The notes beneath the pieces are model-generated. The model had not been told where the DNA came from, ran no database searches, and saw only the letters and a list, made by a program, of their open reading frames with translations. Below, in pieces: positions 1 through 52,999 of a DNA stretch of 52,999 bases. Within the stretch, counting starts at the first letter, position 1. Every line of letters begins with the position of its first letter. Position numbers and translations under genes: made by a program. This stretch comes from a virus (lineage: Duplodnaviria > Caudoviricetes). The DNA lies in IMG/VR virus record IMGVR_UViG_3300025127_000052, positions 1 through 52,999 of that record. One strand, given 5' to 3'.

Positions 1-469
1 AAAAGTTTTCAGGTTGATAGCTATCAGATACCAACTTAAACAAATTCTTGAGACCCGTCTGGTTCTGTGCCAGCATTACCAAGTGGCGGCGATCGTTTAG
101 AGGATTGCGCTTGAGTTTGCGGTCCTCAGTCTCAACGACCATACCGTATTCTTCTTTCTTTTGTCGCTTTTGATTAGCCTTGTGTTCCTCATACATTTGT
201 CGCCATTTGCGATGGGATTTGATGAAGTAGGATTCACATCCGTAGATCGCTTTAAACTCCTTACCATCTGCTCGCATCTTCTTGAGATGCTCCACCTGAA
301 ACGACAGTCCATTCATGTGCCCGTGGTCAGTGAGGGCGTGGGCGTTCATCCCATTCTCATAGGCGAAGTCCATATGCTCCCCAGGCATCCCCAGTCCGTC
401 AAACGGCGAGAGCCCAGAGTGAGCGTGTAGTCCCACGAATGGGATCTTGCTTTCAATTCGGTTAGTCAT
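1..469 (-). CDS. dnaE: DNA polymerase III alpha subunit (DnaE), N-terminal PHP domain; runs off the left edge
   Basis: Manual translation from ATG at 469: MTNRIESKIPFVGLHAHSGLSPFDGLG...ALTDHGHMNG...IYGCESY...RRHLVMLAQNQTGLKNLFKLVS, matching DnaE PHP motifs LHxHS, TDHG, GxE and HLvLLAxNxxGyxNL. Absent from the ORF track because it has no stop in the window. Confidence 0.9.
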   Translation of the reverse strand, partial: MTNRIESKIPFVGLHAHSGLSPFDGLGMPGEHMDFAYENGMNAHALTDHGHMNGLSFQVEHLKKMRADGKEFKAIYGCESYFIKSHRKWRQMYEEHKANQKRQKKEEYGMVVETEDRKLKRNPLNDRRHLVMLAQNQTGLKNLFKLVSDSYQPENF

Positions 470-482
470 TGACTACCTTTCT

Positions 483-695
483 TTAAATTGCTCGTAGTGA
501 ATATTCGGTAACGACTGATGGTTTGTCTAGATTTGGAAACTGGACTGTGACCTTGGCTCCAAGGTATTTGTGACGGGACATCCGTTTGTAATTAGCAGTG
601 TGGTCAATCTCTGTGATGAGCCCTACACCCTTAGAATACTTGTGGTAAAGGCTATGACTGCGATTGGTGAACTTGACAAGATCTCCGACTTTCAT
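483..695 (-). CDS. small hypothetical protein, MKxGDLV-type (SH3/KOW-like start)
   Basis: 70 aa with SD-like GAGGAGAG upstream; N-terminus resembles those of 47273..47476 and 47473..47670. Confidence 0.6.
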   Translation of the reverse strand: MKVGDLVKFTNRSHSLYHKYSKGVGLITEIDHTANYKRMSRHKYLGAKVTVQFPNLDKPSVVTEYSLRAI

Positions 696-719
696 TTCTC
701 TCTCCTCTTCTATATGTAT

Positions 720-747
720 AGTATAGCGTACTTTTGAAATAGTTCAA
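720..747 (-). promoter_or_regulatory. sigma70-like promoter for the small ORF and dnaE
   Basis: minus strand TTGAAC-N16-TATACT. Confidence 0.55.
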
Positions 748-748
748 G

Positions 749-781
749 AAAAAAATGAGCGGGGCACCATCTCCCCGCTCA
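749..781 (-). terminator. intrinsic terminator
   Basis: TGAGCGGGG-8 nt loop-CCCCGCTCA followed by a T-run on the minus strand. Confidence 0.8.
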
Positions 782-820
782 GCCACCTGCCGTAACAGGG
801 TAATCCATTAGGATATATAG

Positions 821-2074
821 TCAGCGCTGGTCCAATGGGGATAAATAACCTTCGTAATTCCTAGCGGCGGCTTCTAGCGAACTAAGGGAATCGGGAATAT
901 ACGGTTCATGAGACTTGTCCAGCAAGTTTAATATAAGACTGAGGTATGCTTTGATGTTGTCTGAATTATTAATGGAAAACTGTTGTAATGTTTTTTGGCA
1001 TTCCGTATTATAACTTTCTAAATCTGAACGCTCCTCGTGACGAAGGGCGGCATGAATTTGGCGAGCAGCATCAGTAAGACTTGCCCCGTCATAATAGTAT
1101 CCCATTTGAGGTATCATCTTTGAGTTATGGACAACGGGAAGCCCAAGGTGAGCAGCTTCTAAAATAGCATACCCAAGGCCACCTTCAAGGTGATGATGAA
1201 AAGGAACCTGGGCGTGCTCAATCATCGCTGGTAAACTTTGAGGACCCTGACATTTGAGCTTGCCGGCTTTAGCAACAGAAAGATTACTAATATAATCAAC
1301 AAAGTTTTTGTTGTTTTGCAGATGGCGTGAAGTGTTATAGAAATGTGCCCCAGAAAAAGCCTCTGGCTTATCTGACCCAAAAACTAAATCCGTCGCCAAC
1401 ATCGAAAACAAAGGAGCTTTGGTTACTTGGGTGTCAAGCTGCTGGCAGAAAACTTTCTGGTTAGCAGGGGAGCCTTTTCTAAACACAGGAATAGAATCAA
1501 ATTTTGGATGATTTTTAAATGCTGTTTCTAACAAGTCTGGTGCCCAGATAATAGGACAGACGTATGCTCGATGAGCACCGTATCGATACTTAATATAATC
1601 CTTCTGCCAAACGAGATCAGGAAGAACCCAGGCAGCATCCACTCGTAAATCTTCTCTAGGCAAATGGCGGGCGGCTACATTATAGTATCCTTCGGGGGCT
1701 ACGAGGTCTCCGAAGATAGTTGTCTCTGCGTCCGCCATATACCTGTCTTCATTTACCAGGCGTGCCACTTTTACGCCCTTAGATCTGAAGTGTTCTATGT
1801 GCCTAGAGGTAACCATGGAACCAGCAAGCACCAAAATGTCTAGATGATATTCTTCATAAAATTTATCTAGACGATGTACAGTGTTCCCAAACACCTCTAG
1901 GGTCTCAGGGGGATTGTCTCCAGCCAGCACTGGAGGGTAGACAAGTAAGGGGGTAACGGTGGGGACCGCACCTAAAAGTTTGTAAATAAAATACGCATTT
2001 TGTTGAGCTTCTTTATCTAAAAGATTTTCAGCGTTTGGGCTAATAGATACGCCAACTACGATTTTACGACTCAT
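821..2074 (-). CDS. DUF2827-like protein, probable glycosyltransferase-like (GT-B) fold
   Basis: Likely start MSRKIVVGVSI at 2074; QNAYFIYKLL, PIIWAP and YAILEAAHLGLPVVHNS...GYYY resemble DUF2827 and GT-B C-terminal motifs. Confidence 0.6.
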   Translation of the reverse strand: MSRKIVVGVSISPNAENLLDKEAQQNAYFIYKLLGAVPTVTPLLVYPPVLAGDNPPETLEVFGNTVHRLDKFYEEYHLDILVLAGSMVTSRHIEHFRSKGVKVARLVNEDRYMADAETTIFGDLVAPEGYYNVAARHLPREDLRVDAAWVLPDLVWQKDYIKYRYGAHRAYVCPIIWAPDLLETAFKNHPKFDSIPVFRKGSPANQKVFCQQLDTQVTKAPLFSMLATDLVFGSDKPEAFSGAHFYNTSRHLQNNKNFVDYISNLSVAKAGKLKCQGPQSLPAMIEHAQVPFHHHLEGGLGYAILEAAHLGLPVVHNSKMIPQMGYYYDGASLTDAARQIHAALRHEERSDLESYNTECQKTLQQFSINNSDNIKAYLSLILNLLDKSHEPYIPDSLSSLEAAARNYEGYLSPLDQR

Positions 2075-2423
2075 TCCCCTTGTCCTCGTCCTCACGTTTA
2101 TCACCGTAGACATCTTTGGTGCCATCCTGATAGGTGATAATAGTTTGGTTGGCAGGATGGGGCTCAATGTGTACCTTCACAAAGTCGCTCATACTATCAA
2201 AGATAGCAATACCTCCACGAGGTGGTGGGTAAAGCCAATGAACAACACACTGACCTGTCGCCATTACAACACCCTCAATGACAACCCCCTCGCCAGATAC
2301 ACCTGTTTCGTCTTGTTGTCGAAAAACTGTAAAACTTGTAATCCCTCGGGGAGCTAGCTTTGATGGTGGTTTTGGAATTAAGTCATCAGTTACTTCTTCC
2401 ACGACCTTTTCTTCATCGCTCAT
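2064..2423 (-). CDS. hypothetical phage protein
   Basis: Likely start MSDEEK at 2423 after GGAGA; contains DETGVSGEGVVIEGV. Confidence 0.6.
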   Translation of the reverse strand: MSDEEKVVEEVTDDLIPKPPSKLAPRGITSFTVFRQQDETGVSGEGVVIEGVVMATGQCVVHWLYPPPRGGIAIFDSMSDFVKVHIEPHPANQTIITYQDGTKDVYGDKREDEDKGNES

Positions 2424-2712
2424 TTGTATATTCTCCATATGAATCTGCCACTTGCTGTAGCCAAGCACCACTCACAGGACTGATTTCGTCCGCTCGATAA
2501 ACAAGTCGATAATTGTTTTTACCGTTCAACTTATTACGGAAGTCTGATTGGGCTTCATATGTATCGTCTTCAAAGAAATCAATCTCAAAATAAGTCCACC
2601 CATCAGTAGCCTTTGCTTTACGGCGAATTGCGCCAAGCCTCAACAAGTTGTTATGATAGTTCATAACAAGCGAACCTTCGATCATTTCTAGATTTTCTTC
2701 AGGGTACTTCAT
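2413..2712 (-). CDS. hypothetical protein
   Basis: 99 aa, SD-like AAAGGT, tightly packed in the operon. Confidence 0.55.
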   Translation of the reverse strand: MKYPEENLEMIEGSLVMNYHNNLLRLGAIRRKAKATDGWTYFEIDFFEDDTYEAQSDFRNKLNGKNNYRLVYRADEISPVSGAWLQQVADSYGEYTNER

Positions 2713-2723
2713 CGTTTACCTTT

Positions 2724-3221
2724 CTACTCGCCCTGGAGGCGAGCCTGTTCCTCTGTGGAAACCTTGTTGACCTCAATGGGTTGGAACCATGCCACCACAT
2801 CAAAGCGTCGGGTTGAGTAAAATATTCCGTCATAGTCCTCACGGATGTCTTCTAATAGTGTATTCCATTCTGCGCCTTTCCTTAAGCCGTAAACTGGATG
2901 TCTGTTCTTTTCTATGTATCCCTCGGGGTCGTTCTTAAAATCATAGATCCTGCCGGCATCTACCTTGGTAGTAAAAAGTGGAATACCTGCCCTGAAGAAT
3001 GTCTCTCGCTGTTTAGGATCTGTGTAAAAAAACACTCTAGGTGTTTGAGCAACTTCAAATTCGTTGCTAGAGTAATGACTCTTTTTATAATTTGGGTCAA
3101 GCACCAAGGACTCTGATGGATTTTTAGTATAGTGATACAACGTGACCTGTCCATCGTCCACATATTGTCCTAGTTCGGCTTCAGTTAAGAACTTCCGAAA
3201 GTCTTGCTCAAACGAATTCAT
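2724..3221 (-). CDS. putative capsid-internal protein, possibly ADP-ribosyltransferase-like
   Basis: N-terminal FRKFLTE; LYHYT...VFFYT...YDG...WF pattern loosely resembles ART-fold domains. Confidence 0.45.
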   Translation of the reverse strand: MNSFEQDFRKFLTEAELGQYVDDGQVTLYHYTKNPSESLVLDPNYKKSHYSSNEFEVAQTPRVFFYTDPKQRETFFRAGIPLFTTKVDAGRIYDFKNDPEGYIEKNRHPVYGLRKGAEWNTLLEDIREDYDGIFYSTRRFDVVAWFQPIEVNKVSTEEQARLQGE

Positions 3222-3916
3222 AGTTTCTTTTTTAGTTCCCGAAGTCTCAGGCGAGCGATCTGTCGCTGTTGCCAGCGAGACTTTTCAGTTCGCATACCAT
3301 CCAGTGACAACCCTAGTCGGCGATTGATCTCTTGAATAAGTTCTTGATGTTTGACCGCTTGCTTCTCAGTTAATTCAGGCAAGTCATACTCAGAGTCCTG
3401 ACCCTCCTCCATCTCGTACTGCTCATCAAAGAAGGGAATAAAAAATTTACGAGCGGCTGACTGCCTCTCCTGAGAAAAGAAATCTTCTCGTGCTTGAACG
3501 TCATCATCAAACAAAGCCACATCCCTCCTCTGTATTGTATCATCACCTTCGATATATTCAAAGATAAATTTATTATCTTTGTCCTTTTTCCCCCAGATGA
3601 CAGATTCTTGATTAAAGTATTTGCCTGCTTCCACAATATCTTCACGAGTAATATTAGGAATCATGAACGACCGCTCTTTGCTCCCAAAGCTGCCACGAAT
3701 ACGAATAGGTCCATAGCCCCGATCACGCATAAAAATCATCAACTCTTTGTTGAGATCACGGTTCTCCTTCTTGGACAACTTCTGAGCCATTGGATTCTCG
3801 GCGGTCATAAAACCGACCGTATCTACAGAAGCTACTTTACCTAAAAGAATGTTACGGATACGATTGAATCCGGATTCTCTAATCAAAAACTTTCGCCATG
3901 GTTTAAATATATTCAT
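3218..3916 (-). CDS. DUF3293-like protein, putative capsid-internal protein
   Basis: TAENP...EN...ERSF...FNQESVIW; N-terminal WRKFLIRE; ATG at 3916. Confidence 0.55.
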   Translation of the reverse strand: MNIFKPWRKFLIRESGFNRIRNILLGKVASVDTVGFMTAENPMAQKLSKKENRDLNKELMIFMRDRGYGPIRIRGSFGSKERSFMIPNITREDIVEAGKYFNQESVIWGKKDKDNKFIFEYIEGDDTIQRRDVALFDDDVQAREDFFSQERQSAARKFFIPFFDEQYEMEEGQDSEYDLPELTEKQAVKHQELIQEINRRLGLSLDGMRTEKSRWQQRQIARLRLRELKKKL

Positions 3917-3917
3917 A

Positions 3918-4172
3918 TTACTCAGCACAAATTAGGTGATTCTCGCCGATGAAAGTATAAGTCTCCCCTCGGACTGTTACTTTTTCTACTCCAAAAGAAT
4001 GGATTACAACTGTACGACCAGTGTAGTCCTGTGAGCAGTCTGTGGCGCAGGCTAAAACTGTAGCTGCTACAAACTCCTCGACCTTCTCTTCTGTTGGAAC
4101 AAAGAAAGCTCCCTGTTGTGTCTCCTCCTTATTAATCTCTATAAGTAGTCTTCTATTTAAAGGTTTCATCAC
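3918..4172 (-). CDS. groES: GroES-like co-chaperonin (Cpn10)
   Basis: MKPLNRRLLIE...EETQQGAFFVP...ATVLA...GETYTFIGENHLI follows the Cpn10 layout; 84 aa. Confidence 0.8.
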   Translation of the reverse strand: MMKPLNRRLLIEINKEETQQGAFFVPTEEKVEEFVAATVLACATDCSQDYTGRTVVIHSFGVEKVTVRGETYTFIGENHLICAE

Positions 4173-4189
4173 AACTCCTTTCGAGTAGT

Positions 4190-4218
4190 ATTATATTCTA
4201 GTTTTTTAGTTCCGTCAA
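4190..4218 (-). promoter_or_regulatory. near-consensus sigma70 promoter for groES
   Basis: TTGACG-N17-TATAAT, then SD AAAGGAG. Confidence 0.85.
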
Positions 4219-4220
4219 GT

Positions 4221-6092
4221 TTAAGTGATTTCACAAGCACCACCAGCACAAGCTGCTTCACCTTTGAGGTCGGTGTTGTCATCCTCTTCAACAATCTTGG
4301 TGAGGTCAACAGAGGCCAGCTTAGAGAGCATAGCTTCGTAGTGTTCTTTGGTACAATCTTCAAACGGAGCCTGCTGATAAGAGCCTCCATCGTATGGAAG
4401 GACTGACAACCCGTTATAGTGGTTGCGGTTGTCCCACATCCACTCGCCAGCATCGGTCCACTCGTTTTCACGTAGCGAGATAGTTGCTGAGACGTTGTGT
4501 CCGTTCTGTCCAGAGCGTTTGCCAGGGTTGACCCATTCTCTTGTAATTTTCTTTACTCGCCGCAAAAGTTGGAACGCACTTTCATCACGCAAGATAGAAC
4601 CTTCGGGTGCTCGTTGGGGCACAGAGATGACGGCTGTATCGTGTGGGCGGAAATACTCATCCTCAACTAGTTCAGGGTGGTGAATGGCAAGGTGCCAATA
4701 GATGGGCTCATTCTTGCCAACACGGATACGACGAATGTAGTAGTCGTTGTGCCAAGCGTGAATACCACTAGACGTGCCAAGTGCCAAGCTGGTTGTTCCT
4801 GCTGGTTTGACGCAGGTTGTGCGAGCAGCCTTGTTGATGCCGATCAACTGAGCGACACGAGCATTCTCTTCCTTGACGACATTGGCGGCAGCAGTCAAAT
4901 CAATGTCATCTGCTAGCACACGACCTGAAGCGATGCCCGTCATGGATACGCCAACCAAGGCGTCCTTCTCAGTGGTTCTTTGCCAGACTGGTCGGAGATA
5001 ATGAAAATCTGTGTAGCCAGCCTGCAGCGTTCCGATAAAGGAAGCGGCACGTACACGATCTTCCAGATCTTGCTGATCCTTAATGTTGCTGACATTTACT
5101 TCGGTCAGATTACAGAACTGGAATGGTCGGAGTCCGATCTCACAGCAAGGGTTGGTTCCCCAATCCTTATCGTTGGACAGGTAGATGCCAGGCTCGCCAG
5201 CGTTGGATGCCTCGACACGCTTCCATAGATCTAGGAAGAATTCTTTTGTTACTTTGTGCCGTAAAAGTACAGCCGAGTTATTGGCTCGTCCTCGCTGTGG
5301 GTTGGTCTCCCACCAGTTGCCAGACTTGGCAGCAATCATTTCCTTGTCACTTGCGGAGAACAAAGAGATAAGAGCAGCACGACGGATACCACCAGCCAAC
5401 ACAGCATCGGCGATATGACACACGATATCATGGACTTCAATAGCCGACAGCCTATCTCCATCATTCTTTTCTGCGAGCACACCCTCAACCTTGACTAAGC
5501 ATTCCTTGAGGGGCTGGGGTCCTGGGGCTTTGCCGCCAGATGTTACAAGGCGAGCACCTTTAGGGCGAATATCGCTATAATCAAATCGTAGCCGTGAGCC
5601 ACCAAAAAAGTAGCTACGGACGAGATACTTAACGGCGTCTGCCCATCCTTCAATACTGTCATTTACTAGATACCTCCGTGTGCGGTTTGGGTTGGGTTTG
5701 CGAATCTCTGGTAGTTCATCAACATGGTGCTGCTGGACTGAGTATCCGACTCCTGTGCCTCCGAGCAACAAAAACATAATTTCACCGAAAACACGCCAAT
5801 CATCAACTGGAGCATACGCACAATTGAAAACTCGGTTGGGTGAAATCTCGATTGGCTTACCGGCGAATTGCATGGAACGCATTGATGGTAGGACTTTTTT
5901 ATCTAATACCATTTTATAAGTGTTAACTATCTCTCCCTTGAGATTGGGATATTTCTTAACATGCATTTCCATGTTGCGGGTGACAAGTTCATCCCACGTT
6001 TCACGGCGCTGCTTCTCTGGAAGATAGCGAGCATACTTCATGTATACTGTGATATCAGATAGGATTTGAGTTGAGATGTCTGTGTTATTCAT
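4221..6092 (-). CDS. nrdJ: class II (B12-dependent) ribonucleotide reductase
   Basis: VFNCAY, GGTGVG, GGIRRAA, TNPCCEI, VKPAGTTS and C-terminal ACAGGACE; no beta subunit gene adjacent. Confidence 0.9.
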   Translation of the reverse strand: MNNTDISTQILSDITVYMKYARYLPEKQRRETWDELVTRNMEMHVKKYPNLKGEIVNTYKMVLDKKVLPSMRSMQFAGKPIEISPNRVFNCAYAPVDDWRVFGEIMFLLLGGTGVGYSVQQHHVDELPEIRKPNPNRTRRYLVNDSIEGWADAVKYLVRSYFFGGSRLRFDYSDIRPKGARLVTSGGKAPGPQPLKECLVKVEGVLAEKNDGDRLSAIEVHDIVCHIADAVLAGGIRRAALISLFSASDKEMIAAKSGNWWETNPQRGRANNSAVLLRHKVTKEFFLDLWKRVEASNAGEPGIYLSNDKDWGTNPCCEIGLRPFQFCNLTEVNVSNIKDQQDLEDRVRAASFIGTLQAGYTDFHYLRPVWQRTTEKDALVGVSMTGIASGRVLADDIDLTAAANVVKEENARVAQLIGINKAARTTCVKPAGTTSLALGTSSGIHAWHNDYYIRRIRVGKNEPIYWHLAIHHPELVEDEYFRPHDTAVISVPQRAPEGSILRDESAFQLLRRVKKITREWVNPGKRSGQNGHNVSATISLRENEWTDAGEWMWDNRNHYNGLSVLPYDGGSYQQAPFEDCTKEHYEAMLSKLASVDLTKIVEEDDNTDLKGEAACAGGACEIT

Positions 6093-7543
6093 GCGAGTTG
6101 TGTTCCTTCTTGTGTGTTAACGAGACCTAAAGCTTCTTTTTTTGCTTGAGCTTGTTTTTTTCTTTCTTCCTTGAACTGTTTGTATTTTTTCCGCAAGTGT
6201 TCGTCTTGCTCTGCTTTCGTCTTCATGACTACTGCGTCAATGGAGGAGTCCTCGTCGGGTGGAAGAACCCGAAGATGAACTTTTGCTGTGTCAATCTCCA
6301 TCGGGAAAACTATGCCATCAATGCCGTTGCGGTTTTTGGCAACAAACATGCGACCTTTGTTCTCAGTCTTGTCTTCCATCGTGCGAGAGATGGAACAAAT
6401 AAAATCGGCTACAAAGCACTTGTTAAATGCTTCACTGATCGCTTCCATAGTGATAACCTCAGCGTTCAATCCGCTACGGTTTGTCTGGGATGCTGTCCAC
6501 ACTGGGATGTCCCAAGTCTGAGCAATACCTCGCAACTCTTCGTATGTGTTACCAAGACTATGGCGCAATTCCTGAGACTTGAATCCTGTTGCGGTTGGTT
6601 TTAGAAGGTCAGCATAATCTACAATGATCATGTCAGGTTCAATGCCCTTTTGTCTTAACTTTTCTAAATGAATGCCAAGAGTTCGGGTAGAAGCAGACTT
6701 CGTAGGATACTCTTTAATAATAAGCTGACCGGGGATATGCTCAATGACGCCCAGGATAGATTCCTTCATAGACATCAGGTCTTGTAATCTGATTCCTGTG
6801 ATACAAGAGTCGTAACGCTGACCGACTACAGTGTCGGCAAGCTCTAGTGTATAGTGAACCACTGTTTTGCCTTTGACAACTGCCATTGCGCCGAGATGAG
6901 CTAAGGCCATTGACTTGCCAGCACCTGTGGGGGCAACCACGACGCCAAGTTCACGTTTACCTAAGCCGCCCTTGGTAATGTTATCTATTTCATCCCAAGC
7001 AGTTGAGACTGGATTACGCATCTTAAGCTCAAAGCGATCCAACACGTCCTTGTGATAGTCGTGACCGTGATTATTATCAGCACCGAGATTCATGGCGTCG
7101 TTGATAACTTTTTGGATCTGCTCAAAGCTTTGATTCTGAAGAAGACCTACAGACTTAAGGATTGCCTCTTTGAGTTTTTGCTTCTTACAGAAATCTAGAG
7201 ACTTTTCTTTAATGTAATCCTGATCTTCGTCGCCGATAGAATTACTTTTAACCCGTGCCAGAAAGTCAATGACCTGCTTAACAATACTAGTAGAGTAATC
7301 CTCGGTCTGAGTTCGCACAACAGACACCATAGCTTCATAGGTGGGATGTGGATAATCCTTCTTATGCTGGAACATCAGATCAACAAAAACCTGTAAGTAC
7401 TTTAACTCAAGATAACTTGTGTCAAGCACTTCCTCCATCTGATTCGCAAAGTTGCGGTCAAAGAGGATGGTTTTTACTAGTTTTTCTTGGAAGGTTTTCC
7501 CGAACTTGCTGAAAGTTTCTGTTTCAACTTGCTGTTCAGCCAT
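6089..7543 (-). CDS. DnaB-like replicative helicase (T4 gp41-like)
   Basis: Walker A APTGAGKS, YTLEL, IIVDYADL, WTASQTNR and KNRNG. Confidence 0.9.
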   Translation of the reverse strand: MAEQQVETETFSKFGKTFQEKLVKTILFDRNFANQMEEVLDTSYLELKYLQVFVDLMFQHKKDYPHPTYEAMVSVVRTQTEDYSTSIVKQVIDFLARVKSNSIGDEDQDYIKEKSLDFCKKQKLKEAILKSVGLLQNQSFEQIQKVINDAMNLGADNNHGHDYHKDVLDRFELKMRNPVSTAWDEIDNITKGGLGKRELGVVVAPTGAGKSMALAHLGAMAVVKGKTVVHYTLELADTVVGQRYDSCITGIRLQDLMSMKESILGVIEHIPGQLIIKEYPTKSASTRTLGIHLEKLRQKGIEPDMIIVDYADLLKPTATGFKSQELRHSLGNTYEELRGIAQTWDIPVWTASQTNRSGLNAEVITMEAISEAFNKCFVADFICSISRTMEDKTENKGRMFVAKNRNGIDGIVFPMEIDTAKVHLRVLPPDEDSSIDAVVMKTKAEQDEHLRKKYKQFKEERKKQAQAKKEALGLVNTQEGTQLA

Positions 7544-7566
7544 TATATACCTCTTGATCTTTATTC

Positions 7567-7595
7567 ATTATACACAGAAAGATAAAATATGTAAG
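7567..7595 (-). promoter_or_regulatory. sigma70-like promoter upstream of the helicase
   Basis: CTTACA-N17-TATAAT, with TGTG immediately before the -10. Confidence 0.65.
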
Positions 7596-7604
7596 AAATC
7601 CTCA

Positions 7605-8558
7605 TTATTTTTTATGAGAATTCAACATCACCATAAGATCATCTATATTTAGAGTACCAATTCCGTCTTTTAGGAGCATTTTTCTAATTTCTGAGCGATT
7701 GAGATTAACCCCGTCATTCTTAATCGCATATTTGAGCTTGTTCACTCCTTGTGACGATATGGTAGAGGTATATAGCTGCATAATTTCGTAATTTGAAGCG
7801 ATAATTTCTTCACTATCCAGAACATTCTGATAAGCCTTGATTTTAGAATTATTATTTTTTGCGTGCGTCAGAATGTCCTGAAGACCATAGTCTTTATTTT
7901 CTGAAAGGAAGGAAAATCTTTTAGCCACGGTTGCCAAGCCTAGACCTTTAACTCCCTCAAGGTTGTCAGATTTGTCCCCTGTGATAGCACGAGCCCAAGC
8001 AAAGTTACGAGGGTGGATATTATACTGCTCAAGAACACTATTCTTGTTAAGTACCTCTTCATTTTTTCCTGGACGCACCAACACTGTTTTGTCGTCACAA
8101 AGCTGAATGAAGTCTTTATCATTAGAGATAATGAGTTTTTGCCATTCAGCATACTCATTACAATTACAGAGCCAAGCAATAATGTCATCAGCCTCTACGT
8201 TTTCTAGAGACAACTGAAGGATTGGAAGATTATCCAGGTACTCAGTGAGTTTAACCAGTTGGGAATATTTATTCTCCCGCTCTTCCTCTGGCGTGGCAAA
8301 AGTATATTCTCGGTTAAGTCTGGGTGCTTTGCGTCCAAGCTTATAGTTTTTATTCTTCTCCCGACGCTTCTGCGAGCCGCCTGGACCTTCCCAGCAAATA
8401 GCAACCCGGTCAGGCTTGGCTCGTCGGACTTCTTTTTGCAGAGAGCGCATAAAACCAGTTAAACCACCAATGGGGCTACCATTGATATCTAGCTGGGGAG
8501 ACATAACATAATTTCTAATGAACATGTTCTGTCCGTCAATGATAAGTAAACGCTTCAT
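7605..8558 (-). CDS. 5'-3' exonuclease / flap endonuclease (T4 RNase H or PolI N-terminal-like)
   Basis: LLIIDG, YKxGR, EADDII, SNDKD and GDKSDNLEGVKGLG. Confidence 0.9.
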   Translation of the reverse strand: MKRLLIIDGQNMFIRNYVMSPQLDINGSPIGGLTGFMRSLQKEVRRAKPDRVAICWEGPGGSQKRREKNKNYKLGRKAPRLNREYTFATPEEERENKYSQLVKLTEYLDNLPILQLSLENVEADDIIAWLCNCNEYAEWQKLIISNDKDFIQLCDDKTVLVRPGKNEEVLNKNSVLEQYNIHPRNFAWARAITGDKSDNLEGVKGLGLATVAKRFSFLSENKDYGLQDILTHAKNNNSKIKAYQNVLDSEEIIASNYEIMQLYTSTISSQGVNKLKYAIKNDGVNLNRSEIRKMLLKDGIGTLNIDDLMVMLNSHKK

Positions 8559-8986
8559 CTCTTCTCTCCCTCAAACTCTAACACACCAACCCCATTCTCT
8601 GTTGTAAATACTGCTTTCTTGAGTCCGTATTTACTGATGAGTCCTTGGCACATCTCGCAAGGACACGACATCCCTGGCTTTTGATTTCTGCCTTTGCGAG
8701 CCACGTAAATGGTCGCACCTTTTAAATGTTCTTTATTCTTTACCTTGAGAATCGCATCCATCTCAGCGTGAATAGTGCGGGTGAACAATTCACCGTCGTC
8801 ATCAACACCTACAGAATCTGGATGAGTTTTATCTCGGTTCCTGCCAACAGACAGAACCCGACCCGCCTTTACAATAACAGCAGCGTGGCGATGCTGAACT
8901 TCTTGACTGTAGTCTTCTCCGTCGATGCGGCGAAGAGCCAGTCTGAGAAACTTATTGCGGATCTCGTTTGTCGGGTCGGATTCCAT
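8555..8986 (-). CDS. zinc-dependent cytidine/dCMP deaminase-fold protein
   Basis: HAE...PCxxC (HAEMDAI, CPCEMC), HAAVIVK and GATIYVAR. Confidence 0.8.
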   Translation of the reverse strand: MESDPTNEIRNKFLRLALRRIDGEDYSQEVQHRHAAVIVKAGRVLSVGRNRDKTHPDSVGVDDDGELFTRTIHAEMDAILKVKNKEHLKGATIYVARKGRNQKPGMSCPCEMCQGLISKYGLKKAVFTTENGVGVLEFEGEKR

Positions 8987-9000
8987 CGTTGATTCATTCC

Positions 9001-10071
9001 CTACTTCTTCCCTATTCTATACTCATCCTCTAGAATGTCAAGAACTCTTTTACGAAACTTCTTGTCCTCTAGGAGGGCGAGGAACTCTTTGCTTTGGAAC
9101 TTTTTATCTTTCCCGTCAACATTGATAGTATACCAAGCGCCGCTGCGAACACACCCAGGCGTGCCAGCGATAGCACTAAGCCAGGAACCTTCATCATCAA
9201 CGCCAACACGGTCGTTAGCAAGGTCAAATAATACATCAAACTCACAACTCCTTGGTGATGGTCCGAAGCGAGATTTCATGGTCTTGGCACTCGTGTGGAA
9301 GCCGATGACCTGCTTCTTCTCGTTGAGGATCTGTCCGTTGGCCTTACCCTTGTGCTGAGTCAGCCAGATACGGCTAGAAGCGTGGTAGGGCAGAGCCTTG
9401 CCACCTGGCTCCACTCGGTTGTCTCCGAACATCACGCCAATGTTAGTCTTCAACTGGTTGGTGAAAACCATGGCAATCTGTTCTTTGCCGAGAGTCTCTG
9501 TGACTTTTCGCATACCCTTGGCTAGTGCCTTGGCTGTCAGACCGATACGGCTGTTGGGGTCGTAGTCGCCCTCAACTTCCGCCTTGACTGGTGTGCCGGC
9601 AACACTGTCCCATACGATACAGACCAAACGATCAGGAGCCTTCTCACGGATCAGCCCGATTAAACGCTCAATGCTCTCAAAGACTTCTTCAATCGTGCCG
9701 GGCTGGACATACATGAAATTCTTTTCAGTGTCCAGTCCAAGCTGTGCCATGAAGTCGGGTGAAGCAGCATTTTCAGTATCAATATAAACTGCCAGTCCAC
9801 CCATCTTTTGAGTGTTCGCCAAAATCTGAGTAACCAGAAGACTCTTGCCACTGGCAGACTCGCCCGCAATCGTGGTTAGCTTCCCTACAGGAATACCGCC
9901 ATCACGACGGTTGGAGATAATATAGTCAAGCAACGTTGAACCTGTAGAGATCCATGTCTTAACGTCTGTAGGATTATCCCCGTGTAAATCAAAAGCAATG
10001 TTTTCTTTAGCTGCTTTGTTTAGTTCTTTACGCAGATCTTCTGCTAAAGTCTTAGTCATATTAATCTCCAA
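9001..10071 (-). CDS. recA: RecA/UvsX recombinase (start probably ATG 10059)
   Basis: ISTGS, GESASGKS, YIDTE, VWDSVA, FTNQL, GVMFGD and PGGKALPYHAS. Confidence 0.92.
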   Translation of the reverse strand: MEINMTKTLAEDLRKELNKAAKENIAFDLHGDNPTDVKTWISTGSTLLDYIISNRRDGGIPVGKLTTIAGESASGKSLLVTQILANTQKMGGLAVYIDTENAASPDFMAQLGLDTEKNFMYVQPGTIEEVFESIERLIGLIREKAPDRLVCIVWDSVAGTPVKAEVEGDYDPNSRIGLTAKALAKGMRKVTETLGKEQIAMVFTNQLKTNIGVMFGDNRVEPGGKALPYHASSRIWLTQHKGKANGQILNEKKQVIGFHTSAKTMKSRFGPSPRSCEFDVLFDLANDRVGVDDEGSWLSAIAGTPGCVRSGAWYTINVDGKDKKFQSKEFLALLEDKKFRKRVLDILEDEYRIGKK

Positions 10072-10078
10072 AAGTGGA

Positions 10079-10102
10079 GAGGCACCTGTAACCCCGTGCC
10101 TC
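10079..10102 (-). other. stem-loop between ssb and recA
   Basis: GAGGCAC-10 nt loop-GTGCCTC. Confidence 0.55.
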
Positions 10103-10121
10103 CCTGCGGGTGACGGGTCAA

Positions 10122-10898
10122 CTACGCCAATAGATCGTTAAAAGCGGAATCAATGTCGGTCACGCTTTCAAGGTTGTTGTCACTCTTGGTGGTGGTTGCC
10201 TCATTGCTGTAACGAGTGGTCTCGTTGCCAGTGTCTGAGTCTGTCGTTTCGCCCAAGGTTTCATTGAGAACCTTTTCGCACTGCTCATAGCTGGTGCGCT
10301 CAAAGACCTCATCAGCAGCCTTGATGCTTTCAAGAAGAGTGTTGACCTGCTCTTCTGTTTCTGCCAACACGCTAGTGCGACGCATGGGGCGCACATCAGT
10401 GGTTGGGAATGACTGACCCTGCTTCTTGCCGTAGTCAATACGGAGGTCGGTACCCTTTTCAGTATCGGTAATGTCACCGTACTCGGGATCAAGAACTACA
10501 TCAAGTAGCGCTTGGTAGGTGGTGCGGGAAAAGCCCCACCAGCGGACACCCTTATCTTCCTCGCCACGAACGACGACAGGAGCAAAGACTCGCATCTTAG
10601 GCCAGAAGCGCTTAGCAGACTCTTTTGAAGCATCAGTGCCTTCATTCCACAAGCGAGTTCCCCATTCAGCGATTGGATCATCTTCACCAAAAGTGCGAGG
10701 ACTGAGAACAGTCGTGCGACCTTCGGCACCCATCGAATAGTGGTAATAAGCTTCAAAGAAGGGATCTCCACCTTCTGGGCACACGAGGCGAATTTGATGA
10801 GTTCCCTCTTCTGGCTTCCAAAAGTAGTCATTGGTGTCTCCACCACGGTTAGTAAGAGCAGCGTGCTTCTGCCGCATCTTGTTTAAGTCAATACCCAT
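10122..10898 (-). CDS. single-stranded DNA-binding protein (T4 gp32-like)
   Basis: FWKP...IRLV...DPIAE...YGDITD...GTD; acidic tail ending DSAFNDLLA. Confidence 0.85.
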   Translation of the reverse strand: MGIDLNKMRQKHAALTNRGGDTNDYFWKPEEGTHQIRLVCPEGGDPFFEAYYHYSMGAEGRTTVLSPRTFGEDDPIAEWGTRLWNEGTDASKESAKRFWPKMRVFAPVVVRGEEDKGVRWWGFSRTTYQALLDVVLDPEYGDITDTEKGTDLRIDYGKKQGQSFPTTDVRPMRRTSVLAETEEQVNTLLESIKAADEVFERTSYEQCEKVLNETLGETTDSDTGNETTRYSNEATTTKSDNNLESVTDIDSAFNDLLA

Positions 10899-10934
10899 TA
10901 TTTTCTCCTTTACTGGTTAGTTGACCTTGAACAC

Positions 10935-10962
10935 ATAGTACCACACGTCTAGAACGTGTAAA
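10935..10962 (-). promoter_or_regulatory. sigma70-like promoter of the ssb-recA operon, with an inverted repeat over the spacer
   Basis: TTTACA-N16-TACTAT; ACACGT-N5-ACGTGT at 10943-10959. Confidence 0.6.
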
Positions 10963-10991
10963 GCTTTTTATTAATGTTTTTTTGTTTCCAT

Positions 10992-11021
10992 AAAAAAAAG
11001 AGGGGCTTAGAGCCCCCCTTC
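10992..11021 (-). terminator. intrinsic terminator after hsp20
   Basis: GAAGGGGGGCT-CTA-AGCCCCTC followed by T8. Confidence 0.85.
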
Positions 11022-11044
11022 TGGCTGTGCGTATTCAACACTGA

Positions 11045-11461
11045 TTATGCGATGTCGATAATCACGGGTTGAGAGGTTGCTTTGCGTGGAACGGTGACGC
11101 TCAGCAGCCCGTTGTGGAACTCAGCAGTGCTAGCCAGAAGATCTAGATTGCTGTCATAGTTCACAAATGTCTTTTGGAAACTACGGCGAGCAATACGTCT
11201 ATTGTTGTCTCCGTCACCGCTTGCTTCCGCACGCACAGTAAGACTGTTTTTTTCTGGTTCGATCTCAATACTGAGATCTTCTTTGTTAAAACCTGCGAGG
11301 GCAAACTCAAGAGTTGTGCTGCCATCTTCGTTCGAAAAGATATCAGCAACAGGATAACCCTGGGTTGACTTTCTCGCTAGTGATTGGAAGTCTCCGAACA
11401 GTTCATCAAAGATGGTGCGTCCGAGAAGACTAGGTGTATTATATCGTACTAAATTGCTCAT
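11045..11461 (-). CDS. small heat-shock protein Hsp20 (IbpA-like)
   Basis: YPVADI, LEFALAGF, IARRSF and AEFHNGLLSVTVP; true start is ATG 11461 after AGGAGG, not 11527. Confidence 0.92.
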   Translation of the reverse strand: MSNLVRYNTPSLLGRTIFDELFGDFQSLARKSTQGYPVADIFSNEDGSTTLEFALAGFNKEDLSIEIEPEKNSLTVRAEASGDGDNNRRIARRSFQKTFVNYDSNLDLLASTAEFHNGLLSVTVPRKATSQPVIIDIA

Positions 11462-11543
11462 GTTATTTCCTCCTATAATAAGCAAGGTTGTTTTGTGGCT
11501 CCCGAAGGCAGCCGAGTTAGCAAGCACCGCACAGCCACTTGCT
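11462..11543 (-). ncRNA. ROSE-like RNA thermometer in the hsp20 5' UTR
   Basis: Three hairpins; the last is CCUUGCU-UAUUAU-AGGAGG, pairing the UUGCU motif with the SD; the middle hairpin has a C(UUCG)G tetraloop. Confidence 0.75.
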
Positions 11544-11549
11544 ATATTA

Positions 11550-11577
11550 AATATATACTAATTTTTTATTTTGTCAA
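11550..11577 (-). promoter_or_regulatory. sigma70-like promoter for hsp20
   Basis: TTGACA-N16-TATATT; the predicted start site (~11543) coincides with the first UTR hairpin. Confidence 0.7.
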
Positions 11578-11642
11578 GTAAGATGAGTGTAAAATATACT
11601 GGGCATATAAAATGGCTACAGTTAAATCAATATATTTTTGTA

Positions 11643-12080
11643 TCATTCACCCTCCTCGGGTGGGTCTTCAATTTTGAAGATCTTGCTGACTTCCACTGGA
11701 TGGACTTTCAATTCTCTTCCGGCTGTTAGCAAAATAGAGTTTTCATACTGATCCCAGTCAAGTTTAAGATGCTTGCCAGTTTTGCCGCCGTGCTGTTTTG
11801 CGACAGCTTGATTTAGGGCATTAATAGTGTACAGAGTGTTAGTCTGCTTCTTACGATGCATTCTCATGGTAAACAAACGGGGATTAAATGGCTGGCCAGG
11901 TACCACTAGGGCGTTATAAGTAATAATCTTCTTTTCTGGATCATCCTTGTCCTGCAATAAAAAAATAAGACTATTTGTTATTTCAATATTATTAACAATG
12001 AACTCAACTTCTTCTTGAACTTTTTCGTCGTCTAGCGTTCTCATAAAAGATGCTAGTAAAACCCCACGTTTGTTCGTCAT
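11643..12080 (-). CDS. hypothetical phage protein
   Basis: 145 aa; LLASF, ITYN, HRKKQTNTLYTINALN and W..YENS motifs. Confidence 0.7.
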   Translation of the reverse strand: MTNKRGVLLASFMRTLDDEKVQEEVEFIVNNIEITNSLIFLLQDKDDPEKKIITYNALVVPGQPFNPRLFTMRMHRKKQTNTLYTINALNQAVAKQHGGKTGKHLKLDWDQYENSILLTAGRELKVHPVEVSKIFKIEDPPEEGE

Positions 12081-12136
12081 TTATAGTATTCCCTTTAATT
12101 TTTACGACTTCTTTATATAGTTTGTCAAGCGTGGTT

Positions 12137-12994
12137 TTACCTTGTCGCAAAATTCTGGATCTGTGAAGAATACGAAACACACAGCACAATCATATCTTCT
12201 AGGGTTGTTTCATACACAGAGAAACTAGAAGACACTCTCTCTGTTTTGTAGTTTTTAACGTGCTTTTTAATGCGTTTTACAAGCGAGGAATCACTACTTA
12301 AATCGTCCCTGGGAATCCCATAGAAAAAATGTATATCTGTAGGCTCCTCTAAGGGAAACAATAGATTAACATCTTGTTTTTTCTCGTCCAATGATGAAAC
12401 ACCATAAGTTGCGATTCGGGCAGTCCTATGGGGGTTTATCTTATTTGCTAAGACTGGGGCGGTATGGTTGAAGAAATTTATCATAGCTACCACATATGCC
12501 ACAAAATAAGATAGGGTTTTCTCATATTGATCAATAGGAACTTCGCCAGCTAACTCCTCTATCTGCGGTTTGTTAATCAAAAAAATATTACCAAATACTC
12601 CTGAACGGGCATACTCTTGTAAAACATTAAAGGCTATCTTGTCGTCTCTTTTTTGAGTCTCTGATATCATCTGCCTGTCGGGGGCGACGTATAAAACATT
12701 AAGTTTAGCGTGATTAACCGTCTGAAGAATCTTCAGGACAGCCCCAGAAATAGGATCGCCGCCCTCCAAGATCAAAAGAACACTGTCTTTTTTCTTGATA
12801 GAACGCAGATATACCTCGATCTCATCAATGTCTATTTGTGTTTCAAAAGAAGCCATATCCCCAAGATTACCTAGGGACAAACTACCACGCTCGTCAATAT
12901 CTGTATCTATCTTATAAATTCTGTACTCTGGGTAAGCTGTAAGTTCTTCTGCTATTGCGCAGCCCAGCCTACCTAAACCAATAACTTTATCCAA
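12137..12994 (-). CDS. degenerate tubulin/FtsZ-like protein
   Basis: N-terminal VIGLGRLGCAIAE matches the FtsZ T1 loop; the signature loop is decayed to LEGGDPISG; downstream layout (VAPD...E, FLINK) fits the FtsZ fold. Confidence 0.6.
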   Translation of the reverse strand: MDKVIGLGRLGCAIAEELTAYPEYRIYKIDTDIDERGSLSLGNLGDMASFETQIDIDEIEVYLRSIKKKDSVLLILEGGDPISGAVLKILQTVNHAKLNVLYVAPDRQMISETQKRDDKIAFNVLQEYARSGVFGNIFLINKPQIEELAGEVPIDQYEKTLSYFVAYVVAMINFFNHTAPVLANKINPHRTARIATYGVSSLDEKKQDVNLLFPLEEPTDIHFFYGIPRDDLSSDSSLVKRIKKHVKNYKTERVSSSFSVYETTLEDMIVLCVSYSSQIQNFATR

Positions 12995-14207
12995 ACGAGA
13001 CGCCCTTCATAGAACCTAGAGTTTTACCTCTTTTTATGTTTACCATGAACTTACCAAAATTCGTGGATCCCATAAGTGTAACCAATGATTTAAGTAGGTT
13101 CCAATCTTCTTTTTTCATATCAATGACAATAGCGTCATGAATCAAGAAGGCGATGTGTGAACCCTGGGACTGGGTACGTAGGAGGTACTCTAGCTTTACA
13201 GCCTGCTTTAGAGAGAGTTCTGCGGCAGTAGATTGAACCAAGTAGTTCAAGGCATGATGTTCACTAGTATCACCTATTTTCTTTTTAAACGGCGTTGTAA
13301 CTGTGTCGCCGTCCCAATATTTATTGATTAGTTGGTTCTTTTGATAATAGTGTTCGAGCTTTCTGATTTCATCAGGGTGCGCAGCAGTTTTAGAGCCATA
13401 AAGCCAAGCAAAAAAAGCAACCTTTGCTTGATCCCTTGTCTGTATTTTGGTAAATATTTCTCGCAAATGAAAATCGTGTACATCTTCCTGTGGCTGCTCT
13501 TTGCCAAGAAGCCCAAGCAAGGTGCGAACTTCTGCTCCGTTAAAGTCAAGCTCCACATAAAAATCATTTGTCGGTTTAATCGCTGAGCGAAAGTCTTTAC
13601 TCAGCGTAAGAATTGGAAAAGAACCTTTCTGGTTTGTAAGCCTGCCGGTCCTGGTTCCAAACTGGTTGTACCTAACATAAGGATCAGCAGCCAAGAGAGC
13701 CTTGGCGTGGTTCTTTAATTTTGGGTCCTGAAGGAAAGATGAAACATAAGGTCTGTCGATGTTAACCGCTTTGTGCTTCATGTCTTCAAGCATCATAGCC
13801 ACATGCTTATAGAATTGATATCGATCTGGGCGCTGTATGTTCTTCAGTACATACTCTGTTATTTTATTCTTTACCTCACAAAACTCGATCAAAAAGCGTT
13901 GAGGCACTAGGTCAAAAAAACAATTCTCCATGGTGTTCACTTGGGATATGGAAAGAGACCTTTTAAAGGCCAAGATCTTCTTAGATACATCATCCCAGTC
14001 TTCCTCTAAGTATTCGGGAATGACATCTTTAATTGACCGACCTTCTAGGTATAGTGAAACATAATCAATATCTAAGCTACGAAGATATGGGGCGTACTTC
14101 CAAGTGTGACTTAGTTTTTTTGGGAAGGTTTGAGGGTCGAATATTAATTCTTGGTCAACATAAATGCCAACGCATTCAGTTTTGTCATCAAGTGTTTGAA
14201 ATAGCAA
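12987..14207 (-). CDS. short family-A DNA polymerase-like protein
   Basis: TRTGRL, motif A LDFNGAEVR, motif B RDQAKVAFFAWLYG, ALNYLVQSTAA and motif C IHDAIV; only 406 aa. Confidence 0.8.
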   Translation of the reverse strand: MLFQTLDDKTECVGIYVDQELIFDPQTFPKKLSHTWKYAPYLRSLDIDYVSLYLEGRSIKDVIPEYLEEDWDDVSKKILAFKRSLSISQVNTMENCFFDLVPQRFLIEFCEVKNKITEYVLKNIQRPDRYQFYKHVAMMLEDMKHKAVNIDRPYVSSFLQDPKLKNHAKALLAADPYVRYNQFGTRTGRLTNQKGSFPILTLSKDFRSAIKPTNDFYVELDFNGAEVRTLLGLLGKEQPQEDVHDFHLREIFTKIQTRDQAKVAFFAWLYGSKTAAHPDEIRKLEHYYQKNQLINKYWDGDTVTTPFKKKIGDTSEHHALNYLVQSTAAELSLKQAVKLEYLLRTQSQGSHIAFLIHDAIVIDMKKEDWNLLKSLVTLMGSTNFGKFMVNIKRGKTLGSMKGVSFG

Positions 14208-14214
14208 TTTAACC

Positions 14215-15771
14215 TCACGATGAGAAGATTATATCACCAACGGTATTAAGTGTTAATGGTCCAGTGTCGGCAGGACCAATCATTTTACGCTGGATGTTTT
14301 CAAGGGCTGTTCGATAAGGATCGCTGCTGTTAGCTATCCTTAACATATTATACAAATTTAATGCTTGCTGGATAGAAGATCTCCTCTTTGATGTTGATAT
14401 TTTATTTTGGCGCTCTGCGTTCCTTAAAATATAAAAAGTTTTTAGTTTCCACGTCTCAGAATATAGACTCTCAAATTCTTCCTTAGTTATCTGTTCCCGA
14501 AACTGGCTACCAGTTTGAGGACCACATGCTGAGTTCACAGGTACCATTTTTTGAAATGTAGCACGAGGTCGAATAAAAACATAATAGTTGTAGAAATCTA
14601 AAAGATACTGTTGAAAATTATCAATGTCGGTGTAAAAAGTCTCTGTAAAATCGATATTGTACATAGACTCAAAAACTTCGGTTGGGACACCTGGGTTGAA
14701 AAGAGGGGAAAAGGTATCATCGACGGGTTTCTTGTAACGACGGTACCCAGGCTCTGTGCGAGTTTCCCCGTCCCCATCTTTGTAGTTAAAAAATGCCACA
14801 TGCCTCCGAACGCCTTCGAGCCCTGGTATCTGTGATAACCCTGACGCTCTGGGAGGTAGGACAAGTCCTCCAACAAAAGGCTCGCAAGCGAATTCTATAT
14901 CCCTATCCGTATCAAAACTGTCAATAGGGACGCCAAGCATATATTCTATCATCGCTGGGTTGTTAAGATCTGCCACAAGTCGCCAAGGGATATTCTGATC
15001 TATGGAAAATCCATATTGAGACGCTATAGATGCAACCAAGCTAAAGTTAGCGTCTATAAATTGATAACCTTTAGTATAGTCATCATCGTAGGGTGCCTCA
15101 GAAATTTCGATAACTAACCCCGAAGCATAGATAGGCACTCTTCTAGCCTCAACAAGTCCACTTAGGGTTATTGGTCCAAAAGAAGATATTTCATTTTGAA
15201 TAAAATCATTTAACCTATCAATAAATGACCCCACGTTACGAACTTTAGAATCATTATTTTGAGTGTTCATAAAATCATCTACGAAGCGTGGGTAAACTTC
15301 ATCTCTCATATACTGGTCATAAAGATCAGACACTGGTTCCCACCCCTTGACCACGAATGGTTTTGCCCATGGACTATCTCGAAATATAATATTTTCATTC
15401 GCCAAAGATCTCAGTTTTGTAGCAAGATCATACCAAGCGTCTGCCACAAAGTCAAGAGCAAAATGACTTGTATCATCAGTACTAGGGAAGCGAAGTGTCT
15501 TGAGTCGATCTACCTTAGGCAAGACTGCATTACCCCTCTGATTAATAGTTCCATATAACCTGTCTGTGGTCCATGTTTTAACCGAGTTGTCGATAATCCA
15601 TGAAGGAAATATATCTTTATCATACCTTTGTCTTTCGGTGAAAACCCTCCTAGAATCTGACTGATTAGAAGCATAGGTGTAATCTAGTGGGGAAGTTTGA
15701 GGATTTGGGCGGTTTTGACGAGCCATTTTATGCGGGTCCCCTTGTCTTGTCGGGAGTGACTCGTAACTCAA
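14215..15771 (-). CDS. hypothetical protein, possibly baseplate or virion associated (start may be ATG 15726)
   Basis: Long ORF directly after the hub-like gene; no family recognised. Confidence 0.6.
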   Translation of the reverse strand: MSYESLPTRQGDPHKMARQNRPNPQTSPLDYTYASNQSDSRRVFTERQRYDKDIFPSWIIDNSVKTWTTDRLYGTINQRGNAVLPKVDRLKTLRFPSTDDTSHFALDFVADAWYDLATKLRSLANENIIFRDSPWAKPFVVKGWEPVSDLYDQYMRDEVYPRFVDDFMNTQNNDSKVRNVGSFIDRLNDFIQNEISSFGPITLSGLVEARRVPIYASGLVIEISEAPYDDDYTKGYQFIDANFSLVASIASQYGFSIDQNIPWRLVADLNNPAMIEYMLGVPIDSFDTDRDIEFACEPFVGGLVLPPRASGLSQIPGLEGVRRHVAFFNYKDGDGETRTEPGYRRYKKPVDDTFSPLFNPGVPTEVFESMYNIDFTETFYTDIDNFQQYLLDFYNYYVFIRPRATFQKMVPVNSACGPQTGSQFREQITKEEFESLYSETWKLKTFYILRNAERQNKISTSKRRSSIQQALNLYNMLRIANSSDPYRTALENIQRKMIGPADTGPLTLNTVGDIIFSS

Positions 15772-18748
15772 AAACGCATTCTAAGTCAGTTTCATAACCC
15801 CTGTTACTAATACTATGACTAGAACGAATCACTCGGTAATAGCCACCAATACCTAGTACTGGTCCGGCAAAACTTCCCAATGAAGGTCGGCTATCTACAA
15901 AGATAAGATCGCCATTCTTATGGAGAGTATTCCCATACATCTTAATAGAGACGTTTTGAGGCAAGAAAAGAGCTTGGATCTTATCATCCAAAGTGTTCGA
16001 CTCAATCAACATTTCTTGGAAGTATTGCGCCTCTTGGCGAGAGAAATTAAAAGTCTTTGCCAAACCTCTGTCTGACCCTATCACATAATGATAGATTCCC
16101 TCTTTTTCGTCTATGTTGCGATCTCCTGTTCGAGAACCCAAGCTCAACTTAGTTTCATAAATCGGATAAATATGTTGATATTTTCCCGCCCTCATAAGCG
16201 GGTTATCTTGCCCTGAGCGAATGTCTGCTAGATCGCTTGCCTCTAACGTAAAAGGAGCCCTCTTGAGTGCTTCAGTCTGACGGGTGCTTAACAGTGAGAA
16301 ATCAAAAGCTACCTTAGACATAATAGTGTCATCTTGGTTTATCATCGTAGCAACTGTTTTCAACATGCCATTTAGAAAGTATCGAAATGGAAAAAACTTT
16401 CGTCGGCGAGAAACGACGGTGTTATAGAAAAACTGCCCAAATGTATCTAGCGTGATAGGAATGTCATACAAAGAATGGTCAACCCCAAACCTCTCTACAT
16501 TCCCAAGAATCAGCGAGATGTCTTCTCGACATCCTGAAAGATGCATCGCACGTCGCAAAACGTCACCAAGGCGCATAAAATAAACCACAGTGTCGTTTGG
16601 GTTTGCATCAACTTGTTGTACTGGGCCTTGTGCCCCAGAAGCTGTAAGCTCTATGTTATTCCATAGTTTTTCAAAATCAGCGGCTGGGTTCACATACGAT
16701 ATAGTGGGGGGTTTCCCGGTCGAGGCAGGGGCGGAGATTCGCACCGCATAGAGCATATCTTCCTGCTTTAAAAGATCCTTTAAAAATCTGGCGTAGATGT
16801 CACGAAGCCTTATGTTGACTGCTCGGTCATAAAGAAGAGTAATGAACTGACCGGACTGTCTTATTTTTTCAATCTCTGCTGAGTCTTCGTCGCTATTTAA
16901 AAACTGCTCTCTTTTGAGTTTCATAGACAAAAGATCTTGAGCCTTCTTTAGACCACCCAAAGACACCTCAATAGTATCTTCTTCGAAAGTATTCTTTCCC
17001 AGTGTCTTGCGCTTAGACTGAAGGTATGGACTGTCGATCTCCTTAAAGTCGCTAATTATGTAACTTGCTTGTTTTACGTTAACAGAAGAATTTTTATTTT
17101 GGGCGCCTTTCTTCTTGTCTACCATAGTTCCGTTTCGGTTCTCTATGCCCACAAGTGAGACGGCGGTTGGTGTGAACATATACTCATTCGTAGATGTCTC
17201 TAAATTAGCCGAACCAAATACGTCTGATCCGGCAGTGGCTAAGTAGTTGTCTGTGGATCCAATGTAGCGTAGGCTAAGAGTCGCAGGCCCCTCTTGAGTA
17301 AAGTCTACATTATAGTCTGCCAAGTTGAGAAAGATAGCCCTTTGCGTAGTTTCAACTCCCTCTATAAATGATCGATACTGTGATTCAGAGTCAAACAATT
17401 TCAGAAGCTCCGCCTTGTTGCCCTTGGGCTCGCTCCAACCAACAACCACCTTAAGTTGACGGAAAGCTTTCTTTTCACTGGCACCAACTGTCTTCTTGGT
17501 GAGAGTTTCAAAAGCCGTAACCCTCTGCTCGTCCGACTTGTTTTCATCACCCATGATAGCTGACAATTTTTTTATTTCACTAGTTATTTTTCTAATCTTT
17601 TCGCTTTTAGTCCTCTCAAAGAAAGAGGCGGCAGGTCTTTTCTGCTCAGCATCAGAAAGCTTCTCAGTAGTTTTAACTAAGTCTCCAGCTAAGTCAGTAG
17701 CTGCTCCAGTTGGGAACAAAAACTGGAGATAGTTTACGTTGGCTAGTTCTGCCAAAGTGCCAAAGAATAATTCTACCTGAGCATCGATAATGAAGTCGCC
17801 TTCGTGCTTATTGTTATAGTTCCAGGTGAAAGACTTAATACCTGCGTCGGATCCACGTTGATTTCGAGGAGCTAATATTTCGTTCATGCTGCCGCCAGAG
17901 CGTAATTCAGCAATATTTTTAGCGTATTTTTCAGTAGTATAATCACTAAAGTATATTTCTCTATCGTTCCCATCCTGGTCAACAATGTAAAATCTCATGA
18001 GAGGTTGAAGTAGTGCCAGTTGAGCGGGAGTTGCTCGGACAAAAGCTCCTAGTCCCTTTTCTGTGCCCCCACGCCCAGTGATCAAACTATTGAAAGATCC
18101 AGCGGGACAGGTTTCAAAAAGTTTGTGAATATTCTCATCAATTCTGTAATCTTTTTTTGCTTCCTCGGGATTTAAATTCTTAAGATGTTGTTTGATGTTG
18201 CTCATCTCCCTATACAAAAAAGACTGAATATTTTGAGAGTATCTCTCCATTATCCGTTTGCGGCGTATTTCCTCCAGTCTAGCTTCTTCAGCAGCCAGTT
18301 GTTCGTTGGCAAGGCGAACCTCTTCTGCCGCTTTGCGTTTAGCATCTTGTTGTGCTTGGAATCTGGCATTGGCTTGCGCTTTTTTTCTGAACTTTTGCTT
18401 GCGAAGATAATCTCTATAATCTTGCTCAGTAGATGGCCTAGTACCTTGGAAGTTTGCTCTTGGTTGGGTTGGGTTTTTCTTTAGCCACTCATTTCTAGCT
18501 CTCAAATACTTGATCTTTTCTCTCGTCTGAGCCGCTTTTTGTACACCTACCTGTGTCTCATAGTCTTCGATAGCTTTTTTTTCTGCTGCCTTTTTTGCGG
18601 CAGCCTGACTCTTTTCACGAGCCTCTTGGCTCATTTCATTCCAGGCCATTTCAGCATTCGCAGCGGCGACGAAGGGGTCTTTCTCCCCCGCAGCCGTCAG
18701 CCTATCTGCTTCTTTTCTTATGAATTCTAATTTACCAGCGTTACTCAA
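15728..18748 (-). CDS. large baseplate hub-like protein
   Basis: C-terminal IKMYGNTL..GDLIFVD...GYYRVIRSSHSISNRGYETDLEC is typical of gp27/GpD/VgrG-type hubs; coiled-coil N-terminus; follows the gpX-like gene. Confidence 0.55.
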   Translation of the reverse strand: MSNAGKLEFIRKEADRLTAAGEKDPFVAAANAEMAWNEMSQEAREKSQAAAKKAAEKKAIEDYETQVGVQKAAQTREKIKYLRARNEWLKKNPTQPRANFQGTRPSTEQDYRDYLRKQKFRKKAQANARFQAQQDAKRKAAEEVRLANEQLAAEEARLEEIRRKRIMERYSQNIQSFLYREMSNIKQHLKNLNPEEAKKDYRIDENIHKLFETCPAGSFNSLITGRGGTEKGLGAFVRATPAQLALLQPLMRFYIVDQDGNDREIYFSDYTTEKYAKNIAELRSGGSMNEILAPRNQRGSDAGIKSFTWNYNNKHEGDFIIDAQVELFFGTLAELANVNYLQFLFPTGAATDLAGDLVKTTEKLSDAEQKRPAASFFERTKSEKIRKITSEIKKLSAIMGDENKSDEQRVTAFETLTKKTVGASEKKAFRQLKVVVGWSEPKGNKAELLKLFDSESQYRSFIEGVETTQRAIFLNLADYNVDFTQEGPATLSLRYIGSTDNYLATAGSDVFGSANLETSTNEYMFTPTAVSLVGIENRNGTMVDKKKGAQNKNSSVNVKQASYIISDFKEIDSPYLQSKRKTLGKNTFEEDTIEVSLGGLKKAQDLLSMKLKREQFLNSDEDSAEIEKIRQSGQFITLLYDRAVNIRLRDIYARFLKDLLKQEDMLYAVRISAPASTGKPPTISYVNPAADFEKLWNNIELTASGAQGPVQQVDANPNDTVVYFMRLGDVLRRAMHLSGCREDISLILGNVERFGVDHSLYDIPITLDTFGQFFYNTVVSRRRKFFPFRYFLNGMLKTVATMINQDDTIMSKVAFDFSLLSTRQTEALKRAPFTLEASDLADIRSGQDNPLMRAGKYQHIYPIYETKLSLGSRTGDRNIDEKEGIYHYVIGSDRGLAKTFNFSRQEAQYFQEMLIESNTLDDKIQALFLPQNVSIKMYGNTLHKNGDLIFVDSRPSLGSFAGPVLGIGGYYRVIRSSHSISNRGYETDLECVFELRVTPDKTRGPA

Positions 18749-18759
18749 CGGTGCTCTCC

Positions 18760-19101
18760 TTACTTAAGGTATCCTAGTACGTCCTCTAAAGGTAGCGGAA
18801 TAAGAAATACCTCACCTAATAAAAATTCCGAGGCAGATGCCTTTTGGTTATACCAGGCGATGACCCACCAATAAGTAGGGGAACCGTAATATTCATTAGC
18901 AAGATTGTAAAGCTTGTCTGTCGCTTTCCATGTACGAGTAACATTTGTGAACCTCTGAAAAACTTCTGGCGAAGGATAAGCGAAACGAGGAGAGTCATAT
19001 TGAAATGTCTCTTTTATATCTCGCTCCTTGAAGAACACATTCTTGTAGTTCTTATCGTTGTTTAAGAAGATTCGTCGATTGCTGTATCTAGAGTATGGCA
19101 T
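18760..19101 (-). CDS. baseplate LysM/gpX/gp53-like protein
   Basis: DKLYNLANEYYGSPTYWWVIAWYN...LIP. Confidence 0.75.
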   Translation of the reverse strand: MPYSRYSNRRIFLNNDKNYKNVFFKERDIKETFQYDSPRFAYPSPEVFQRFTNVTRTWKATDKLYNLANEYYGSPTYWWVIAWYNQKASASEFLLGEVFLIPLPLEDVLGYLK

Positions 19102-19113
19102 AATTATAATCTC

Positions 19114-20007
19114 CTAGGAAGGATCAGGCAGATCAAGCTGCAGCGACGGAACCCCACCCAGCCCAGCGACGGCTGAGCCACGGCTACTGTTGATTGTTTG
19201 TTGAGGTAGTGTAAGTTCGGGAATAAATCTTCCAGTTTCAGGGTCTACCTGTGGCGGTTGAGATGCTGGGGTCGTGTCAGCGCTAGGATTGGGGCTTGAC
19301 GGTTGAATATCATCCGTGGAGTCGTATTTTGGCTGTTGTCCCGGCACCAGATAGGGATAATTGCTATCGTTCATCTTAGGATCTCTAAAGCTAAATATTT
19401 TACTGTCCTTAGATGCCCTCTGGAATCCGAGCGAGTGTTCATGTAAAATATTAAACTCGCAGTTAAGCCTAAATGTTTTTGGCAAATATTCCATCGATGG
19501 CAGATTAGACTCAGCAAAAAGAGCGTCAGGGTTGGGTCTGCCATAAAACATACCTGCTTCAAGGTCTGGATCAAAGGTAAAGCCGTTGACCCAACCCAAA
19601 AGACCCATACCGTTCACAGGGTTGCGGATTAGGTTACCAAAACTCATTCGCAAAAGTGGTGCTTGGTTGATGGCAGTTGCGCCGCCGACACTCTCAGCCT
19701 CATACAAAGGGTACAAGAAACTGAATAGAAGGTTTGCTTTTTGTAAATTCCCAGCAGCATCAGCTTCTGACGCAGCAGGCACCTTCCAAGCTAAAGACAA
19801 AGCACGGCGGGTGCCAATAAATGTTGCTATGGGATCCATACGACCATATACATCTTCGGCGTTCCATTCAGAAGTATACATATCACTGAAGCCGTCCAGA
19901 TAAGCAGAAAATGTCACATCACGACCTGTTGGAACATGGATTATCCTTAGAGTTGCATGATTCTCTAAACCGCCGTGTGGGCTATATATAGGTTTTTTCT
20001 TAGACAT
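19114..20007 (-). CDS. tail tube initiator / baseplate tube-like protein
   Basis: W..EDVYGRMDPIATF..TRR and APLLRMSFG; lies directly after the tape measure gene. Confidence 0.6.
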   Translation of the reverse strand: MSKKKPIYSPHGGLENHATLRIIHVPTGRDVTFSAYLDGFSDMYTSEWNAEDVYGRMDPIATFIGTRRALSLAWKVPAASEADAAGNLQKANLLFSFLYPLYEAESVGGATAINQAPLLRMSFGNLIRNPVNGMGLLGWVNGFTFDPDLEAGMFYGRPNPDALFAESNLPSMEYLPKTFRLNCEFNILHEHSLGFQRASKDSKIFSFRDPKMNDSNYPYLVPGQQPKYDSTDDIQPSSPNPSADTTPASQPPQVDPETGRFIPELTLPQQTINSSRGSAVAGLGGVPSLQLDLPDPS

Positions 20008-20018
20008 TTATATTTCCT

Positions 20019-22136
20019 CTATCTCGCCGCCGTTGGATCACCAACCATGTTAAGGGTTTTAACAGTTTGCTTTGCCCATGTGTTGCCATCTACGTTAAGG
20101 GTTACTGGAACTACGATTTCTTGTTGTGTGCGTGTTTGTGGATTTTTCAGGTCCTTCACAACTCGCTGAAAGTCTTTCATAGCTTTATTGGCATCAGAAA
20201 TCTGTTCTTTTTCTTTTGGCTTTGCTTTGCCCATTAGACTCTTCACGCCCTCCCCACCTAGTATACTTCCAAGCCCGCCTAAAACTGCGGCGCCGACAGC
20301 CATTCCAAGAGGACCACCAATCACGCCCAACTTGGCTCCAAGAGCAGCACCAGCAGCACCGCCAGCTAGAGCACCGCCGCCAACTCCGGCAGCACGTCCA
20401 ACCGAACCGGATTCCATATATTCCATACCGCCTGAGATGAGACCACCAAAGGCTGCGCCGCCGACACCACGAGCGATGCCAGCACCAGTTAATCTTGCGG
20501 CGCCAGAACCTGACTTAAGAGCGTTTTTGGCAGCGGCACCGTAAAGTTGTTTTCCTGTTCTTTTGCTGACGACCTTTGCCATGCCTCCTTTACGGAACAT
20601 TGCCCCGCCAGCGCCAGCGGCTCCGGCAGCGCCCATGCCTCGACCTCGAAGGAGTCCGGCAGCACCACGAGCCAAAGCAATAGCCCCTAGTAGGCCCAGT
20701 GCCTGGGGAGCGTAGTCAGCCATGATGCCCACAAGCCTCATGATTCCGCTAGCCATAACAGAAAATACTTCAGCCAAAGGTAGCATGAGAGCTTCCATAG
20801 CTCCGGCTACTCGTTCCTGAACAGTGATAAAGTCATCCATTCTCTTCTCAGGGGTTCGCTGTTGTTGGAACCTGCTGATGTCCATACGGTCTCCCAAGAG
20901 TCGGCGAGCAGATTCCACATCTGTTTGAAGAATCGAAGCAATCATCTGTTGTTGACGACGACCCATAGTATTTATATTTTTGCCCTGTAGAGCAAACTCT
21001 TGGCGTAGGAGTTCTATACGATCCTCCGAACTAGCCTTCATTAATTCAACTGAGTTGAGTTGAAGACCTAGCTGGGCGTTGAGGCGACCAGCTACATTTG
21101 CTGCGCCTTCAAAAGTATCAAAAAGCTCGCTCATGTCAAAAGCCTGCTTTACGCTTAGGCCTAATTCACGAGCCTGGACAGCCAGTTTCTCAAAGACTTT
21201 TAAACCAGATTGTCCAAAACGAGACAATTCGGGTCCAAGAGAATTAAGGTCTTGTATTACAGAGTCGATAGGACGACCTACACGATCGGACAACCGTTCA
21301 ATATCACTAGCCGCTTCCAGGGCAGCGTTACCAGTCATGCCGAAAGCAAAGTTCAAACGATCAAACATTTCAGAGGTAGCCGCCGAATCGGCACCCAATC
21401 TCATAAAACGAGCACTAACTCCAGCAATAGCATTTTGCTGGGTGTCCGATAGCGCATTGAAGCGTGCCATTCCAGTGCTCAGATTTCCGAGGATCTGACC
21501 AGTCTCTTTCATTGTGAGACCTAGGTCTTTATTGGCCCTTTGTACAGCTAAGAGATTATCTTTAAAAGCTGTGCCAGCACCAGTTGTTCGTGCTAATTCA
21601 ACCTGTGTTTCCTTTTGCATGAACATGAAGTCAATCATAGCATTCGCCAGACCCTTCAGGCTGAACATCTGCGATATGTTAGACTTAGTTAACGAATCAA
21701 CAGCACCACCCATACCCTGGAGAATCTTCTTGCGCCTCTCTAGGACTTTGTTAGCTTCCTCTACGGACTTCTTTTCATCTTCTAATGACTTTTGTCGCTT
21801 TTCAAGTTCTTTTTGATTTTCCCTCAAAGCCTTATTTTGAGCTTCAATATCATCTGAGTATTTAAGAATTGCTTTGTCGGTATCCGATAGCAGTTCCTGA
21901 AGCTCTTCATATTCTTTCTTTAGGTCACTAACATCTTCAATGCCAGTCTTCTGGGCAATTTCTAATTTCTTTTGCGCAGCAAGAACAGCTTTAAGGTACT
22001 CTGCCTCATCACCCATCAGCTTAATATATTCTTGCTTGAGTTTGCTTTGCTCTTGGACCAGCTTAGATTGTTCTTTAATAGACTCGTTTAAGTTGTCTAT
22101 TTGTTCCTGCTGTTCCTTAAAATTATCATTAGCCAT
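20019..22136 (-). CDS. tail tape measure protein
   Basis: 705 aa, helical and Ala/Gly-rich, with a hydrophobic GxxxG region; C-terminal VTLNVDG...AK; position after tube and chaperone genes. Confidence 0.8.
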   Translation of the reverse strand: MANDNFKEQQEQIDNLNESIKEQSKLVQEQSKLKQEYIKLMGDEAEYLKAVLAAQKKLEIAQKTGIEDVSDLKKEYEELQELLSDTDKAILKYSDDIEAQNKALRENQKELEKRQKSLEDEKKSVEEANKVLERRKKILQGMGGAVDSLTKSNISQMFSLKGLANAMIDFMFMQKETQVELARTTGAGTAFKDNLLAVQRANKDLGLTMKETGQILGNLSTGMARFNALSDTQQNAIAGVSARFMRLGADSAATSEMFDRLNFAFGMTGNAALEAASDIERLSDRVGRPIDSVIQDLNSLGPELSRFGQSGLKVFEKLAVQARELGLSVKQAFDMSELFDTFEGAANVAGRLNAQLGLQLNSVELMKASSEDRIELLRQEFALQGKNINTMGRRQQQMIASILQTDVESARRLLGDRMDISRFQQQRTPEKRMDDFITVQERVAGAMEALMLPLAEVFSVMASGIMRLVGIMADYAPQALGLLGAIALARGAAGLLRGRGMGAAGAAGAGGAMFRKGGMAKVVSKRTGKQLYGAAAKNALKSGSGAARLTGAGIARGVGGAAFGGLISGGMEYMESGSVGRAAGVGGGALAGGAAGAALGAKLGVIGGPLGMAVGAAVLGGLGSILGGEGVKSLMGKAKPKEKEQISDANKAMKDFQRVVKDLKNPQTRTQQEIVVPVTLNVDGNTWAKQTVKTLNMVGDPTAAR

Positions 22137-22148
22137 CTAAGATAATCC

Positions 22149-22481
22149 TTAGTTGCGGATAGGCCAGTTAATGCCCGCCTCTCTTTCAAATCTTCTGATC
22201 GCAACGTCAAGCTTGGCTTTCTGCTTATATGTCATAGGGTCATCAAGACCATACTTCTTAATGTAGTTCATGTATCTTTTTTCGTTCACCATAGCGTCGG
22301 TGAATCGTTCCACTTCGATACGATTACCCTTAACTCGGACTGGGATTCGGCGTCCCTTGAACATCTTGCTCAAGAGGTATTGAATCCATGCGGCAAAAAC
22401 GTTTAAAATATTCTCGTTAAGGGTCTGCTGTTCTTTTATAGCACTTAAATCTAGAACTTCATTTTCAAAATCGATATTCAT
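22149..22481 (-). CDS. hypothetical protein
   Basis: 110 aa with its own upstream ACTATTTAT motif and GAGG SD. Confidence 0.65.
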   Translation of the reverse strand: MNIDFENEVLDLSAIKEQQTLNENILNVFAAWIQYLLSKMFKGRRIPVRVKGNRIEVERFTDAMVNEKRYMNYIKKYGLDDPMTYKQKAKLDVAIRRFEREAGINWPIRN

Positions 22482-22509
22482 ATAAACATACCTCGTATAC
22501 GTCTGCCTA

Positions 22510-22518
22510 ATAAATAGT
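22510..22518 (-). promoter_or_regulatory. candidate late-promoter motif ACTATTTAT
   Basis: The same 9-mer occurs in five intergenic regions of the structural module. Confidence 0.6.
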
Positions 22519-22533
22519 TGTTAAATACAAATA

Positions 22534-22750
22534 TCACGGTTTATAAGTTTTACCCCTGCCGCCAGAACTGACGGCGTTGTTGGCTTGATCGGTTTCATCT
22601 TTTTTCTGTTCTACGAGACGGCGCAAAAACCACACTCGAACACTGACTGGTAAGTTATAGCTTTCAAAGAAGCTCCAACCGCCATGATACTTTAAATTGA
22701 AAATTTGTTCGTAAACGTTTTCAATATACTCATCATTTAGGCCAAAAAAA
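22534..22750 (-). CDS. frameshift extension (GT-like) of the tail assembly chaperone
   Basis: FFGLNDEY...LKYHGGWSFFESYNLPVSVRVWFLRRL; no in-frame ATG after the T7 run; frame is +1 relative to the upstream gene. Confidence 0.6.
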
Positions 22751-23596
22751 GTCCACGCCGAGCGGGACCTCCATCTCCGTCTCGTGACCACAGTTCTGAC
22801 AATCGAAGTCCTGGGTAAGGTTAATATTAGGAATAACCTTTGTGTAGATTTGTCGAAGATGACGAGCATCACGAGCCGGCATTGCTTGAATAAAGGATTC
22901 TATCGCAAAAGGATTTGGATCGTTATTTACGCTCACAATGTAGCTTCTAAATGCGTCAGTCGTGATGGAAGATTCCATCTTACGTTTCTGTTTTCTTTCT
23001 GCTTCCTTGTAAGCTGCCACTTCATCATGTCCATTTAACAAGCGACACTCAACAATAACGTTTGTCATGGGTAATGTAATCTGAACATTGCCAGTTTCGG
23101 TAAAACTTACTTGATAATCGGCAGCCTCTTGCTGGTAATCGTTAACAGGAGGATCACTGATATCAAAAGAGTAATCCTGAGTGTTCCCACAAGAGGGGCA
23201 CGTTACACTTGTTTCATATTCTGGACCATAGCCGGTGCGGCGAGCAGCTACAAGAAGAGCGTTCTTATCGCCAATTAAAAGATCATTAACCTTAATTGTT
23301 TGATCAACTAGAATATTCTGTAGCATTCTGTCAAGAGCAACTCCCTGTTTCAAAAGAGAACGGGATGTAAGAATGTCTTCTTCTTTTGCCGTCATGTAGC
23401 GAATTTCTACATTTGGTTGATTATGAAGAGGGTGAGCAGCGTTATAAAATCTGCCACCACTAGGCAAGTCAACAAACTCTGTAGGCACTGACCAACTAAA
23501 TGATCCGCCCTGAGTGGCAGCCGCTGCGGGTGCGGCTACGGAGTCATCCTGATCTGCGGGATTAGGTAGACCTAATCGATCTTCATTTCTGCTCAT
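22733..23596 (-). CDS. tail/baseplate assembly chaperone (T4 gp26/gp51-like)
   Basis: LPSGG.FY, MTAKEEDIL, two CxxC motifs (CPSC, CQNC), ends DFFWPK; lies between tube and tape measure genes. Confidence 0.75.
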   Translation of the reverse strand: MSRNEDRLGLPNPADQDDSVAAPAAAATQGGSFSWSVPTEFVDLPSGGRFYNAAHPLHNQPNVEIRYMTAKEEDILTSRSLLKQGVALDRMLQNILVDQTIKVNDLLIGDKNALLVAARRTGYGPEYETSVTCPSCGNTQDYSFDISDPPVNDYQQEAADYQVSFTETGNVQITLPMTNVIVECRLLNGHDEVAAYKEAERKQKRKMESSITTDAFRSYIVSVNNDPNPFAIESFIQAMPARDARHLRQIYTKVIPNINLTQDFDCQNCGHETEMEVPLGVDFFWPK

Positions 23597-23617
23597 ATTT
23601 TAAAACCTTTCTTTTAC

Positions 23618-23646
23618 AGTATAACGTACCGTAAAAATTCTGTTAA
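23618..23646 (-). promoter_or_regulatory. sigma70-like promoter upstream of the tail chaperone
   Basis: TTAACA-N17-TATACT. Confidence 0.5.
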
Positions 23647-23661
23647 ATTCTTAGCTCTTAC

Positions 23662-24231
23662 TTAGCCTCTGACTGAAGGTGGGGATTGGTTAGATACCCC
23701 ACTCTTAGCTAGAATAGCCCAATCATAGGTAATAGTACAAGAAACTTCTACCATATCATCGGAATCATAAGATAGGGTTCCACCAAAATCAATGTTGGTG
23801 ATAATTGGATTTACCAATTCCCATCTTTCGATTTCGTTACCGTCAGCATCAATCTGCTTAAGAACAACATTCCCAATAGCGTCGGTGAAAGCCTTTTTAC
23901 TCAAGCTAACTTTTGAGATAGTTGGAGTGTTGGGGTACTTGTACCCAGCAGCGCCAAGGATATCCAAGAAAGCATAAGAAAGATCTGGATTCACAGGATC
24001 AACTAAAGTGACAGTGATTGGCTGCCAGCTTACACGACCGGGGAAATTAAAGGTATGATCAATATACTGGTGAGGGATAGTAGTTACTTCAGCTACGGGC
24101 TTTGTAGCTGTCTTGACAGCCCAAACAGGGATGTCACCCTTTGAATCTCTGTTTCTAGAAGTAAAACTTAACTCAAACCGAAATTGACGTTTTGGTTCTG
24201 CGTTTGCTTGACCCCAAAATAGACTTGCCAT
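23662..24231 (-). CDS. tail tube protein (T4 gp19-like)
   Basis: EPKRQFRF, PGRVSWQPITVTLVDP, IERWEL, LSYDSDD and ITYDWA. Confidence 0.88.
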   Translation of the reverse strand: MASLFWGQANAEPKRQFRFELSFTSRNRDSKGDIPVWAVKTATKPVAEVTTIPHQYIDHTFNFPGRVSWQPITVTLVDPVNPDLSYAFLDILGAAGYKYPNTPTISKVSLSKKAFTDAIGNVVLKQIDADGNEIERWELVNPIITNIDFGGTLSYDSDDMVEVSCTITYDWAILAKSGVSNQSPPSVRG

Positions 24232-24251
24232 TGTTTATTTAGCTCCTCGTA

Positions 24252-24260
24252 ATAAATAGT
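24252..24260 (-). promoter_or_regulatory. candidate late-promoter motif ACTATTTAT
   Basis: About 21 nt upstream of the tube ATG, followed by GAGGAG. Confidence 0.6.
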
Positions 24261-24272
24261 TCTTAGAGCGGA

Positions 24273-27269
24273 TTAATCTTCGAAAGATGCTCCGCTGTTG
24301 GTGATTATGAAGTCGATTGCGAAGAACTCAACTGAACGAGTTGGCTTCACGAACAACTTAGCATAAATAATGTTGCGATCGATAAGATCTGGTGTTGTTG
24401 TGCTTTCGTCCAAAATTAGACGGAAGTCATCAATACCAAACTCAGCTTTCACATCACGTAGTAGTGGCTCAGCCTGTCCAAGGAAGCTGTCCCAAGTTGC
24501 CTGAGCGTTAGGTGCGAAAAGAAGCCTTGAGGCGATGAAGGAAATTTCACGCTTCAAGAAAATCATTAGGCGACGAACATTAATGCGGTCCAAAGCACTA
24601 GCAGTTTGCTGTAGTGTCTTCTGTCCAAAGATCACAATACCCTCTGCTGGGAACTTGGCGATTGGATTAATATTGTTTTCGTACAATGTGTCTCGCTGAT
24701 CAGAGGTGAGCTTGCGAGATACATCAAGCACAGGAACGCCGGCAGCGCCCTCACTTAATCCGCCACGAGTAAACCCAGCAGGAGCGAACCATGGTGCCTG
24801 TAGTCTATCTGTGTTAGACAAGACACCCAAAGCAGCTACCGATGGAGGTGCCCACAAGGTTTGATTATTGTTAGTATCCAAGATGCGGACCCAAGGGAAG
24901 TATGTAGCGCCGTAGCTATTGTTAATGCTTCGAGCAGCTAGAGCGTTAGCAGCAGCGGTTGGGGTGTTCCCTTCGTTGCGACTCTCAGTACTACCCTTTC
25001 CTTCAGCAGAAGGTGTGTAGACATTAGGAATGTCAATAAGGGCTAACGTATCAGCACGATCTTCGGCAGTTTCGAGTAGGTAGTTTGTTACTGCCTCTTC
25101 GGTAATCCCTGGGATTGTTATAGCATTCATTTCTACATCGTCAGGACTAGAAACAATATTAATAGCCTTACGAAGAGTGAAAAGCTCGTAAGAGTTCAAC
25201 TCGCTAATGTTATTAATAGCTCTCATCTTGCTATTTCTGAATGGATCTCTTTCTGTAATATCTAGACCATCTGTACCACCGAAAAGAACAGTAGTGAATC
25301 GATCTAAACCACCGTCCAAACGATCGGCGAAGGAAGAGGTGAGCCTAGCAACACTCTTACCACTTCGACGGTTGCCAGAAGCGTAGGAGTATACGCCAGA
25401 AGAACCAGATAGATCATCAAGAGAGAATACCCAAGAGATCTCATAAGGCTGAGAGCCTGTGTATTCAGTTGTTTGGCCCGCAATATCTACACTTGTATCA
25501 GAAGGGTTTGTATTGATGCTTGAATAATCAAAGGTTCTAGCCCTTACAAGATCAGCAATCGAAGGATTGTAGAATGTATCTGTTTGCGAGCGTCCGGTCC
25601 AGGCTCCCCAGAATGTGTTCTTAAGAGACCTTGGACTTCCCCACGATCCACTGGAACGAAGAGGCACTCCTGGGAACCTGATGGAACCAGAGAAGTAATT
25701 CCCGTTAAGAGCCTTAAGAGAAAGTAGTGACTGCCCGCCTGCGGCGTGACCAGCCAAACCGTACTTAGCACTACCTGAACCATTCAACATGGTAAGACTG
25801 TTGCCATCAGCGGCTAGAGAATAAGTTCCAAAGTTACTGAACCCAGACGAACCACTTACCAAACTTACGTCACGGTATTTGATAGGACCATAGACACCGA
25901 ATGGAAGCCAACGGGTTTCACCAGCGCCGGCAGCAACATCGTCATTCATGACAACACGAACGTAGTTAGAGCGGTTTTCGAATTCACCGTACTCTACGTT
26001 GCGAAGCTCGCTTGTGCTGTAAACCTGGAACTTGTCGCCGATTCTCTTAGCGATATAGTCCTCGGAAGCTGGGTTAAGGTTGAGGTTGTCGAACCTTTCA
26101 ACTATCTGAATTCGGTTATCGGTGTCGTCGATGGCACGAATCAATACCGAGAAGGAACCATAGCTCTGATAGTCACCTGTGGCAGCTTTAATGTTAGAGA
26201 TAGATATTTTTATTTCTCTCTGTGCCCATTCACCAGCAGTAATCGCCTCTAGACGGAATAGCTGCTGCTGGTTGCTAGCATAGTAAGAGCCTGTAGCATT
26301 TGAAAGGTCCTGAGAAATGAACCACCCTGTGGTGCCTGCAGTAGCGGCACCATTCCAGTTATTCTGTTGTTTAGAGTCATCACCATTGACTGCCATTGGT
26401 AGAATAGCAGCATGGAAGGAAGAACTAGACCCACCCTGAAGCAACCCAAGCTGATTAGCGTTCGTTTTGAATAGGCGGGACTGATACTCAAAGGTCTCAC
26501 CTGTCCAGTATCCACCACCCTGATAATAAGCCTGAGTAGCGTCCGAAGTAATCTCATTATTTGTGATAGTAGGATTGGTATTGAGGGCCTTACGGATAAA
26601 GTTGGGACTATCTGGATCAAGACTGATTTTTACTTCCTCAAAAGGAGCAGCACCAGTAGAACTAAACAAGAGTCGAATATCAGTAAGATCACTCAAAGCT
26701 CGTAGGGTACTACCGTTAGCACCGCCGCCAACAGCACTGGCAAGTGAAGAGGATAGCAAAACTCGACCACTCTCTAGGTAGAACTGAGCAGCTACGGCAC
26801 CAGTTACTGGAGCACCAACTCCAGTCACAAGCGATCCCGAAGGAAATATGACAAGAGCGAAGACACCACCATTAGCGTCAGTGTCACTAGCGTCATTAAC
26901 AGCCCAACCAGCCTTGCCAGTTGACAAAGTAGCAGAAGTGTCATTATCGCCCAAGAGGCGGAGGAAAGTACAAGGAGAATTATTTCTCAACCAAGCTTTC
27001 GCAGCATAGGGGGCGTAGGTTGGTGCAGTGTTGTTTCCATCACGCCAAGCGTCGCCGCCCTCATTACCGGCAACTGGGTCGCCGAAGGTTTGAACAAAGT
27101 CAGAAAAAGATTCGACTCTTACAGGTTTATTGGCAGGACCCTTGCGAGAGCGACCAATGACCACAGGTCCAATCTCTGTTGGGGTTGCTGGAAGTTGTGA
27201 TTGGTCGATCTCATCGACAAACACTCCTGGCGAAATGAACTTAAACTTTTTGGTGGAGTTGTCAGCCAT
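24273..27269 (-). CDS. tail sheath protein (T4 gp18-like) with large insertions
   Basis: SPGVFVDEIDQS, PWFAPAGFTRG, LYENNINPIA, FGQKTLQ and LDRINVRRL. Confidence 0.93.
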   Translation of the reverse strand: MADNSTKKFKFISPGVFVDEIDQSQLPATPTEIGPVVIGRSRKGPANKPVRVESFSDFVQTFGDPVAGNEGGDAWRDGNNTAPTYAPYAAKAWLRNNSPCTFLRLLGDNDTSATLSTGKAGWAVNDASDTDANGGVFALVIFPSGSLVTGVGAPVTGAVAAQFYLESGRVLLSSSLASAVGGGANGSTLRALSDLTDIRLLFSSTGAAPFEEVKISLDPDSPNFIRKALNTNPTITNNEITSDATQAYYQGGGYWTGETFEYQSRLFKTNANQLGLLQGGSSSSFHAAILPMAVNGDDSKQQNNWNGAATAGTTGWFISQDLSNATGSYYASNQQQLFRLEAITAGEWAQREIKISISNIKAATGDYQSYGSFSVLIRAIDDTDNRIQIVERFDNLNLNPASEDYIAKRIGDKFQVYSTSELRNVEYGEFENRSNYVRVVMNDDVAAGAGETRWLPFGVYGPIKYRDVSLVSGSSGFSNFGTYSLAADGNSLTMLNGSGSAKYGLAGHAAGGQSLLSLKALNGNYFSGSIRFPGVPLRSSGSWGSPRSLKNTFWGAWTGRSQTDTFYNPSIADLVRARTFDYSSINTNPSDTSVDIAGQTTEYTGSQPYEISWVFSLDDLSGSSGVYSYASGNRRSGKSVARLTSSFADRLDGGLDRFTTVLFGGTDGLDITERDPFRNSKMRAINNISELNSYELFTLRKAINIVSSPDDVEMNAITIPGITEEAVTNYLLETAEDRADTLALIDIPNVYTPSAEGKGSTESRNEGNTPTAAANALAARSINNSYGATYFPWVRILDTNNNQTLWAPPSVAALGVLSNTDRLQAPWFAPAGFTRGGLSEGAAGVPVLDVSRKLTSDQRDTLYENNINPIAKFPAEGIVIFGQKTLQQTASALDRINVRRLMIFLKREISFIASRLLFAPNAQATWDSFLGQAEPLLRDVKAEFGIDDFRLILDESTTTPDLIDRNIIYAKLFVKPTRSVEFFAIDFIITNSGASFED

Positions 27270-27336
27270 CGAAATGTATTCTCCTCGGTTTTATGCGTAT
27301 AGTATGGTATCTAACAATTTACACTAAATACCAATA

Positions 27337-27345
27337 ATAAATAGT
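27337..27345 (-). promoter_or_regulatory. candidate late-promoter motif ACTATTTAT
   Basis: Intergenic, upstream of the sheath gene. Confidence 0.6.
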
Positions 27346-27372
27346 AGGGCACTGTTCCAAACGCCAGGTTGA

Positions 27373-28236
27373 TTATCTTCTGTATTTATCTTTTCTGCCC
27401 GCATGGAACTCAGGCTCGTCACCAAGCACTACCCTTTCCCTGCCAATTGTAACCTCGGCGGCAGACTCACGAATTGTTACCGTAGGAACTTTGTCGTTTT
27501 TATTCGCCCCAATAATATAACCTAGAACTGTAATATTGGTGCTACTTTTGAAAATTCTTTCTTCTAAACCAAGACCGCTATTGTTGCCCTCATTAGTAAA
27601 TGTTTCGTCACCAAAGGCCTCATAAGTGTGCCCGTTGTGCTTAATGTTAAAAGCAACAGGAGTAGACAAGTTGCCCATAAACGCTTCAAGCATCTGGTTC
27701 ATCTGACTTTGGTATTCAGCGATAAGCTTTACTTCGTATGATACTTCTACATACGTAGGCTGTGGAACGTAGAGGGTATCATATACAATCTTTTCATTGT
27801 CAAATGGAAAATTTGTTTGATTAAATCTTTTCTTTGCCGTAAGATTAGCTCTTTCTCGGGTCTTCTCTTGGTTGACTCGGCGAGCAATAGGTATAGATCC
27901 GCCCTTTTTGTAGAAGCCATAGTAAGGAGGAATGTATACTCCGTACTTACCTTTGTTAGATGGATTATTTACCACCGTGCCACGCACAATAGAAATCATG
28001 GGATACTCTAATGTCCTGCCGTTGGGTCGTAATTCAGGGTTGTCTTTTATTTGAAAAGATCTTTCGGGTGACGCAAAGATGACAGGTACTTTGTGGAAGC
28101 CTTCATTTGTGTCGCAGAAGATATTTAGATCGTCGTTTAGGAAGTTAAAAAACGCCGTATCGACGTCCTCCAAGGTAGAGGGATTAAATCCGTACATTGC
28201 CTTCAAATTTTGATTTAACTCGGTACGTTTTGGCAT
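27373..28236 (-). CDS. tail terminator / sheath stabiliser (T4 gp15-like)
   Basis: KVPVIFASPER, YPMISIVR, P.YVEVSYE and QMNQMLE; sits between neck and sheath genes. Confidence 0.6.
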   Translation of the reverse strand: MPKRTELNQNLKAMYGFNPSTLEDVDTAFFNFLNDDLNIFCDTNEGFHKVPVIFASPERSFQIKDNPELRPNGRTLEYPMISIVRGTVVNNPSNKGKYGVYIPPYYGFYKKGGSIPIARRVNQEKTRERANLTAKKRFNQTNFPFDNEKIVYDTLYVPQPTYVEVSYEVKLIAEYQSQMNQMLEAFMGNLSTPVAFNIKHNGHTYEAFGDETFTNEGNNSGLGLEERIFKSSTNITVLGYIIGANKNDKVPTVTIRESAAEVTIGRERVVLGDEPEFHAGRKDKYRR

Positions 28237-28247
28237 AGCTTAATTCC

Positions 28248-28772
28248 CTACATCTTTTTTCCTGGATTGAACAAACCTTTTCTTGCTTGAATACATGAGG
28301 CTTGGACCGAGAGAGCCTTTCCATCAGCGAAGCCTGAATCTTGTCCGAAGAGGAAGCGTGCTTCTTCGAAAACATCTACAATCTCAAAATACATCATATC
28401 GTACTGAACAAAGTCTCCGGGTCTAACAAATAAATCCTGGTCTTCTACTAGACGCCGCTTGTGGAAATTAATTTTAATTTTAAAAATACTATCAAAACCA
28501 AACGCCTCTTGTGTTCTTTCAGAACCTTCATAGTCAATCAAGGAATAAACTCTTATTGGGGGTAGGAATGTCTTCTCGATTGCTTCACCATAAAGATTGT
28601 AACGAGTTAGCTCATGATCAATGGGGAAATAAAGAACCTGTTGTCCCACAACACGCTCAATGACCTCATCATTAATTTGCTTTACAAAGTCTCTCTCTGC
28701 TCTCCCTACAAATAAAGGCGGAGGGGGATTAGTAGGTTGTGTCCATCTGTTGATGCGAGGGTCGTTTGCCAT
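28248..28772 (-). CDS. neck / head closure protein (T4 gp14-like)
   Basis: GQQVLYFPI, NLYGEA and RPGDFV...FEI. Confidence 0.7.
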   Translation of the reverse strand: MANDPRINRWTQPTNPPPPLFVGRAERDFVKQINDEVIERVVGQQVLYFPIDHELTRYNLYGEAIEKTFLPPIRVYSLIDYEGSERTQEAFGFDSIFKIKINFHKRRLVEDQDLFVRPGDFVQYDMMYFEIVDVFEEARFLFGQDSGFADGKALSVQASCIQARKGLFNPGKKM

Positions 28773-28776
28773 CTAC

Positions 28777-30033
28777 TTAACCCACATAGATGCCCATTGG
28801 GATTTTCCCAACGACTTCTTGAAGATTATTCATCAACTGAGCATCACCCTCGGCAAGAGCGCCATACGCCATTTCATCAAGCACCGTCTTTAACTCATCT
28901 CTGAGAGCGTTTTGTTCTTCCTTTGCTTCGGAAACCAAAGCAGGACCGTTAAGGGTCACCTCGTTCCCAGGAATAGGAATAGAAGCAAGCTTAGATCTTA
29001 CTTGTCCCAGTGTTTCTTTTGCCAATGAAAGGGCAAAGCGTCGGATCCACTGTTTACCAATACTATTAATGTGTTTGTAGGGTACATTAGGGAATGGCAA
29101 CGTGTTCATGTTGTTAACACCGTCAGCCCCATACTTACGATCAGCTTCCTCAAAGAAAGCATCTTCTGAGACTCTGAAATCTACCCAAAACTTGTCGGGA
29201 TTGCTTCCGTTAGGAGTAGGAAAGATTCTTAATTTATTATTATTGATTCGGAAAGAGTAGTGTGAAGCTCTTACATTCAAGTCTTCCTCGAAAGCATATG
29301 CCTGAAGGACATTCTGCCAAGCCGGCACAAGCTGGAACTGGCTATCATCGGCATACATGCCATAAGTGGACAAGTTGCCGACAGCACCAATCGCATATCC
29401 ACCAAAGAAATTCCACATACTCTGAGGAGTCTTATAATAAACTCTCTGAATAGTGATAGCGCTTTTGCCAACGCTATTACTAAAAGGAGCGCCGGCGACC
29501 AATGAAGCGCTGAAAATAATATCTTGAAGGTCATAATCCTGAACATCTTGGACAGCATTAAAAGAGGCTGAATAGATAGTCTGCGATGCTCCGATACCAG
29601 CGTGTAAACTTACTCCTCTTCCGACATGAGTAGCATATCCTAACTGAAAGCGAGGAAATTTAAGATTAGGTTTAGTATTGAGTCCGCCAGAGCCAGAATA
29701 CTCAGTAAACTCACCGTCCTGATCGAAAGAGCCTGTAGTGTTGCCGAGCATGTCGGATAAAACATTTTTAGCTTGGTGAGTGTTTAGAAGATAGGAGTAT
29801 TCTAGGCACGCCTCTTCATAAGCATTATATACAATAGCAGGCGTGATTTCTAAATCTAATACTCTCCCGCCAAGCTTGTTGAAGGTATAAGCCACCTGAT
29901 CCACAGCACCGCTGATGAAGGCGCTTGTAGTGTAAATCCCATAAGATAAGGAATCTGTAACGTCCGAAGCAGTGCCAGTAGCAGGCAAGACTACGGCACT
30001 AACTGTACTTAATGGTTGAAGGTTTGTGGGCAT
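28777..30033 (-). CDS. neck / adaptor protein (T4 gp13-like)
   Basis: KLGG..LDLEIT, WIRRFALSLAKETLGQVRSK and IPG..VTLNG. Confidence 0.8.
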   Translation of the reverse strand: MPTNLQPLSTVSAVVLPATGTASDVTDSLSYGIYTTSAFISGAVDQVAYTFNKLGGRVLDLEITPAIVYNAYEEACLEYSYLLNTHQAKNVLSDMLGNTTGSFDQDGEFTEYSGSGGLNTKPNLKFPRFQLGYATHVGRGVSLHAGIGASQTIYSASFNAVQDVQDYDLQDIIFSASLVAGAPFSNSVGKSAITIQRVYYKTPQSMWNFFGGYAIGAVGNLSTYGMYADDSQFQLVPAWQNVLQAYAFEEDLNVRASHYSFRINNNKLRIFPTPNGSNPDKFWVDFRVSEDAFFEEADRKYGADGVNNMNTLPFPNVPYKHINSIGKQWIRRFALSLAKETLGQVRSKLASIPIPGNEVTLNGPALVSEAKEEQNALRDELKTVLDEMAYGALAEGDAQLMNNLQEVVGKIPMGIYVG

Positions 30034-30053
30034 GTAAAATCCTCGCTTGTTGT

Positions 30054-30062
30054 ATAAATAGT
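30054..30062 (-). promoter_or_regulatory. candidate late-promoter motif ACTATTTAT
   Basis: About 21 nt upstream of the neck gene ATG. Confidence 0.6.
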
Positions 30063-30089
30063 TTTTCGGTTCCCTATTTCATCCCTAAA

Positions 30090-30122
30090 TAAGAAAACCC
30101 CGCCACTAGGACGGGGTTCTCT
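30090..30122 (-). terminator. terminator after capsid gene copy 2
   Basis: Stem AACCCCG/CGGGGTT followed on the minus strand by TTCTTA. Confidence 0.75.
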
Positions 30123-30150
30123 TAGGTTTATTCAACTCTTAGAGTTGTTT

Positions 30151-31902
30151 TTAGCCAGCTACGTCAGATACCATATCTGCGCAGACTACTAGTCCGTACA
30201 TGTCAGGACGTACCATCTTCTTGGCGTAGCGAGTCATGACTCCCTTACGAGGTACGAAGTCCTCGGTACCAAAAATGGTAGGTGTGACTTGTAGCGGGAC
30301 ATAAGGAGCATATACATAGCCGCTTTCTAGGAAGCTGCTGCCCTTACGACCTACTAGTAGTAGGTTACGTGGGAAGTAAGGATCGACATGAATGTCCATC
30401 TTACGACTAATAGAACCAACGTTATGAACGCCCCAAGAGCCGTCCCTATCATCGACTGCTACCGAAGCACGGAAGCCGCTGGTGAATTCAAGGATGTTGG
30501 CTACTTCTGGAGAGCAGACCAAAAAGTTAGCGCCACCACGTAGTGTCTTACGGTGAATACGAGCACTTACTTCATTGACAGTCTCAAGAAGAGTTTCATA
30601 CCACTCAGAGACAGTGCCGGTAAAATCTGGGTAGATTGTACCATCAACAGGAGCACCTGTCTCACGGTTTAAGAACTTACCTGGGCTACGAGACCAATAC
30701 AATGTACCAGCGGTAGCACCCTTGACGAGATCCTCAAGAATTTCCTGATCGATCTCAAGGGCAACTTGTTCGGATAAGATGCTTGTCAATTCAACTTCAG
30801 CGTCGAGGTTGTGATAAGCATTCAAGTCTTGAGCCAACTCAGGACTCCACTTAGCTTTGAGCTTCTTAGTCAAAGCTGTGACAGCCACGGAATCAACCTT
30901 GATGTCAATTTCTGGAATTTCTGTGTTGTTTTCAAGACCCCAGCCTTGTTCTACGTTACTACCGACGACAGAACCAATAGCCCCACCGTTAGCGAATTCA
31001 TCAGTTATAGGAAAGAATACTTTACTAATTCCCGCTAGAGCAGCGCTAAACTCATCTATGGTACCGCTACCAGCAGTTTGGACGAAAACCATTCGCAAAC
31101 GCTCTTCAACAGAACCAGAGAAGTCGGTCAAGCGACGGACTTGGTGAGCTACACCGCCTGAAGCATAGGTGTAAACACCTGGCTGGGCTGTGCCGCTTTG
31201 GGCTGTCATTGCCACAAAGTCATCAGTGTTAAGACCAGTTGGGATATTATGTCGGGCAACAGCATAGAAACTTGTACCAGAAACAAATACAGGATCAGCA
31301 CGCAAGACCTCAAACAAGTAACCACCTGGTCTTGTAGCGGCGTCACCATAGGTTCCGGAAACTTCAAGTGTAAGACCGTCAGTAGTAGAACTCGTTGGAC
31401 TAGCGTAACCGTTGTTCAAGGTGTAAGCTGAAAGCTGACCGTCATTGCCAGCCAAGCTGACGCCACCTGTCAACTGAGCGCCGACAACGCCACCACCATA
31501 TACTGAAGTATCTGGAGACTGTGCGAGGCGAGCAAGGCTACCACCTGCGGTACTCATCCCACTATCACCCGAAAAGGTGAAATCTAGGAAGAAGATTAGA
31601 CCCGAAGGGAGGCTCATGGGTTGAACGGATACAAGATCCTGAGCCAATAGCTGACCGAATACACGGCGAACGATTGGGAAAGCAACTGCGGAAAAACCTT
31701 CTACGTCGCCACCAGACATTGTGCTGGTTTCTTTGAGGAGTTGGGCTGCCTGATTCTCTAGAAGACGAGCCATATTGGAACGGCCGCTATCATCAAGACC
31801 TTCTAGAAGACCTGTTTTTTGCCACTTCTCAAGAAGGGCTTCACCCTCGTTAGCTAGCGAGCGAGATTTAATTCCTTCTGTTAATGTGTTTAATACAGAC
31901 AT
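30151..31902 (-). CDS. major capsid protein, copy 2 (T4 gp23-like)
   Basis: FPIVRRVF, VSVQPMSLPSGLIFFLDF, KLKAKWSPELAQDLNAYH, YAPYVPL and PRKGVMTRYA. Confidence 0.95.
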   Translation of the reverse strand: MSVLNTLTEGIKSRSLANEGEALLEKWQKTGLLEGLDDSGRSNMARLLENQAAQLLKETSTMSGGDVEGFSAVAFPIVRRVFGQLLAQDLVSVQPMSLPSGLIFFLDFTFSGDSGMSTAGGSLARLAQSPDTSVYGGGVVGAQLTGGVSLAGNDGQLSAYTLNNGYASPTSSTTDGLTLEVSGTYGDAATRPGGYLFEVLRADPVFVSGTSFYAVARHNIPTGLNTDDFVAMTAQSGTAQPGVYTYASGGVAHQVRRLTDFSGSVEERLRMVFVQTAGSGTIDEFSAALAGISKVFFPITDEFANGGAIGSVVGSNVEQGWGLENNTEIPEIDIKVDSVAVTALTKKLKAKWSPELAQDLNAYHNLDAEVELTSILSEQVALEIDQEILEDLVKGATAGTLYWSRSPGKFLNRETGAPVDGTIYPDFTGTVSEWYETLLETVNEVSARIHRKTLRGGANFLVCSPEVANILEFTSGFRASVAVDDRDGSWGVHNVGSISRKMDIHVDPYFPRNLLLVGRKGSSFLESGYVYAPYVPLQVTPTIFGTEDFVPRKGVMTRYAKKMVRPDMYGLVVCADMVSDVAG

Positions 31903-31932
31903 TTTTTATTCTCCTTTGAATTATTTGTCTTT
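31894..31932. repeat. 39-bp direct repeat (RBS plus the scaffold gene's last codons), identical to 33725..33763
   Basis: tacagacattttttattctcctttgaattatttgtcttt occurs at both capsid gene starts. Confidence 0.95.
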
Positions 31933-31942
31933 AATTTATGAT

Positions 31943-31976
31943 AAAAGAAAGCCCCGCCACGAAGGACGGGGCTTTC
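31943..31976 (-). terminator. terminator between the two capsid genes
   Basis: Stem AAAGCCCCG/CGGGGCTTT followed by CTTTT on the minus strand. Confidence 0.8.
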
Positions 31977-32005
31977 CGTAGTTATCCTAAGCTACTGGGA
32001 TTGAA

Positions 32006-33733
32006 TTAACCAGCGACATCGGATACCATATCTGCGCAGACTACTAGTCCGTACATGTCAGGACGTACCATCTTCTTGGCGTAGCGAGTCATGACTCCCT
32101 TACGAGGTACGAAGTCCTCGGTACCAAAAATGGTAGGTGTGACTTGTAGTGGGACATAAGGAGCGTAGACATATCCACTTTCGAGGAAGCTAGCACCCTT
32201 GCGACCTACTAGTAGCAAGTTACGTGGGAAGTAAGGATCGACGTGAATGTCCATCTTACGACTAATGGAACCTACATTCATGACGCCCCAAGAGCCATCC
32301 TTGTCGTCTACAGCGACGGAAGCACGGAAACCGGAGGTGAATTCAAGAATGTTAGCTACTTCTGGGGAGCAAACTAGGAAGTTAGCACCACCACGTAGTG
32401 TCTTACGGTGAATACGAGCACTTACTTCGTTGACAGTTTCAAGAAGTGTTTCATACCATTCGGAGACAGTACCTGTGAAGTCAGGGTAGTTTACACCAGC
32501 AACAGGAGCACCTGTTTCACGGTTGAGGAACTTACCTGGGCTACGTGACCAGTAAAGCTTACCAGCAGTAGCACCCTTAACAAGGTCTTCAAGGATCTCT
32601 TGATCGATTTCAAGAGCAACCTGCTCGGACAAGATGCTTGTCAACTCAACTTCAGCGTCGAGGTTGTGATAAGCATTCAAATCTTGAGCTAGTTCTGGTG
32701 ACCACTTAGCTTTGAGCTTCTTGGTCAACGCTGTAACAGCCACGGAATCGACCTTGATGTCAATTTCTGGGATAGCTGCGTTGTTCTCAAGACCCCAAGG
32801 GGTAGCACCTACGACAGAGCCGATAGAACTGCCCTGATTGAAGACGTCCACGATTGGGAATGTGAGACCAGTTGTAACTTCTACAGAAGCACTCAACTGA
32901 TCAGGGGTTGCTGTGGAAGCAAAGACCATGTTAAGTGTTGTTTCGCTAGAACCAGAGAAGTCGGTCAAGCGACGTACTTGGAAACCATCTTTGACCAAAC
33001 CACCAGCAGCAGTACCACTGAGGACAGTCATAGCAACTAGATCGTCCATGTTTTGGTTTGTTTGTTTCTCCAGGGTACCAACAAGATATGTTGTTGTACC
33101 AGAGATGAAAGATGGATCAGCACGCAAAATGGTGAACAAAGATCCGCCTGGGCGGGTTTGAGTATCACCATATGTACCAGAAGCCTGAATTGTAACTACG
33201 CCACCAGCAACTGTTACTGATGCTGTTGGACTAGCGTAACCGTTGTTCAAGGTGTAAGCTGAAAGCTGACCATTGTTGTCAGCCAAATCAATACCACCTG
33301 TGATTTGAGCACCGACTTTGCCACCACCGTAAAGTGAGGTACCAAGACGCTGAGCAAGACGGTCACCGTTGGCGTTGGCGCCGTTGTTACCGTTTTCAGA
33401 ACCAAAGGTGAAATCTAGGAAGAAGATTAGACCGCTTGGTAGGGACATTGGTTGAACGGATACAAGATCCTGAGCCAATAGTTGACCGAATACACGGCGA
33501 ACGATTGGGAAAGCAACTGCGGAGAAGCCTTCGACATCTCCACCAGACATTGTGCTGGTTTCTTTTAGAAGCTGAGCAGCTTGGTTTTCTAGAAGACGAG
33601 CCATGTTAGAACGACCGTTGTCGTCAAGACCCTCTAGAAGACCTGTACGCTCCCACTTCTCTAGTAGAGCTTCACCTTCATTGGCAAGAGAGCGTGCTCT
33701 AATACCTTCGGTGAGTTGGTTAAGTACAGACAT
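32006..33733 (-). CDS. major capsid protein, copy 1 (T4 gp23-like)
   Basis: Same gp23 motifs as copy 2; directly follows the scaffold gene. Confidence 0.95.
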   Translation of the reverse strand: MSVLNQLTEGIRARSLANEGEALLEKWERTGLLEGLDDNGRSNMARLLENQAAQLLKETSTMSGGDVEGFSAVAFPIVRRVFGQLLAQDLVSVQPMSLPSGLIFFLDFTFGSENGNNGANANGDRLAQRLGTSLYGGGKVGAQITGGIDLADNNGQLSAYTLNNGYASPTASVTVAGGVVTIQASGTYGDTQTRPGGSLFTILRADPSFISGTTTYLVGTLEKQTNQNMDDLVAMTVLSGTAAGGLVKDGFQVRRLTDFSGSSETTLNMVFASTATPDQLSASVEVTTGLTFPIVDVFNQGSSIGSVVGATPWGLENNAAIPEIDIKVDSVAVTALTKKLKAKWSPELAQDLNAYHNLDAEVELTSILSEQVALEIDQEILEDLVKGATAGKLYWSRSPGKFLNRETGAPVAGVNYPDFTGTVSEWYETLLETVNEVSARIHRKTLRGGANFLVCSPEVANILEFTSGFRASVAVDDKDGSWGVMNVGSISRKMDIHVDPYFPRNLLLVGRKGASFLESGYVYAPYVPLQVTPTIFGTEDFVPRKGVMTRYAKKMVRPDMYGLVVCADMVSDVAG

Positions 33734-33763
33734 TTTTTATTCTCCTTTGAATTATTTGTCTTT
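33725..33763. repeat. 39-bp direct repeat, identical to 31894..31932
   Basis: Direct comparison. Confidence 0.95.
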
Positions 33764-34756
33764 GTTGTTAATTGCTGCGAGAGTTGCCCAACGACTATAT
33801 GTTGGACTAGGTTCAGTAGTGCGTTCCTCTTTACGATTCCCACTAAGAATGACTGATGATCTTTTTGATACGACTTCAGACAACGATTGTGGAGCTTCTT
33901 TTGTGATGCCCGCCATTGTCTTTTGAAGGGTTTCATAAACCATCTTCGCTTCTTCTACCGAACGTGCTCCAGAAACTAACTCAGCAATTTTAGCTTTTTG
34001 CTGCTCATTCAAGGAGGAATCTCCAAGAACACGGTTCGCATATAATAACCTTGCGTTTTGCAAGTTTACTTCTTGTAATTTATTTTTCACTCGCTCAAGG
34101 AGAGCCTTGAGACTTTCATTTTCTTTTCTAAGTGCCTCTTCTTGAGGTGCGTTATTCTTAAGGTCAGCACGCTCAAGATCTTTAGCGTCCTCTTCATCCA
34201 TGCCGTCAGTCTCTACAGCCTCAACTGCTTCGTCTTGTTCGACCTGATCCTGTGTAAGGCGCTCCTCAGCACGATCTAATTCTACCTGAGGTACATCTAC
34301 GACGAGTAATTCTTTAAACATTTCGACAAGTTCACTCTCGTCGAGATTAATTTCGTCATCAGCATCGGAACGATTAAAAGCACCGTCTTCGAGGGGTAGT
34401 CCAATCTCATCAGCAATTTCTTCACGATCAAGTTCAGCGGTTGGTTCTTCTTCTTCGTCCGCATCAGCAGCAGCAAGAATATCGTCAAGGTCAACGACAA
34501 CGATCTCTTCTTCGTTATCACCCAAATGTGCCATTGGTACTTGCTCCATGGCAGTGCTGTCTACTTCCGCTTCTTCGGCAGCACCAGGACCAGCATCCAT
34601 GCCAAGATCCAACTCGTCGTCTTGTTCAAGAAGCTTGCTTACAGCATTCTTAACTTCAGTATTGTACTTTTCTACGATGGCGGCTTCGGCACTCTTTACA
34701 GCGGCCTCTCGAAGAGCCTTTGCGTCAACAATTGCTTGTTCTAACATATTAGACAT
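33752..34756 (-). CDS. prohead core scaffold protein (T4 gp22-like)
   Basis: Highly acidic with coiled coil; EVNLQNARLLYAN; immediately upstream of the capsid gene. Confidence 0.8.
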   Translation of the reverse strand: MSNMLEQAIVDAKALREAAVKSAEAAIVEKYNTEVKNAVSKLLEQDDELDLGMDAGPGAAEEAEVDSTAMEQVPMAHLGDNEEEIVVVDLDDILAAADADEEEEPTAELDREEIADEIGLPLEDGAFNRSDADDEINLDESELVEMFKELLVVDVPQVELDRAEERLTQDQVEQDEAVEAVETDGMDEEDAKDLERADLKNNAPQEEALRKENESLKALLERVKNKLQEVNLQNARLLYANRVLGDSSLNEQQKAKIAELVSGARSVEEAKMVYETLQKTMAGITKEAPQSLSEVVSKRSSVILSGNRKEERTTEPSPTYSRWATLAAINNKDK

Positions 34757-34791
34757 AAATAATCCCCTTTAGTTGATGATATTACATCAAA

Positions 34792-34800
34792 ATAAATAGT
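34792..34800 (-). promoter_or_regulatory. candidate late-promoter motif ACTATTTAT
   Basis: Intergenic, upstream of the scaffold-capsid operon. Confidence 0.6.
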
Positions 34801-34861
34801 AGATTAAAAATGTAAACGACTAGATTTGTTTAATCCTGGACAAGATTAGACCCCAGATGGA

Positions 34862-37315
34862 TTAGAATAGTCGCCCAGTGTTGTTAATATTAAAATTAAA
34901 GTTTCCAACTGGAAGCCACTTGGTCCCTCCCCACACTAAAGTACACCCTGCTCGGCTGAAGAGTGGTCCCGAACCTGGGATTGATGCTGAAAGACTAATC
35001 GACCCAACAGGCGAGGTTGGGGGCGCATCAATATTAGCGCCGGCGATATTAATTGCTGTAGAAGTAGCGCCGCCTGTTGATCCTGATATAATCATGCCTC
35101 TAATTTTCTTTTCTTGCCCTACAAATGTTCCATCAGCAATAGTCATGCTGAGACTATTATTTACAGCAAGTGAAGATGACGCATCTATGATTGTCAATCC
35201 TGTAGCGGCTGATATCGCACCATTGGCAGTAAGAGTCTCTATGGAACGGTTACCAAAGGCACCAGAAAGCGCAACGCTACCACTGATTGATAACGTCTCT
35301 TGAGGTGCGGCTGTCCCAATACCTACTCGTCCTGAGCCTGTGACAAACAAAGTGGGCTGTGAGTTAGGCTGATCAGCGTGGTCAACTCTAAGCAGGACTG
35401 GTCCGCCGACATCACTGCCGCCAGTGGAAGACGATATGTGAAGAACCGCCTTGGCGGTGTCCATGTGTGCTGAGTTGTTCGTTCCCATGTTAACCGAGTC
35501 GCCCGAAGCCCGAACAGTCATCGCTTGGTGTCCGTAGGTGTTATTATCAAAATGGAATCTATTATCATTGTGATGGTAATAGAAGTGAGCACGTCTTGCG
35601 TCATCGGCGTCACCCCAAACTAGAAACCCAGACTTGTCGGTGGGAGTCATAAACTGGACACCAACATGATTGTTGTTTTCTAACATTAGCAAAGTATTAT
35701 TAACAGGATTTTGCCCTTGGTCTGCGCCACTCTCGCCCAGAATGTGAAGTCTATTAGTTTCGTCACTGTCTTCTCGTGGAGAATCAGTACCAATACCAAC
35801 TAAGCCGCTGCCTGTAATATACAAAATGGGCTTTGATCCGGCCTGATCGTGCTGATCAACTCGGAATAGAGGGGTTGTTGTTGGTACACCACCTGAGACA
35901 TGTAACATGGCAGTTGGCGCATCTGTGCCAACACCAACTCGCTGGTTCTCTAGTGCCGTCAGGATACTGCCGCTATTACTTGTTACATTCATAACAGTTG
36001 AATTATCAGATGAGGAGACGTGTAATTGGGCAGTAGTAGAGGTTGCGTTACCGATAATACATTTTTGATTATCTGACCCGCCAGTATTTCTACTATCAGC
36101 TATGAACACTGTGGACGTTTGCTTTCCGCCACGAATATAAGTGTGCTCGGCGCTACTGAAATAGAAATGACTAGTGCCGTTGCTTCCCCTAAATTTGACT
36201 TCATTGAAACCAGCACCATTATCAGGGTGAACATCCAAAACAGCGCTAGGAGTTGCTGTCCCGATACCAATTCGTCCTGAACCGGTGACTACTAATATAG
36301 GATTATCAGCATGATCTGGGTGATCAACTCTAAAAAGATCTCCCGTGTCAGAAGATGACACGTGGAGATTGGCTAAGACAGAATCTGTCCCAATACCGAC
36401 TCGTCCTGAGCCTGTTACAAACAAAGTTGGCTTATCACCGGGTTGATCACCGTGGTCAACTCTAAGCAAGACTGGTCCGCCGACATCAGTGCCGCCAGTG
36501 GAAGACGATATGTGAAGGGATGCCTTGTTGGTTGTCATATGACCACTAGATGAGCTTCCTATGTTTATACTATCTCCGTTTGAGAGCATGGTCATTATCC
36601 GTTTGCCGCCAAAACTGTCGCCATTGAACTCGTACCTACTATTAGCAGAAGACCAATAAAAAACGGCTTTTCTAGCGTTGCCTGGGATTCCCCAAGTAAT
36701 CTGACCTGATCGTCCGTTTGGGACCATAAACTGGAGGCCAGCGTGATTGTCGTTTTCAAGCACTAACTGAGTATTTACTACAGGGGCTTGGTTCTGTTCG
36801 GCACCATTGTTGCCCACAATATGAAGACGGTTTGTATCGTCACCTTCTCCTGGATTGGTAGGCGATGGGTTATCAGTACCTATACCGATTATGCCGCTGC
36901 TGGATACAAAGAGGATTGGTTCTGGTCCGGACTGATTGGCATGGTCTATTCGGAAAAGAGCACCGTTTGCTGAAGAAGATATCTCAAGGGCGGCAGTCTT
37001 CATAGAAACAGAAGCTGTCACCTGTGGAGACGTTAATGATGTCCCGTCAAAAGTAAGACTAGCCTCGCCATTAATAGTGTTAGAGTTGACAGAGGTTAAT
37101 ACTCTGTCGTTGCCAGCGTTGGTATAACTGGAGACTGCTCCGCCTCCTCCTCCACCGCCGCCAGTAATTGAGGCACCATTAAGAGTCAGGGAACCAGTAA
37201 TATCAACAGAGCCAGTAAACTCGTGCGTATCTGTTAATAGTGTTCCTGTTTCTGTACTGCCAGGAACATTGTTTGGTGAGGGTGTGAAGCCTCCTCCGCC
37301 GCTACCGAATCCCAT
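34862..37315 (-). CDS. repeat-rich fibre-like virion protein
   Basis: Repeated LHxSSS...RVDH...TGSG(R/L)(V/I)GIGT units, an internal duplication and a Gly-rich N-terminus. Confidence 0.7.
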   Translation of the reverse strand: MGFGSGGGGFTPSPNNVPGSTETGTLLTDTHEFTGSVDITGSLTLNGASITGGGGGGGGAVSSYTNAGNDRVLTSVNSNTINGEASLTFDGTSLTSPQVTASVSMKTAALEISSSANGALFRIDHANQSGPEPILFVSSSGIIGIGTDNPSPTNPGEGDDTNRLHIVGNNGAEQNQAPVVNTQLVLENDNHAGLQFMVPNGRSGQITWGIPGNARKAVFYWSSANSRYEFNGDSFGGKRIMTMLSNGDSINIGSSSSGHMTTNKASLHISSSTGGTDVGGPVLLRVDHGDQPGDKPTLFVTGSGRVGIGTDSVLANLHVSSSDTGDLFRVDHPDHADNPILVVTGSGRIGIGTATPSAVLDVHPDNGAGFNEVKFRGSNGTSHFYFSSAEHTYIRGGKQTSTVFIADSRNTGGSDNQKCIIGNATSTTAQLHVSSSDNSTVMNVTSNSGSILTALENQRVGVGTDAPTAMLHVSGGVPTTTPLFRVDQHDQAGSKPILYITGSGLVGIGTDSPREDSDETNRLHILGESGADQGQNPVNNTLLMLENNNHVGVQFMTPTDKSGFLVWGDADDARRAHFYYHHNDNRFHFDNNTYGHQAMTVRASGDSVNMGTNNSAHMDTAKAVLHISSSTGGSDVGGPVLLRVDHADQPNSQPTLFVTGSGRVGIGTAAPQETLSISGSVALSGAFGNRSIETLTANGAISAATGLTIIDASSSLAVNNSLSMTIADGTFVGQEKKIRGMIISGSTGGATSTAINIAGANIDAPPTSPVGSISLSASIPGSGPLFSRAGCTLVWGGTKWLPVGNFNFNINNTGRLF

Positions 37316-37330
37316 TCTTATATCCTCCGA

Positions 37331-37747
37331 TTATTCGTCGATGCCAGAACCAGTTAGTGGAACCATTTGATTAGGTCCAATTCCTGTTAGCTCTGCAAAC
37401 ATTTCAAATGTAGCATCACTACCAGGAGCAGAGATATAAACTTTCTTACACTTAATGTTCATTGTCAAAGAGGCGTTCTGATCCCCAAGAGTGATATAGT
37501 GTATTCCTGCGATTGTTCTGCCGGAGTCCTTGGATTGGAAATGTACACGAATATCGTCGTTAGCAGCGTCCTTATTAATAATTGTAATAGACCGTGTAAC
37601 TGCTGGGAAGCCGATCTCGACCTCTTGTCCACCTGTAATTGTACTGCCTGTCATAAAAGGAATACCGGCAACTTGGTACGAACCAACACTGCCTAGTCCG
37701 GCAAATTGTCTTGTATAATATTGTGTTTGGTCAGGTGATATAGCCAT
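37331..37747 (-). CDS. putative virion (head decoration-like) protein
   Basis: GLGSVGSYQVAGIPFMTGS; beta-rich; ends LTGSGIDE; located in the head module. Confidence 0.5.
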   Translation of the reverse strand: MAISPDQTQYYTRQFAGLGSVGSYQVAGIPFMTGSTITGGQEVEIGFPAVTRSITIINKDAANDDIRVHFQSKDSGRTIAGIHYITLGDQNASLTMNIKCKKVYISAPGSDATFEMFAELTGIGPNQMVPLTGSGIDE

Positions 37748-37750
37748 GTG

Positions 37751-38023
37751 TTATGATCTCCTCTTTTTGTATCTGTCCCTAGGCTTAAGTAGTTCTGTTC
37801 TACGTCTATTGACTTTATTGATCAATCTTTGTCTTTCTTCTTTTTGTTCCCTGCGTTTCTCGCTGTCGGGCTTAAAGTAACGCCTGTTACGCACTTCTTC
37901 AATAATGCCTTCCGTCTTTACCATTTTACGGAAGCGTCGAATCATACGTTCAACATCTCCATTGTTGTCTTCAGAGTGAACAACAACACAAGGCTCGATA
38001 AGCTTATTCTTTCTTTTTCTCAT
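37751..38023 (-). CDS. rpsU: phage-encoded ribosomal protein bS21
   Basis: VERMIRRFRKMVKTEGIIEEVRNRRYFKPDSEKRR matches the bS21 core. Confidence 0.85.
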   Translation of the reverse strand: MRKRKNKLIEPCVVVHSEDNNGDVERMIRRFRKMVKTEGIIEEVRNRRYFKPDSEKRREQKEERQRLINKVNRRRTELLKPRDRYKKRRS

Positions 38024-38029
38024 TGAATC

Positions 38030-38428
38030 CTACTTTCTAGTCGCAGAAGCGACGGTTGACCAGCTTCCAAAGCCGGGAATATTAGATATGTCTACACCTG
38101 GGTCATGGGGAGAAACTCCAGAAAGAGCGCCTTTGCTGTTACTTTCTTGAATGGGTTTGGTGCCCTCAAACAATTCTGGGTTGGCAAAGTTCTTTTTTAA
38201 TCCTTCGTAAGAATTAGAACCCATGGCGTCTAGAACCTTCTTTTTAGTTTCAGCGAGGTGTGCTGACTTAGAAGGCTGCTGTGTTGTAACCACCTGACGA
38301 GTTTCTTGTATCACGGGCGCACCTAATCCCTGGACAACCTCCGATACGATGCCAGACAGCATACCCTCTTCGAGGATAACCTCCCTCACGCACTCTTTGA
38401 TGATTTTTTTAAGATCTGATTTTTTCAT
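38030..38428 (-). CDS. hypothetical head-module protein
   Basis: MKKSDLKKIIKECVREVILEEG; LFEGT.P and DPGVDIS. Confidence 0.65.
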   Translation of the reverse strand: MKKSDLKKIIKECVREVILEEGMLSGIVSEVVQGLGAPVIQETRQVVTTQQPSKSAHLAETKKKVLDAMGSNSYEGLKKNFANPELFEGTKPIQESNSKGALSGVSPHDPGVDISNIPGFGSWSTVASATRK

Positions 38429-38444
38429 TATAACCTCTTTGTTC

Positions 38445-39041
38445 CTATTCGTCGCCTAAAATATCGTTTAGGGCACGATTAATACGATCTGCTTTAGTTA
38501 GGTGGGTCTTTACTTGGCTTTCGGCTACAAGGAAAGCTCCTGTAGTGCTGGGTTCTGATACGAGGTCAAAACACAAAAGCTGAAAGTCATCCTCCACCAT
38601 AGTGACACCACCTTGTTGGCGGGTGGAGCCAAGACCACGGCTTGAGATACCCAATTGAACGCCACCCTCTACAAGTTGGCGAGCAATCTGTCCGGCTGGC
38701 GTGTTGAGAATCTTCATCTTACCCATAACGTCGTCACCCTTCCACCATACTTCAGTGATAACATGACTAGCATTCTTAAGTTCCACTACAGAACTATCTG
38801 GGTGGTCTAGTTCGCCGATGGCACGACCTTCCCGAACGAGTTTTTCGTAGTTCTTCATCTCTCGCTCAAGTATTGGACGTGGGTAGATACGTCCATTGCC
38901 GTTCTTTTTACCGGCTGCTTGAATCTTGCCAGCAACAATTAGATGTGTACCGTTACGATTACCTTCCTTCTCCTCTTCTGTGAGAAGATCGTCACTGTAA
39001 TCTAGATTCATAAACTCTTGTAAGACATATTTCTTATTCAT
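38445..39041 (-). CDS. prohead protease (T4 gp21-like)
   Basis: NGNGRIYP, GELDHP, SH, TPAG, LGISSRGLGS and DLVSEPS. Confidence 0.93.
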   Translation of the reverse strand: MNKKYVLQEFMNLDYSDDLLTEEEKEGNRNGTHLIVAGKIQAAGKKNGNGRIYPRPILEREMKNYEKLVREGRAIGELDHPDSSVVELKNASHVITEVWWKGDDVMGKMKILNTPAGQIARQLVEGGVQLGISSRGLGSTRQQGGVTMVEDDFQLLCFDLVSEPSTTGAFLVAESQVKTHLTKADRINRALNDILGDE

Positions 39042-39135
39042 TTTTATCTCCTTTGAGTGCGGGCGCTACCCGCACGGTACTACTACCACGACAGCATCTG
39101 GCTACGGGTCTTAGTCTCCACTTTTGCGTCCACAT
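39034..39135 (-). CDS. candidate 33-aa micro-ORF MWTQKWRLRPVARCCRGSSTVRVAPALKGDKNE
   Basis: Preceded by GAGGGG; its stop overlaps the protease start; an alternative ATG lies at 39156. Confidence 0.35.
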   Translation of the reverse strand: MWTQKWRLRPVARCCRGSSTVRVAPALKGDKNE

Positions 39136-39427
39136 CCCCTCTAATTCGGTGTTCATGTTGAAAGCCTCCATCTGATATGAGCATACATAACGCATATGAT
39201 GTAGCTGATGAAAGCGATCCTAATAATAAAGCGTTCACCAAACTGACACTAAAAGTAAATAGTTCGGTGTAGGGATTAAGTATCATTAAGAAAACACCAA
39301 CCCAGAAGCCAATACACATCGGACAGCTAAAAAAGTAATGTTTAGGTCTGATGGGGTTAAATATTTTAGCAAACGCCAAGATCTGTGTGAGACCATAACA
39401 ACACAGAATAAAATATACAAACGACAT
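39083..39427 (-). CDS. DUF1360-like membrane protein
   Basis: Hydrophobic segments and CPMCIGFWVG. Confidence 0.65.
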   Translation of the reverse strand: MSFVYFILCCYGLTQILAFAKIFNPIRPKHYFFSCPMCIGFWVGVFLMILNPYTELFTFSVSLVNALLLGSLSSATSYALCMLISDGGFQHEHRIRGDVDAKVETKTRSQMLSW

Positions 39428-39972
39428 TAGTAGTAGTAGCCGTATCCCGCAAACGTATAGGTTGGATCACCCTGTAAGGCGGAACCTTCGGGCGTATCTT
39501 GATAGGGAGGTATTTCCCCATATCTTGTAGAATCCTTTGCGTTTGGATCCGTAAATCTATCTTCTATGTGCTGATCATAGTCTTCAGCAAATTGTTCGCT
39601 ATTAGCTGTATTTCTTAAGAATTCACTAATGCGATACAATACAGCCTGTAGTGTATCAACATCACCCTCTGTTGGGTAAGTTGTTTCTACCATGCCGAAG
39701 ACAGGACCACCCCTAGGAGCAGCAGCCGCAGTCACACCGCCCTGAAAAAGATCGTTCATCAATTCCTTTTGGTAGTCATAAACATCTTTCTCGATTTGAG
39801 GCTTTGGCATAGTTACAATCTTGCCTTCTTGTGGGCTAATAACAATATCAAGATACTGATGGTCTGTGATAATCAAATTACCATCTAGAGTTTTCTTGAC
39901 CTGTAATGAGACAGAAGCCTGTATTGGTTTTTTCTCAGGCGCACTGTCACCTATCTTAATCGTTATTGGCAT
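39427..39972 (-). CDS. hypothetical protein
   Basis: 181 aa, coupled to its neighbours in the head module. Confidence 0.65.
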   Translation of the reverse strand: MPITIKIGDSAPEKKPIQASVSLQVKKTLDGNLIITDHQYLDIVISPQEGKIVTMPKPQIEKDVYDYQKELMNDLFQGGVTAAAAPRGGPVFGMVETTYPTEGDVDTLQAVLYRISEFLRNTANSEQFAEDYDQHIEDRFTDPNAKDSTRYGEIPPYQDTPEGSALQGDPTYTFAGYGYYY

Positions 39973-40786
39973 CTTCTTGATATTCTCTTACAAGTTTTTG
40001 AAGCTTCAAGATTTTTAGAATCTCTCGCTCCGTTAAACGGGCAACATTATATTCGGACAGTTGGGCAAGAACTTTTTTAGTACTATCCACCATTTCGGGA
40101 TCTTCTTGAACTTCCTGCAACTGGAGTGAGTTCTCTACCATCTCATATATTCTCTTTAACTCCGAGCCGGCGTAAGTCTTAAAGTCAGCTTCATTTTCGT
40201 TGAACGAAACAATAAACTTAGTTAGTAATTTTTTCTGTTCAGGGAGCAATTCTGAATATGTCTCATTGAATCGATCTGTGAATGATTTAACCACCAAATT
40301 ATCAACTGGCTGCATCTGTTCTTGTTCTTCAACGTCACTGGTTAAGGTGTCAACAATCTTCTGTTCCATGATAACTCTTGACTTAACAGGTAGCTTGTTG
40401 CCAAATATCTGTGCCAAAGTAGCATAAGATTTGTAATCTGGGACGAAGTTGTTATAGACATCCTTGCCTAGCTCAGTGTTGATCTTTTTAATAACACTGG
40501 ACTGTTCTTTGAATATATCCTGCTGGTTGAGGGTCTCGTACTCTTTCTTGGCCCTAAAGATCATCTTTTCGGCGGTGTAACGGTCAAACTTGTCTTCTTC
40601 AGCGAGAGCGTTAAAGCAGCCCAATTCACTAAAGAGTACCATACCACTCCGAAAATGTTCTTTCAAAATCTTTTTGATTTTCTGAGAACGGGTCGCATTC
40701 TGCTCTATAACCGCTTTAGTCAATTCTTTTACCAAAGCTTCATAGAGGAAAGCGGTGTTTCTTTTCTTATTATGCTTGACCTTCAT
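39956..40786 (-). CDS. hypothetical head-module protein following portal
   Basis: MKVKHNKKRNTAFLYEALVKE; helical. Confidence 0.7.
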   Translation of the reverse strand: MKVKHNKKRNTAFLYEALVKELTKAVIEQNATRSQKIKKILKEHFRSGMVLFSELGCFNALAEEDKFDRYTAEKMIFRAKKEYETLNQQDIFKEQSSVIKKINTELGKDVYNNFVPDYKSYATLAQIFGNKLPVKSRVIMEQKIVDTLTSDVEEQEQMQPVDNLVVKSFTDRFNETYSELLPEQKKLLTKFIVSFNENEADFKTYAGSELKRIYEMVENSLQLQEVQEDPEMVDSTKKVLAQLSEYNVARLTEREILKILKLQKLVREYQEDANND

Positions 40787-42653
40787 CTTTTGTTTCCAAT
40801 TGTTTTATTAGTTGCTTGATACTAAACTGAGTTTCAAATAACATCTCTTCTTCTGATTTTTGTGCTTCGCTATGAATTCCGTTAGAAAGGGAACTCATCT
40901 CTCCATACCCTTTAAATAGTGCACGACGAGACGAACCTGCCCCTTCTCTATTATAAGAACCGTTCATGCTGCGGCGGCGGGCACCTTGTTTCCACTTAGG
41001 ACTTTTAACGTACATGTATCCGTTATCATTTCTTTGCCCTGGTTCAATATCGGGTTCAGCAAGAAGTGGTCCTTCATCGGCGGGTTCCTCGGCAGCGGGT
41101 TCATCGCCCCCTCCAAGGTCGTCGCCACCGAGGTCATCACCAAGCTCGCCGCCGAGATCGCCACCTTCCCCGCCTTCAGGTACAGTCCCGGCCTCTTCAA
41201 TAGCAGCACCCTGAAGGGCGTCTGTAAATTGCTCGACCTGAATTCTGTCGATTTCTTCTTCGGAGATTTTGAAGATGTTTCGGTATACCCACTGCTTAGA
41301 AAAATATCCATCAGTAGCGCTACCAGCGACATCAAACTTGGTTCGCATGTGTTCTAGCTCTTGAAGCTCGGCGATCTTAGATGGATTATTGAGAGACAGC
41401 TTAAATGACAAAAGATCATTGTTTCTGTACCCCAAGGTAAAGAGATGAATAATACAAATCTTTTCTAGTTCGGCAATGACAACTCTCTGTAGTCTTTGAA
41501 TGGTGCGAGCAAATCGAATGTCCTTTTGAGATAATGTTGTCTTGTCTTCCTGAGCATCTGATTGTGCTAGGTAAGCCTTTGGTACCTTAAGGGCTGAGAA
41601 AAGTTTATCACGAAGATAGTTCACATCATCAATATCACCAGTGAACTGACCACCTGCCAGGGTTTCGATTCTTGTGTTACTAGCAGCACCACGAATAGGA
41701 ATGTAAAAATCCTCATCTACACTCATGGCATTGTATCGCAAATCAACTCGTCCACTATCTTCATCTACAATTTGATTGCGCTTCATTTGTGTTTTGACTT
41801 GTTCGATGTATTGTTCCACATCTTCTGCAGCCATGTTACCAACATCAATATAGAATACTCGCCGCTCTGGTGAGCGAACAATACGATAAGCCATCATCGC
41901 ATCTTCTAAGAGTGTAAGCTGTCGCCAAATACGGCGAGAGGGCTCTAGGACCGAAGTGCCATAGGGAACATATTTATCATTTCCTAAAACACGGAAGTGA
42001 GAGACCTGCCAGTTTTCAAAGGTAACACCTTTGTTGCCGTCGGCATTCTGCCAAAAAAACTGAACATAGTTTGGGTTTGTAGGATCTGTACCCTCAATTC
42101 TTTCCATTTCTCGCACAGGCAACGGTATGACATTAGTAATGCCAAGCTTCTCATCAATATCAAGATACAGATAGTAGTCACCATACTTACAAGCACTACG
42201 AGCCCAGCCAAATAGGTTTGCCTCAGAGTTAAGAACATTGTACAGTAATGTATCTAGAATATCTTTAATTTCCCTGTTGTGACAATCAATATTAATCAAA
42301 GGATTAAATGCCGTAGAGGTGGTAATCTCATCAGCATAAATATCTAGAGCGGAAGCAATCTCAGGCATGTATTCCATTTGTTCAAAGTCTGTGTATCGCA
42401 TCTGCTTGTTGCGATTATACAAAACTTTATTTGTTAGGTCCCCAAATGGATTGAAATACTCTTTCTTTTTAAACTCCCGACCAGTGCTTGAGGTAAAGGT
42501 ATATTTTGTGATATCACGGCGGCTGCCACGTACCACAGATGGTCGATCATAGTCCACAATAGGGCCACTAAATAAACGAGTCAGTCTCTTAAACAGAGCG
42601 GACTGATTATTTCTGGGGTTGTTTGCGTTGTTGTTATTTTGATTGTCAGCCAT
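40770..42653 (-). CDS. portal protein (T4 gp20-like)
   Basis: PEIASALDIYADE, LEDAMMAYRIVRSPERRVFYIDVGN, EDFYIP and ALKVPKAYL. Confidence 0.95.
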   Translation of the reverse strand: MADNQNNNNANNPRNNQSALFKRLTRLFSGPIVDYDRPSVVRGSRRDITKYTFTSSTGREFKKKEYFNPFGDLTNKVLYNRNKQMRYTDFEQMEYMPEIASALDIYADEITTSTAFNPLINIDCHNREIKDILDTLLYNVLNSEANLFGWARSACKYGDYYLYLDIDEKLGITNVIPLPVREMERIEGTDPTNPNYVQFFWQNADGNKGVTFENWQVSHFRVLGNDKYVPYGTSVLEPSRRIWRQLTLLEDAMMAYRIVRSPERRVFYIDVGNMAAEDVEQYIEQVKTQMKRNQIVDEDSGRVDLRYNAMSVDEDFYIPIRGAASNTRIETLAGGQFTGDIDDVNYLRDKLFSALKVPKAYLAQSDAQEDKTTLSQKDIRFARTIQRLQRVVIAELEKICIIHLFTLGYRNNDLLSFKLSLNNPSKIAELQELEHMRTKFDVAGSATDGYFSKQWVYRNIFKISEEEIDRIQVEQFTDALQGAAIEEAGTVPEGGEGGDLGGELGDDLGGDDLGGGDEPAAEEPADEGPLLAEPDIEPGQRNDNGYMYVKSPKWKQGARRRSMNGSYNREGAGSSRRALFKGYGEMSSLSNGIHSEAQKSEEEMLFETQFSIKQLIKQLETKDEGQA

Positions 42654-42655
42654 GA

Positions 42656-44227
42656 TTATCCTTTAATGATCCAATTTAGGTCGTGAGTTTTTCCATCGTT
42701 GCCTTTAAAGGTTGTCTTTTGTCCCTTAAAGCCATGTTGTCCATATATCTTAGTATTAAGTTTGGTAGACGATACGGATATACTCGTTAATAGTGCCTTT
42801 TTGTAATCTGCCTCCCGCTGGTTTGCCGTTAAGGCTGTTCCTCTTACCCAGCAACCAATACAAGCCGCAATCACCAGGTCGTCGTTGTAACTCCTCATGG
42901 CTTGCGGTCTTCCGTTGTGCCATACAAATGTTTTGATTTCATTCGCAAGTCGCACGGAATTAATAGTAATTAGTTTATTTCTGACGAATTCTTCAAACTT
43001 CGCAATAACAAGTGGTCTAGTTTTCATAGACATCGTAAAACCAGCCACCCCTCCGAGAGCATGAGCAGACACTTCATCAACATATTCATGTGTTGATTTT
43101 ATACTATAATACAAATTTTTATAGTCTAAATCTTGTAGTCGGGTTAGGACTCCGATACCCAATGAGTTGTTTTCTATAATCAACAAAGCATTATTGTACT
43201 CAGAAGCAATGGAATAGAGCAAAGGAGCAAACATATCAGGAGTTATTTTTCCCTGATATTCCGCTACCTGGGTCATACTCTGGACATCAAACACATGAGC
43301 AACACTAAAATCTGAACCGTCTCCACGAGCAACGTCAGCCACTAAAATATATTCACTATGCGGATTAGGTTCTTGCCAGATCCAATAATTACGATCAAAC
43401 CCTGTCTGATGTTTAGGATCGCTTATGTTTTCAAGTATAAGTTTGAGGTCATCCCCGTGAACCACTGTATCGCCTGAAGCGTTGAAGTTACATTCAAGTT
43501 CCTGTGCGATCTCACGACGTGACATGTTTCTAGTTTCTTTTTCAAACCATGCCTGGTCTCGCTCTGGGTGTACTTGCCAAGGTAGACGAATAGTGTGGAA
43601 ATCATTCTTACCCTCTTGTGCCTCTGTATAAGTTTTATGAAACCAATTACCAACACCATTAGGAGTAGACAAAGCGATACAACGACCACCAGTAGATAGC
43701 GTAGGGTAAAGACCAGCCCATAGCTCGTCAATGCCCTCAACAAAAGCCGCTTCGTCGATTACCAACAAAGACAAAGCTTCTGAACGTCCTGCGTCGCCAG
43801 ATGTCGAGGAAGCTTTGACCATCGACCCGTTTGAAAGTTCGAAAGAGTTCCTGTTGTCAATAGCGATATCAGATATTTTCAGCCAAGGCGGAAGATTTTT
43901 ATGTATTGCCTTGATCTTTTTTACAAGATTAGCCGCAGTTCCAAGCTTAGTAGCAACCACCAGGACATTCTTGTCTTTATGGAATAACATAAGCCACGCC
44001 ACATAAGCTGCGACCGTAGTTGAAATTCCTAGCTGGCGGGCCTTTAGAATTACGCTAAATCGGTTTTCTTTAAAATCTGTTAGAGCTTCCTCCTGGAAGT
44101 CATAAAGATCAAAAGGTATAGAGCCCCTCATGGGGTGAGAAATTTTTGCGTACTTTTTACAGAAGAAAGCAGGATCCTTACCGCAGCGGACGATCTCCGC
44201 CATCATTTCCTTCTTGTTCAGAGACAT
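42656..44227 (-). CDS. terminase large subunit (T4 gp17-like)
   Basis: LYDFQ, KARQLGIST, IDEAAF, STPNG, ADVARGDGSDFS and DDLVIA. Confidence 0.95.
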   Translation of the reverse strand: MSLNKKEMMAEIVRCGKDPAFFCKKYAKISHPMRGSIPFDLYDFQEEALTDFKENRFSVILKARQLGISTTVAAYVAWLMLFHKDKNVLVVATKLGTAANLVKKIKAIHKNLPPWLKISDIAIDNRNSFELSNGSMVKASSTSGDAGRSEALSLLVIDEAAFVEGIDELWAGLYPTLSTGGRCIALSTPNGVGNWFHKTYTEAQEGKNDFHTIRLPWQVHPERDQAWFEKETRNMSRREIAQELECNFNASGDTVVHGDDLKLILENISDPKHQTGFDRNYWIWQEPNPHSEYILVADVARGDGSDFSVAHVFDVQSMTQVAEYQGKITPDMFAPLLYSIASEYNNALLIIENNSLGIGVLTRLQDLDYKNLYYSIKSTHEYVDEVSAHALGGVAGFTMSMKTRPLVIAKFEEFVRNKLITINSVRLANEIKTFVWHNGRPQAMRSYNDDLVIAACIGCWVRGTALTANQREADYKKALLTSISVSSTKLNTKIYGQHGFKGQKTTFKGNDGKTHDLNWIIKG

Positions 44228-44803
44228 TTAGCCCTCTGGCGTTTCTGGGTTCTTCTTAGCCTTGTCGTTAGAAGCCTTTTTAGCCTTGGCTGTTTCAAAG
44301 AAGTCCTTAAACTGTTGATGATAGTCTTTATGGCGACGATCGGCAGCACGAGTTGACCCCATGCGAAGTGCCTCAACGCCATCAAAACCACCAATTGCGT
44401 ACTGCTTCTTAGCCTGAACCCAAGTGTGATTACGAGATGTGGTCTGTACCATTATGTCGGTTTGAGGTGAGTCGTCCTCTAATGTTACAGATTCTTTAGT
44501 AATCCCTTTGTATTCTTTCTTAAGGAACTTAATAATATCTCCAAATTTAGCTTCGATTTCGTTTTCAAACTTATTACGAGGATGAAGATCCTCAACACGC
44601 ATTTCAGCCTGATATGTGACGATCATTTTAGGACCGGCAAAACGTACTTTGAAGCCATCAATAAGACGACTGTCGATAATTGGATGTCCCTCTTCTCGGT
44701 TCAAACCAGTCTGTAGGTTTTCTCCGTTTTCGTCCAAAGCACCGTCATAGGCATTAGCCGCTGCCTGGTTCAAACCTTTAATTACATCTAGGACACTAGC
44801 CAT
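44228..44803 (-). CDS. hypothetical protein upstream of terminase
   Basis: 191 aa abutting terL; SD AAGGAG. Confidence 0.65.
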   Translation of the reverse strand: MASVLDVIKGLNQAAANAYDGALDENGENLQTGLNREEGHPIIDSRLIDGFKVRFAGPKMIVTYQAEMRVEDLHPRNKFENEIEAKFGDIIKFLKKEYKGITKESVTLEDDSPQTDIMVQTTSRNHTWVQAKKQYAIGGFDGVEALRMGSTRAADRRHKDYHQQFKDFFETAKAKKASNDKAKKNPETPEG

Positions 44804-45225
44804 TATTTTCTTCTCCTTAAGGCATATTCAATATGCTCATCTGTTGGTCGCTCGCCGTTCTTCCATGCTTCTTCACGATATTCGATGAAATCTATATAAC
44901 AATCGTAACAGCATTTAAACCTATTCATATATAGGTCGTCCTTCCTGGAAAATGAATATGTTTTACAGACCGGACAAGTGCGGTCTTGTTTTTGGCGTGC
45001 TCTTCTTTTTGTAATCTTAATATCGCCTACGGTAATCTCATCTTGCTCTTTGGATAATTGATCTGACTTAATGCGCATTTCCCGAAGCTGATTAAGGTAA
45101 TCTTTTTCTTTTCCCTCTTCCCATTCATTGCGGAAATCCTGAACCGTATCCTTTCCGTATTTCTCGGCAATCGCCTTCTCTACGGCGGCGATGGTATTTG
45201 GATCTTTTCTAGTTTTTAACTTCAC
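44803..45225 (-). CDS. hypothetical zinc-finger protein
   Basis: Likely GTG start overlapping the upstream TGA; CPVC...CCYDC. Confidence 0.6.
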   Translation of the reverse strand: MKLKTRKDPNTIAAVEKAIAEKYGKDTVQDFRNEWEEGKEKDYLNQLREMRIKSDQLSKEQDEITVGDIKITKRRARQKQDRTCPVCKTYSFSRKDDLYMNRFKCCYDCYIDFIEYREEAWKNGERPTDEHIEYALRRRK

Positions 45226-45596
45226 TGGTTGACCGCCTTGACAATAGCTATGGTTGTACCTACTCCGATTACTAGTCCGGACAATATTCCAATAGCTCCC
45301 TTGTTTCGGCGAAGCCAAGTATTATCTTTTTTTATGGTCTCTTGTAAGTCCTTGATAGATGATTTGTATGTGTTTTGTAGTTGGATACAAACTTTTCTAT
45401 CAACGTTACACTCAGCTATCTTAGCGTTGGTGTCAATTTTGTACTGTAGGAGCTTGCGAAAATCTTCTTCGCTAAGTAGTATCCCAACATATGTGTCGGA
45501 ACCTTCCTCAACTGCTGCTGGACGAGGTTTGAATTCAGTGACCTCGCCCGCAGTAGCAGTAAGAGAAAGCATCAATATTATAACCAATATTCTCAT
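45222..45596 (-). CDS. secreted / membrane coiled-coil protein (spanin-like architecture)
   Basis: Signal peptide (ATA|G), coiled coil and C-terminal transmembrane segment; no lipobox Cys. Confidence 0.55.
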   Translation of the reverse strand: MRILVIILMLSLTATAGEVTEFKPRPAAVEEGSDTYVGILLSEEDFRKLLQYKIDTNAKIAECNVDRKVCIQLQNTYKSSIKDLQETIKKDNTWLRRNKGAIGILSGLVIGVGTTIAIVKAVNQ

Positions 45597-45597
45597 T

Positions 45598-46734
45598 TTA
45601 TTTCTTTAGAAACTTTTTAAGACCCTCGATACGTTTTGCTGGGCGCTTCAGCCCACTGACCAGGGTGTAAGTTACAAGCTTGTCCTTTTTATCATCCTCA
45701 TAAATGCCACGGTGAACCATGGCACCACCAGTCAAAGCAGCCAATGTATCGAAACCAAATTCAATGTTATCCATCAAGCCAACAGTCTCTTCAAAGATCT
45801 CTTCGCTACCAACAACAATACAAGCAGCACCTGTAGCAGTTGTCAAGTCGAAACCTTCAGCAAGAAGTGTTTTCTCTAGATTCTTTTTAAGAGCACTGGA
45901 GACAGCAGTTTCGTTTTCAAGGTTCTTAACGCTGGTAACACCCATAATCATACAGCCTGGTTGTTTCATAATACTGTCGTAATCAGTAGCATCAAAGGTC
46001 GTGTATTCTGAGTCTTGGTTTGCCAGGACGTTGAAGACATGAAACAAGCCGGCGACTGTATTGTTGATTGTTGTCCAGAACTTTTTGACTGTGAGTTTTG
46101 GATATAGTTTTTTAATCTTTTCATTGTCCACCATAATAAGGGGAGCAATCTTTCCTTTTTCTGCGAGCCCGCAAAGTTGGGTGATGCGAGCATGAGCATT
46201 CTTGGCTACCGTTGGGGAAGCTGATTCGCCAGCAGTTGGAAGGGAAGCAATGACACCAACACGCTCATCAACGTTCTCAACGCCGATGTAGGTAAAGTAC
46301 TTCTTGGCTACTTTGATCAGAGTGTTGACTGTGCCGCCACCTGAACCGCCAGATACACCAAGACAAATCAAGATGCGATCAACGTTGCTGCCGAATACTT
46401 CACGGAATTTGTTGAACACTTCTTGTTCTTTGCGCTCAATAGCTGCTTCGGCTTTGGCTTGGTCTTTACCAGCACCTTGGTCGCCGTGCTCATCCACCAA
46501 AAACTTTTGTTCTTCAGGGATGTCAAGACCATTAAGATCAGAGCGGGCAGTGTTGACTGCTAGCATTTTTGTATAGCCCATGTCATAAAATGCTTTAGCA
46601 ATGCGTCCGCCGCCTTGACCAGCGCCGACAATGGCATAAGTTAAAGCACCACCTGATTTGTCTTCAACCGTTTCCTGTTCCTCGTTGAGGTCTGGATCGT
46701 AATCTTCGATGTCTAGTGTAGGAATGTCTACCAT
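45598..46734 (-). CDS. tubulin/FtsZ-family GTPase (PhuZ/TubZ/CetZ-like)
   Basis: IVGAGQGGGRIA, AVNTA..DL, GAGKD, GVSGGSGGG, LP..GE, VDN and T7-like FDATD. Confidence 0.9.
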   Translation of the reverse strand: MVDIPTLDIEDYDPDLNEEQETVEDKSGGALTYAIVGAGQGGGRIAKAFYDMGYTKMLAVNTARSDLNGLDIPEEQKFLVDEHGDQGAGKDQAKAEAAIERKEQEVFNKFREVFGSNVDRILICLGVSGGSGGGTVNTLIKVAKKYFTYIGVENVDERVGVIASLPTAGESASPTVAKNAHARITQLCGLAEKGKIAPLIMVDNEKIKKLYPKLTVKKFWTTINNTVAGLFHVFNVLANQDSEYTTFDATDYDSIMKQPGCMIMGVTSVKNLENETAVSSALKKNLEKTLLAEGFDLTTATGAACIVVGSEEIFEETVGLMDNIEFGFDTLAALTGGAMVHRGIYEDDKKDKLVTYTLVSGLKRPAKRIEGLKKFLKK

Positions 46735-46747
46735 TTTACTAGTCTCC

Positions 46748-47062
46748 TTATAAATCTAGTTCTTCGTGTAGTCTAATTAGAGCCTTTAATCTTTCTTCAC
46801 GATCTTCAATCTTTTTTGTTTCATTGATTTTGCGATCGTAGATTTTCTTAATGGCTCCAATCTTATCTTTTTCTAGTGTAGCACGAATTTCGTTTTCTTT
46901 AATAGCTGCTGTAACATTTGCTTGTACAGCCTCTAAAAGACGAGTCTTATTCTTGGTTGGTCGAATTATATTGTAGAGAAAAACAATCATCCCTAAACCC
47001 ATTACAACCACAAAGATAACCTTCCAGGCTCCTTGTTTTATTTTTAACCATAACCAATTCAT
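46748..47062 (-). CDS. N-terminal membrane-anchored coiled-coil protein (i-spanin-like architecture)
   Basis: One N-terminal TM helix followed by a charged coiled coil. Confidence 0.55.
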   Translation of the reverse strand: MNWLWLKIKQGAWKVIFVVVMGLGMIVFLYNIIRPTKNKTRLLEAVQANVTAAIKENEIRATLEKDKIGAIKKIYDRKINETKKIEDREERLKALIRLHEELDL

Positions 47063-47250
47063 TTACCATGCTTCCAAGTGGCAGCAATATCAGCAGCGCC
47101 CTGTAAACCAATGTAAGCTAAAGACACAGCAACCCAATCGCTGCTAGTCAATGAACCTACTGCTAAAAAAACCGTGGCTGTACCCCAAACAATAAGCTTG
47201 CGAGAAGCCCACTTTCCAAGTGCTTTATCAATTTTTTCTTGCATAGTCAT
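47059..47250 (-). CDS. putative holin
   Basis: 63 aa with two TM segments; SRKLIVW and YIGLQG; two Met at the start (MTM). Confidence 0.6.
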   Translation of the reverse strand: MTMQEKIDKALGKWASRKLIVWGTATVFLAVGSLTSSDWVAVSLAYIGLQGAADIAATWKHGK

Positions 47251-47272
47251 AGCACCTCCTCAGTAACTATAA

Positions 47273-47476
47273 TTAGTTCTGGGGATTTCTTTTGGCTCGT
47301 TGATGAAGTTGTGTATCGCTCGCACGAACACGAATAACCTGTCCATTGTAACTTACTGTTGCAACTTTTTCCCAAGTATGATATTCTAGCAATAGACCAA
47401 CCTTCCACTCAGAATATACTTTTGGCGTGCCGTGGAATGTACACTCTCTAAATCTTATAAGATCTCCAGCCTTCAT
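47273..47476 (-). CDS. small hypothetical protein, MKxGDL-type
   Basis: 67 aa, coupled to the upstream ORF. Confidence 0.55.
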   Translation of the reverse strand: MKAGDLIRFRECTFHGTPKVYSEWKVGLLLEYHTWEKVATVSYNGQVIRVRASDTQLHQRAKRNPQN

Positions 47477-47670
47477 GCTCTTGAGACCACAACCAAATCT
47501 TTTTCATGAATTTCATATGATCCCACGAGTCCGTAGCTGAGTTCCCACTCTTCAGCACACCAACTAACAACCCAATGCTCAGGTGTCGAGTGCTTACTTA
47601 TAATGAGTCCGTACCCTCCCGAACCATCAGGATCGAATATGTTACTTTGTACCAAATCGCCTGGCTTCAT
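47473..47670 (-). CDS. small hypothetical protein, MKxGDLV-type
   Basis: 65 aa, SD GAGG. Confidence 0.55.
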   Translation of the reverse strand: MKPGDLVQSNIFDPDGSGGYGLIISKHSTPEHWVVSWCAEEWELSYGLVGSYEIHEKDLVVVSRA

Positions 47671-48115
47671 ACTTCCTCACTCTTCGCAAAAACACTTGTT
47701 GATTGTGTTCAGATTTCATTGAACTTATTTCGGTCGTAGGACAATTTAAAGATTGATGCATGGGCGCTTTCATAGTTGATCCACGATCCTTTACACCAAC
47801 AGACAAACCACAAGATGGTGAATTGGCTATGCCTATAAATCCTACAACATCATCATATCTTGTAGATAGTTCTTGACACTTACCCTTAAGGCTAGAATAT
47901 ACTTCCTCTTTTCCCATAATTGCCAAAACTTCGTCACCTTTTTGACGCAGGCGAATTGATTTTCTTGGAGTACCAAACAGTTCATGTTCAGGACAAATCG
48001 GAATAAGGTCAAAATTATTCTCTTCAGCCCACTTTTTAATCTCGTCACTGTGACGATTCGTTCCGTTCCACCTTACATTTTTTCCAAACACACAGGCGCT
48101 TATCAATATTTTCAT
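47642..48115 (-). CDS. DUF523 / 2-thiouracil desulfidase (TudS)-like protein
   Basis: ILISAC..G.NVRWNG, PICPE, GTPR and SPSCG. Confidence 0.8.
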   Translation of the reverse strand: MKILISACVFGKNVRWNGTNRHSDEIKKWAEENNFDLIPICPEHELFGTPRKSIRLRQKGDEVLAIMGKEEVYSSLKGKCQELSTRYDDVVGFIGIANSPSCGLSVGVKDRGSTMKAPMHQSLNCPTTEISSMKSEHNQQVFLRRVRKYEARRFGTK

Positions 48116-48606
48116 TTTACATTTAAATATTTTCTATAAGTTGTTGGTAGGTTATCGTAGTATGTTGTTTTTTGTAGAGCCCTATGAGACCGACTAAGAT
48201 GATCTGTATAAGCCATGTTAATCAAAAAACAAGGAGCCTTGGATCTTGGATTGTAACCCTCTACCTCCAGATCATCATTTGGGTTAAAACACAAAGCAAG
48301 AACATTACCATTACCACTCTCTTCTAGAATAATATTAATAAACTCTTGGTACCCTTTTGTTTCCGTCTTTTTGACATCTGTATTTGGCTGGGCTATCAAC
48401 GCACTCCTTTTTCCAGAACGTATAAATCGGAGGACAACATCCATAAGCGTGTCTTTTGGTGCTTCAAAAATATCCAAGTGAAGTTGGTCTGCTAGTCTGT
48501 CAGCCTTTACAAAAGGGCAGACTGCGAATCCTGAAAACTCGGGACGCTTTTCTTCTAGGATATTGATGACGTAATCAGTCATCTGTTTTATTAATTGTTC
48601 CCTCAC
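48112..48606 (-). CDS. DUF1415-like protein
   Basis: GFAVCPF, FNP.D and AP.FLI. Confidence 0.5.
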   Translation of the reverse strand: MREQLIKQMTDYVINILEEKRPEFSGFAVCPFVKADRLADQLHLDIFEAPKDTLMDVVLRFIRSGKRSALIAQPNTDVKKTETKGYQEFINIILEESGNGNVLALCFNPNDDLEVEGYNPRSKAPCFLINMAYTDHLSRSHRALQKTTYYDNLPTTYRKYLNVK

Positions 48607-49046
48607 TTTTTAATTCCTTCAACATAATATACTGATTCGCACATATAAAGCTGAGCATAGTTTATGGCTTGGAGCCTTAGCGAGCCGAACACCATATCTG
48701 GTTGATCTTGATGACTGGAGATGATCCAGTCCATTTGCATCTCCCAGAAAGCAGCATCGTTACAATCAAAGTTGGTTCTGGTGGTACAACTGTTAGGTTC
48801 CCAATTACTAACGTTTAGAGAGCAACCAGCCTGATCGTCGGGTGGCATCGGGGCTCCATCAACCAACTCGGTTTCTATAGATTCCCATACCCTACCACAG
48901 TCACCGCCGTGTTGTGTGAGCCGTAGTTCATAAAGTCCATTCTGCGTATCTTGTCCAACAACACAGTCTCGCTCTTTGGCATCGCCACACGCAACTAGTA
49001 ATATAATACAAGCAGCAATTTTATTGATTGACATAAGCATACCCAT
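48603..49046 (-). CDS. Cys-rich lipoprotein
   Basis: Lipobox LLVAC followed by several further Cys. Confidence 0.6.
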   Translation of the reverse strand: MGMLMSINKIAACIILLVACGDAKERDCVVGQDTQNGLYELRLTQHGGDCGRVWESIETELVDGAPMPPDDQAGCSLNVSNWEPNSCTTRTNFDCNDAAFWEMQMDWIISSHQDQPDMVFGSLRLQAINYAQLYMCESVYYVEGIKK

Positions 49047-49060
49047 TTTTAATAGTCATT

Positions 49061-49831
49061 TTAATTGGATCGTCTTCGTCGCCAAACCCTCATAGATTTA
49101 ACAGGTGAATTCCACACACCAGGAATTCCTTTGGTCCAACGATTGAGATCAAGAGTGTCTCTAAATATATCAACGCAACGACCACAGAGTACCTTGCCTG
49201 ATCCTATTCCTTTTTTGCTCATGTTTTGAAAATAAGCATTGGGATCTCTTTTTTGAGACGTTTTTTTATAACACAGTCTACAATGCCCAGCCCCATTACA
49301 AGATTTAAATTTTGACATTTTTTTAGGAGGTACTACTTTATGGAACTCATGATGACACTCTCGGCACAACAAAACAAGGTCACTCATCTTTTCAACAAGA
49401 AGCCGCTGGTAAGTCCTGTGATGTACTTGGTTTGCTTCTTTTGATCCACATACCTCACAACAAGGATTCTTTTTTAGGTTTATAAATTTTTCTCGTTTGC
49501 GTTGCCACATCTTACTTCTCATATATTCTTTATGAGTCATTTGATTCATAACTTCTTGCATCTCAGCTTCTGTGATAATATGATCCTTTTCATTTGGACC
49601 TGCCATTACAATTTTTAATTGATGTTCTGCGAGATGATCTTCTTTTGTCTTTTTAGTCTTGATAGTTTTTATTTTTTCGGGCGGCTGCTTTTGTGCAAGC
49701 CTGGCAGCCTCTATTTGCTCTTCCATAGCAGCCGACTCTCGTTGACGTCGTTCTTTGGATTTACGGCACCTTCTTCGTCTTAGTGCGCTACTGTGATACA
49801 TAAGCATACCCATCTTGACGTTCAATGTCAA
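49061..49831 (-). CDS. HNH endonuclease with extra zinc-finger motifs (start uncertain)
   Basis: CEVCG...VHHRTY...DLVLLCRECH..FH; CRLC and CGRC. Confidence 0.75.
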   Translation of the reverse strand: MTLNVKMGMLMYHSSALRRRRCRKSKERRQRESAAMEEQIEAARLAQKQPPEKIKTIKTKKTKEDHLAEHQLKIVMAGPNEKDHIITEAEMQEVMNQMTHKEYMRSKMWQRKREKFINLKKNPCCEVCGSKEANQVHHRTYQRLLVEKMSDLVLLCRECHHEFHKVVPPKKMSKFKSCNGAGHCRLCYKKTSQKRDPNAYFQNMSKKGIGSGKVLCGRCVDIFRDTLDLNRWTKGIPGVWNSPVKSMRVWRRRRSN

Positions 49832-52800
49832 TAGTCATATCGGCAATATCTTTGAGACTATCCAAGTGTGTAATCAAAAGCACAGTCTTGTAGTAACCCT
49901 TGATCATTTCCATCACTCGCATAAAGCCTTCAAGGTTTTCGGCGTCCAACGCTGTGCCTGGTTCGTCCATAATCATAATGTCTGATTTTGGTAGGGTTGA
50001 TACATTAGTCAGGGCAATACGAATGGCAATTGCTGCCAGCGTCTTCTCTGCTCCAGAAGCCATCTCTAAAGGTCGTGCTTCGTACTTTGGATGCTTGATG
50101 AAGATGTCTAGCTTATTCTTTTCTGCCTCGAAGAAGATATCAAAGTCGGTAACGTTGGCCAGCACTGTGCTAACCTCTTCGTTAATAAGAGGGAGCATCC
50201 GCTTCACAACATCATAGCTGATTCCGTTACTGTGGGTACAACGCATGAATAAATCATAGGCAGCGTATTCTGTACGCAAATCTTCAAGCTCTTGCTTTTT
50301 AGCCCGGAGATTAATAATCTGTTGCTCAATGCCACCGTGCTGCTTAATGAAGTCCATGATCTTGGCTTCACAAATAGACAACTCGTTCTCGGCTAGCACT
50401 TTCTGATCAGCTAGATCGGACTGTTCTTGAATAAGCTCCTCACGGTTCTCAATAGCTTCTTTGTTGTCTTCGTAAGTCTGGATCCGTTCGGAAGCAGTCT
50501 TGATATCATTAGTAAGCGTATTGATTTCATTGTTTGTTTTTTCTACCAGCAAATCTAGGCTGGTTGCTTCAGTTGACAAATCTCTCTGCTTTTCCAGAAG
50601 TTTCTCGTACTTTTCCTTCTGAGAACGTAGACTATCAACGTTCATCTCGGACAGTGTTTCGTTCCTTAATCTAAGGTCAGTCTGAAGATTGTAGATTGTA
50701 ATCCGAGCCTCTGACAATAACTGCTTTGCTTCATAAGCATCTTTGATATACTTGCGCAGACCACAGTCAGGACCGCAGGGTACTTCGTCCAGTACGCTTA
50801 GCTTTTTCTCATAAGTCTCTTTGTTACGAGTCTCGATCTTAAGACTTGTCTCTAGTTCTCTAATTTCTTCCTTGATAGTCAGAACTTCAGCGATCTTAGA
50901 TTCTAGAGCATCACTATCATACTCAGACAAAAACTCCTTGATATTAGCTAGTTTGTCTAGAATCCGCTCTTTCTTTGTTTGTGCGCCGGCGATGCGGAGT
51001 TCGCAGTCTTCCAGTTTCTTAGTTGCTTTTGTGAGTAGCTTGTTTTCCTTTTTGATATTAATAATCTCAACAGGAGCAGCAGCAAAGAGGCTTTCTATTT
51101 CATCGACACGGGCAGTAATTTTGTTTAGTTTATTCTTAAACTTTTTACAAGCCTTCTCTTGCTTTGTCTTTTCAGTCTCGTTGTTCTCTAGTTGAGTCTC
51201 AAGGGTAACAATGTCCTCATCAAATGTGTTGTCTTCCAGCTTCTTGAGCAAGGCACGAGTCTCTATGCTATCACTCTTAGCAAGCTTAAACTTCTTATCA
51301 AATTGATCAAGGTCTAAGAACTTGGCTAGGATTTCTTTACGCTTGGTCGAACCCTCGTTGATAAATGTCATCGCACCCATCTGACTGGACATGCTGGTCA
51401 GTAAAAAATCATCAAGACTACCGAAGATCTTACGGATGGCTTTGTCTGTGCCATTGCGATCCAGTGAGTTCATACTGACTTCTTCATCAGTAGCTGGATC
51501 AATCATCGTAAACTCTACGTCGGTCTTAGCCTCTTCTGTTTCTTCGCCGTGAAGCTTTTTAGTATACTTTTCAGACTTACGCTCAATGATATATGTTTTA
51601 CCCGCAACATCAATCTCAACTCGACCACAACCTGATGATTTATTCTGATTGATAATATTCAGATTCTTACGATTATTCTTGCTGATAGAATTATAAATTG
51701 TGTATAGCGCACTATCAATAATAGAGCTTTTGCCCGAATAGTTCTTTCCAAAGATCCCGACGACGCCGCTAAGCTTTTCGAAGTTTACAGTATTCGCTTC
51801 TCCATAATTAAAGAGATTGTCAAACTGCATGTTCTTTAGCGACCACTTTACATTACGATGACTTGCGTCTTCGCCATTGACTCGGGCATCATATCTGGAA
51901 TTAAGTTGGAAGACTTTTTCCAAGGTCTTGGTGTCAGGTTCATACTCTTTTAAGTATTCCCGTATAAGTCGTTCTTGGACTTGCGGGTCACGAAGATTCT
52001 CTGTGCTGCCCAGATCATCCACATCTACACTAGATCGCTTGAGTCCAGCTTTATTGACAAAAGATAAACTCTCAGGCTTAAATCTGCTTTTAGCAGTATC
52101 CATCACACGTCGAATCTTATCTAACGATACTTTATGATGAGTAACAATACGCAGGCGGCAACCCTCTTGAATATCCAAGTTGCGTGGCATGTTACCTTTG
52201 GGTGTAAGCTCAATCGTAGTGAATGGCTTAGGATTCTCTAGGACGTGGTGGTTGACCTCGTAATTGGTCTTGTCCTCAATATCCCAAATCAAAAAGCCCT
52301 TGTCGTTTGTCTCGCCGTGATTCTGCTGAATAGTAGAGCCACAATAGCGAATTGTCCCTGAGTCATTGAGACACTGATTAGTCTTGTGGATATCTCCAAG
52401 GAACGCATAATCAAACTTATCAAAGACTGAAACGTCATGGTCGCCGTGGTCCATAATCCAGCCAAGGTCTGTTCGGCTGTTATTGACTGCGCCGTGATAC
52501 AGAGCGATATTGATGCGATCAGTATCTGTCGGATCGGTCCAGTTGGTTTCATCAAAGACCGATAAGACGTTTAGTGTAACGTTATGATCTAATTTTACTT
52601 CCCCTGAAAACTTGTGTAGGTGAAGGTCTGGATGATCCAAGGCATCCACAATTGGAGTGATGGCGTCCTGGCGAGTGCTGTTTCGCAGGTTGCCGTCGTG
52701 ATTGCCCAAGATGATATGAGTTGGAGCGATGTCTGCTAGGTTCTTTAGGAACTCTGTAGCCAACTCAAAGTACTCTGGTGAAAGCTGTGTCTTTGTGTGG

Positions 52801-52940
52801 GCTAGATCGCCGCAGTGGATAATGTAGTCCACGTTCTGCTCTCGTAGCATTTGATAAGCTTGTTCAAAGACTTTGCGATACTCGTAGTGATATTTAAGGT
52901 TCTTGATGTGAGTATCACCAAAATGTGCGAGCCGTACCAT
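49788..52940 (-). CDS. fused Mre11/SbcD nuclease and Rad50/SbcC ATPase (T4 gp47+gp46 equivalent)
   Basis: DTH, GDLAH, GNHD, HG and GDIH; then GKNYSGKSS, coiled coil with PCGPDC, SGAE, MDEP..ALD and ITH. Confidence 0.9.
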   Translation of the reverse strand: MVRLAHFGDTHIKNLKYHYEYRKVFEQAYQMLREQNVDYIIHCGDLAHTKTQLSPEYFELATEFLKNLADIAPTHIILGNHDGNLRNSTRQDAITPIVDALDHPDLHLHKFSGEVKLDHNVTLNVLSVFDETNWTDPTDTDRINIALYHGAVNNSRTDLGWIMDHGDHDVSVFDKFDYAFLGDIHKTNQCLNDSGTIRYCGSTIQQNHGETNDKGFLIWDIEDKTNYEVNHHVLENPKPFTTIELTPKGNMPRNLDIQEGCRLRIVTHHKVSLDKIRRVMDTAKSRFKPESLSFVNKAGLKRSSVDVDDLGSTENLRDPQVQERLIREYLKEYEPDTKTLEKVFQLNSRYDARVNGEDASHRNVKWSLKNMQFDNLFNYGEANTVNFEKLSGVVGIFGKNYSGKSSIIDSALYTIYNSISKNNRKNLNIINQNKSSGCGRVEIDVAGKTYIIERKSEKYTKKLHGEETEEAKTDVEFTMIDPATDEEVSMNSLDRNGTDKAIRKIFGSLDDFLLTSMSSQMGAMTFINEGSTKRKEILAKFLDLDQFDKKFKLAKSDSIETRALLKKLEDNTFDEDIVTLETQLENNETEKTKQEKACKKFKNKLNKITARVDEIESLFAAAPVEIINIKKENKLLTKATKKLEDCELRIAGAQTKKERILDKLANIKEFLSEYDSDALESKIAEVLTIKEEIRELETSLKIETRNKETYEKKLSVLDEVPCGPDCGLRKYIKDAYEAKQLLSEARITIYNLQTDLRLRNETLSEMNVDSLRSQKEKYEKLLEKQRDLSTEATSLDLLVEKTNNEINTLTNDIKTASERIQTYEDNKEAIENREELIQEQSDLADQKVLAENELSICEAKIMDFIKQHGGIEQQIINLRAKKQELEDLRTEYAAYDLFMRCTHSNGISYDVVKRMLPLINEEVSTVLANVTDFDIFFEAEKNKLDIFIKHPKYEARPLEMASGAEKTLAAIAIRIALTNVSTLPKSDIMIMDEPGTALDAENLEGFMRVMEMIKGYYKTVLLITHLDSLKDIADMTIDIERQDGYAYVSQ

Positions 52941-52971
52941 AGACGAACTCCTCCTATAGTTTTCCAGAACT

Positions 52972-52999
52972 ATTGTATCAGGTATATTTTAGTTGTAAA
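52972..52999 (-). promoter_or_regulatory. sigma70-like promoter
   Basis: TTTACA-N16-TACAAT with extended TGn; SD AGGAGG downstream. Confidence 0.6.

Follow-up and report, generated by a model that had tools for sequence, protein, structure and literature searches.

Two intact, neighbouring gp23-type capsid genes in an uncultured marine T4-like phage and in a few of its relatives

Two intact capsid genes stand side by side in the genome of an uncultured marine T4-like phage, an arrangement common to a few of its relatives. Both genes, referred to here as c1 and c2, encode full-length gp23-type proteins and lie in tandem on the minus strand of the window, i.e. the whole stretch of 52,999 nucleotides that we analysed, a linear metagenome contig which is 29% complete. 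Judged from their substitutions, both capsid genes are under purifying selection, and the head of this phage is probably built from two subunit types. The reading that we favour, with about as much belief as doubt, is that c2 provides a second shell subunit, conserved and probably expressed at a lower level, which co-assembles with c1 in one shell. A full-text literature search (supplements excluded) turned up no T4-like phage described as having two full-length gp23 genes.

Results

Two gp23-type genes in tandem

c1 (33733..32006, minus strand, 575 aa) and c2 (31902..30151, minus strand, 583 aa) are both intact ORFs, as the initial annotation had stated. Each matches the Pfam family Gp23 (PF07068) with 238 bits for a cut-off of 24.4. 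The T4 gp23 chains match both copies at E-values of 6e-29 to 6e-28 (1.5e-28 for c2), and T4 gp24 is matched only at E ~0.01 by both (0.013 for c2). They belong to a head gene module with terminase, portal and protease genes upstream (the T4-type protease gene lies at 39041..38445; phrog_207) and neck and sheath genes downstream. The gene preceding c1 (ORF at 33752..34756, minus strand) encodes a 334-aa acidic protein that has no Pfam or PHROG match; it occupies the position of the T4 scaffold gene (gene 22), and we call it scaffold-like by its place only. This gene is kept upstream of the capsid gene in five related contigs (L091, L146, L163, L142 and L149). The downstream border of the locus is a 418-aa neck or head-tail adaptor-like gene (28777..30033, minus strand; phrog_211, E 1.5e-8), and in L003, L091, L142 and L146 a neck gene likewise comes after the single or paired capsid genes. 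The idea that this 418-aa gene is a hidden gp24 was rejected, because it has no capsid match and matches a neck-adaptor PHROG instead.

Each copy is preceded by a perfect 39-bp repeat, exact as first annotated, at 33763..33725 (copy A) and 31932..31894 (copy B), both on the minus strand. It contains the last three codons and the stop codon of the upstream gene, the RBS, the ATG and two further codons, these being codons of c1 in copy A; in copy B the copied end of the upstream gene leads into the RBS, the ATG and two codons of c2.

The proteins are identical at 470 of 586 positions in BLASTP (80%). Identical residues amount to 102/108 at the N-terminal end and 248/257 at the C-terminal end, and identity is 58% in the middle (aa 109-318) and 96% in the shell part. 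The near-identity first noted for the ends (first ~110 and last ~260 aa) is thus real as protein but does not hold as DNA, where the ends are only 78-91% identical with dS of 0.3-1.8. With dS values of 0.63 (shell part) and 1.3-1.8 (middle and propeptide), c1 and c2 are, on their synonymous divergence, old copies and not young ones, and the description of c2 as a “nascent” vertex protein is not supported in its first word. A high dS was not accepted as evidence for the age of the tandem state itself, because a captured allele would import its divergence; that age rests on the strain comparison in the L091 lineage and on the matched cores described below. The closest relative of c1 is the single-copy gene of L003 (93% aa identity). 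Both copies retain LLKE/TST at residues 55-61, which we take to be the head-protease cleavage motif of the propeptide; L55, L56 and E58 are invariant in 55 relatives.

The variable middle

The variable middle spans aa 109-318 in c1 (32780..33409, minus strand) and aa 109-326 in c2 (30925..31578, minus strand). The pattern of conserved ends and variable middle seen in the initial annotation is present, but since it is common to all 55 aligned relatives it is usual in this capsid family and not special to the pair. The middle falls between the regions that align to T4 gp23. Structure prediction gives residues 171-310 of c1 as a confidently modelled beta-rich domain within a whole model that is weak (pLDDT 66, pTM 0.37). 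The best matches of this weak model in a fold search are T4 gp23 chains (E 6e-7, with a TM of only 0.2-0.34), which bears out a kinship with gp23 and nothing more; Ig-like fold matches to the middle domain (E 0.08-0.3) were discounted as meaningless. By the variability among the 55 relatives, the alignment to T4 gp23 and the predicted structure of c1, the variable middle is probably the outward-facing insertion (I) domain, with linkers in c1, which agrees with the placement first suggested for the variable segment. In T4 the I domain forms surface protrusions and rests on the neighbouring subunit, according to an excerpt of PMC9546572. Sequence comparison places the I domain of c2 in a separate, conserved surface type, found only in second copies (L090, L091, L092, L142 and L146; 73-74% aa identity).

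Transcription signals and a proposed role for c2

Five late structural genes, those starting at 34756, 30033, 27269, 24231 and 22481, have the motif CTATTTAT(A/T) upstream on the coding strand; it is absent ahead of c1 and c2. The late-promoter-like CTATTTATT (34791..34799, minus strand), 35 nt upstream of the gene preceding c1, is likely to mark the start of a transcript with the scaffold-like gene and c1, its promoter function being predicted from the motif; CTATTTATA (30053..30061, minus strand) precedes the gene downstream of c2.

A G+C-rich hairpin with a T-run follows the stop codon of both copies, so a predicted intrinsic terminator does come with each of them, as had been proposed. The one between c1 and c2 (31946..31977, minus strand; 13 pairs, 8 of them G-C; T-run TTTCTTTTAT) has a folding energy of -25.4 kcal/mol (z -5.7), and 0/200 shuffles fold as well. 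The one after c2 (30090..30124, minus strand) reaches -23.7 kcal/mol, again with none of 200 shuffles as stable; alignment with L003, L005 and L090 identifies it as the ancestral terminator, common to single-copy relatives. L091 has a different hairpin (-31 kcal/mol) at the same place between its copies.

c2 therefore stands, as first noted, behind a terminator and without a motif of its own. Because this terminator is strong and no late-promoter-like motif precedes c2, its description as a low-abundance subunit is fair as an inference, and judging from these signals c2 is probably less expressed than c1. Codon usage was rejected as a proxy for expression because it does not separate the copies: CAI is 0.81 vs 0.79, and at 110 sites with synonymous differences the more frequent codon belongs to c1 in 54 cases and to c2 in 53. 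The second copy of L163 carries its own ACTATTTATA motif; low expression of the second copy is thus not a general rule.

In the arrangement that we propose, c1, transcribed together with the upstream scaffold-like gene, would supply the bulk subunit, and c2, with the same RBS, would be made in smaller amounts by terminator read-through. c1 and c2 are nearly alike in the presumably cleaved propeptide, in the N-arm and in the P and A domains, so that both could share scaffold, protease and lattice contacts. The minority subunits, with their different surface, would be dispersed over the shell or sit at special places, and the c2 surface might provide docking for another head protein. We infer this co-assembly, and any surface role of c2, from the genes.

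Distribution among relatives

A survey of relatives for copy number, suggested in the initial annotation, found the pair in 9/130 informative contigs (window included) and one gene in the other 121. The eight further contigs represent three further lineages and have the pair at the same locus, between the scaffold-like and neck genes. It is complete in L091, L142 and L146 and partial in L004, L092, L149 and L163; the first copy of L090 is interrupted by a frame break and contains a stretch of N. L003, the nearest relative, has one capsid gene. As so few contigs are paired, the second subunit is dispensable in the clade. Second copies do not form one clade and the tree needs three changes: that of L149 has the surface-domain type of the sole L003 capsid protein, and that of L163 the type of the single-copy L098/L165. 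The g23 gene is a standard marker in counts of T4-like phages, where a genome that has two diverged copies is counted twice.

Comparison with vertex proteins and other two-component shells

A more specific role for c2, already raised in the initial annotation, is that of a vertex (penton) protein, which would have arisen independently of its T4 counterpart gp24 and would take the eleven five-fold corners, with c1 forming the hexamers. c2 does occupy the position of T4 gene 24, directly downstream of the major capsid gene, and no capsid paralogue besides c1 and c2 was found in the window. Expression limited by a terminator would go well with a protein needed in 55 copies, in the sister (L091) lineage conservation is far stronger in c2 than in c1, and the restriction of the c2 surface-domain type to second copies points the same way. 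There are precedents in T4 gp23/gp24 (PMC9958956 and PMC9546572, both in extract) and in phage Jabs (10.64898/2026.07.24.740622, in extract). However, the residues common only to the two c2 orthologues (window and L091) are all in the surface domain (15/15) and none is in the shell-forming P domain, A domain or N-arm, whereas the T4 gp23 mutations that bypass gp24 sit in the A domain (PMC9958956). The few shell-part differences between c1 and c2 do not fall at the same positions in the window as in L091, except for 319 and 485, which recur with other residues. In addition c2 keeps a full gp23-like propeptide and, like c1, matches gp23 rather than gp24, and the second copies of L149 and L163 carry surface types of single-copy capsids. 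The corners must be built with one protein in the 121 single-copy relatives, as is thought for Sinorhizobium phage PhiM9 (PMC4621102). A vertex role thus found no support in the residues that set c2 apart or in its gp23 match, and we consider it unlikely.

The T4 pair nevertheless offers the closest layout: two adjacent HK97-fold paralogues with an insertion domain after a scaffold gene. According to sections of PMC9958956, a duplication of gp23 is held to have given rise to gp24, the two are ~20% identical and gp24 sheds only 10 N-terminal residues; extracts of PMC9546572 describe I domains that behave differently on expansion. In contrast, c1 and c2 are 80% identical (96% in the shell part), and both keep the gp23-like propeptide and match gp23. 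PhiM9, which has no gp24, has a distant gp23 relative whose insertion domain is likewise most variable, and this single gp23 is thought to form hexamers and pentamers (PMC4621102, in part); the window differs by an additional full-length gp23. In Mycobacterium phage Jabs the adjacent MCPh (ORF72) and MCPp (ORF73) also build one HK97-type shell, but the penton protein has 257 vs 594 residues and the roles were solved by cryo-EM (10.64898/2026.07.24.740622, partial text), whereas c1 and c2 are equal-sized. Low-copy major capsid variants occupy special lattice places in Chlorovirus PBCV-1, as sites for fibres or minor proteins (PMC9617893, in excerpt), which models a rare c2 surface by analogy only, this being a eukaryotic giant virus with another capsid fold. 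Family 2B two-component encapsulins make mixed, variable shells from two HK97-fold proteins of one operon (PMC12407261, in excerpt), but they are cellular nanocompartments and show no insertion-domain swap.

For the use of a separate shell protein at special places, only end states such as T4 gp23/gp24 are known. With c1 and c2 the shell core is almost unchanged and the difference is almost confined to the surface domain; several independent pairs stand beside many one-gene relatives, which makes early subunit specialisation testable, along with the rules that govern mixed HK97 lattices and the way selection acts on the surfaces of phage capsids. A broader proposition, to which we give little credence, is that marine far-T4 phages would have repeatedly (at least three times in the clade) evolved capsids with two nearly identical subunits, an abundant subunit of fast-changing surface and a rare, conserved read-through subunit at defined positions (vertices, or docking for a fibre, e.g. 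the upstream 817-aa fibre-like protein), and would be living intermediates toward gp24.

Selection on the two copies

Between c1 and c2 dN/dS is 0.05 in the shell part; between the c2 of the window and that of L091, at a dS of about 1.5, the surface domain gives 0.12 and the shell part 0.04. In the L091 lineage the pair persists in three strains differing by ~5% in DNA. Synonymous and non-synonymous changes there are 76:4, 63:4 and 49:2 in c2 (dN/dS 0.012-0.018), against 28:20, 10:9 and 30:22 in c1 (Fisher p 5e-7 to 9e-5), whose surface domain changes fast (dN/dS 0.4-0.8). On these counts c2 is under very strong purifying selection in this lineage (dN/dS about 0.015). The intact ORF and the low dN/dS support c2 as a real, selected second capsid gene.

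The shell parts of four within-genome pairs were then set against between-genome pairs of like synonymous difference. An equally small non-synonymous difference was seen in 8/110, 0/350, 0/245 and 17/263 of these yardstick pairs, which are not mutually independent. By this comparison the within-genome cores are matched, i.e. they show less protein difference than between-phage pairs equally diverged in dS. The tree of the 3' part also clusters by genome, c1 of L091 with its c2 (100/100) and the window copies with L003 and L005 (90/97).

Both results bear on the possibility that c2 is a captured allele, gained by unequal recombination between co-infecting relatives whose capsid surface types differed, redundant, short-lived and lost again through recombination at the conserved ends. 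Surface types are indeed reshuffled against the ends, as the middle and 3' trees disagree (e.g. L005, L094, L101); the scatter of second copies over the tree and the single gene of most relatives would fit as well. Moreover, an X2 contig joins c1 (33225) to c2 (31393) over a 47-nt identical tract in the manner of a deletion product, although this joint may be a recombinant or only a path of the assembly graph. But the pair is kept in the three L091-lineage strains with a strongly constrained c2, within-genome cores are more alike than a fresh capture would make them, and the 3' parts group by genome, so that we regard capture as quite unlikely.

Exchange between the copies

The second shell subunit that we favour also has to be weighed against a reserve allele, i.e. 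a system in which the capsid consists of only one of the two forms at any time, while exchange between c1 and c2, by recombination or gene conversion, alters the c1 surface. The variable part is bracketed by perfect tracts of 128, 47, 41 and 41 nt that c1 and c2 share, and the X2 joint and the fast c1 surface domain of the sister lineage would be in keeping with such exchange. We rejected the tracts as proof of gene conversion: c2 and L005 share identical tracts of 104 and 80 nt, and since tracts as long occur at the same place between different phages they are not a mark of exchange within a genome. A repeat search of 29000-35000 found no programmed diversification device, invertible or templated, and only one inverted repeat, a weak one of 26 nt, 73% complementary and 1408 nt apart. 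The surface domains of c1 and c2 remain in separate starred clades, and a silent reserve would not give a dN/dS of 0.015. Switching is therefore very unlikely. What survives of the diversification locus first imagined here is that, as read from the trees, surface-domain types have been reshuffled over evolutionary time, both among phages and between the first and the second position; the device does not, c2 being the more conserved copy in the sister lineage.

Reality of the tandem

An assembly error is unlikely, and its explicit form, two co-occurring strains joined into a false tandem, has next to no likelihood. The window is a linear and incomplete metagenome contig, short-word (Logan) contigs end at the 39-bp and other repeats, and none of the Logan contig pieces listed spans 31942-32005. 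The exact c1-c2 junction has 0 matches in other IMG/VR contigs (the window's own record was possibly excluded), and the first copy of L090 is broken. However, at the junction a diverged terminator is followed by CATAAATT and this by the 39-bp repeat, a unique sequence that could not result from a fusion of two single-copy strains at words they have in common. Pieces specific to c1, to c2 and to the flank show even depth across the runs of three studies; the support from this is weak, since the depth of contigs does not measure copy number: unique pieces have 32-47 in X1, 2.5-5.7 in X4 and mostly 4-7 in X2, with 10.7 for a c1 3' piece and 15.9 for the conserved c1 5' piece. Both flanks of the window are closest to the same relative, L003, and complete as well as partial pairs occur in other contigs, from different data sets and collections.

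Two full-length capsid genes in a T4-like late module

The window carries two intact gp23-type capsid genes in tandem on the minus strand, c1 (33733..32006, 575 aa) and c2 (31902..30151, 583 aa). The record itself is a linear IMG/VR virus sequence of 52,999 bp with a completeness rating of 29%. Family matches place the pair in a T4-like late module, also on the minus strand, with the large terminase (44227..42656), the portal (42653..40770), the head protease (39041..38445), a neck-adaptor-like gene (418 aa, 30033..28777) and a 998-aa tail sheath (27269..24273), for which the match to the sheath family is limited to the last ~290 residues and leaves a large N-terminal part unmatched. An acidic protein of 334 aa (34756..33752), without family match, is scaffold-like by position only. 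The nearest cultured phage in GenBank, Flavobacterium phage immuto, is distant (capsid protein 47% identical), as are the next matches, Microcystis phage Mel-JY01 and Rhodothermus phage RM378. GenBank capsid matches fall at one place in each of the 40 records listed, and at 2560 places in 2557 records overall.

The c1 and c2 proteins share 470 of 586 residues (80%). Identity is high in the N-terminal part (102/108) and in the C-terminal part (248/257), and is 58% in the middle. The surface domains (32780–33409 in c1, 30925–31578 in c2) have no long identical words in common. A perfect repeat of 39 bp (33763..33725 and 31932..31894), bounded by a mismatch at both ends, covers the end of the upstream gene (three codons and the stop), an AAGGAG ribosome-binding site, and the ATG plus the next two codons. 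The tandem genes, this repeat, two terminators and a second copy devoid of a promoter-like motif had all been reported in the initial annotation, and all are present.

At synonymous sites c1 and c2 have diverged strongly over almost their whole length, with dS values of 1.8 for the propeptide (aa 1–58), 0.30 for the N-arm (59–108), 1.3 for the middle and 0.63 for the final 257 codons. The dN/dS is 0.05 for the shell part and 0.29 for the middle. The likeness of the ends is thus due to purifying selection and not to recent duplication; by this measure c1 and c2 are old copies.

Within one region of the copies (c1 nt about 1490–1712, window 32244–32022; c2 30411–30167) c1 and c2 share a perfect DNA tract of 128 nt. 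Long perfect tracts occur in the same 3' region between phages (c2 and the single-copy relative L005, 104 and 80 nt) and between the two copies of the tandem relative L091 (74 nt), while synonymous sites outside them are well diverged. A recombination hot spot, or a constrained nucleic-acid element within the capsid gene, may explain this.

The variable middle as the probable surface insertion domain

Alignment of 55 relatives shows conserved ends and, in every one, variability at residues about 109–320; conserved ends around a variable middle are, as judged from this alignment, the capsid family's own pattern. The profile of these 55 relatives matches T4 gp23 with E-values of 6e-34 to 4e-33, and gp24 only with 3e-4. 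In single searches c1 and c2 each reach about 1e-28 with gp23 and 0.01 with gp24. In the profile alignment the variable stretch is flanked by parts aligning to the N-terminal region and the spine helix of gp23. The predicted structure of c1 contains a confident beta-rich domain at residues 171–310, within a model that is weak as a whole (pLDDT 66, pTM 0.37). PMC9546572 describes the T4 insertion domain as building surface protrusions, attached by E-loop-like linkers and sitting on the neighbouring subunit within the same capsomer. In PhiM9, according to PMC4621102, the insertion domain is likewise the most variable part of the capsid protein.

Transcription signals around the two copies

A hairpin followed by a T-run lies 3' of c1 (−25.4 kcal/mol; 13 pairs, preceding c2) and another 3' of c2 (−23.7 kcal/mol); in both cases none of 200 shuffles was as stable. 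The motif CTATTTAT(A/T) is found on the coding strand shortly 5' of five late genes: at 34791–34799 before the scaffold-like gene (start 34756), and at 30053–30061, 27336–27344, 24251–24259 and 22509–22517 before the genes starting at 30033, 27269, 24231 and 22481. It was sought before c1 and c2 and found before neither. With one mismatch allowed it occurs 22 times against 15 expected, a modest excess over chance. The T4 late promoter is TATAAATA; CTATTTAT(A/T) reads as its reverse complement, so consensus or orientation differs from T4.

From this layout c1 is most likely carried by the transcript starting at the motif 34799..34791, shared with the scaffold-like gene, and we infer that c2 is expressed less than c1. 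Among relatives with tandem genes, the corresponding site between the L091 copies holds another hairpin (−31 kcal/mol), and L149 has a hairpin without clear T-run. In L163 (3519–3670) a terminator then ACTATTTATA stand 5' of the second copy, which resembles an independent late gene cassette. Lower expression of the second copy can therefore not be generalised to all pairs of this kind.

Tandem capsid genes in relatives and the history of their surfaces

The initial annotation had proposed a survey of copy number in relatives. Four scans, three of IMG/VR and one of metagenome contigs, gave 163 distinct loci of the capsid clade; at most the best 80 candidate stretches were taken per scan (in two IMG/VR scans, the best 80 of at least 595–598), and some contigs may be in both collections. 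Within the best 80 per scan, 8 of the 163 loci carry tandem capsid genes, 121 a single full gene flanked on either side by 400 bases or more, and 34 are too short to tell. All eight tandem loci have a scaffold-like gene upstream, and a neck gene downstream wherever the contig is long enough. They form three lineages, four with the window: L149, L163, and the most frequently sampled one, the L091 lineage (L004, L090, L091, L092, L142 and L146, the pair being complete in L091, L142 and L146). In the first copy of L090 (6597–8303) the frame is broken near codon 40 and a stretch of N occurs near codon 533, just where long identical DNA is common to the two copies; these defects probably reflect assembly trouble at the repeat, not a pseudogene.

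In the whole-protein tree of 32 rows, from which three far outgroups and all partial, broken or duplicate rows were omitted, c1 clusters with the single-copy L003 (100/99) and c2 with both L091 copies (99/99). Segment trees (DNA, 22 rows) resolve these groupings. In the middle tree window c2 and L091 c2 are sisters (100/99), separate from every other row. The 3' part clusters by genome: the two L091 copies pair (100/100), and both window copies fall with L003 and L005 (90/97). The c2 surface type (73–74% identity) was found in no other place than the second copies of L090, L091, L092, L142 and L146, the remaining loci reaching at most 58% (best 80 per scan). Second copies are not one clade, as three changes are required on a tree of 37 rows: the one in L149 has the surface type seen in window c1 and L003 (95/90), and the one in L163 has the type seen in L098/L165, which are single-copy (99/96). 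Over evolutionary time, then, surface domains reassort both relative to the ends and between the first and second positions.

Matched shell cores and the role of c2

We compared the cores (N-arm and residues 319–520) of each within-genome pair with between-genome pairs at a synonymous difference within 0.07. An equally small non-synonymous difference was found in 8 of 110 between-genome pairs for the window, 0 of 350 for L091, 0 of 245 for L149 and 17 of 263 for L163; the between-genome pairs are mutually non-independent, and the direction is the same in 4 of 4 within-genome pairs. On these counts the shell cores of one genome are held closer as protein than drift would leave them. Gene conversion alone would reduce synonymous and non-synonymous differences together. 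Such matching is expected of proteins that co-assemble into a single lattice and use one scaffold and one protease. The likeliest reading, to which we give about an even chance, is that c2 is a conserved, less abundant second shell subunit: c1 and c2 would co-assemble in one lattice, sharing scaffold and protease, and c2, in fewer copies, would give part of the capsid a different surface.

The gene position of c2 and its likely dosage would also suit a vertex protein, a role we consider unlikely, with no support found for it beyond these two points. All 15 residues exclusive to the two c2 orthologues (window and L091, against 20 other rows) are at positions 123–288; as a control, the two c1 have one exclusive residue. 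The shell parts of the two copies show 9 differences in the window and 6 in L091; only those at positions 319 and 485 recur, and with different residues. Thus a vertex signature was not found in the shell part of these c2 in this comparison. The mutations of T4 that bypass gp24 are placed in the A domain by PMC9958956.

Selection was measured on three strains of the L091 lineage (~5% DNA difference across the region). Synonymous to non-synonymous changes are 76:4, 63:4 and 49:2 for c2 (dN/dS 0.012–0.018; surface domain 0.013–0.03) and 28:20, 10:9 and 30:22 for c1 (0.23–0.29; surface domain 0.4–0.8), the ratios differing with Fisher p from 5e-7 to 9e-5. In this lineage c2 is, by these ratios, the more constrained copy and the surface of c1 the changing part. 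So c2 is not a decaying spare. That it is a transient captured allele seems improbable; still less probable is a reserve or switching system. Along L091 1800–9100, the scaffold-like gene and c1 are 97–100% identical to L142 and L146 in most bins, c2 92–97% and the downstream genes 85–95%, which suggests a recent sweep or exchange confined to the c1 region.

The second-subunit reading has known parallels in T4 gp23/gp24, the hexon and penton genes of phage Jabs, the low-copy capsid variants of PBCV-1 that create docking sites for fibres, and the mixed shells of two-component encapsulins. Among the articles covered by a full-text literature search, none describes a T4-like phage that carries two gp23 genes of full length. 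The window adds a tandem case with a clear one-gene sister, a c2 surface type common to two lineages and a selection contrast between copies.

Reality of the tandem

The ancestral intergenic region (terminator and CTATTTATA motif), common to the single-copy L003 and L005 and to L090, stands 3' of c2 and not of c1; 3' of c1 a diverged terminator is followed by CATAAATT and next by the 39-bp repeat. As this junction reads, mis-joining one-gene strains at shared words cannot produce it. Both flanks are nearest L003 (upstream gene 83%; three downstream genes 82, 79 and 77%). Logan contigs from four runs of four studies end at the repeats, none of the pieces listed spanning the junction. The depth of unique c1, c2 and flank pieces is 32–47 in run X1 and 2.5–5.7 in X4 (X4 and X5 have identical pieces and are possibly one data set); in X2 it is 4–7 for most, but one piece from the 3' part of c1 reaches 10.7 and the conserved 5' piece of c1 reaches 15.9. 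This similar depth weakly backs a real tandem, the comparative evidence being the stronger, and an assembly artefact is the least probable explanation, with only a very slight chance. In X2 one Logan contig of 727 bases links window 33225 (5' part of c1) to 31393 (middle of c2) over an identical tract of 47 nt; this is either a recombinant allele with one gene, present in the sample, or a path through the assembly graph.

A fibre-like protein of 817 aa with two visibly similar halves (37315..34862, minus strand; tail-fibre PHROG matches, E 4e-11) is encoded after the head protease block and before the scaffold-like gene. It may be a head fibre, and thus a candidate partner of a special capsid surface.

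Follow-up and report, generated by a model that had tools for sequence, protein, structure and literature searches.

Phage tubulins have so far been understood in two settings: the PhuZ spindles of nucleus-forming jumbo phages and the TubZ partition motors of plasmid-like prophages. The tubulin described here fits neither, since it belongs to a lytic-type, T4-related marine virus and comes without the accessories of a TubZ system. Its gene lies in a stretch of 52,999 nucleotides (IMG/VR record IMGVR_UViG_3300025127_000052), which we analysed as a whole and refer to as the window. The window probably comes from the genome, about 180-190 kb in size, of an uncultured T4-related ('Far-T4'-like) marine myovirus; family searches and relatives show that its structural genes are T4-type, and its large terminase (TerL) is 44.8% identical to that of Flavobacterium phage immuto.

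A TubZ-like tubulin and its known relatives

The original prediction that this gene encodes a tubulin/FtsZ GTPase is borne out, and the protein is intact. It passes the Pfam cut-offs for Tubulin (PF00091, 37.1 bits against 33) and TubZ-like_C (PF22453, 30.3 bits against 26), and in a phmmer search of PDB sequences it matches RepX (4ei7, E 4.3e-11), TubZ (3e-7), CetZ (4e-7) and FtsZ (about 1e-5). The AF2 model, made with 93 sequences, has a pLDDT of 95.5 and a pTM of 0.92; its best Foldseek match is TubZ 2xka (TM 0.78, E 2e-22), and the TM scores for B. cereus TubZ, CetZ and FtsZ are 0.75, 0.73 and 0.62-0.68. At least 500 PDB entries match at E <= 0.001, and those listed are all TubZ, CetZ or FtsZ, in support of a two-domain fold with a core helix. 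Family alignments show four glycines of the nucleotide-binding signature (G129, G130, G132 and G134) as invariant or close to it. The T7-loop-like motif has an invariant D248 and a nearly invariant D251 in one alignment (A1); in another, of 93 rows (A3), D248 is nearly invariant. The chain ends at residue 378 with ...IEGLKKFLKK, as had been pointed out, and its C-terminus is modelled as a short helix (residues 366-375, pLDDT 87-96). Most likely, the protein binds and hydrolyses GTP and polymerises head-to-tail, the latter being expected from its family membership.

The TubZ/RepX proteins of type III partition systems in Bacillus and relatives (2xka, 3m89, 4ei7) are the closest by both sequence and structure (TM 0.75-0.78). 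They have the glycine-rich loop and the T7-type acidic residues in common with the phage tubulin, but identity is only 20-27%. Plasmid TubZ proteins have 446-451 residues, whereas the phage protein is about 70 residues shorter and has no long C-terminal tail. In each of the three Bacillales plasmid loci retrieved, the tubulin gene is directly preceded by an ORF of 92-116 aa; in contrast, no TubR-like gene adjoins the phage tubulin, and none of its cassette neighbours matches an HTH family in Pfam. As for tubC-type centromere repeats, there is no tandem repeat in positions 42000-50000 and no iteron in 44000-49200, where a repeat search returned only short scattered two- or three-copy matches. 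Finally, TubZ/RepX serves plasmid or prophage partition, whereas the tubulin studied here probably sits in a late operon, among the structural genes of a lytic-type myovirus.

PhuZ, from the nucleus-forming Chimalliviridae, is likewise a phage-encoded tubulin GTPase, and we take its organisation of the infected cell as a working analogy. The proteins themselves are far apart: PhuZ-type viral models align with TM scores of 0.53-0.58 at 11-15% identity, and a tblastn search of 50,697 phage records matched phage G only, with no PhuZ-bearing phage at E <= 1e-3. The acidic handle of PhuZ is C-terminal, whereas that of the phage tubulin is N-terminal, and the genome is T4-like, not chimallivirus-like. 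FtsZ, CetZ and FtsZl1 have the superfamily fold in common with it. FtsZ is 16-21% identical in the Foldseek alignments listed and carries its conserved peptide at the C-terminus instead of the N-terminus; FtsZ_C has no match in the phage protein even at E <= 10. The FtsZl1 family (Tubulin_2, PF13809) was rejected, as the protein reaches only 16.1 bits where 27 are required. It also has the T7 and C-terminal elements that FtsZl1 lacks according to the description by Makarova and Koonin (2010; PMC2875224).

The family to which this tubulin does belong is large and unstudied, with 904 metagenomic clusters (at 50% identity) matching at E <= 1e-3 and 219 at 1e-30. Some members carry the JGI label 'cell division GTPase FtsZ', and an uncultured Caudovirales protein named 'FtsZ cell division GTPase' (BFVD A0A6J5RW92) is of the same family (Foldseek E 9.6e-34, 27% identity); a literature search found no paper that describes it. 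The nearest cellular homologues, TubZ-like tubulins encoded on Planctomycetota chromosomes (Phycisphaerae/Sedimentisphaerales-type MAGs), are 45-52% identical over the full length, N-terminal peptide included. They differ from the phage protein in lying in housekeeping neighbourhoods, often as tandem paralogue pairs and often with Lys-rich N-terminal extensions, and they are rare, occurring in 2 of 301 genomes sampled from the whole phylum and, within one order, in 26 of 151. Planctomycetota are described as lacking ftsZ (Rivas-Marin 2020; PMC6952346). In a tree rooted on plasmid TubZ and phage G, the phage tubulins form a single clade among the planctomycete homologues (SH-aLRT 99); the outgroup branches are long and the tree was made by a quick method, and the direction of transfer is not readable from it. 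The family, which occurs in marine phages and one Planctomycetota lineage, is separate from both plasmid TubZ/RepX and PhuZ. It is most likely a third phage tubulin family.

One claim about this tubulin stood in part: its N-terminus was said to echo the FtsZ tail. The protein does start with MVDIPTLDIEDY, an acidic and conserved peptide. Scored as [ILVMF]P.[ILVMF].[ILVMFP][EDQ]..[EDQKS], the motif is found in 18/18 other phage rows and 53/66 planctomycete rows, and it is absent from the three plasmid TubZ proteins checked and from the single phage G row. Mimicry is not evident. Because the peptide is common to chromosomal homologues in Planctomycetota without an FtsZ-strength match (absent in 3/3 genomes checked that carry tubulin homologues), we regard it as a family trait.

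The membrane-gene cassette in the window and in related phages

On the minus strand, from 47277 to 45222, a late-promoter-like motif is followed by a 63-aa membrane gene (TM63), a 104-aa TM and coiled-coil gene (TMCC104), the tubulin and a 124-aa signal-peptide/C-terminal-TM gene (SPCCTM124); all four ORFs are packed at the positions that had been given for them (Table 1). The same coupled string runs on through a Zn-ribbon gene (ZN141), a 191-aa gene (g191), the terminase and the portal. TM63 and TMCC104 overlap by ATGA, SPCCTM124 and the Zn-ribbon gene by GTGA, and the tubulin is separated from its neighbours by 13 nt upstream and 1 nt downstream; by these overlapping or abutting starts and stops, the genes of the cassette are translationally coupled. 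There is no excess of terminators (6 seen, 6.0 expected). Homologues of ZN141 lie upstream of TerL in relatives' loci (12 listed matches, E <= 2.3e-9), and g191, which has homologues in two tubulin-less relatives (L157, E 5e-34; L158, E 4e-33), is by its position a candidate small terminase or packaging factor.

Table 1 Features of the tubulin locus, in window coordinates.
Feature	Position	Strand	Description	Basis or remark
Late-promoter-like motif	47269..47277	-	ACTAATTAT	19 nt before ATG of TM63; then GAGGAGG
TM63	47059..47250	-	63-aa membrane protein, basic N-terminus, two hydrophobic segments; first cassette gene	hydropathy
TMCC104	46748..47062	-	N-terminal TM helix (about residues 16-32), helical charged C-terminal part	hydropathy, alignment
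Tubulin	45598..46734	-	378-aa tubulin/FtsZ-superfamily GTPase, TubZ-like fold	Pfam, PDB phmmer, AF2, Foldseek
N-terminal peptide	46699..46734	-	MVDIPTLDIEDY, conserved, acidic	more variable linker (residues 13-30) after
Nucleotide-binding signature	46330..46350	-	glycine-rich GGSGGGT, residues 129-135	aligned to RepX/TubZ loop
T7-loop-like motif	45979..45996	-	FDATDY, residues 247-252, acidic D248 and D251	aligned to RepX/TubZ T7 region
SPCCTM124	45222..45596	-	Cys-free signal peptide, periplasm-facing part, C-terminal TM anchor, 5-residue tail	
ZN141	44803..45225	-	140-aa Zn-ribbon protein (CxxC ... CCxxC)	putative GTG start overlapping previous stop
g191	44228..44803	-	191-aa protein directly before large terminase	no family match
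TerL	42656..44227	-	large terminase subunit, T4 type	Pfam Terminase_6N E 9.5e-11, phrog_2 E 4e-52

The variant late motif expected ahead of the cassette is present. ACTAATTAT is a one-mismatch variant of ACTATTTAT, a motif with five exact copies in the window, all on the minus strand and in gaps before structural genes. The variant alone is not significant in the window (21 one-mismatch and 5 exact copies, 26 together, against 16.0 +/- 3.6 expected). Its position is kept in relatives: of 52 distinct upstream sequences, 48 have ACTA[A/C/T]TTA at -45..-10, and 13 of those 48 carry the canonical ACTATTTA. The motif may thus act as a promoter, with late timing.

TM63 is 68-100% identical in 65 relatives (median 85%). 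One of its segments exceeds the hydropathy threshold and the second is weaker. The label 'holin-like' that it had been given suits its size and topology, but the protein matches no Pfam or PHROG family, holin families included, and has no adjacent endolysin; the nearest named Atlas cluster, Dp1-holin (score 0.76), is a lead only. TMCC104 shows high conservation within the clade over its last ~45 residues; it matches phrog_1009 weakly (E 5e-4) and DUF6693 below the cut-off, and no homologue was detected outside the clade, tubulin-less relatives included. The periplasm-facing part of SPCCTM124 is modelled with low confidence (AF2 pLDDT 70.7) as a beta-hairpin and two helices with two conserved Cys, and a fold search with this model gave 0 matches at E <= 0.001. 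TMCC104 and SPCCTM124 both have TM segments and helices, in a predicted topology for which membrane orientation is assumed. Two further observations agree with the original prediction. SPCCTM124 lacks a lipobox, with no Cys in its first 25 residues; its 17 aligned homologues likewise have none there, save for Cys residues within the hydrophobic core in a few. No endolysin family was recognised among the 23 window proteins scanned, and Phage_lysozyme and Amidase_2 were not found in 3/3 related records.

The position of the tubulin is fixed within its own clade, where the TM-CC gene adjoins it upstream in 67/67 loci with room and the SP-CC-TM gene follows it in 79/79, but the expected conservation does not extend beyond the clade. 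One relative, L157 (record G004, 162 kb), keeps homologues of TM63 (E 2.5e-20) and ZN141 (2e-33) as well as TerL. There, the TM-CC gene abuts the SP...TM gene (an SPCCTM124 homologue at 11 bits in a 3-sequence search) with no tubulin in between, and none was found anywhere in the record, which is 89% complete and whose missing part could hold one. L158, also tubulin-less, has an unrelated 156-aa ORF in the tubulin slot and an SPCCTM124 homologue (E 5.7e-6). Microcystis phage Mel-JY01 shows the same architecture beside TerL, with TM-CC abutting SP-CC-TM and no tubulin. Conversely, 11 other marine phage loci (including L084-L092 and L096) carry tubulins 64-69% identical to ours and no homologue of its flanking genes. 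Because three phages have the cassette without a tubulin, the tubulin gene seems to have entered an older membrane-protein cassette as a single-gene insertion, between its second and third genes. That the genes adjoin and are translationally coupled here is the mark of an insertion hotspot and not of a protein machine, and the proposal that the tubulin works as a unit with the flanking membrane proteins is not supported.

Possible roles of the tubulin

We think it probable that the inserted gene is read within the late operon and provides a late cytoplasmic phage filament. An ACTA(A/T/C)TTAT-type promoter would drive the whole string as one late coupled operon, and the tubulin would bind and hydrolyse GTP and, late in infection, form cytoplasmic filaments by head-to-tail assembly. 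Such filaments may organise the infected cell, and our guess is that they could do so by, for example, positioning phage DNA or head-assembly/packaging sites. The acidic N-terminal peptide could be a handle for self-contact or for another partner, replacing the C-terminal tail of TubZ, PhuZ and FtsZ. If this tubulin forms filaments, ocean phages would impose a cytoskeletal organisation on infected cells far more widely than one would expect from the phage-nucleus lineage.

The original prediction would have the membrane proteins anchor a tubulin filament at the inner membrane, where it would serve to arrest division, move procapsids or lyse the cell by a non-canonical route. T4-type proheads start on the inner membrane, and within the clade the strictly kept gene order, the coupling, the conserved C-terminal part of TMCC104, which has no outside homologue, and the well-conserved TM63 all agree with such a tether. 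Yet cassette and tubulin occur apart in both directions, and homologues of TM63 and SPCCTM124 occur in tubulin-less phages. Moreover, the predicted topologies would leave few cytoplasmic residues in the three membrane proteins, SPCCTM124 being almost wholly extracytoplasmic and TM63 having only about 18, so that we now consider a membrane-tethered filament quite improbable. A narrower, clade-specific partnership between the tubulin and TMCC104 is possible, because within the clade the tubulin never leaves the cassette and no TMCC104 homologue was detected in tubulin-less relatives. The three membrane genes could instead serve in lysis or in the envelope, as a module of one holin-like protein and a spanin-like pair, into which the tubulin fell by chance; this idea is compatible with the cytoplasmic filament that we favour, and we regard it as possible but rather unlikely. 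TM63 resembles a small two-TM holin and TMCC104, with its N-terminal TM and helical domain, an i-spanin; SPCCTM124 has the topology of a unimolecular spanin. In L157 and Mel-JY01 the TM-CC gene directly adjoins the SP-CC-TM gene, and the slot between the two takes different cargo. Set against these likenesses are the missing lipobox Cys, the lack of any holin or spanin family match, the empty fold search with the low-confidence SPCCTM124 model, and the lack of an adjacent endolysin here and of Phage_lysozyme and Amidase_2 in the related records. The genes would be just as well explained by a role in starting membrane-bound proheads or in excluding superinfection.

It is unlikely that the tubulin acts on the host's division or cytoskeleton, whether by poisoning or copolymerising with a host tubulin or by showing its peptide to a host receptor, to stop division late. 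The peptide does resemble a DIPxF-type tail, and copolymerisation is conceivable if the host is a planctomycete with one of the close chromosomal homologues. However, the similarity to FtsZ is distant, and the peptide, being common to planctomycete homologues, predates any mimicry; in addition, the family is rare in Planctomycetota, whereas the phage clade is found in many marine viral contigs. Less likely still is a type III, TubZ-type motor by which the phage genome, kept like a plasmid in a pseudolysogen, would be partitioned: TubZ/RepX is indeed the nearest family, but the adjoining TubR-like gene, the iterons or tandem repeats and the long C-terminal tail are all missing, and the gene lies in a probably late structural operon of a T4-like virus. 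More speculatively than for the cytoplasmic filament itself, and with considerable doubt, we suggest that lytic T4-like marine phages that form no nucleus build a cytoskeleton from a third tubulin class with a TubZ fold and an acidic N-terminal peptide as its assembly or adaptor handle. Produced alongside the packaging proteins, it would organise the assembly of heads or the packaging of DNA, and its planctomycete sister proteins, encoded as tandem chromosomal pairs in FtsZ-less species, would be part of the long-sought division or segregation cytoskeleton of these bacteria. If the phage tubulin forms filaments, its link to these homologues would also offer a concrete candidate for how some ftsZ-less Planctomycetota divide or segregate DNA.

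Conservation and occurrence of the phage tubulin

The tubulin is under strong purifying selection, with a dN/dS of about 0.006-0.03 in the 10 of 80 loci examined. Its pN is 0.007-0.108 at a pS of 0.47-0.82, compared with a pN of 0.049-0.262 for TerL; at the extreme (L003), amino-acid identity is 99% and 61% of synonymous sites are changed (dN/dS 0.006). Tubulin identity exceeds TerL identity in 75/78 loci, a comparison biased towards conserved tubulins by the recruitment of the 80 loci via tubulin peptides. As far as these alignments indicate, the amino-acid sequence of the tubulin is kept more strictly than that of the terminase. Tubulin pS is somewhat below that of the neighbouring genes, so that the gene may look more conserved than it is, through some recombinational spread or codon constraint.

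There is one tubulin copy per near-complete genome. The phage clade was confirmed by tblastn in 87 stretches of marine viral contigs. The window itself had no RNA run among those listed for it; in marine DNA it recurs, with seven sequencing runs from five studies holding at least half of its words.

The phage and its gene string

The 52,999-b window comes from IMG/VR, where it is a virus record with an estimated completeness of 29%. Its minus strand carries nearly all long ORFs, and no tRNAs were found. Its structural genes are of the T4 type: a Terminase_6N large terminase (TerL), a phrog_213 portal, a prohead protease, a tail sheath, and two gp23-like capsid paralogues. The latter, 575 and 583 aa long, are adjacent major head proteins (32006-33733 and 30151-31902), both with a long N-terminal part outside the phrog_138 match. 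Among cultured phages, the closest relatives are Flavobacterium phage immuto (TerL 44.8% identity), Microcystis phage Mel-JY01 (44.3%), and Rhodothermus phage RM378; megablast of positions 40000-52999 against phage records gave no match. Because related contigs are 171.9 kb (CheckV 60% complete), 178.6 kb (98%), and 190.5 kb (100%) long, the genome is likely near this size. The stretch is present in marine metagenomes, where 7 runs from 5 studies each contain half or more of the sampled words; among 24 runs, no RNA run is listed as containing it.

The original prediction described membrane genes and a tubulin tightly packed behind a variant late motif, and this observation of the gene string is correct. 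The string comprises a 63-aa membrane gene (TM63), a 104-aa gene with a transmembrane segment and a coiled coil (TMCC104), the tubulin, and a 124-aa gene with a signal peptide and a C-terminal transmembrane segment (SPCCTM124), followed by a Zn-ribbon gene (ZN141), a 191-aa gene (g191), and TerL.

Features of the tubulin locus and exact copies of the late motif
Feature	Position	Strand	Remarks
Motif ACTAATTAT	47277-47269	minus	followed by GAGGAGG ribosome-binding site
TM63	47250-47059	minus	
TMCC104	47062-46748	minus	ATGA overlap with TM63
Tubulin, 378 aa	46734-45598	minus	13-nt spacer after TMCC104
SPCCTM124	45596-45222	minus	1-nt spacer after tubulin
ZN141, 140-aa Zn-ribbon protein	45225-44803	minus	GTGA overlap with SPCCTM124
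g191	44803-44228	minus	TAATG overlap with ZN141
TerL	44227-42656	minus	portal next
Exact ACTATTTAT copies	22510-22518, 24252-24260, 27337-27345, 30054-30062, 34792-34800	minus	intergenic, before structural genes

All five exact copies of ACTATTTAT in the window are intergenic, on the minus strand and ahead of structural genes; they are probably the phage's late promoter core. When single mismatches are allowed, the total rises to 26, against 16.0 +/- 3.6 expected; since this class is barely above chance, the variant at 47269-47277 alone proves nothing. Relatives provide 52 distinct upstream sequences, and 48 of them keep ACTA[A/C/T]TTA at the equivalent place before the TM63 homologue (ACTAATTA in 19, ACTACTTA in 16, ACTATTTA in 13, none in 4). 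Given this retention, we take the site as a real late-type promoter position, with a presumed promoter function. The tubulin is probably made late. Terminators between genes show no excess (6 found vs 6.0 expected).

The region 5' of the cassette contains genes for a fused SbcCD-like nuclease/ATPase, an HNH protein, and a 2-thiouracil-desulfurase-like protein, along with small ORFs. The desulfurase-family protein (PF04463, 67 bits, cut-off 34.7) is encoded just 5' of the cassette at 47642-48115. The fused gene is one 1050-aa ORF (49788-52940) that joins an Mre11/SbcD-like phosphoesterase domain to an SbcC/SMC-like ATPase; the T4 counterparts, gp47 and gp46, are two separate proteins. In distant relatives (L160-L173), a Zn-ribbon protein and a small protein, corresponding to 44803-45225 and 44228-44803 of the window, always stand between the SbcCD-like gene and TerL, with profile matches at E down to 2e-12 for ZN141 and 2e-4 to 8e-3 for g191. 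ZN141 and g191 are candidate packaging accessory and small-terminase genes.

A TubZ-like tubulin and its conservation

The tubulin passes the Pfam cut-offs for both Tubulin (37.1, cut-off 33) and TubZ-like_C (30.3, cut-off 26); Tubulin_2 stays under its cut-off (16.1 vs 27), and FtsZ_C gives no match even at E <= 10. Its PDB sequence matches are, in order, RepX (4.3e-11), B. thuringiensis TubZ (3e-7), CetZ (4e-7), and FtsZ (about 1e-5). Built on 93 sequences, the AF2 model has very high confidence (pLDDT 95.5, pTM 0.92), with local pLDDT of 75-80 in residues 1-20 and 87-96 in a short C-terminal helix (366-375). In Foldseek, the model matches TubZ 2xka with a TM-score of 0.78 (E 2e-22), followed by B. 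cereus TubZ (0.75), CetZ (0.73), and FtsZ (0.62-0.68). The glycine-rich loop GGSGGGT (residues 129-135) and the T7-like FDATDY (247-252) are conserved and align with their RepX/TubZ counterparts.

Two other assignments were considered. PhuZ-type viral models, in contrast to the TubZ structures, reach TM-scores of only 0.53-0.58, and we rejected PhuZ identity because of this poor structural match; the best viral-model match is an uncultured Caudovirales phage 'FtsZ' with no further name (E 9.6e-34). Membership of the FtsZl1 'membrane remodelling' family was rejected as well, given the sub-threshold Tubulin_2 score and the presence of both the T7 loop and the C-terminal domain. Nor does the protein look like part of a plasmid-type TubZ system. 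The closest plasmid proteins are Bacillales TubZ-like proteins of 446-451 aa (22-27% identity), with a small ORF directly upstream in all three fetched loci; unlike TubZ systems, the window tubulin is without a TubR-like neighbour, an iteron array, or a long C-terminal tail, and centromere-like repeats around it do not exceed chance. Among phage records, tblastn of the tubulin found Bacillus phage G alone (2 records, 20.3% identity, E 1e-5).

The family itself is large. In an exhaustive profile-free search, the number of 50%-identity clusters was 904 at E <= 1e-3, falling to 494 at 1e-10 and to 219 at 1e-30. Of the 8,000 candidates scored in a word-indexed search, 638 proteins were listed at E <= 1e-5; marine surveys contributed many of them, and JGI labels some 'cell division GTPase FtsZ'. 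The recognised kinds of phage tubulin are two, PhuZ-type and TubZ-type (Iyer et al. 2021, PMC7824862), and tubulin has been described as confined to a PhiKZ-like marine group (Weinheimer and Aylward 2022, PMC9123017). FtsZl1/2 are treated by Makarova and Koonin (2010, PMC2875224), and in Santana-Molina (2023, PMC9871819) we found no TubZ-like group from phages or planctomycetes; supplementary lists of families in these two papers could hold members absent from the main texts. Full-text literature searches, which also led to PMC5147048, turned up no account of this phage family or of its planctomycete relatives discussed below. We regard the window tubulin as a phage tubulin of a third kind, carried by a marine myovirus of non-nucleus type. 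We infer that it would form a filament with a job in the cell.

To assess conservation, we compared 80 IMG/VR loci recruited with the tubulin, the window's clade. The gene order is invariant wherever the contig extends far enough: TMCC104 adjoins the tubulin upstream in 67/67 loci, TM63 is present in 62/62, SPCCTM124 lies <=120 nt downstream in 79/79, and ZN141, g191, and TerL follow in order in 77/77. Median identity to the window is 93% for the tubulin (range 84-100), 85% for TM63, 82% for TerL, 74% for the portal, 60% for g191, 59% for SPCCTM124, 56% for ZN141, and 52% for TMCC104. Tubulin identity exceeds TerL identity in 75 of 78 loci, a comparison that is biased by recruitment with tubulin peptides.

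A recent horizontal sweep would also make the tubulins alike, and the tubulin pS is indeed somewhat below that of neighbouring genes. By the Nei-Gojobori method, however, computed for 10 of the 80 loci, tubulin pS is 0.47-0.82, which led us to reject a sweep as the sole cause. Tubulin pN in these loci is 0.007-0.108, compared with 0.049-0.262 for TerL; in one locus, L003, the protein is 99% identical at a pS of 0.61 (dN/dS 0.006). High pS with low pN indicates that purifying selection is strong and that recent transfer does not by itself account for the conservation; the window tubulin is under very strong constraint. Each of the three long relatives carries exactly one copy.

The membrane cassette with and without the tubulin

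The original prediction placed the tubulin in a membrane-protein cassette and proposed a membrane-tethered filament. Relatives of the phage argue against a dedicated cassette that serves as its tether. The locus L157, located via the TerL of the most divergent clade member, lies in a 162-kb record (89% complete) that has no tubulin at the locus or anywhere else. In order, it contains a TM63 homologue (E 2.5e-20), a 136-aa TM-CC gene that overlaps the start of the next gene (150 aa, signal peptide and C-terminal TM), and a homologue of ZN141 (2e-33); after these come a 602-aa gene, a homologue of g191 (5e-34), and TerL. L158, from a 192-kb record with terminal repeats (100% complete), begins this region with a 2-TM gene; between its TM-CC gene and an SPCCTM124 homologue (E 5.7e-6) stands an unrelated ORF of 156 aa that matches no known family. 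Mel-JY01, also without a tubulin, has 121-aa TM-CC and 124-aa SP-CC-TM genes abutting directly before TerL, with 2-TM and Zn-ribbon genes further up; its resemblance to the window cassette is architectural only.

The junction between the TM-CC and SP-CC-TM genes thus holds the tubulin in the window's clade (45598-46734) and the 156-aa ORF in L158 (2003-2473), and is empty in L157 (3785-3788) and Mel-JY01. Since the L158 ORF is unrelated to the tubulin, the slot takes different cargo; it is an insertion hotspot.

Conversely, the tubulin occurs without the cassette. In 11 of 14 further loci (L084-L092, L096), a tubulin 64-69% identical to the window's is surrounded by a small basic protein, a ClpP-like protein, a PhoH-like protein, and cytidylyltransferases. 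Profiles of TM63, TMCC104, SPCCTM124, ZN141, and g191 found no homologue in these loci; across them and the immuto and Mel-JY01 loci, nothing appeared at E <= 1 beyond chance-level matches. The gene order is fixed within the window's clade, but the flanking genes were not found beside the tubulins of 64-69% identity.

Topology points the same way. SPCCTM124 is predicted to lie almost wholly outside the cytoplasm with a 5-residue tail, TM63 would expose about 18 N-terminal residues, and the helical domain of TMCC104 would be periplasmic if this protein is N-in. Taken together, a cassette without tubulin, a tubulin without cassette, and this topology argue that the cassette is not the tubulin's partner; the cassette is older than and independent of the tubulin. 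TMCC104 may be an exception, as its last ~45 residues are very conserved and no homologue of it was detected outside the tubulin-bearing clade. The tubulin is a genuinely interesting gene, but the specific idea of a tether is not supported.

The cassette may serve lysis, prohead initiation at the membrane, or exclusion. The endolysin families PF00959 and PF01510 were each found in 0/3 related records. For TM63, the ESM Atlas returned its own viral clusters only, the nearest named clusters (0.76-0.81) being a lead only. The AF2 model of SPCCTM124 (pLDDT 70.7, pTM 0.28) had no fold match in BFVD at E <= 0.001.

In the phage clade with 65-69% identical tubulins, a small protein, very basic and ending in a Lys-rich tail, follows the tubulin directly or one or two genes on (L085:3535-3774, L086:7177-7437, L088:7964-8194, L096:7282-7518), often with a ClpP-like protease after it. 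This protein is a possible adaptor; the three longer records of the window's clade (G000-G002) have no homologue at E <= 0.1.

Planctomycete relatives and phylogeny

A scan of one genome per species identified 55 loci with full-length relatives of the tubulin (45-52% identity), nearly all in MAGs labelled Planctomycetota (Phycisphaerae, Sedimentisphaerales, Anaerohalosphaeraceae, 'Pirellulales'). These chromosomal TubZ-like tubulins (L098-L152, for example L109:6001-9038, L118:4300-7158, and L110:5425-8288) sit in housekeeping neighbourhoods (glycolysis, his, ilv, cysS, groEL), and many have Lys-rich or Cys-containing N-terminal extensions. A profile recovered the tubulin ORF in 49 of the 55 loci, with a second paralogue within two genes in 15 of the 49. 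The family is patchy, occurring in 2 of 301 genomes sampled across Planctomycetota and in 26 of the 151 genomes from one carrier's order. No FtsZ-strength Tubulin match was found in three carrier genomes, where the best hits (E 1e-12 to 7e-9) were all TubZ-like genes; this agrees with the reported absence of ftsZ from Planctomycetes (Rivas-Marin 2020, PMC6952346). The planctomycete proteins are candidate cytoskeletal proteins of FtsZ-less bacteria.

We built a quick maximum-likelihood tree of 89 rows: the window, 3 of the 80 clade loci, 15 other phage, 66 MAG, 3 plasmid TubZ, and phage G; an uncounted set of rows matching <250 profile positions was removed beforehand. All 19 phage rows and one Thermoplasmatales-binned contig form one clade (SH-aLRT 99). 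Rooting the tree with the plasmid and phage G rows, a long-branched outgroup, places this clade among planctomycete rows. From these sequences we read a single origin of the phage tubulins, whichever way the transfer ran. The archaeal MAG contig (L145:5992-7119), whose tubulin falls inside the phage clade, is probably viral and mis-binned.

The N-terminal peptide (MVDIPTLDIEDY in the window) matches a fixed pattern in all 18 other phage rows and in 53 of 66 planctomycete rows, those without it including several cut ORFs; in contrast, none of the three plasmid TubZ rows nor the phage G row carries it. In a broad alignment reaching down to 29% identity, it appears in just 16 of 93 rows. Judged by this distribution, the peptide is a family trait of the nearer members. 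Within the window's clade, its major-residue frequency (0.95) is the same as that of the core; linker residues 13-30 are the most variable (0.89).

The 192-kb record of L158 also encodes a 305-aa ORF (L181:1126-2043, minus strand) between gp32-like and DNA-polymerase-like genes. It has no Pfam match, shows glycine-rich motifs by eye, and matches positions 157-231 of the tubulin-family profile weakly and in part (22 bits). The replication module may here include a tubulin-like protein that has diverged very far.
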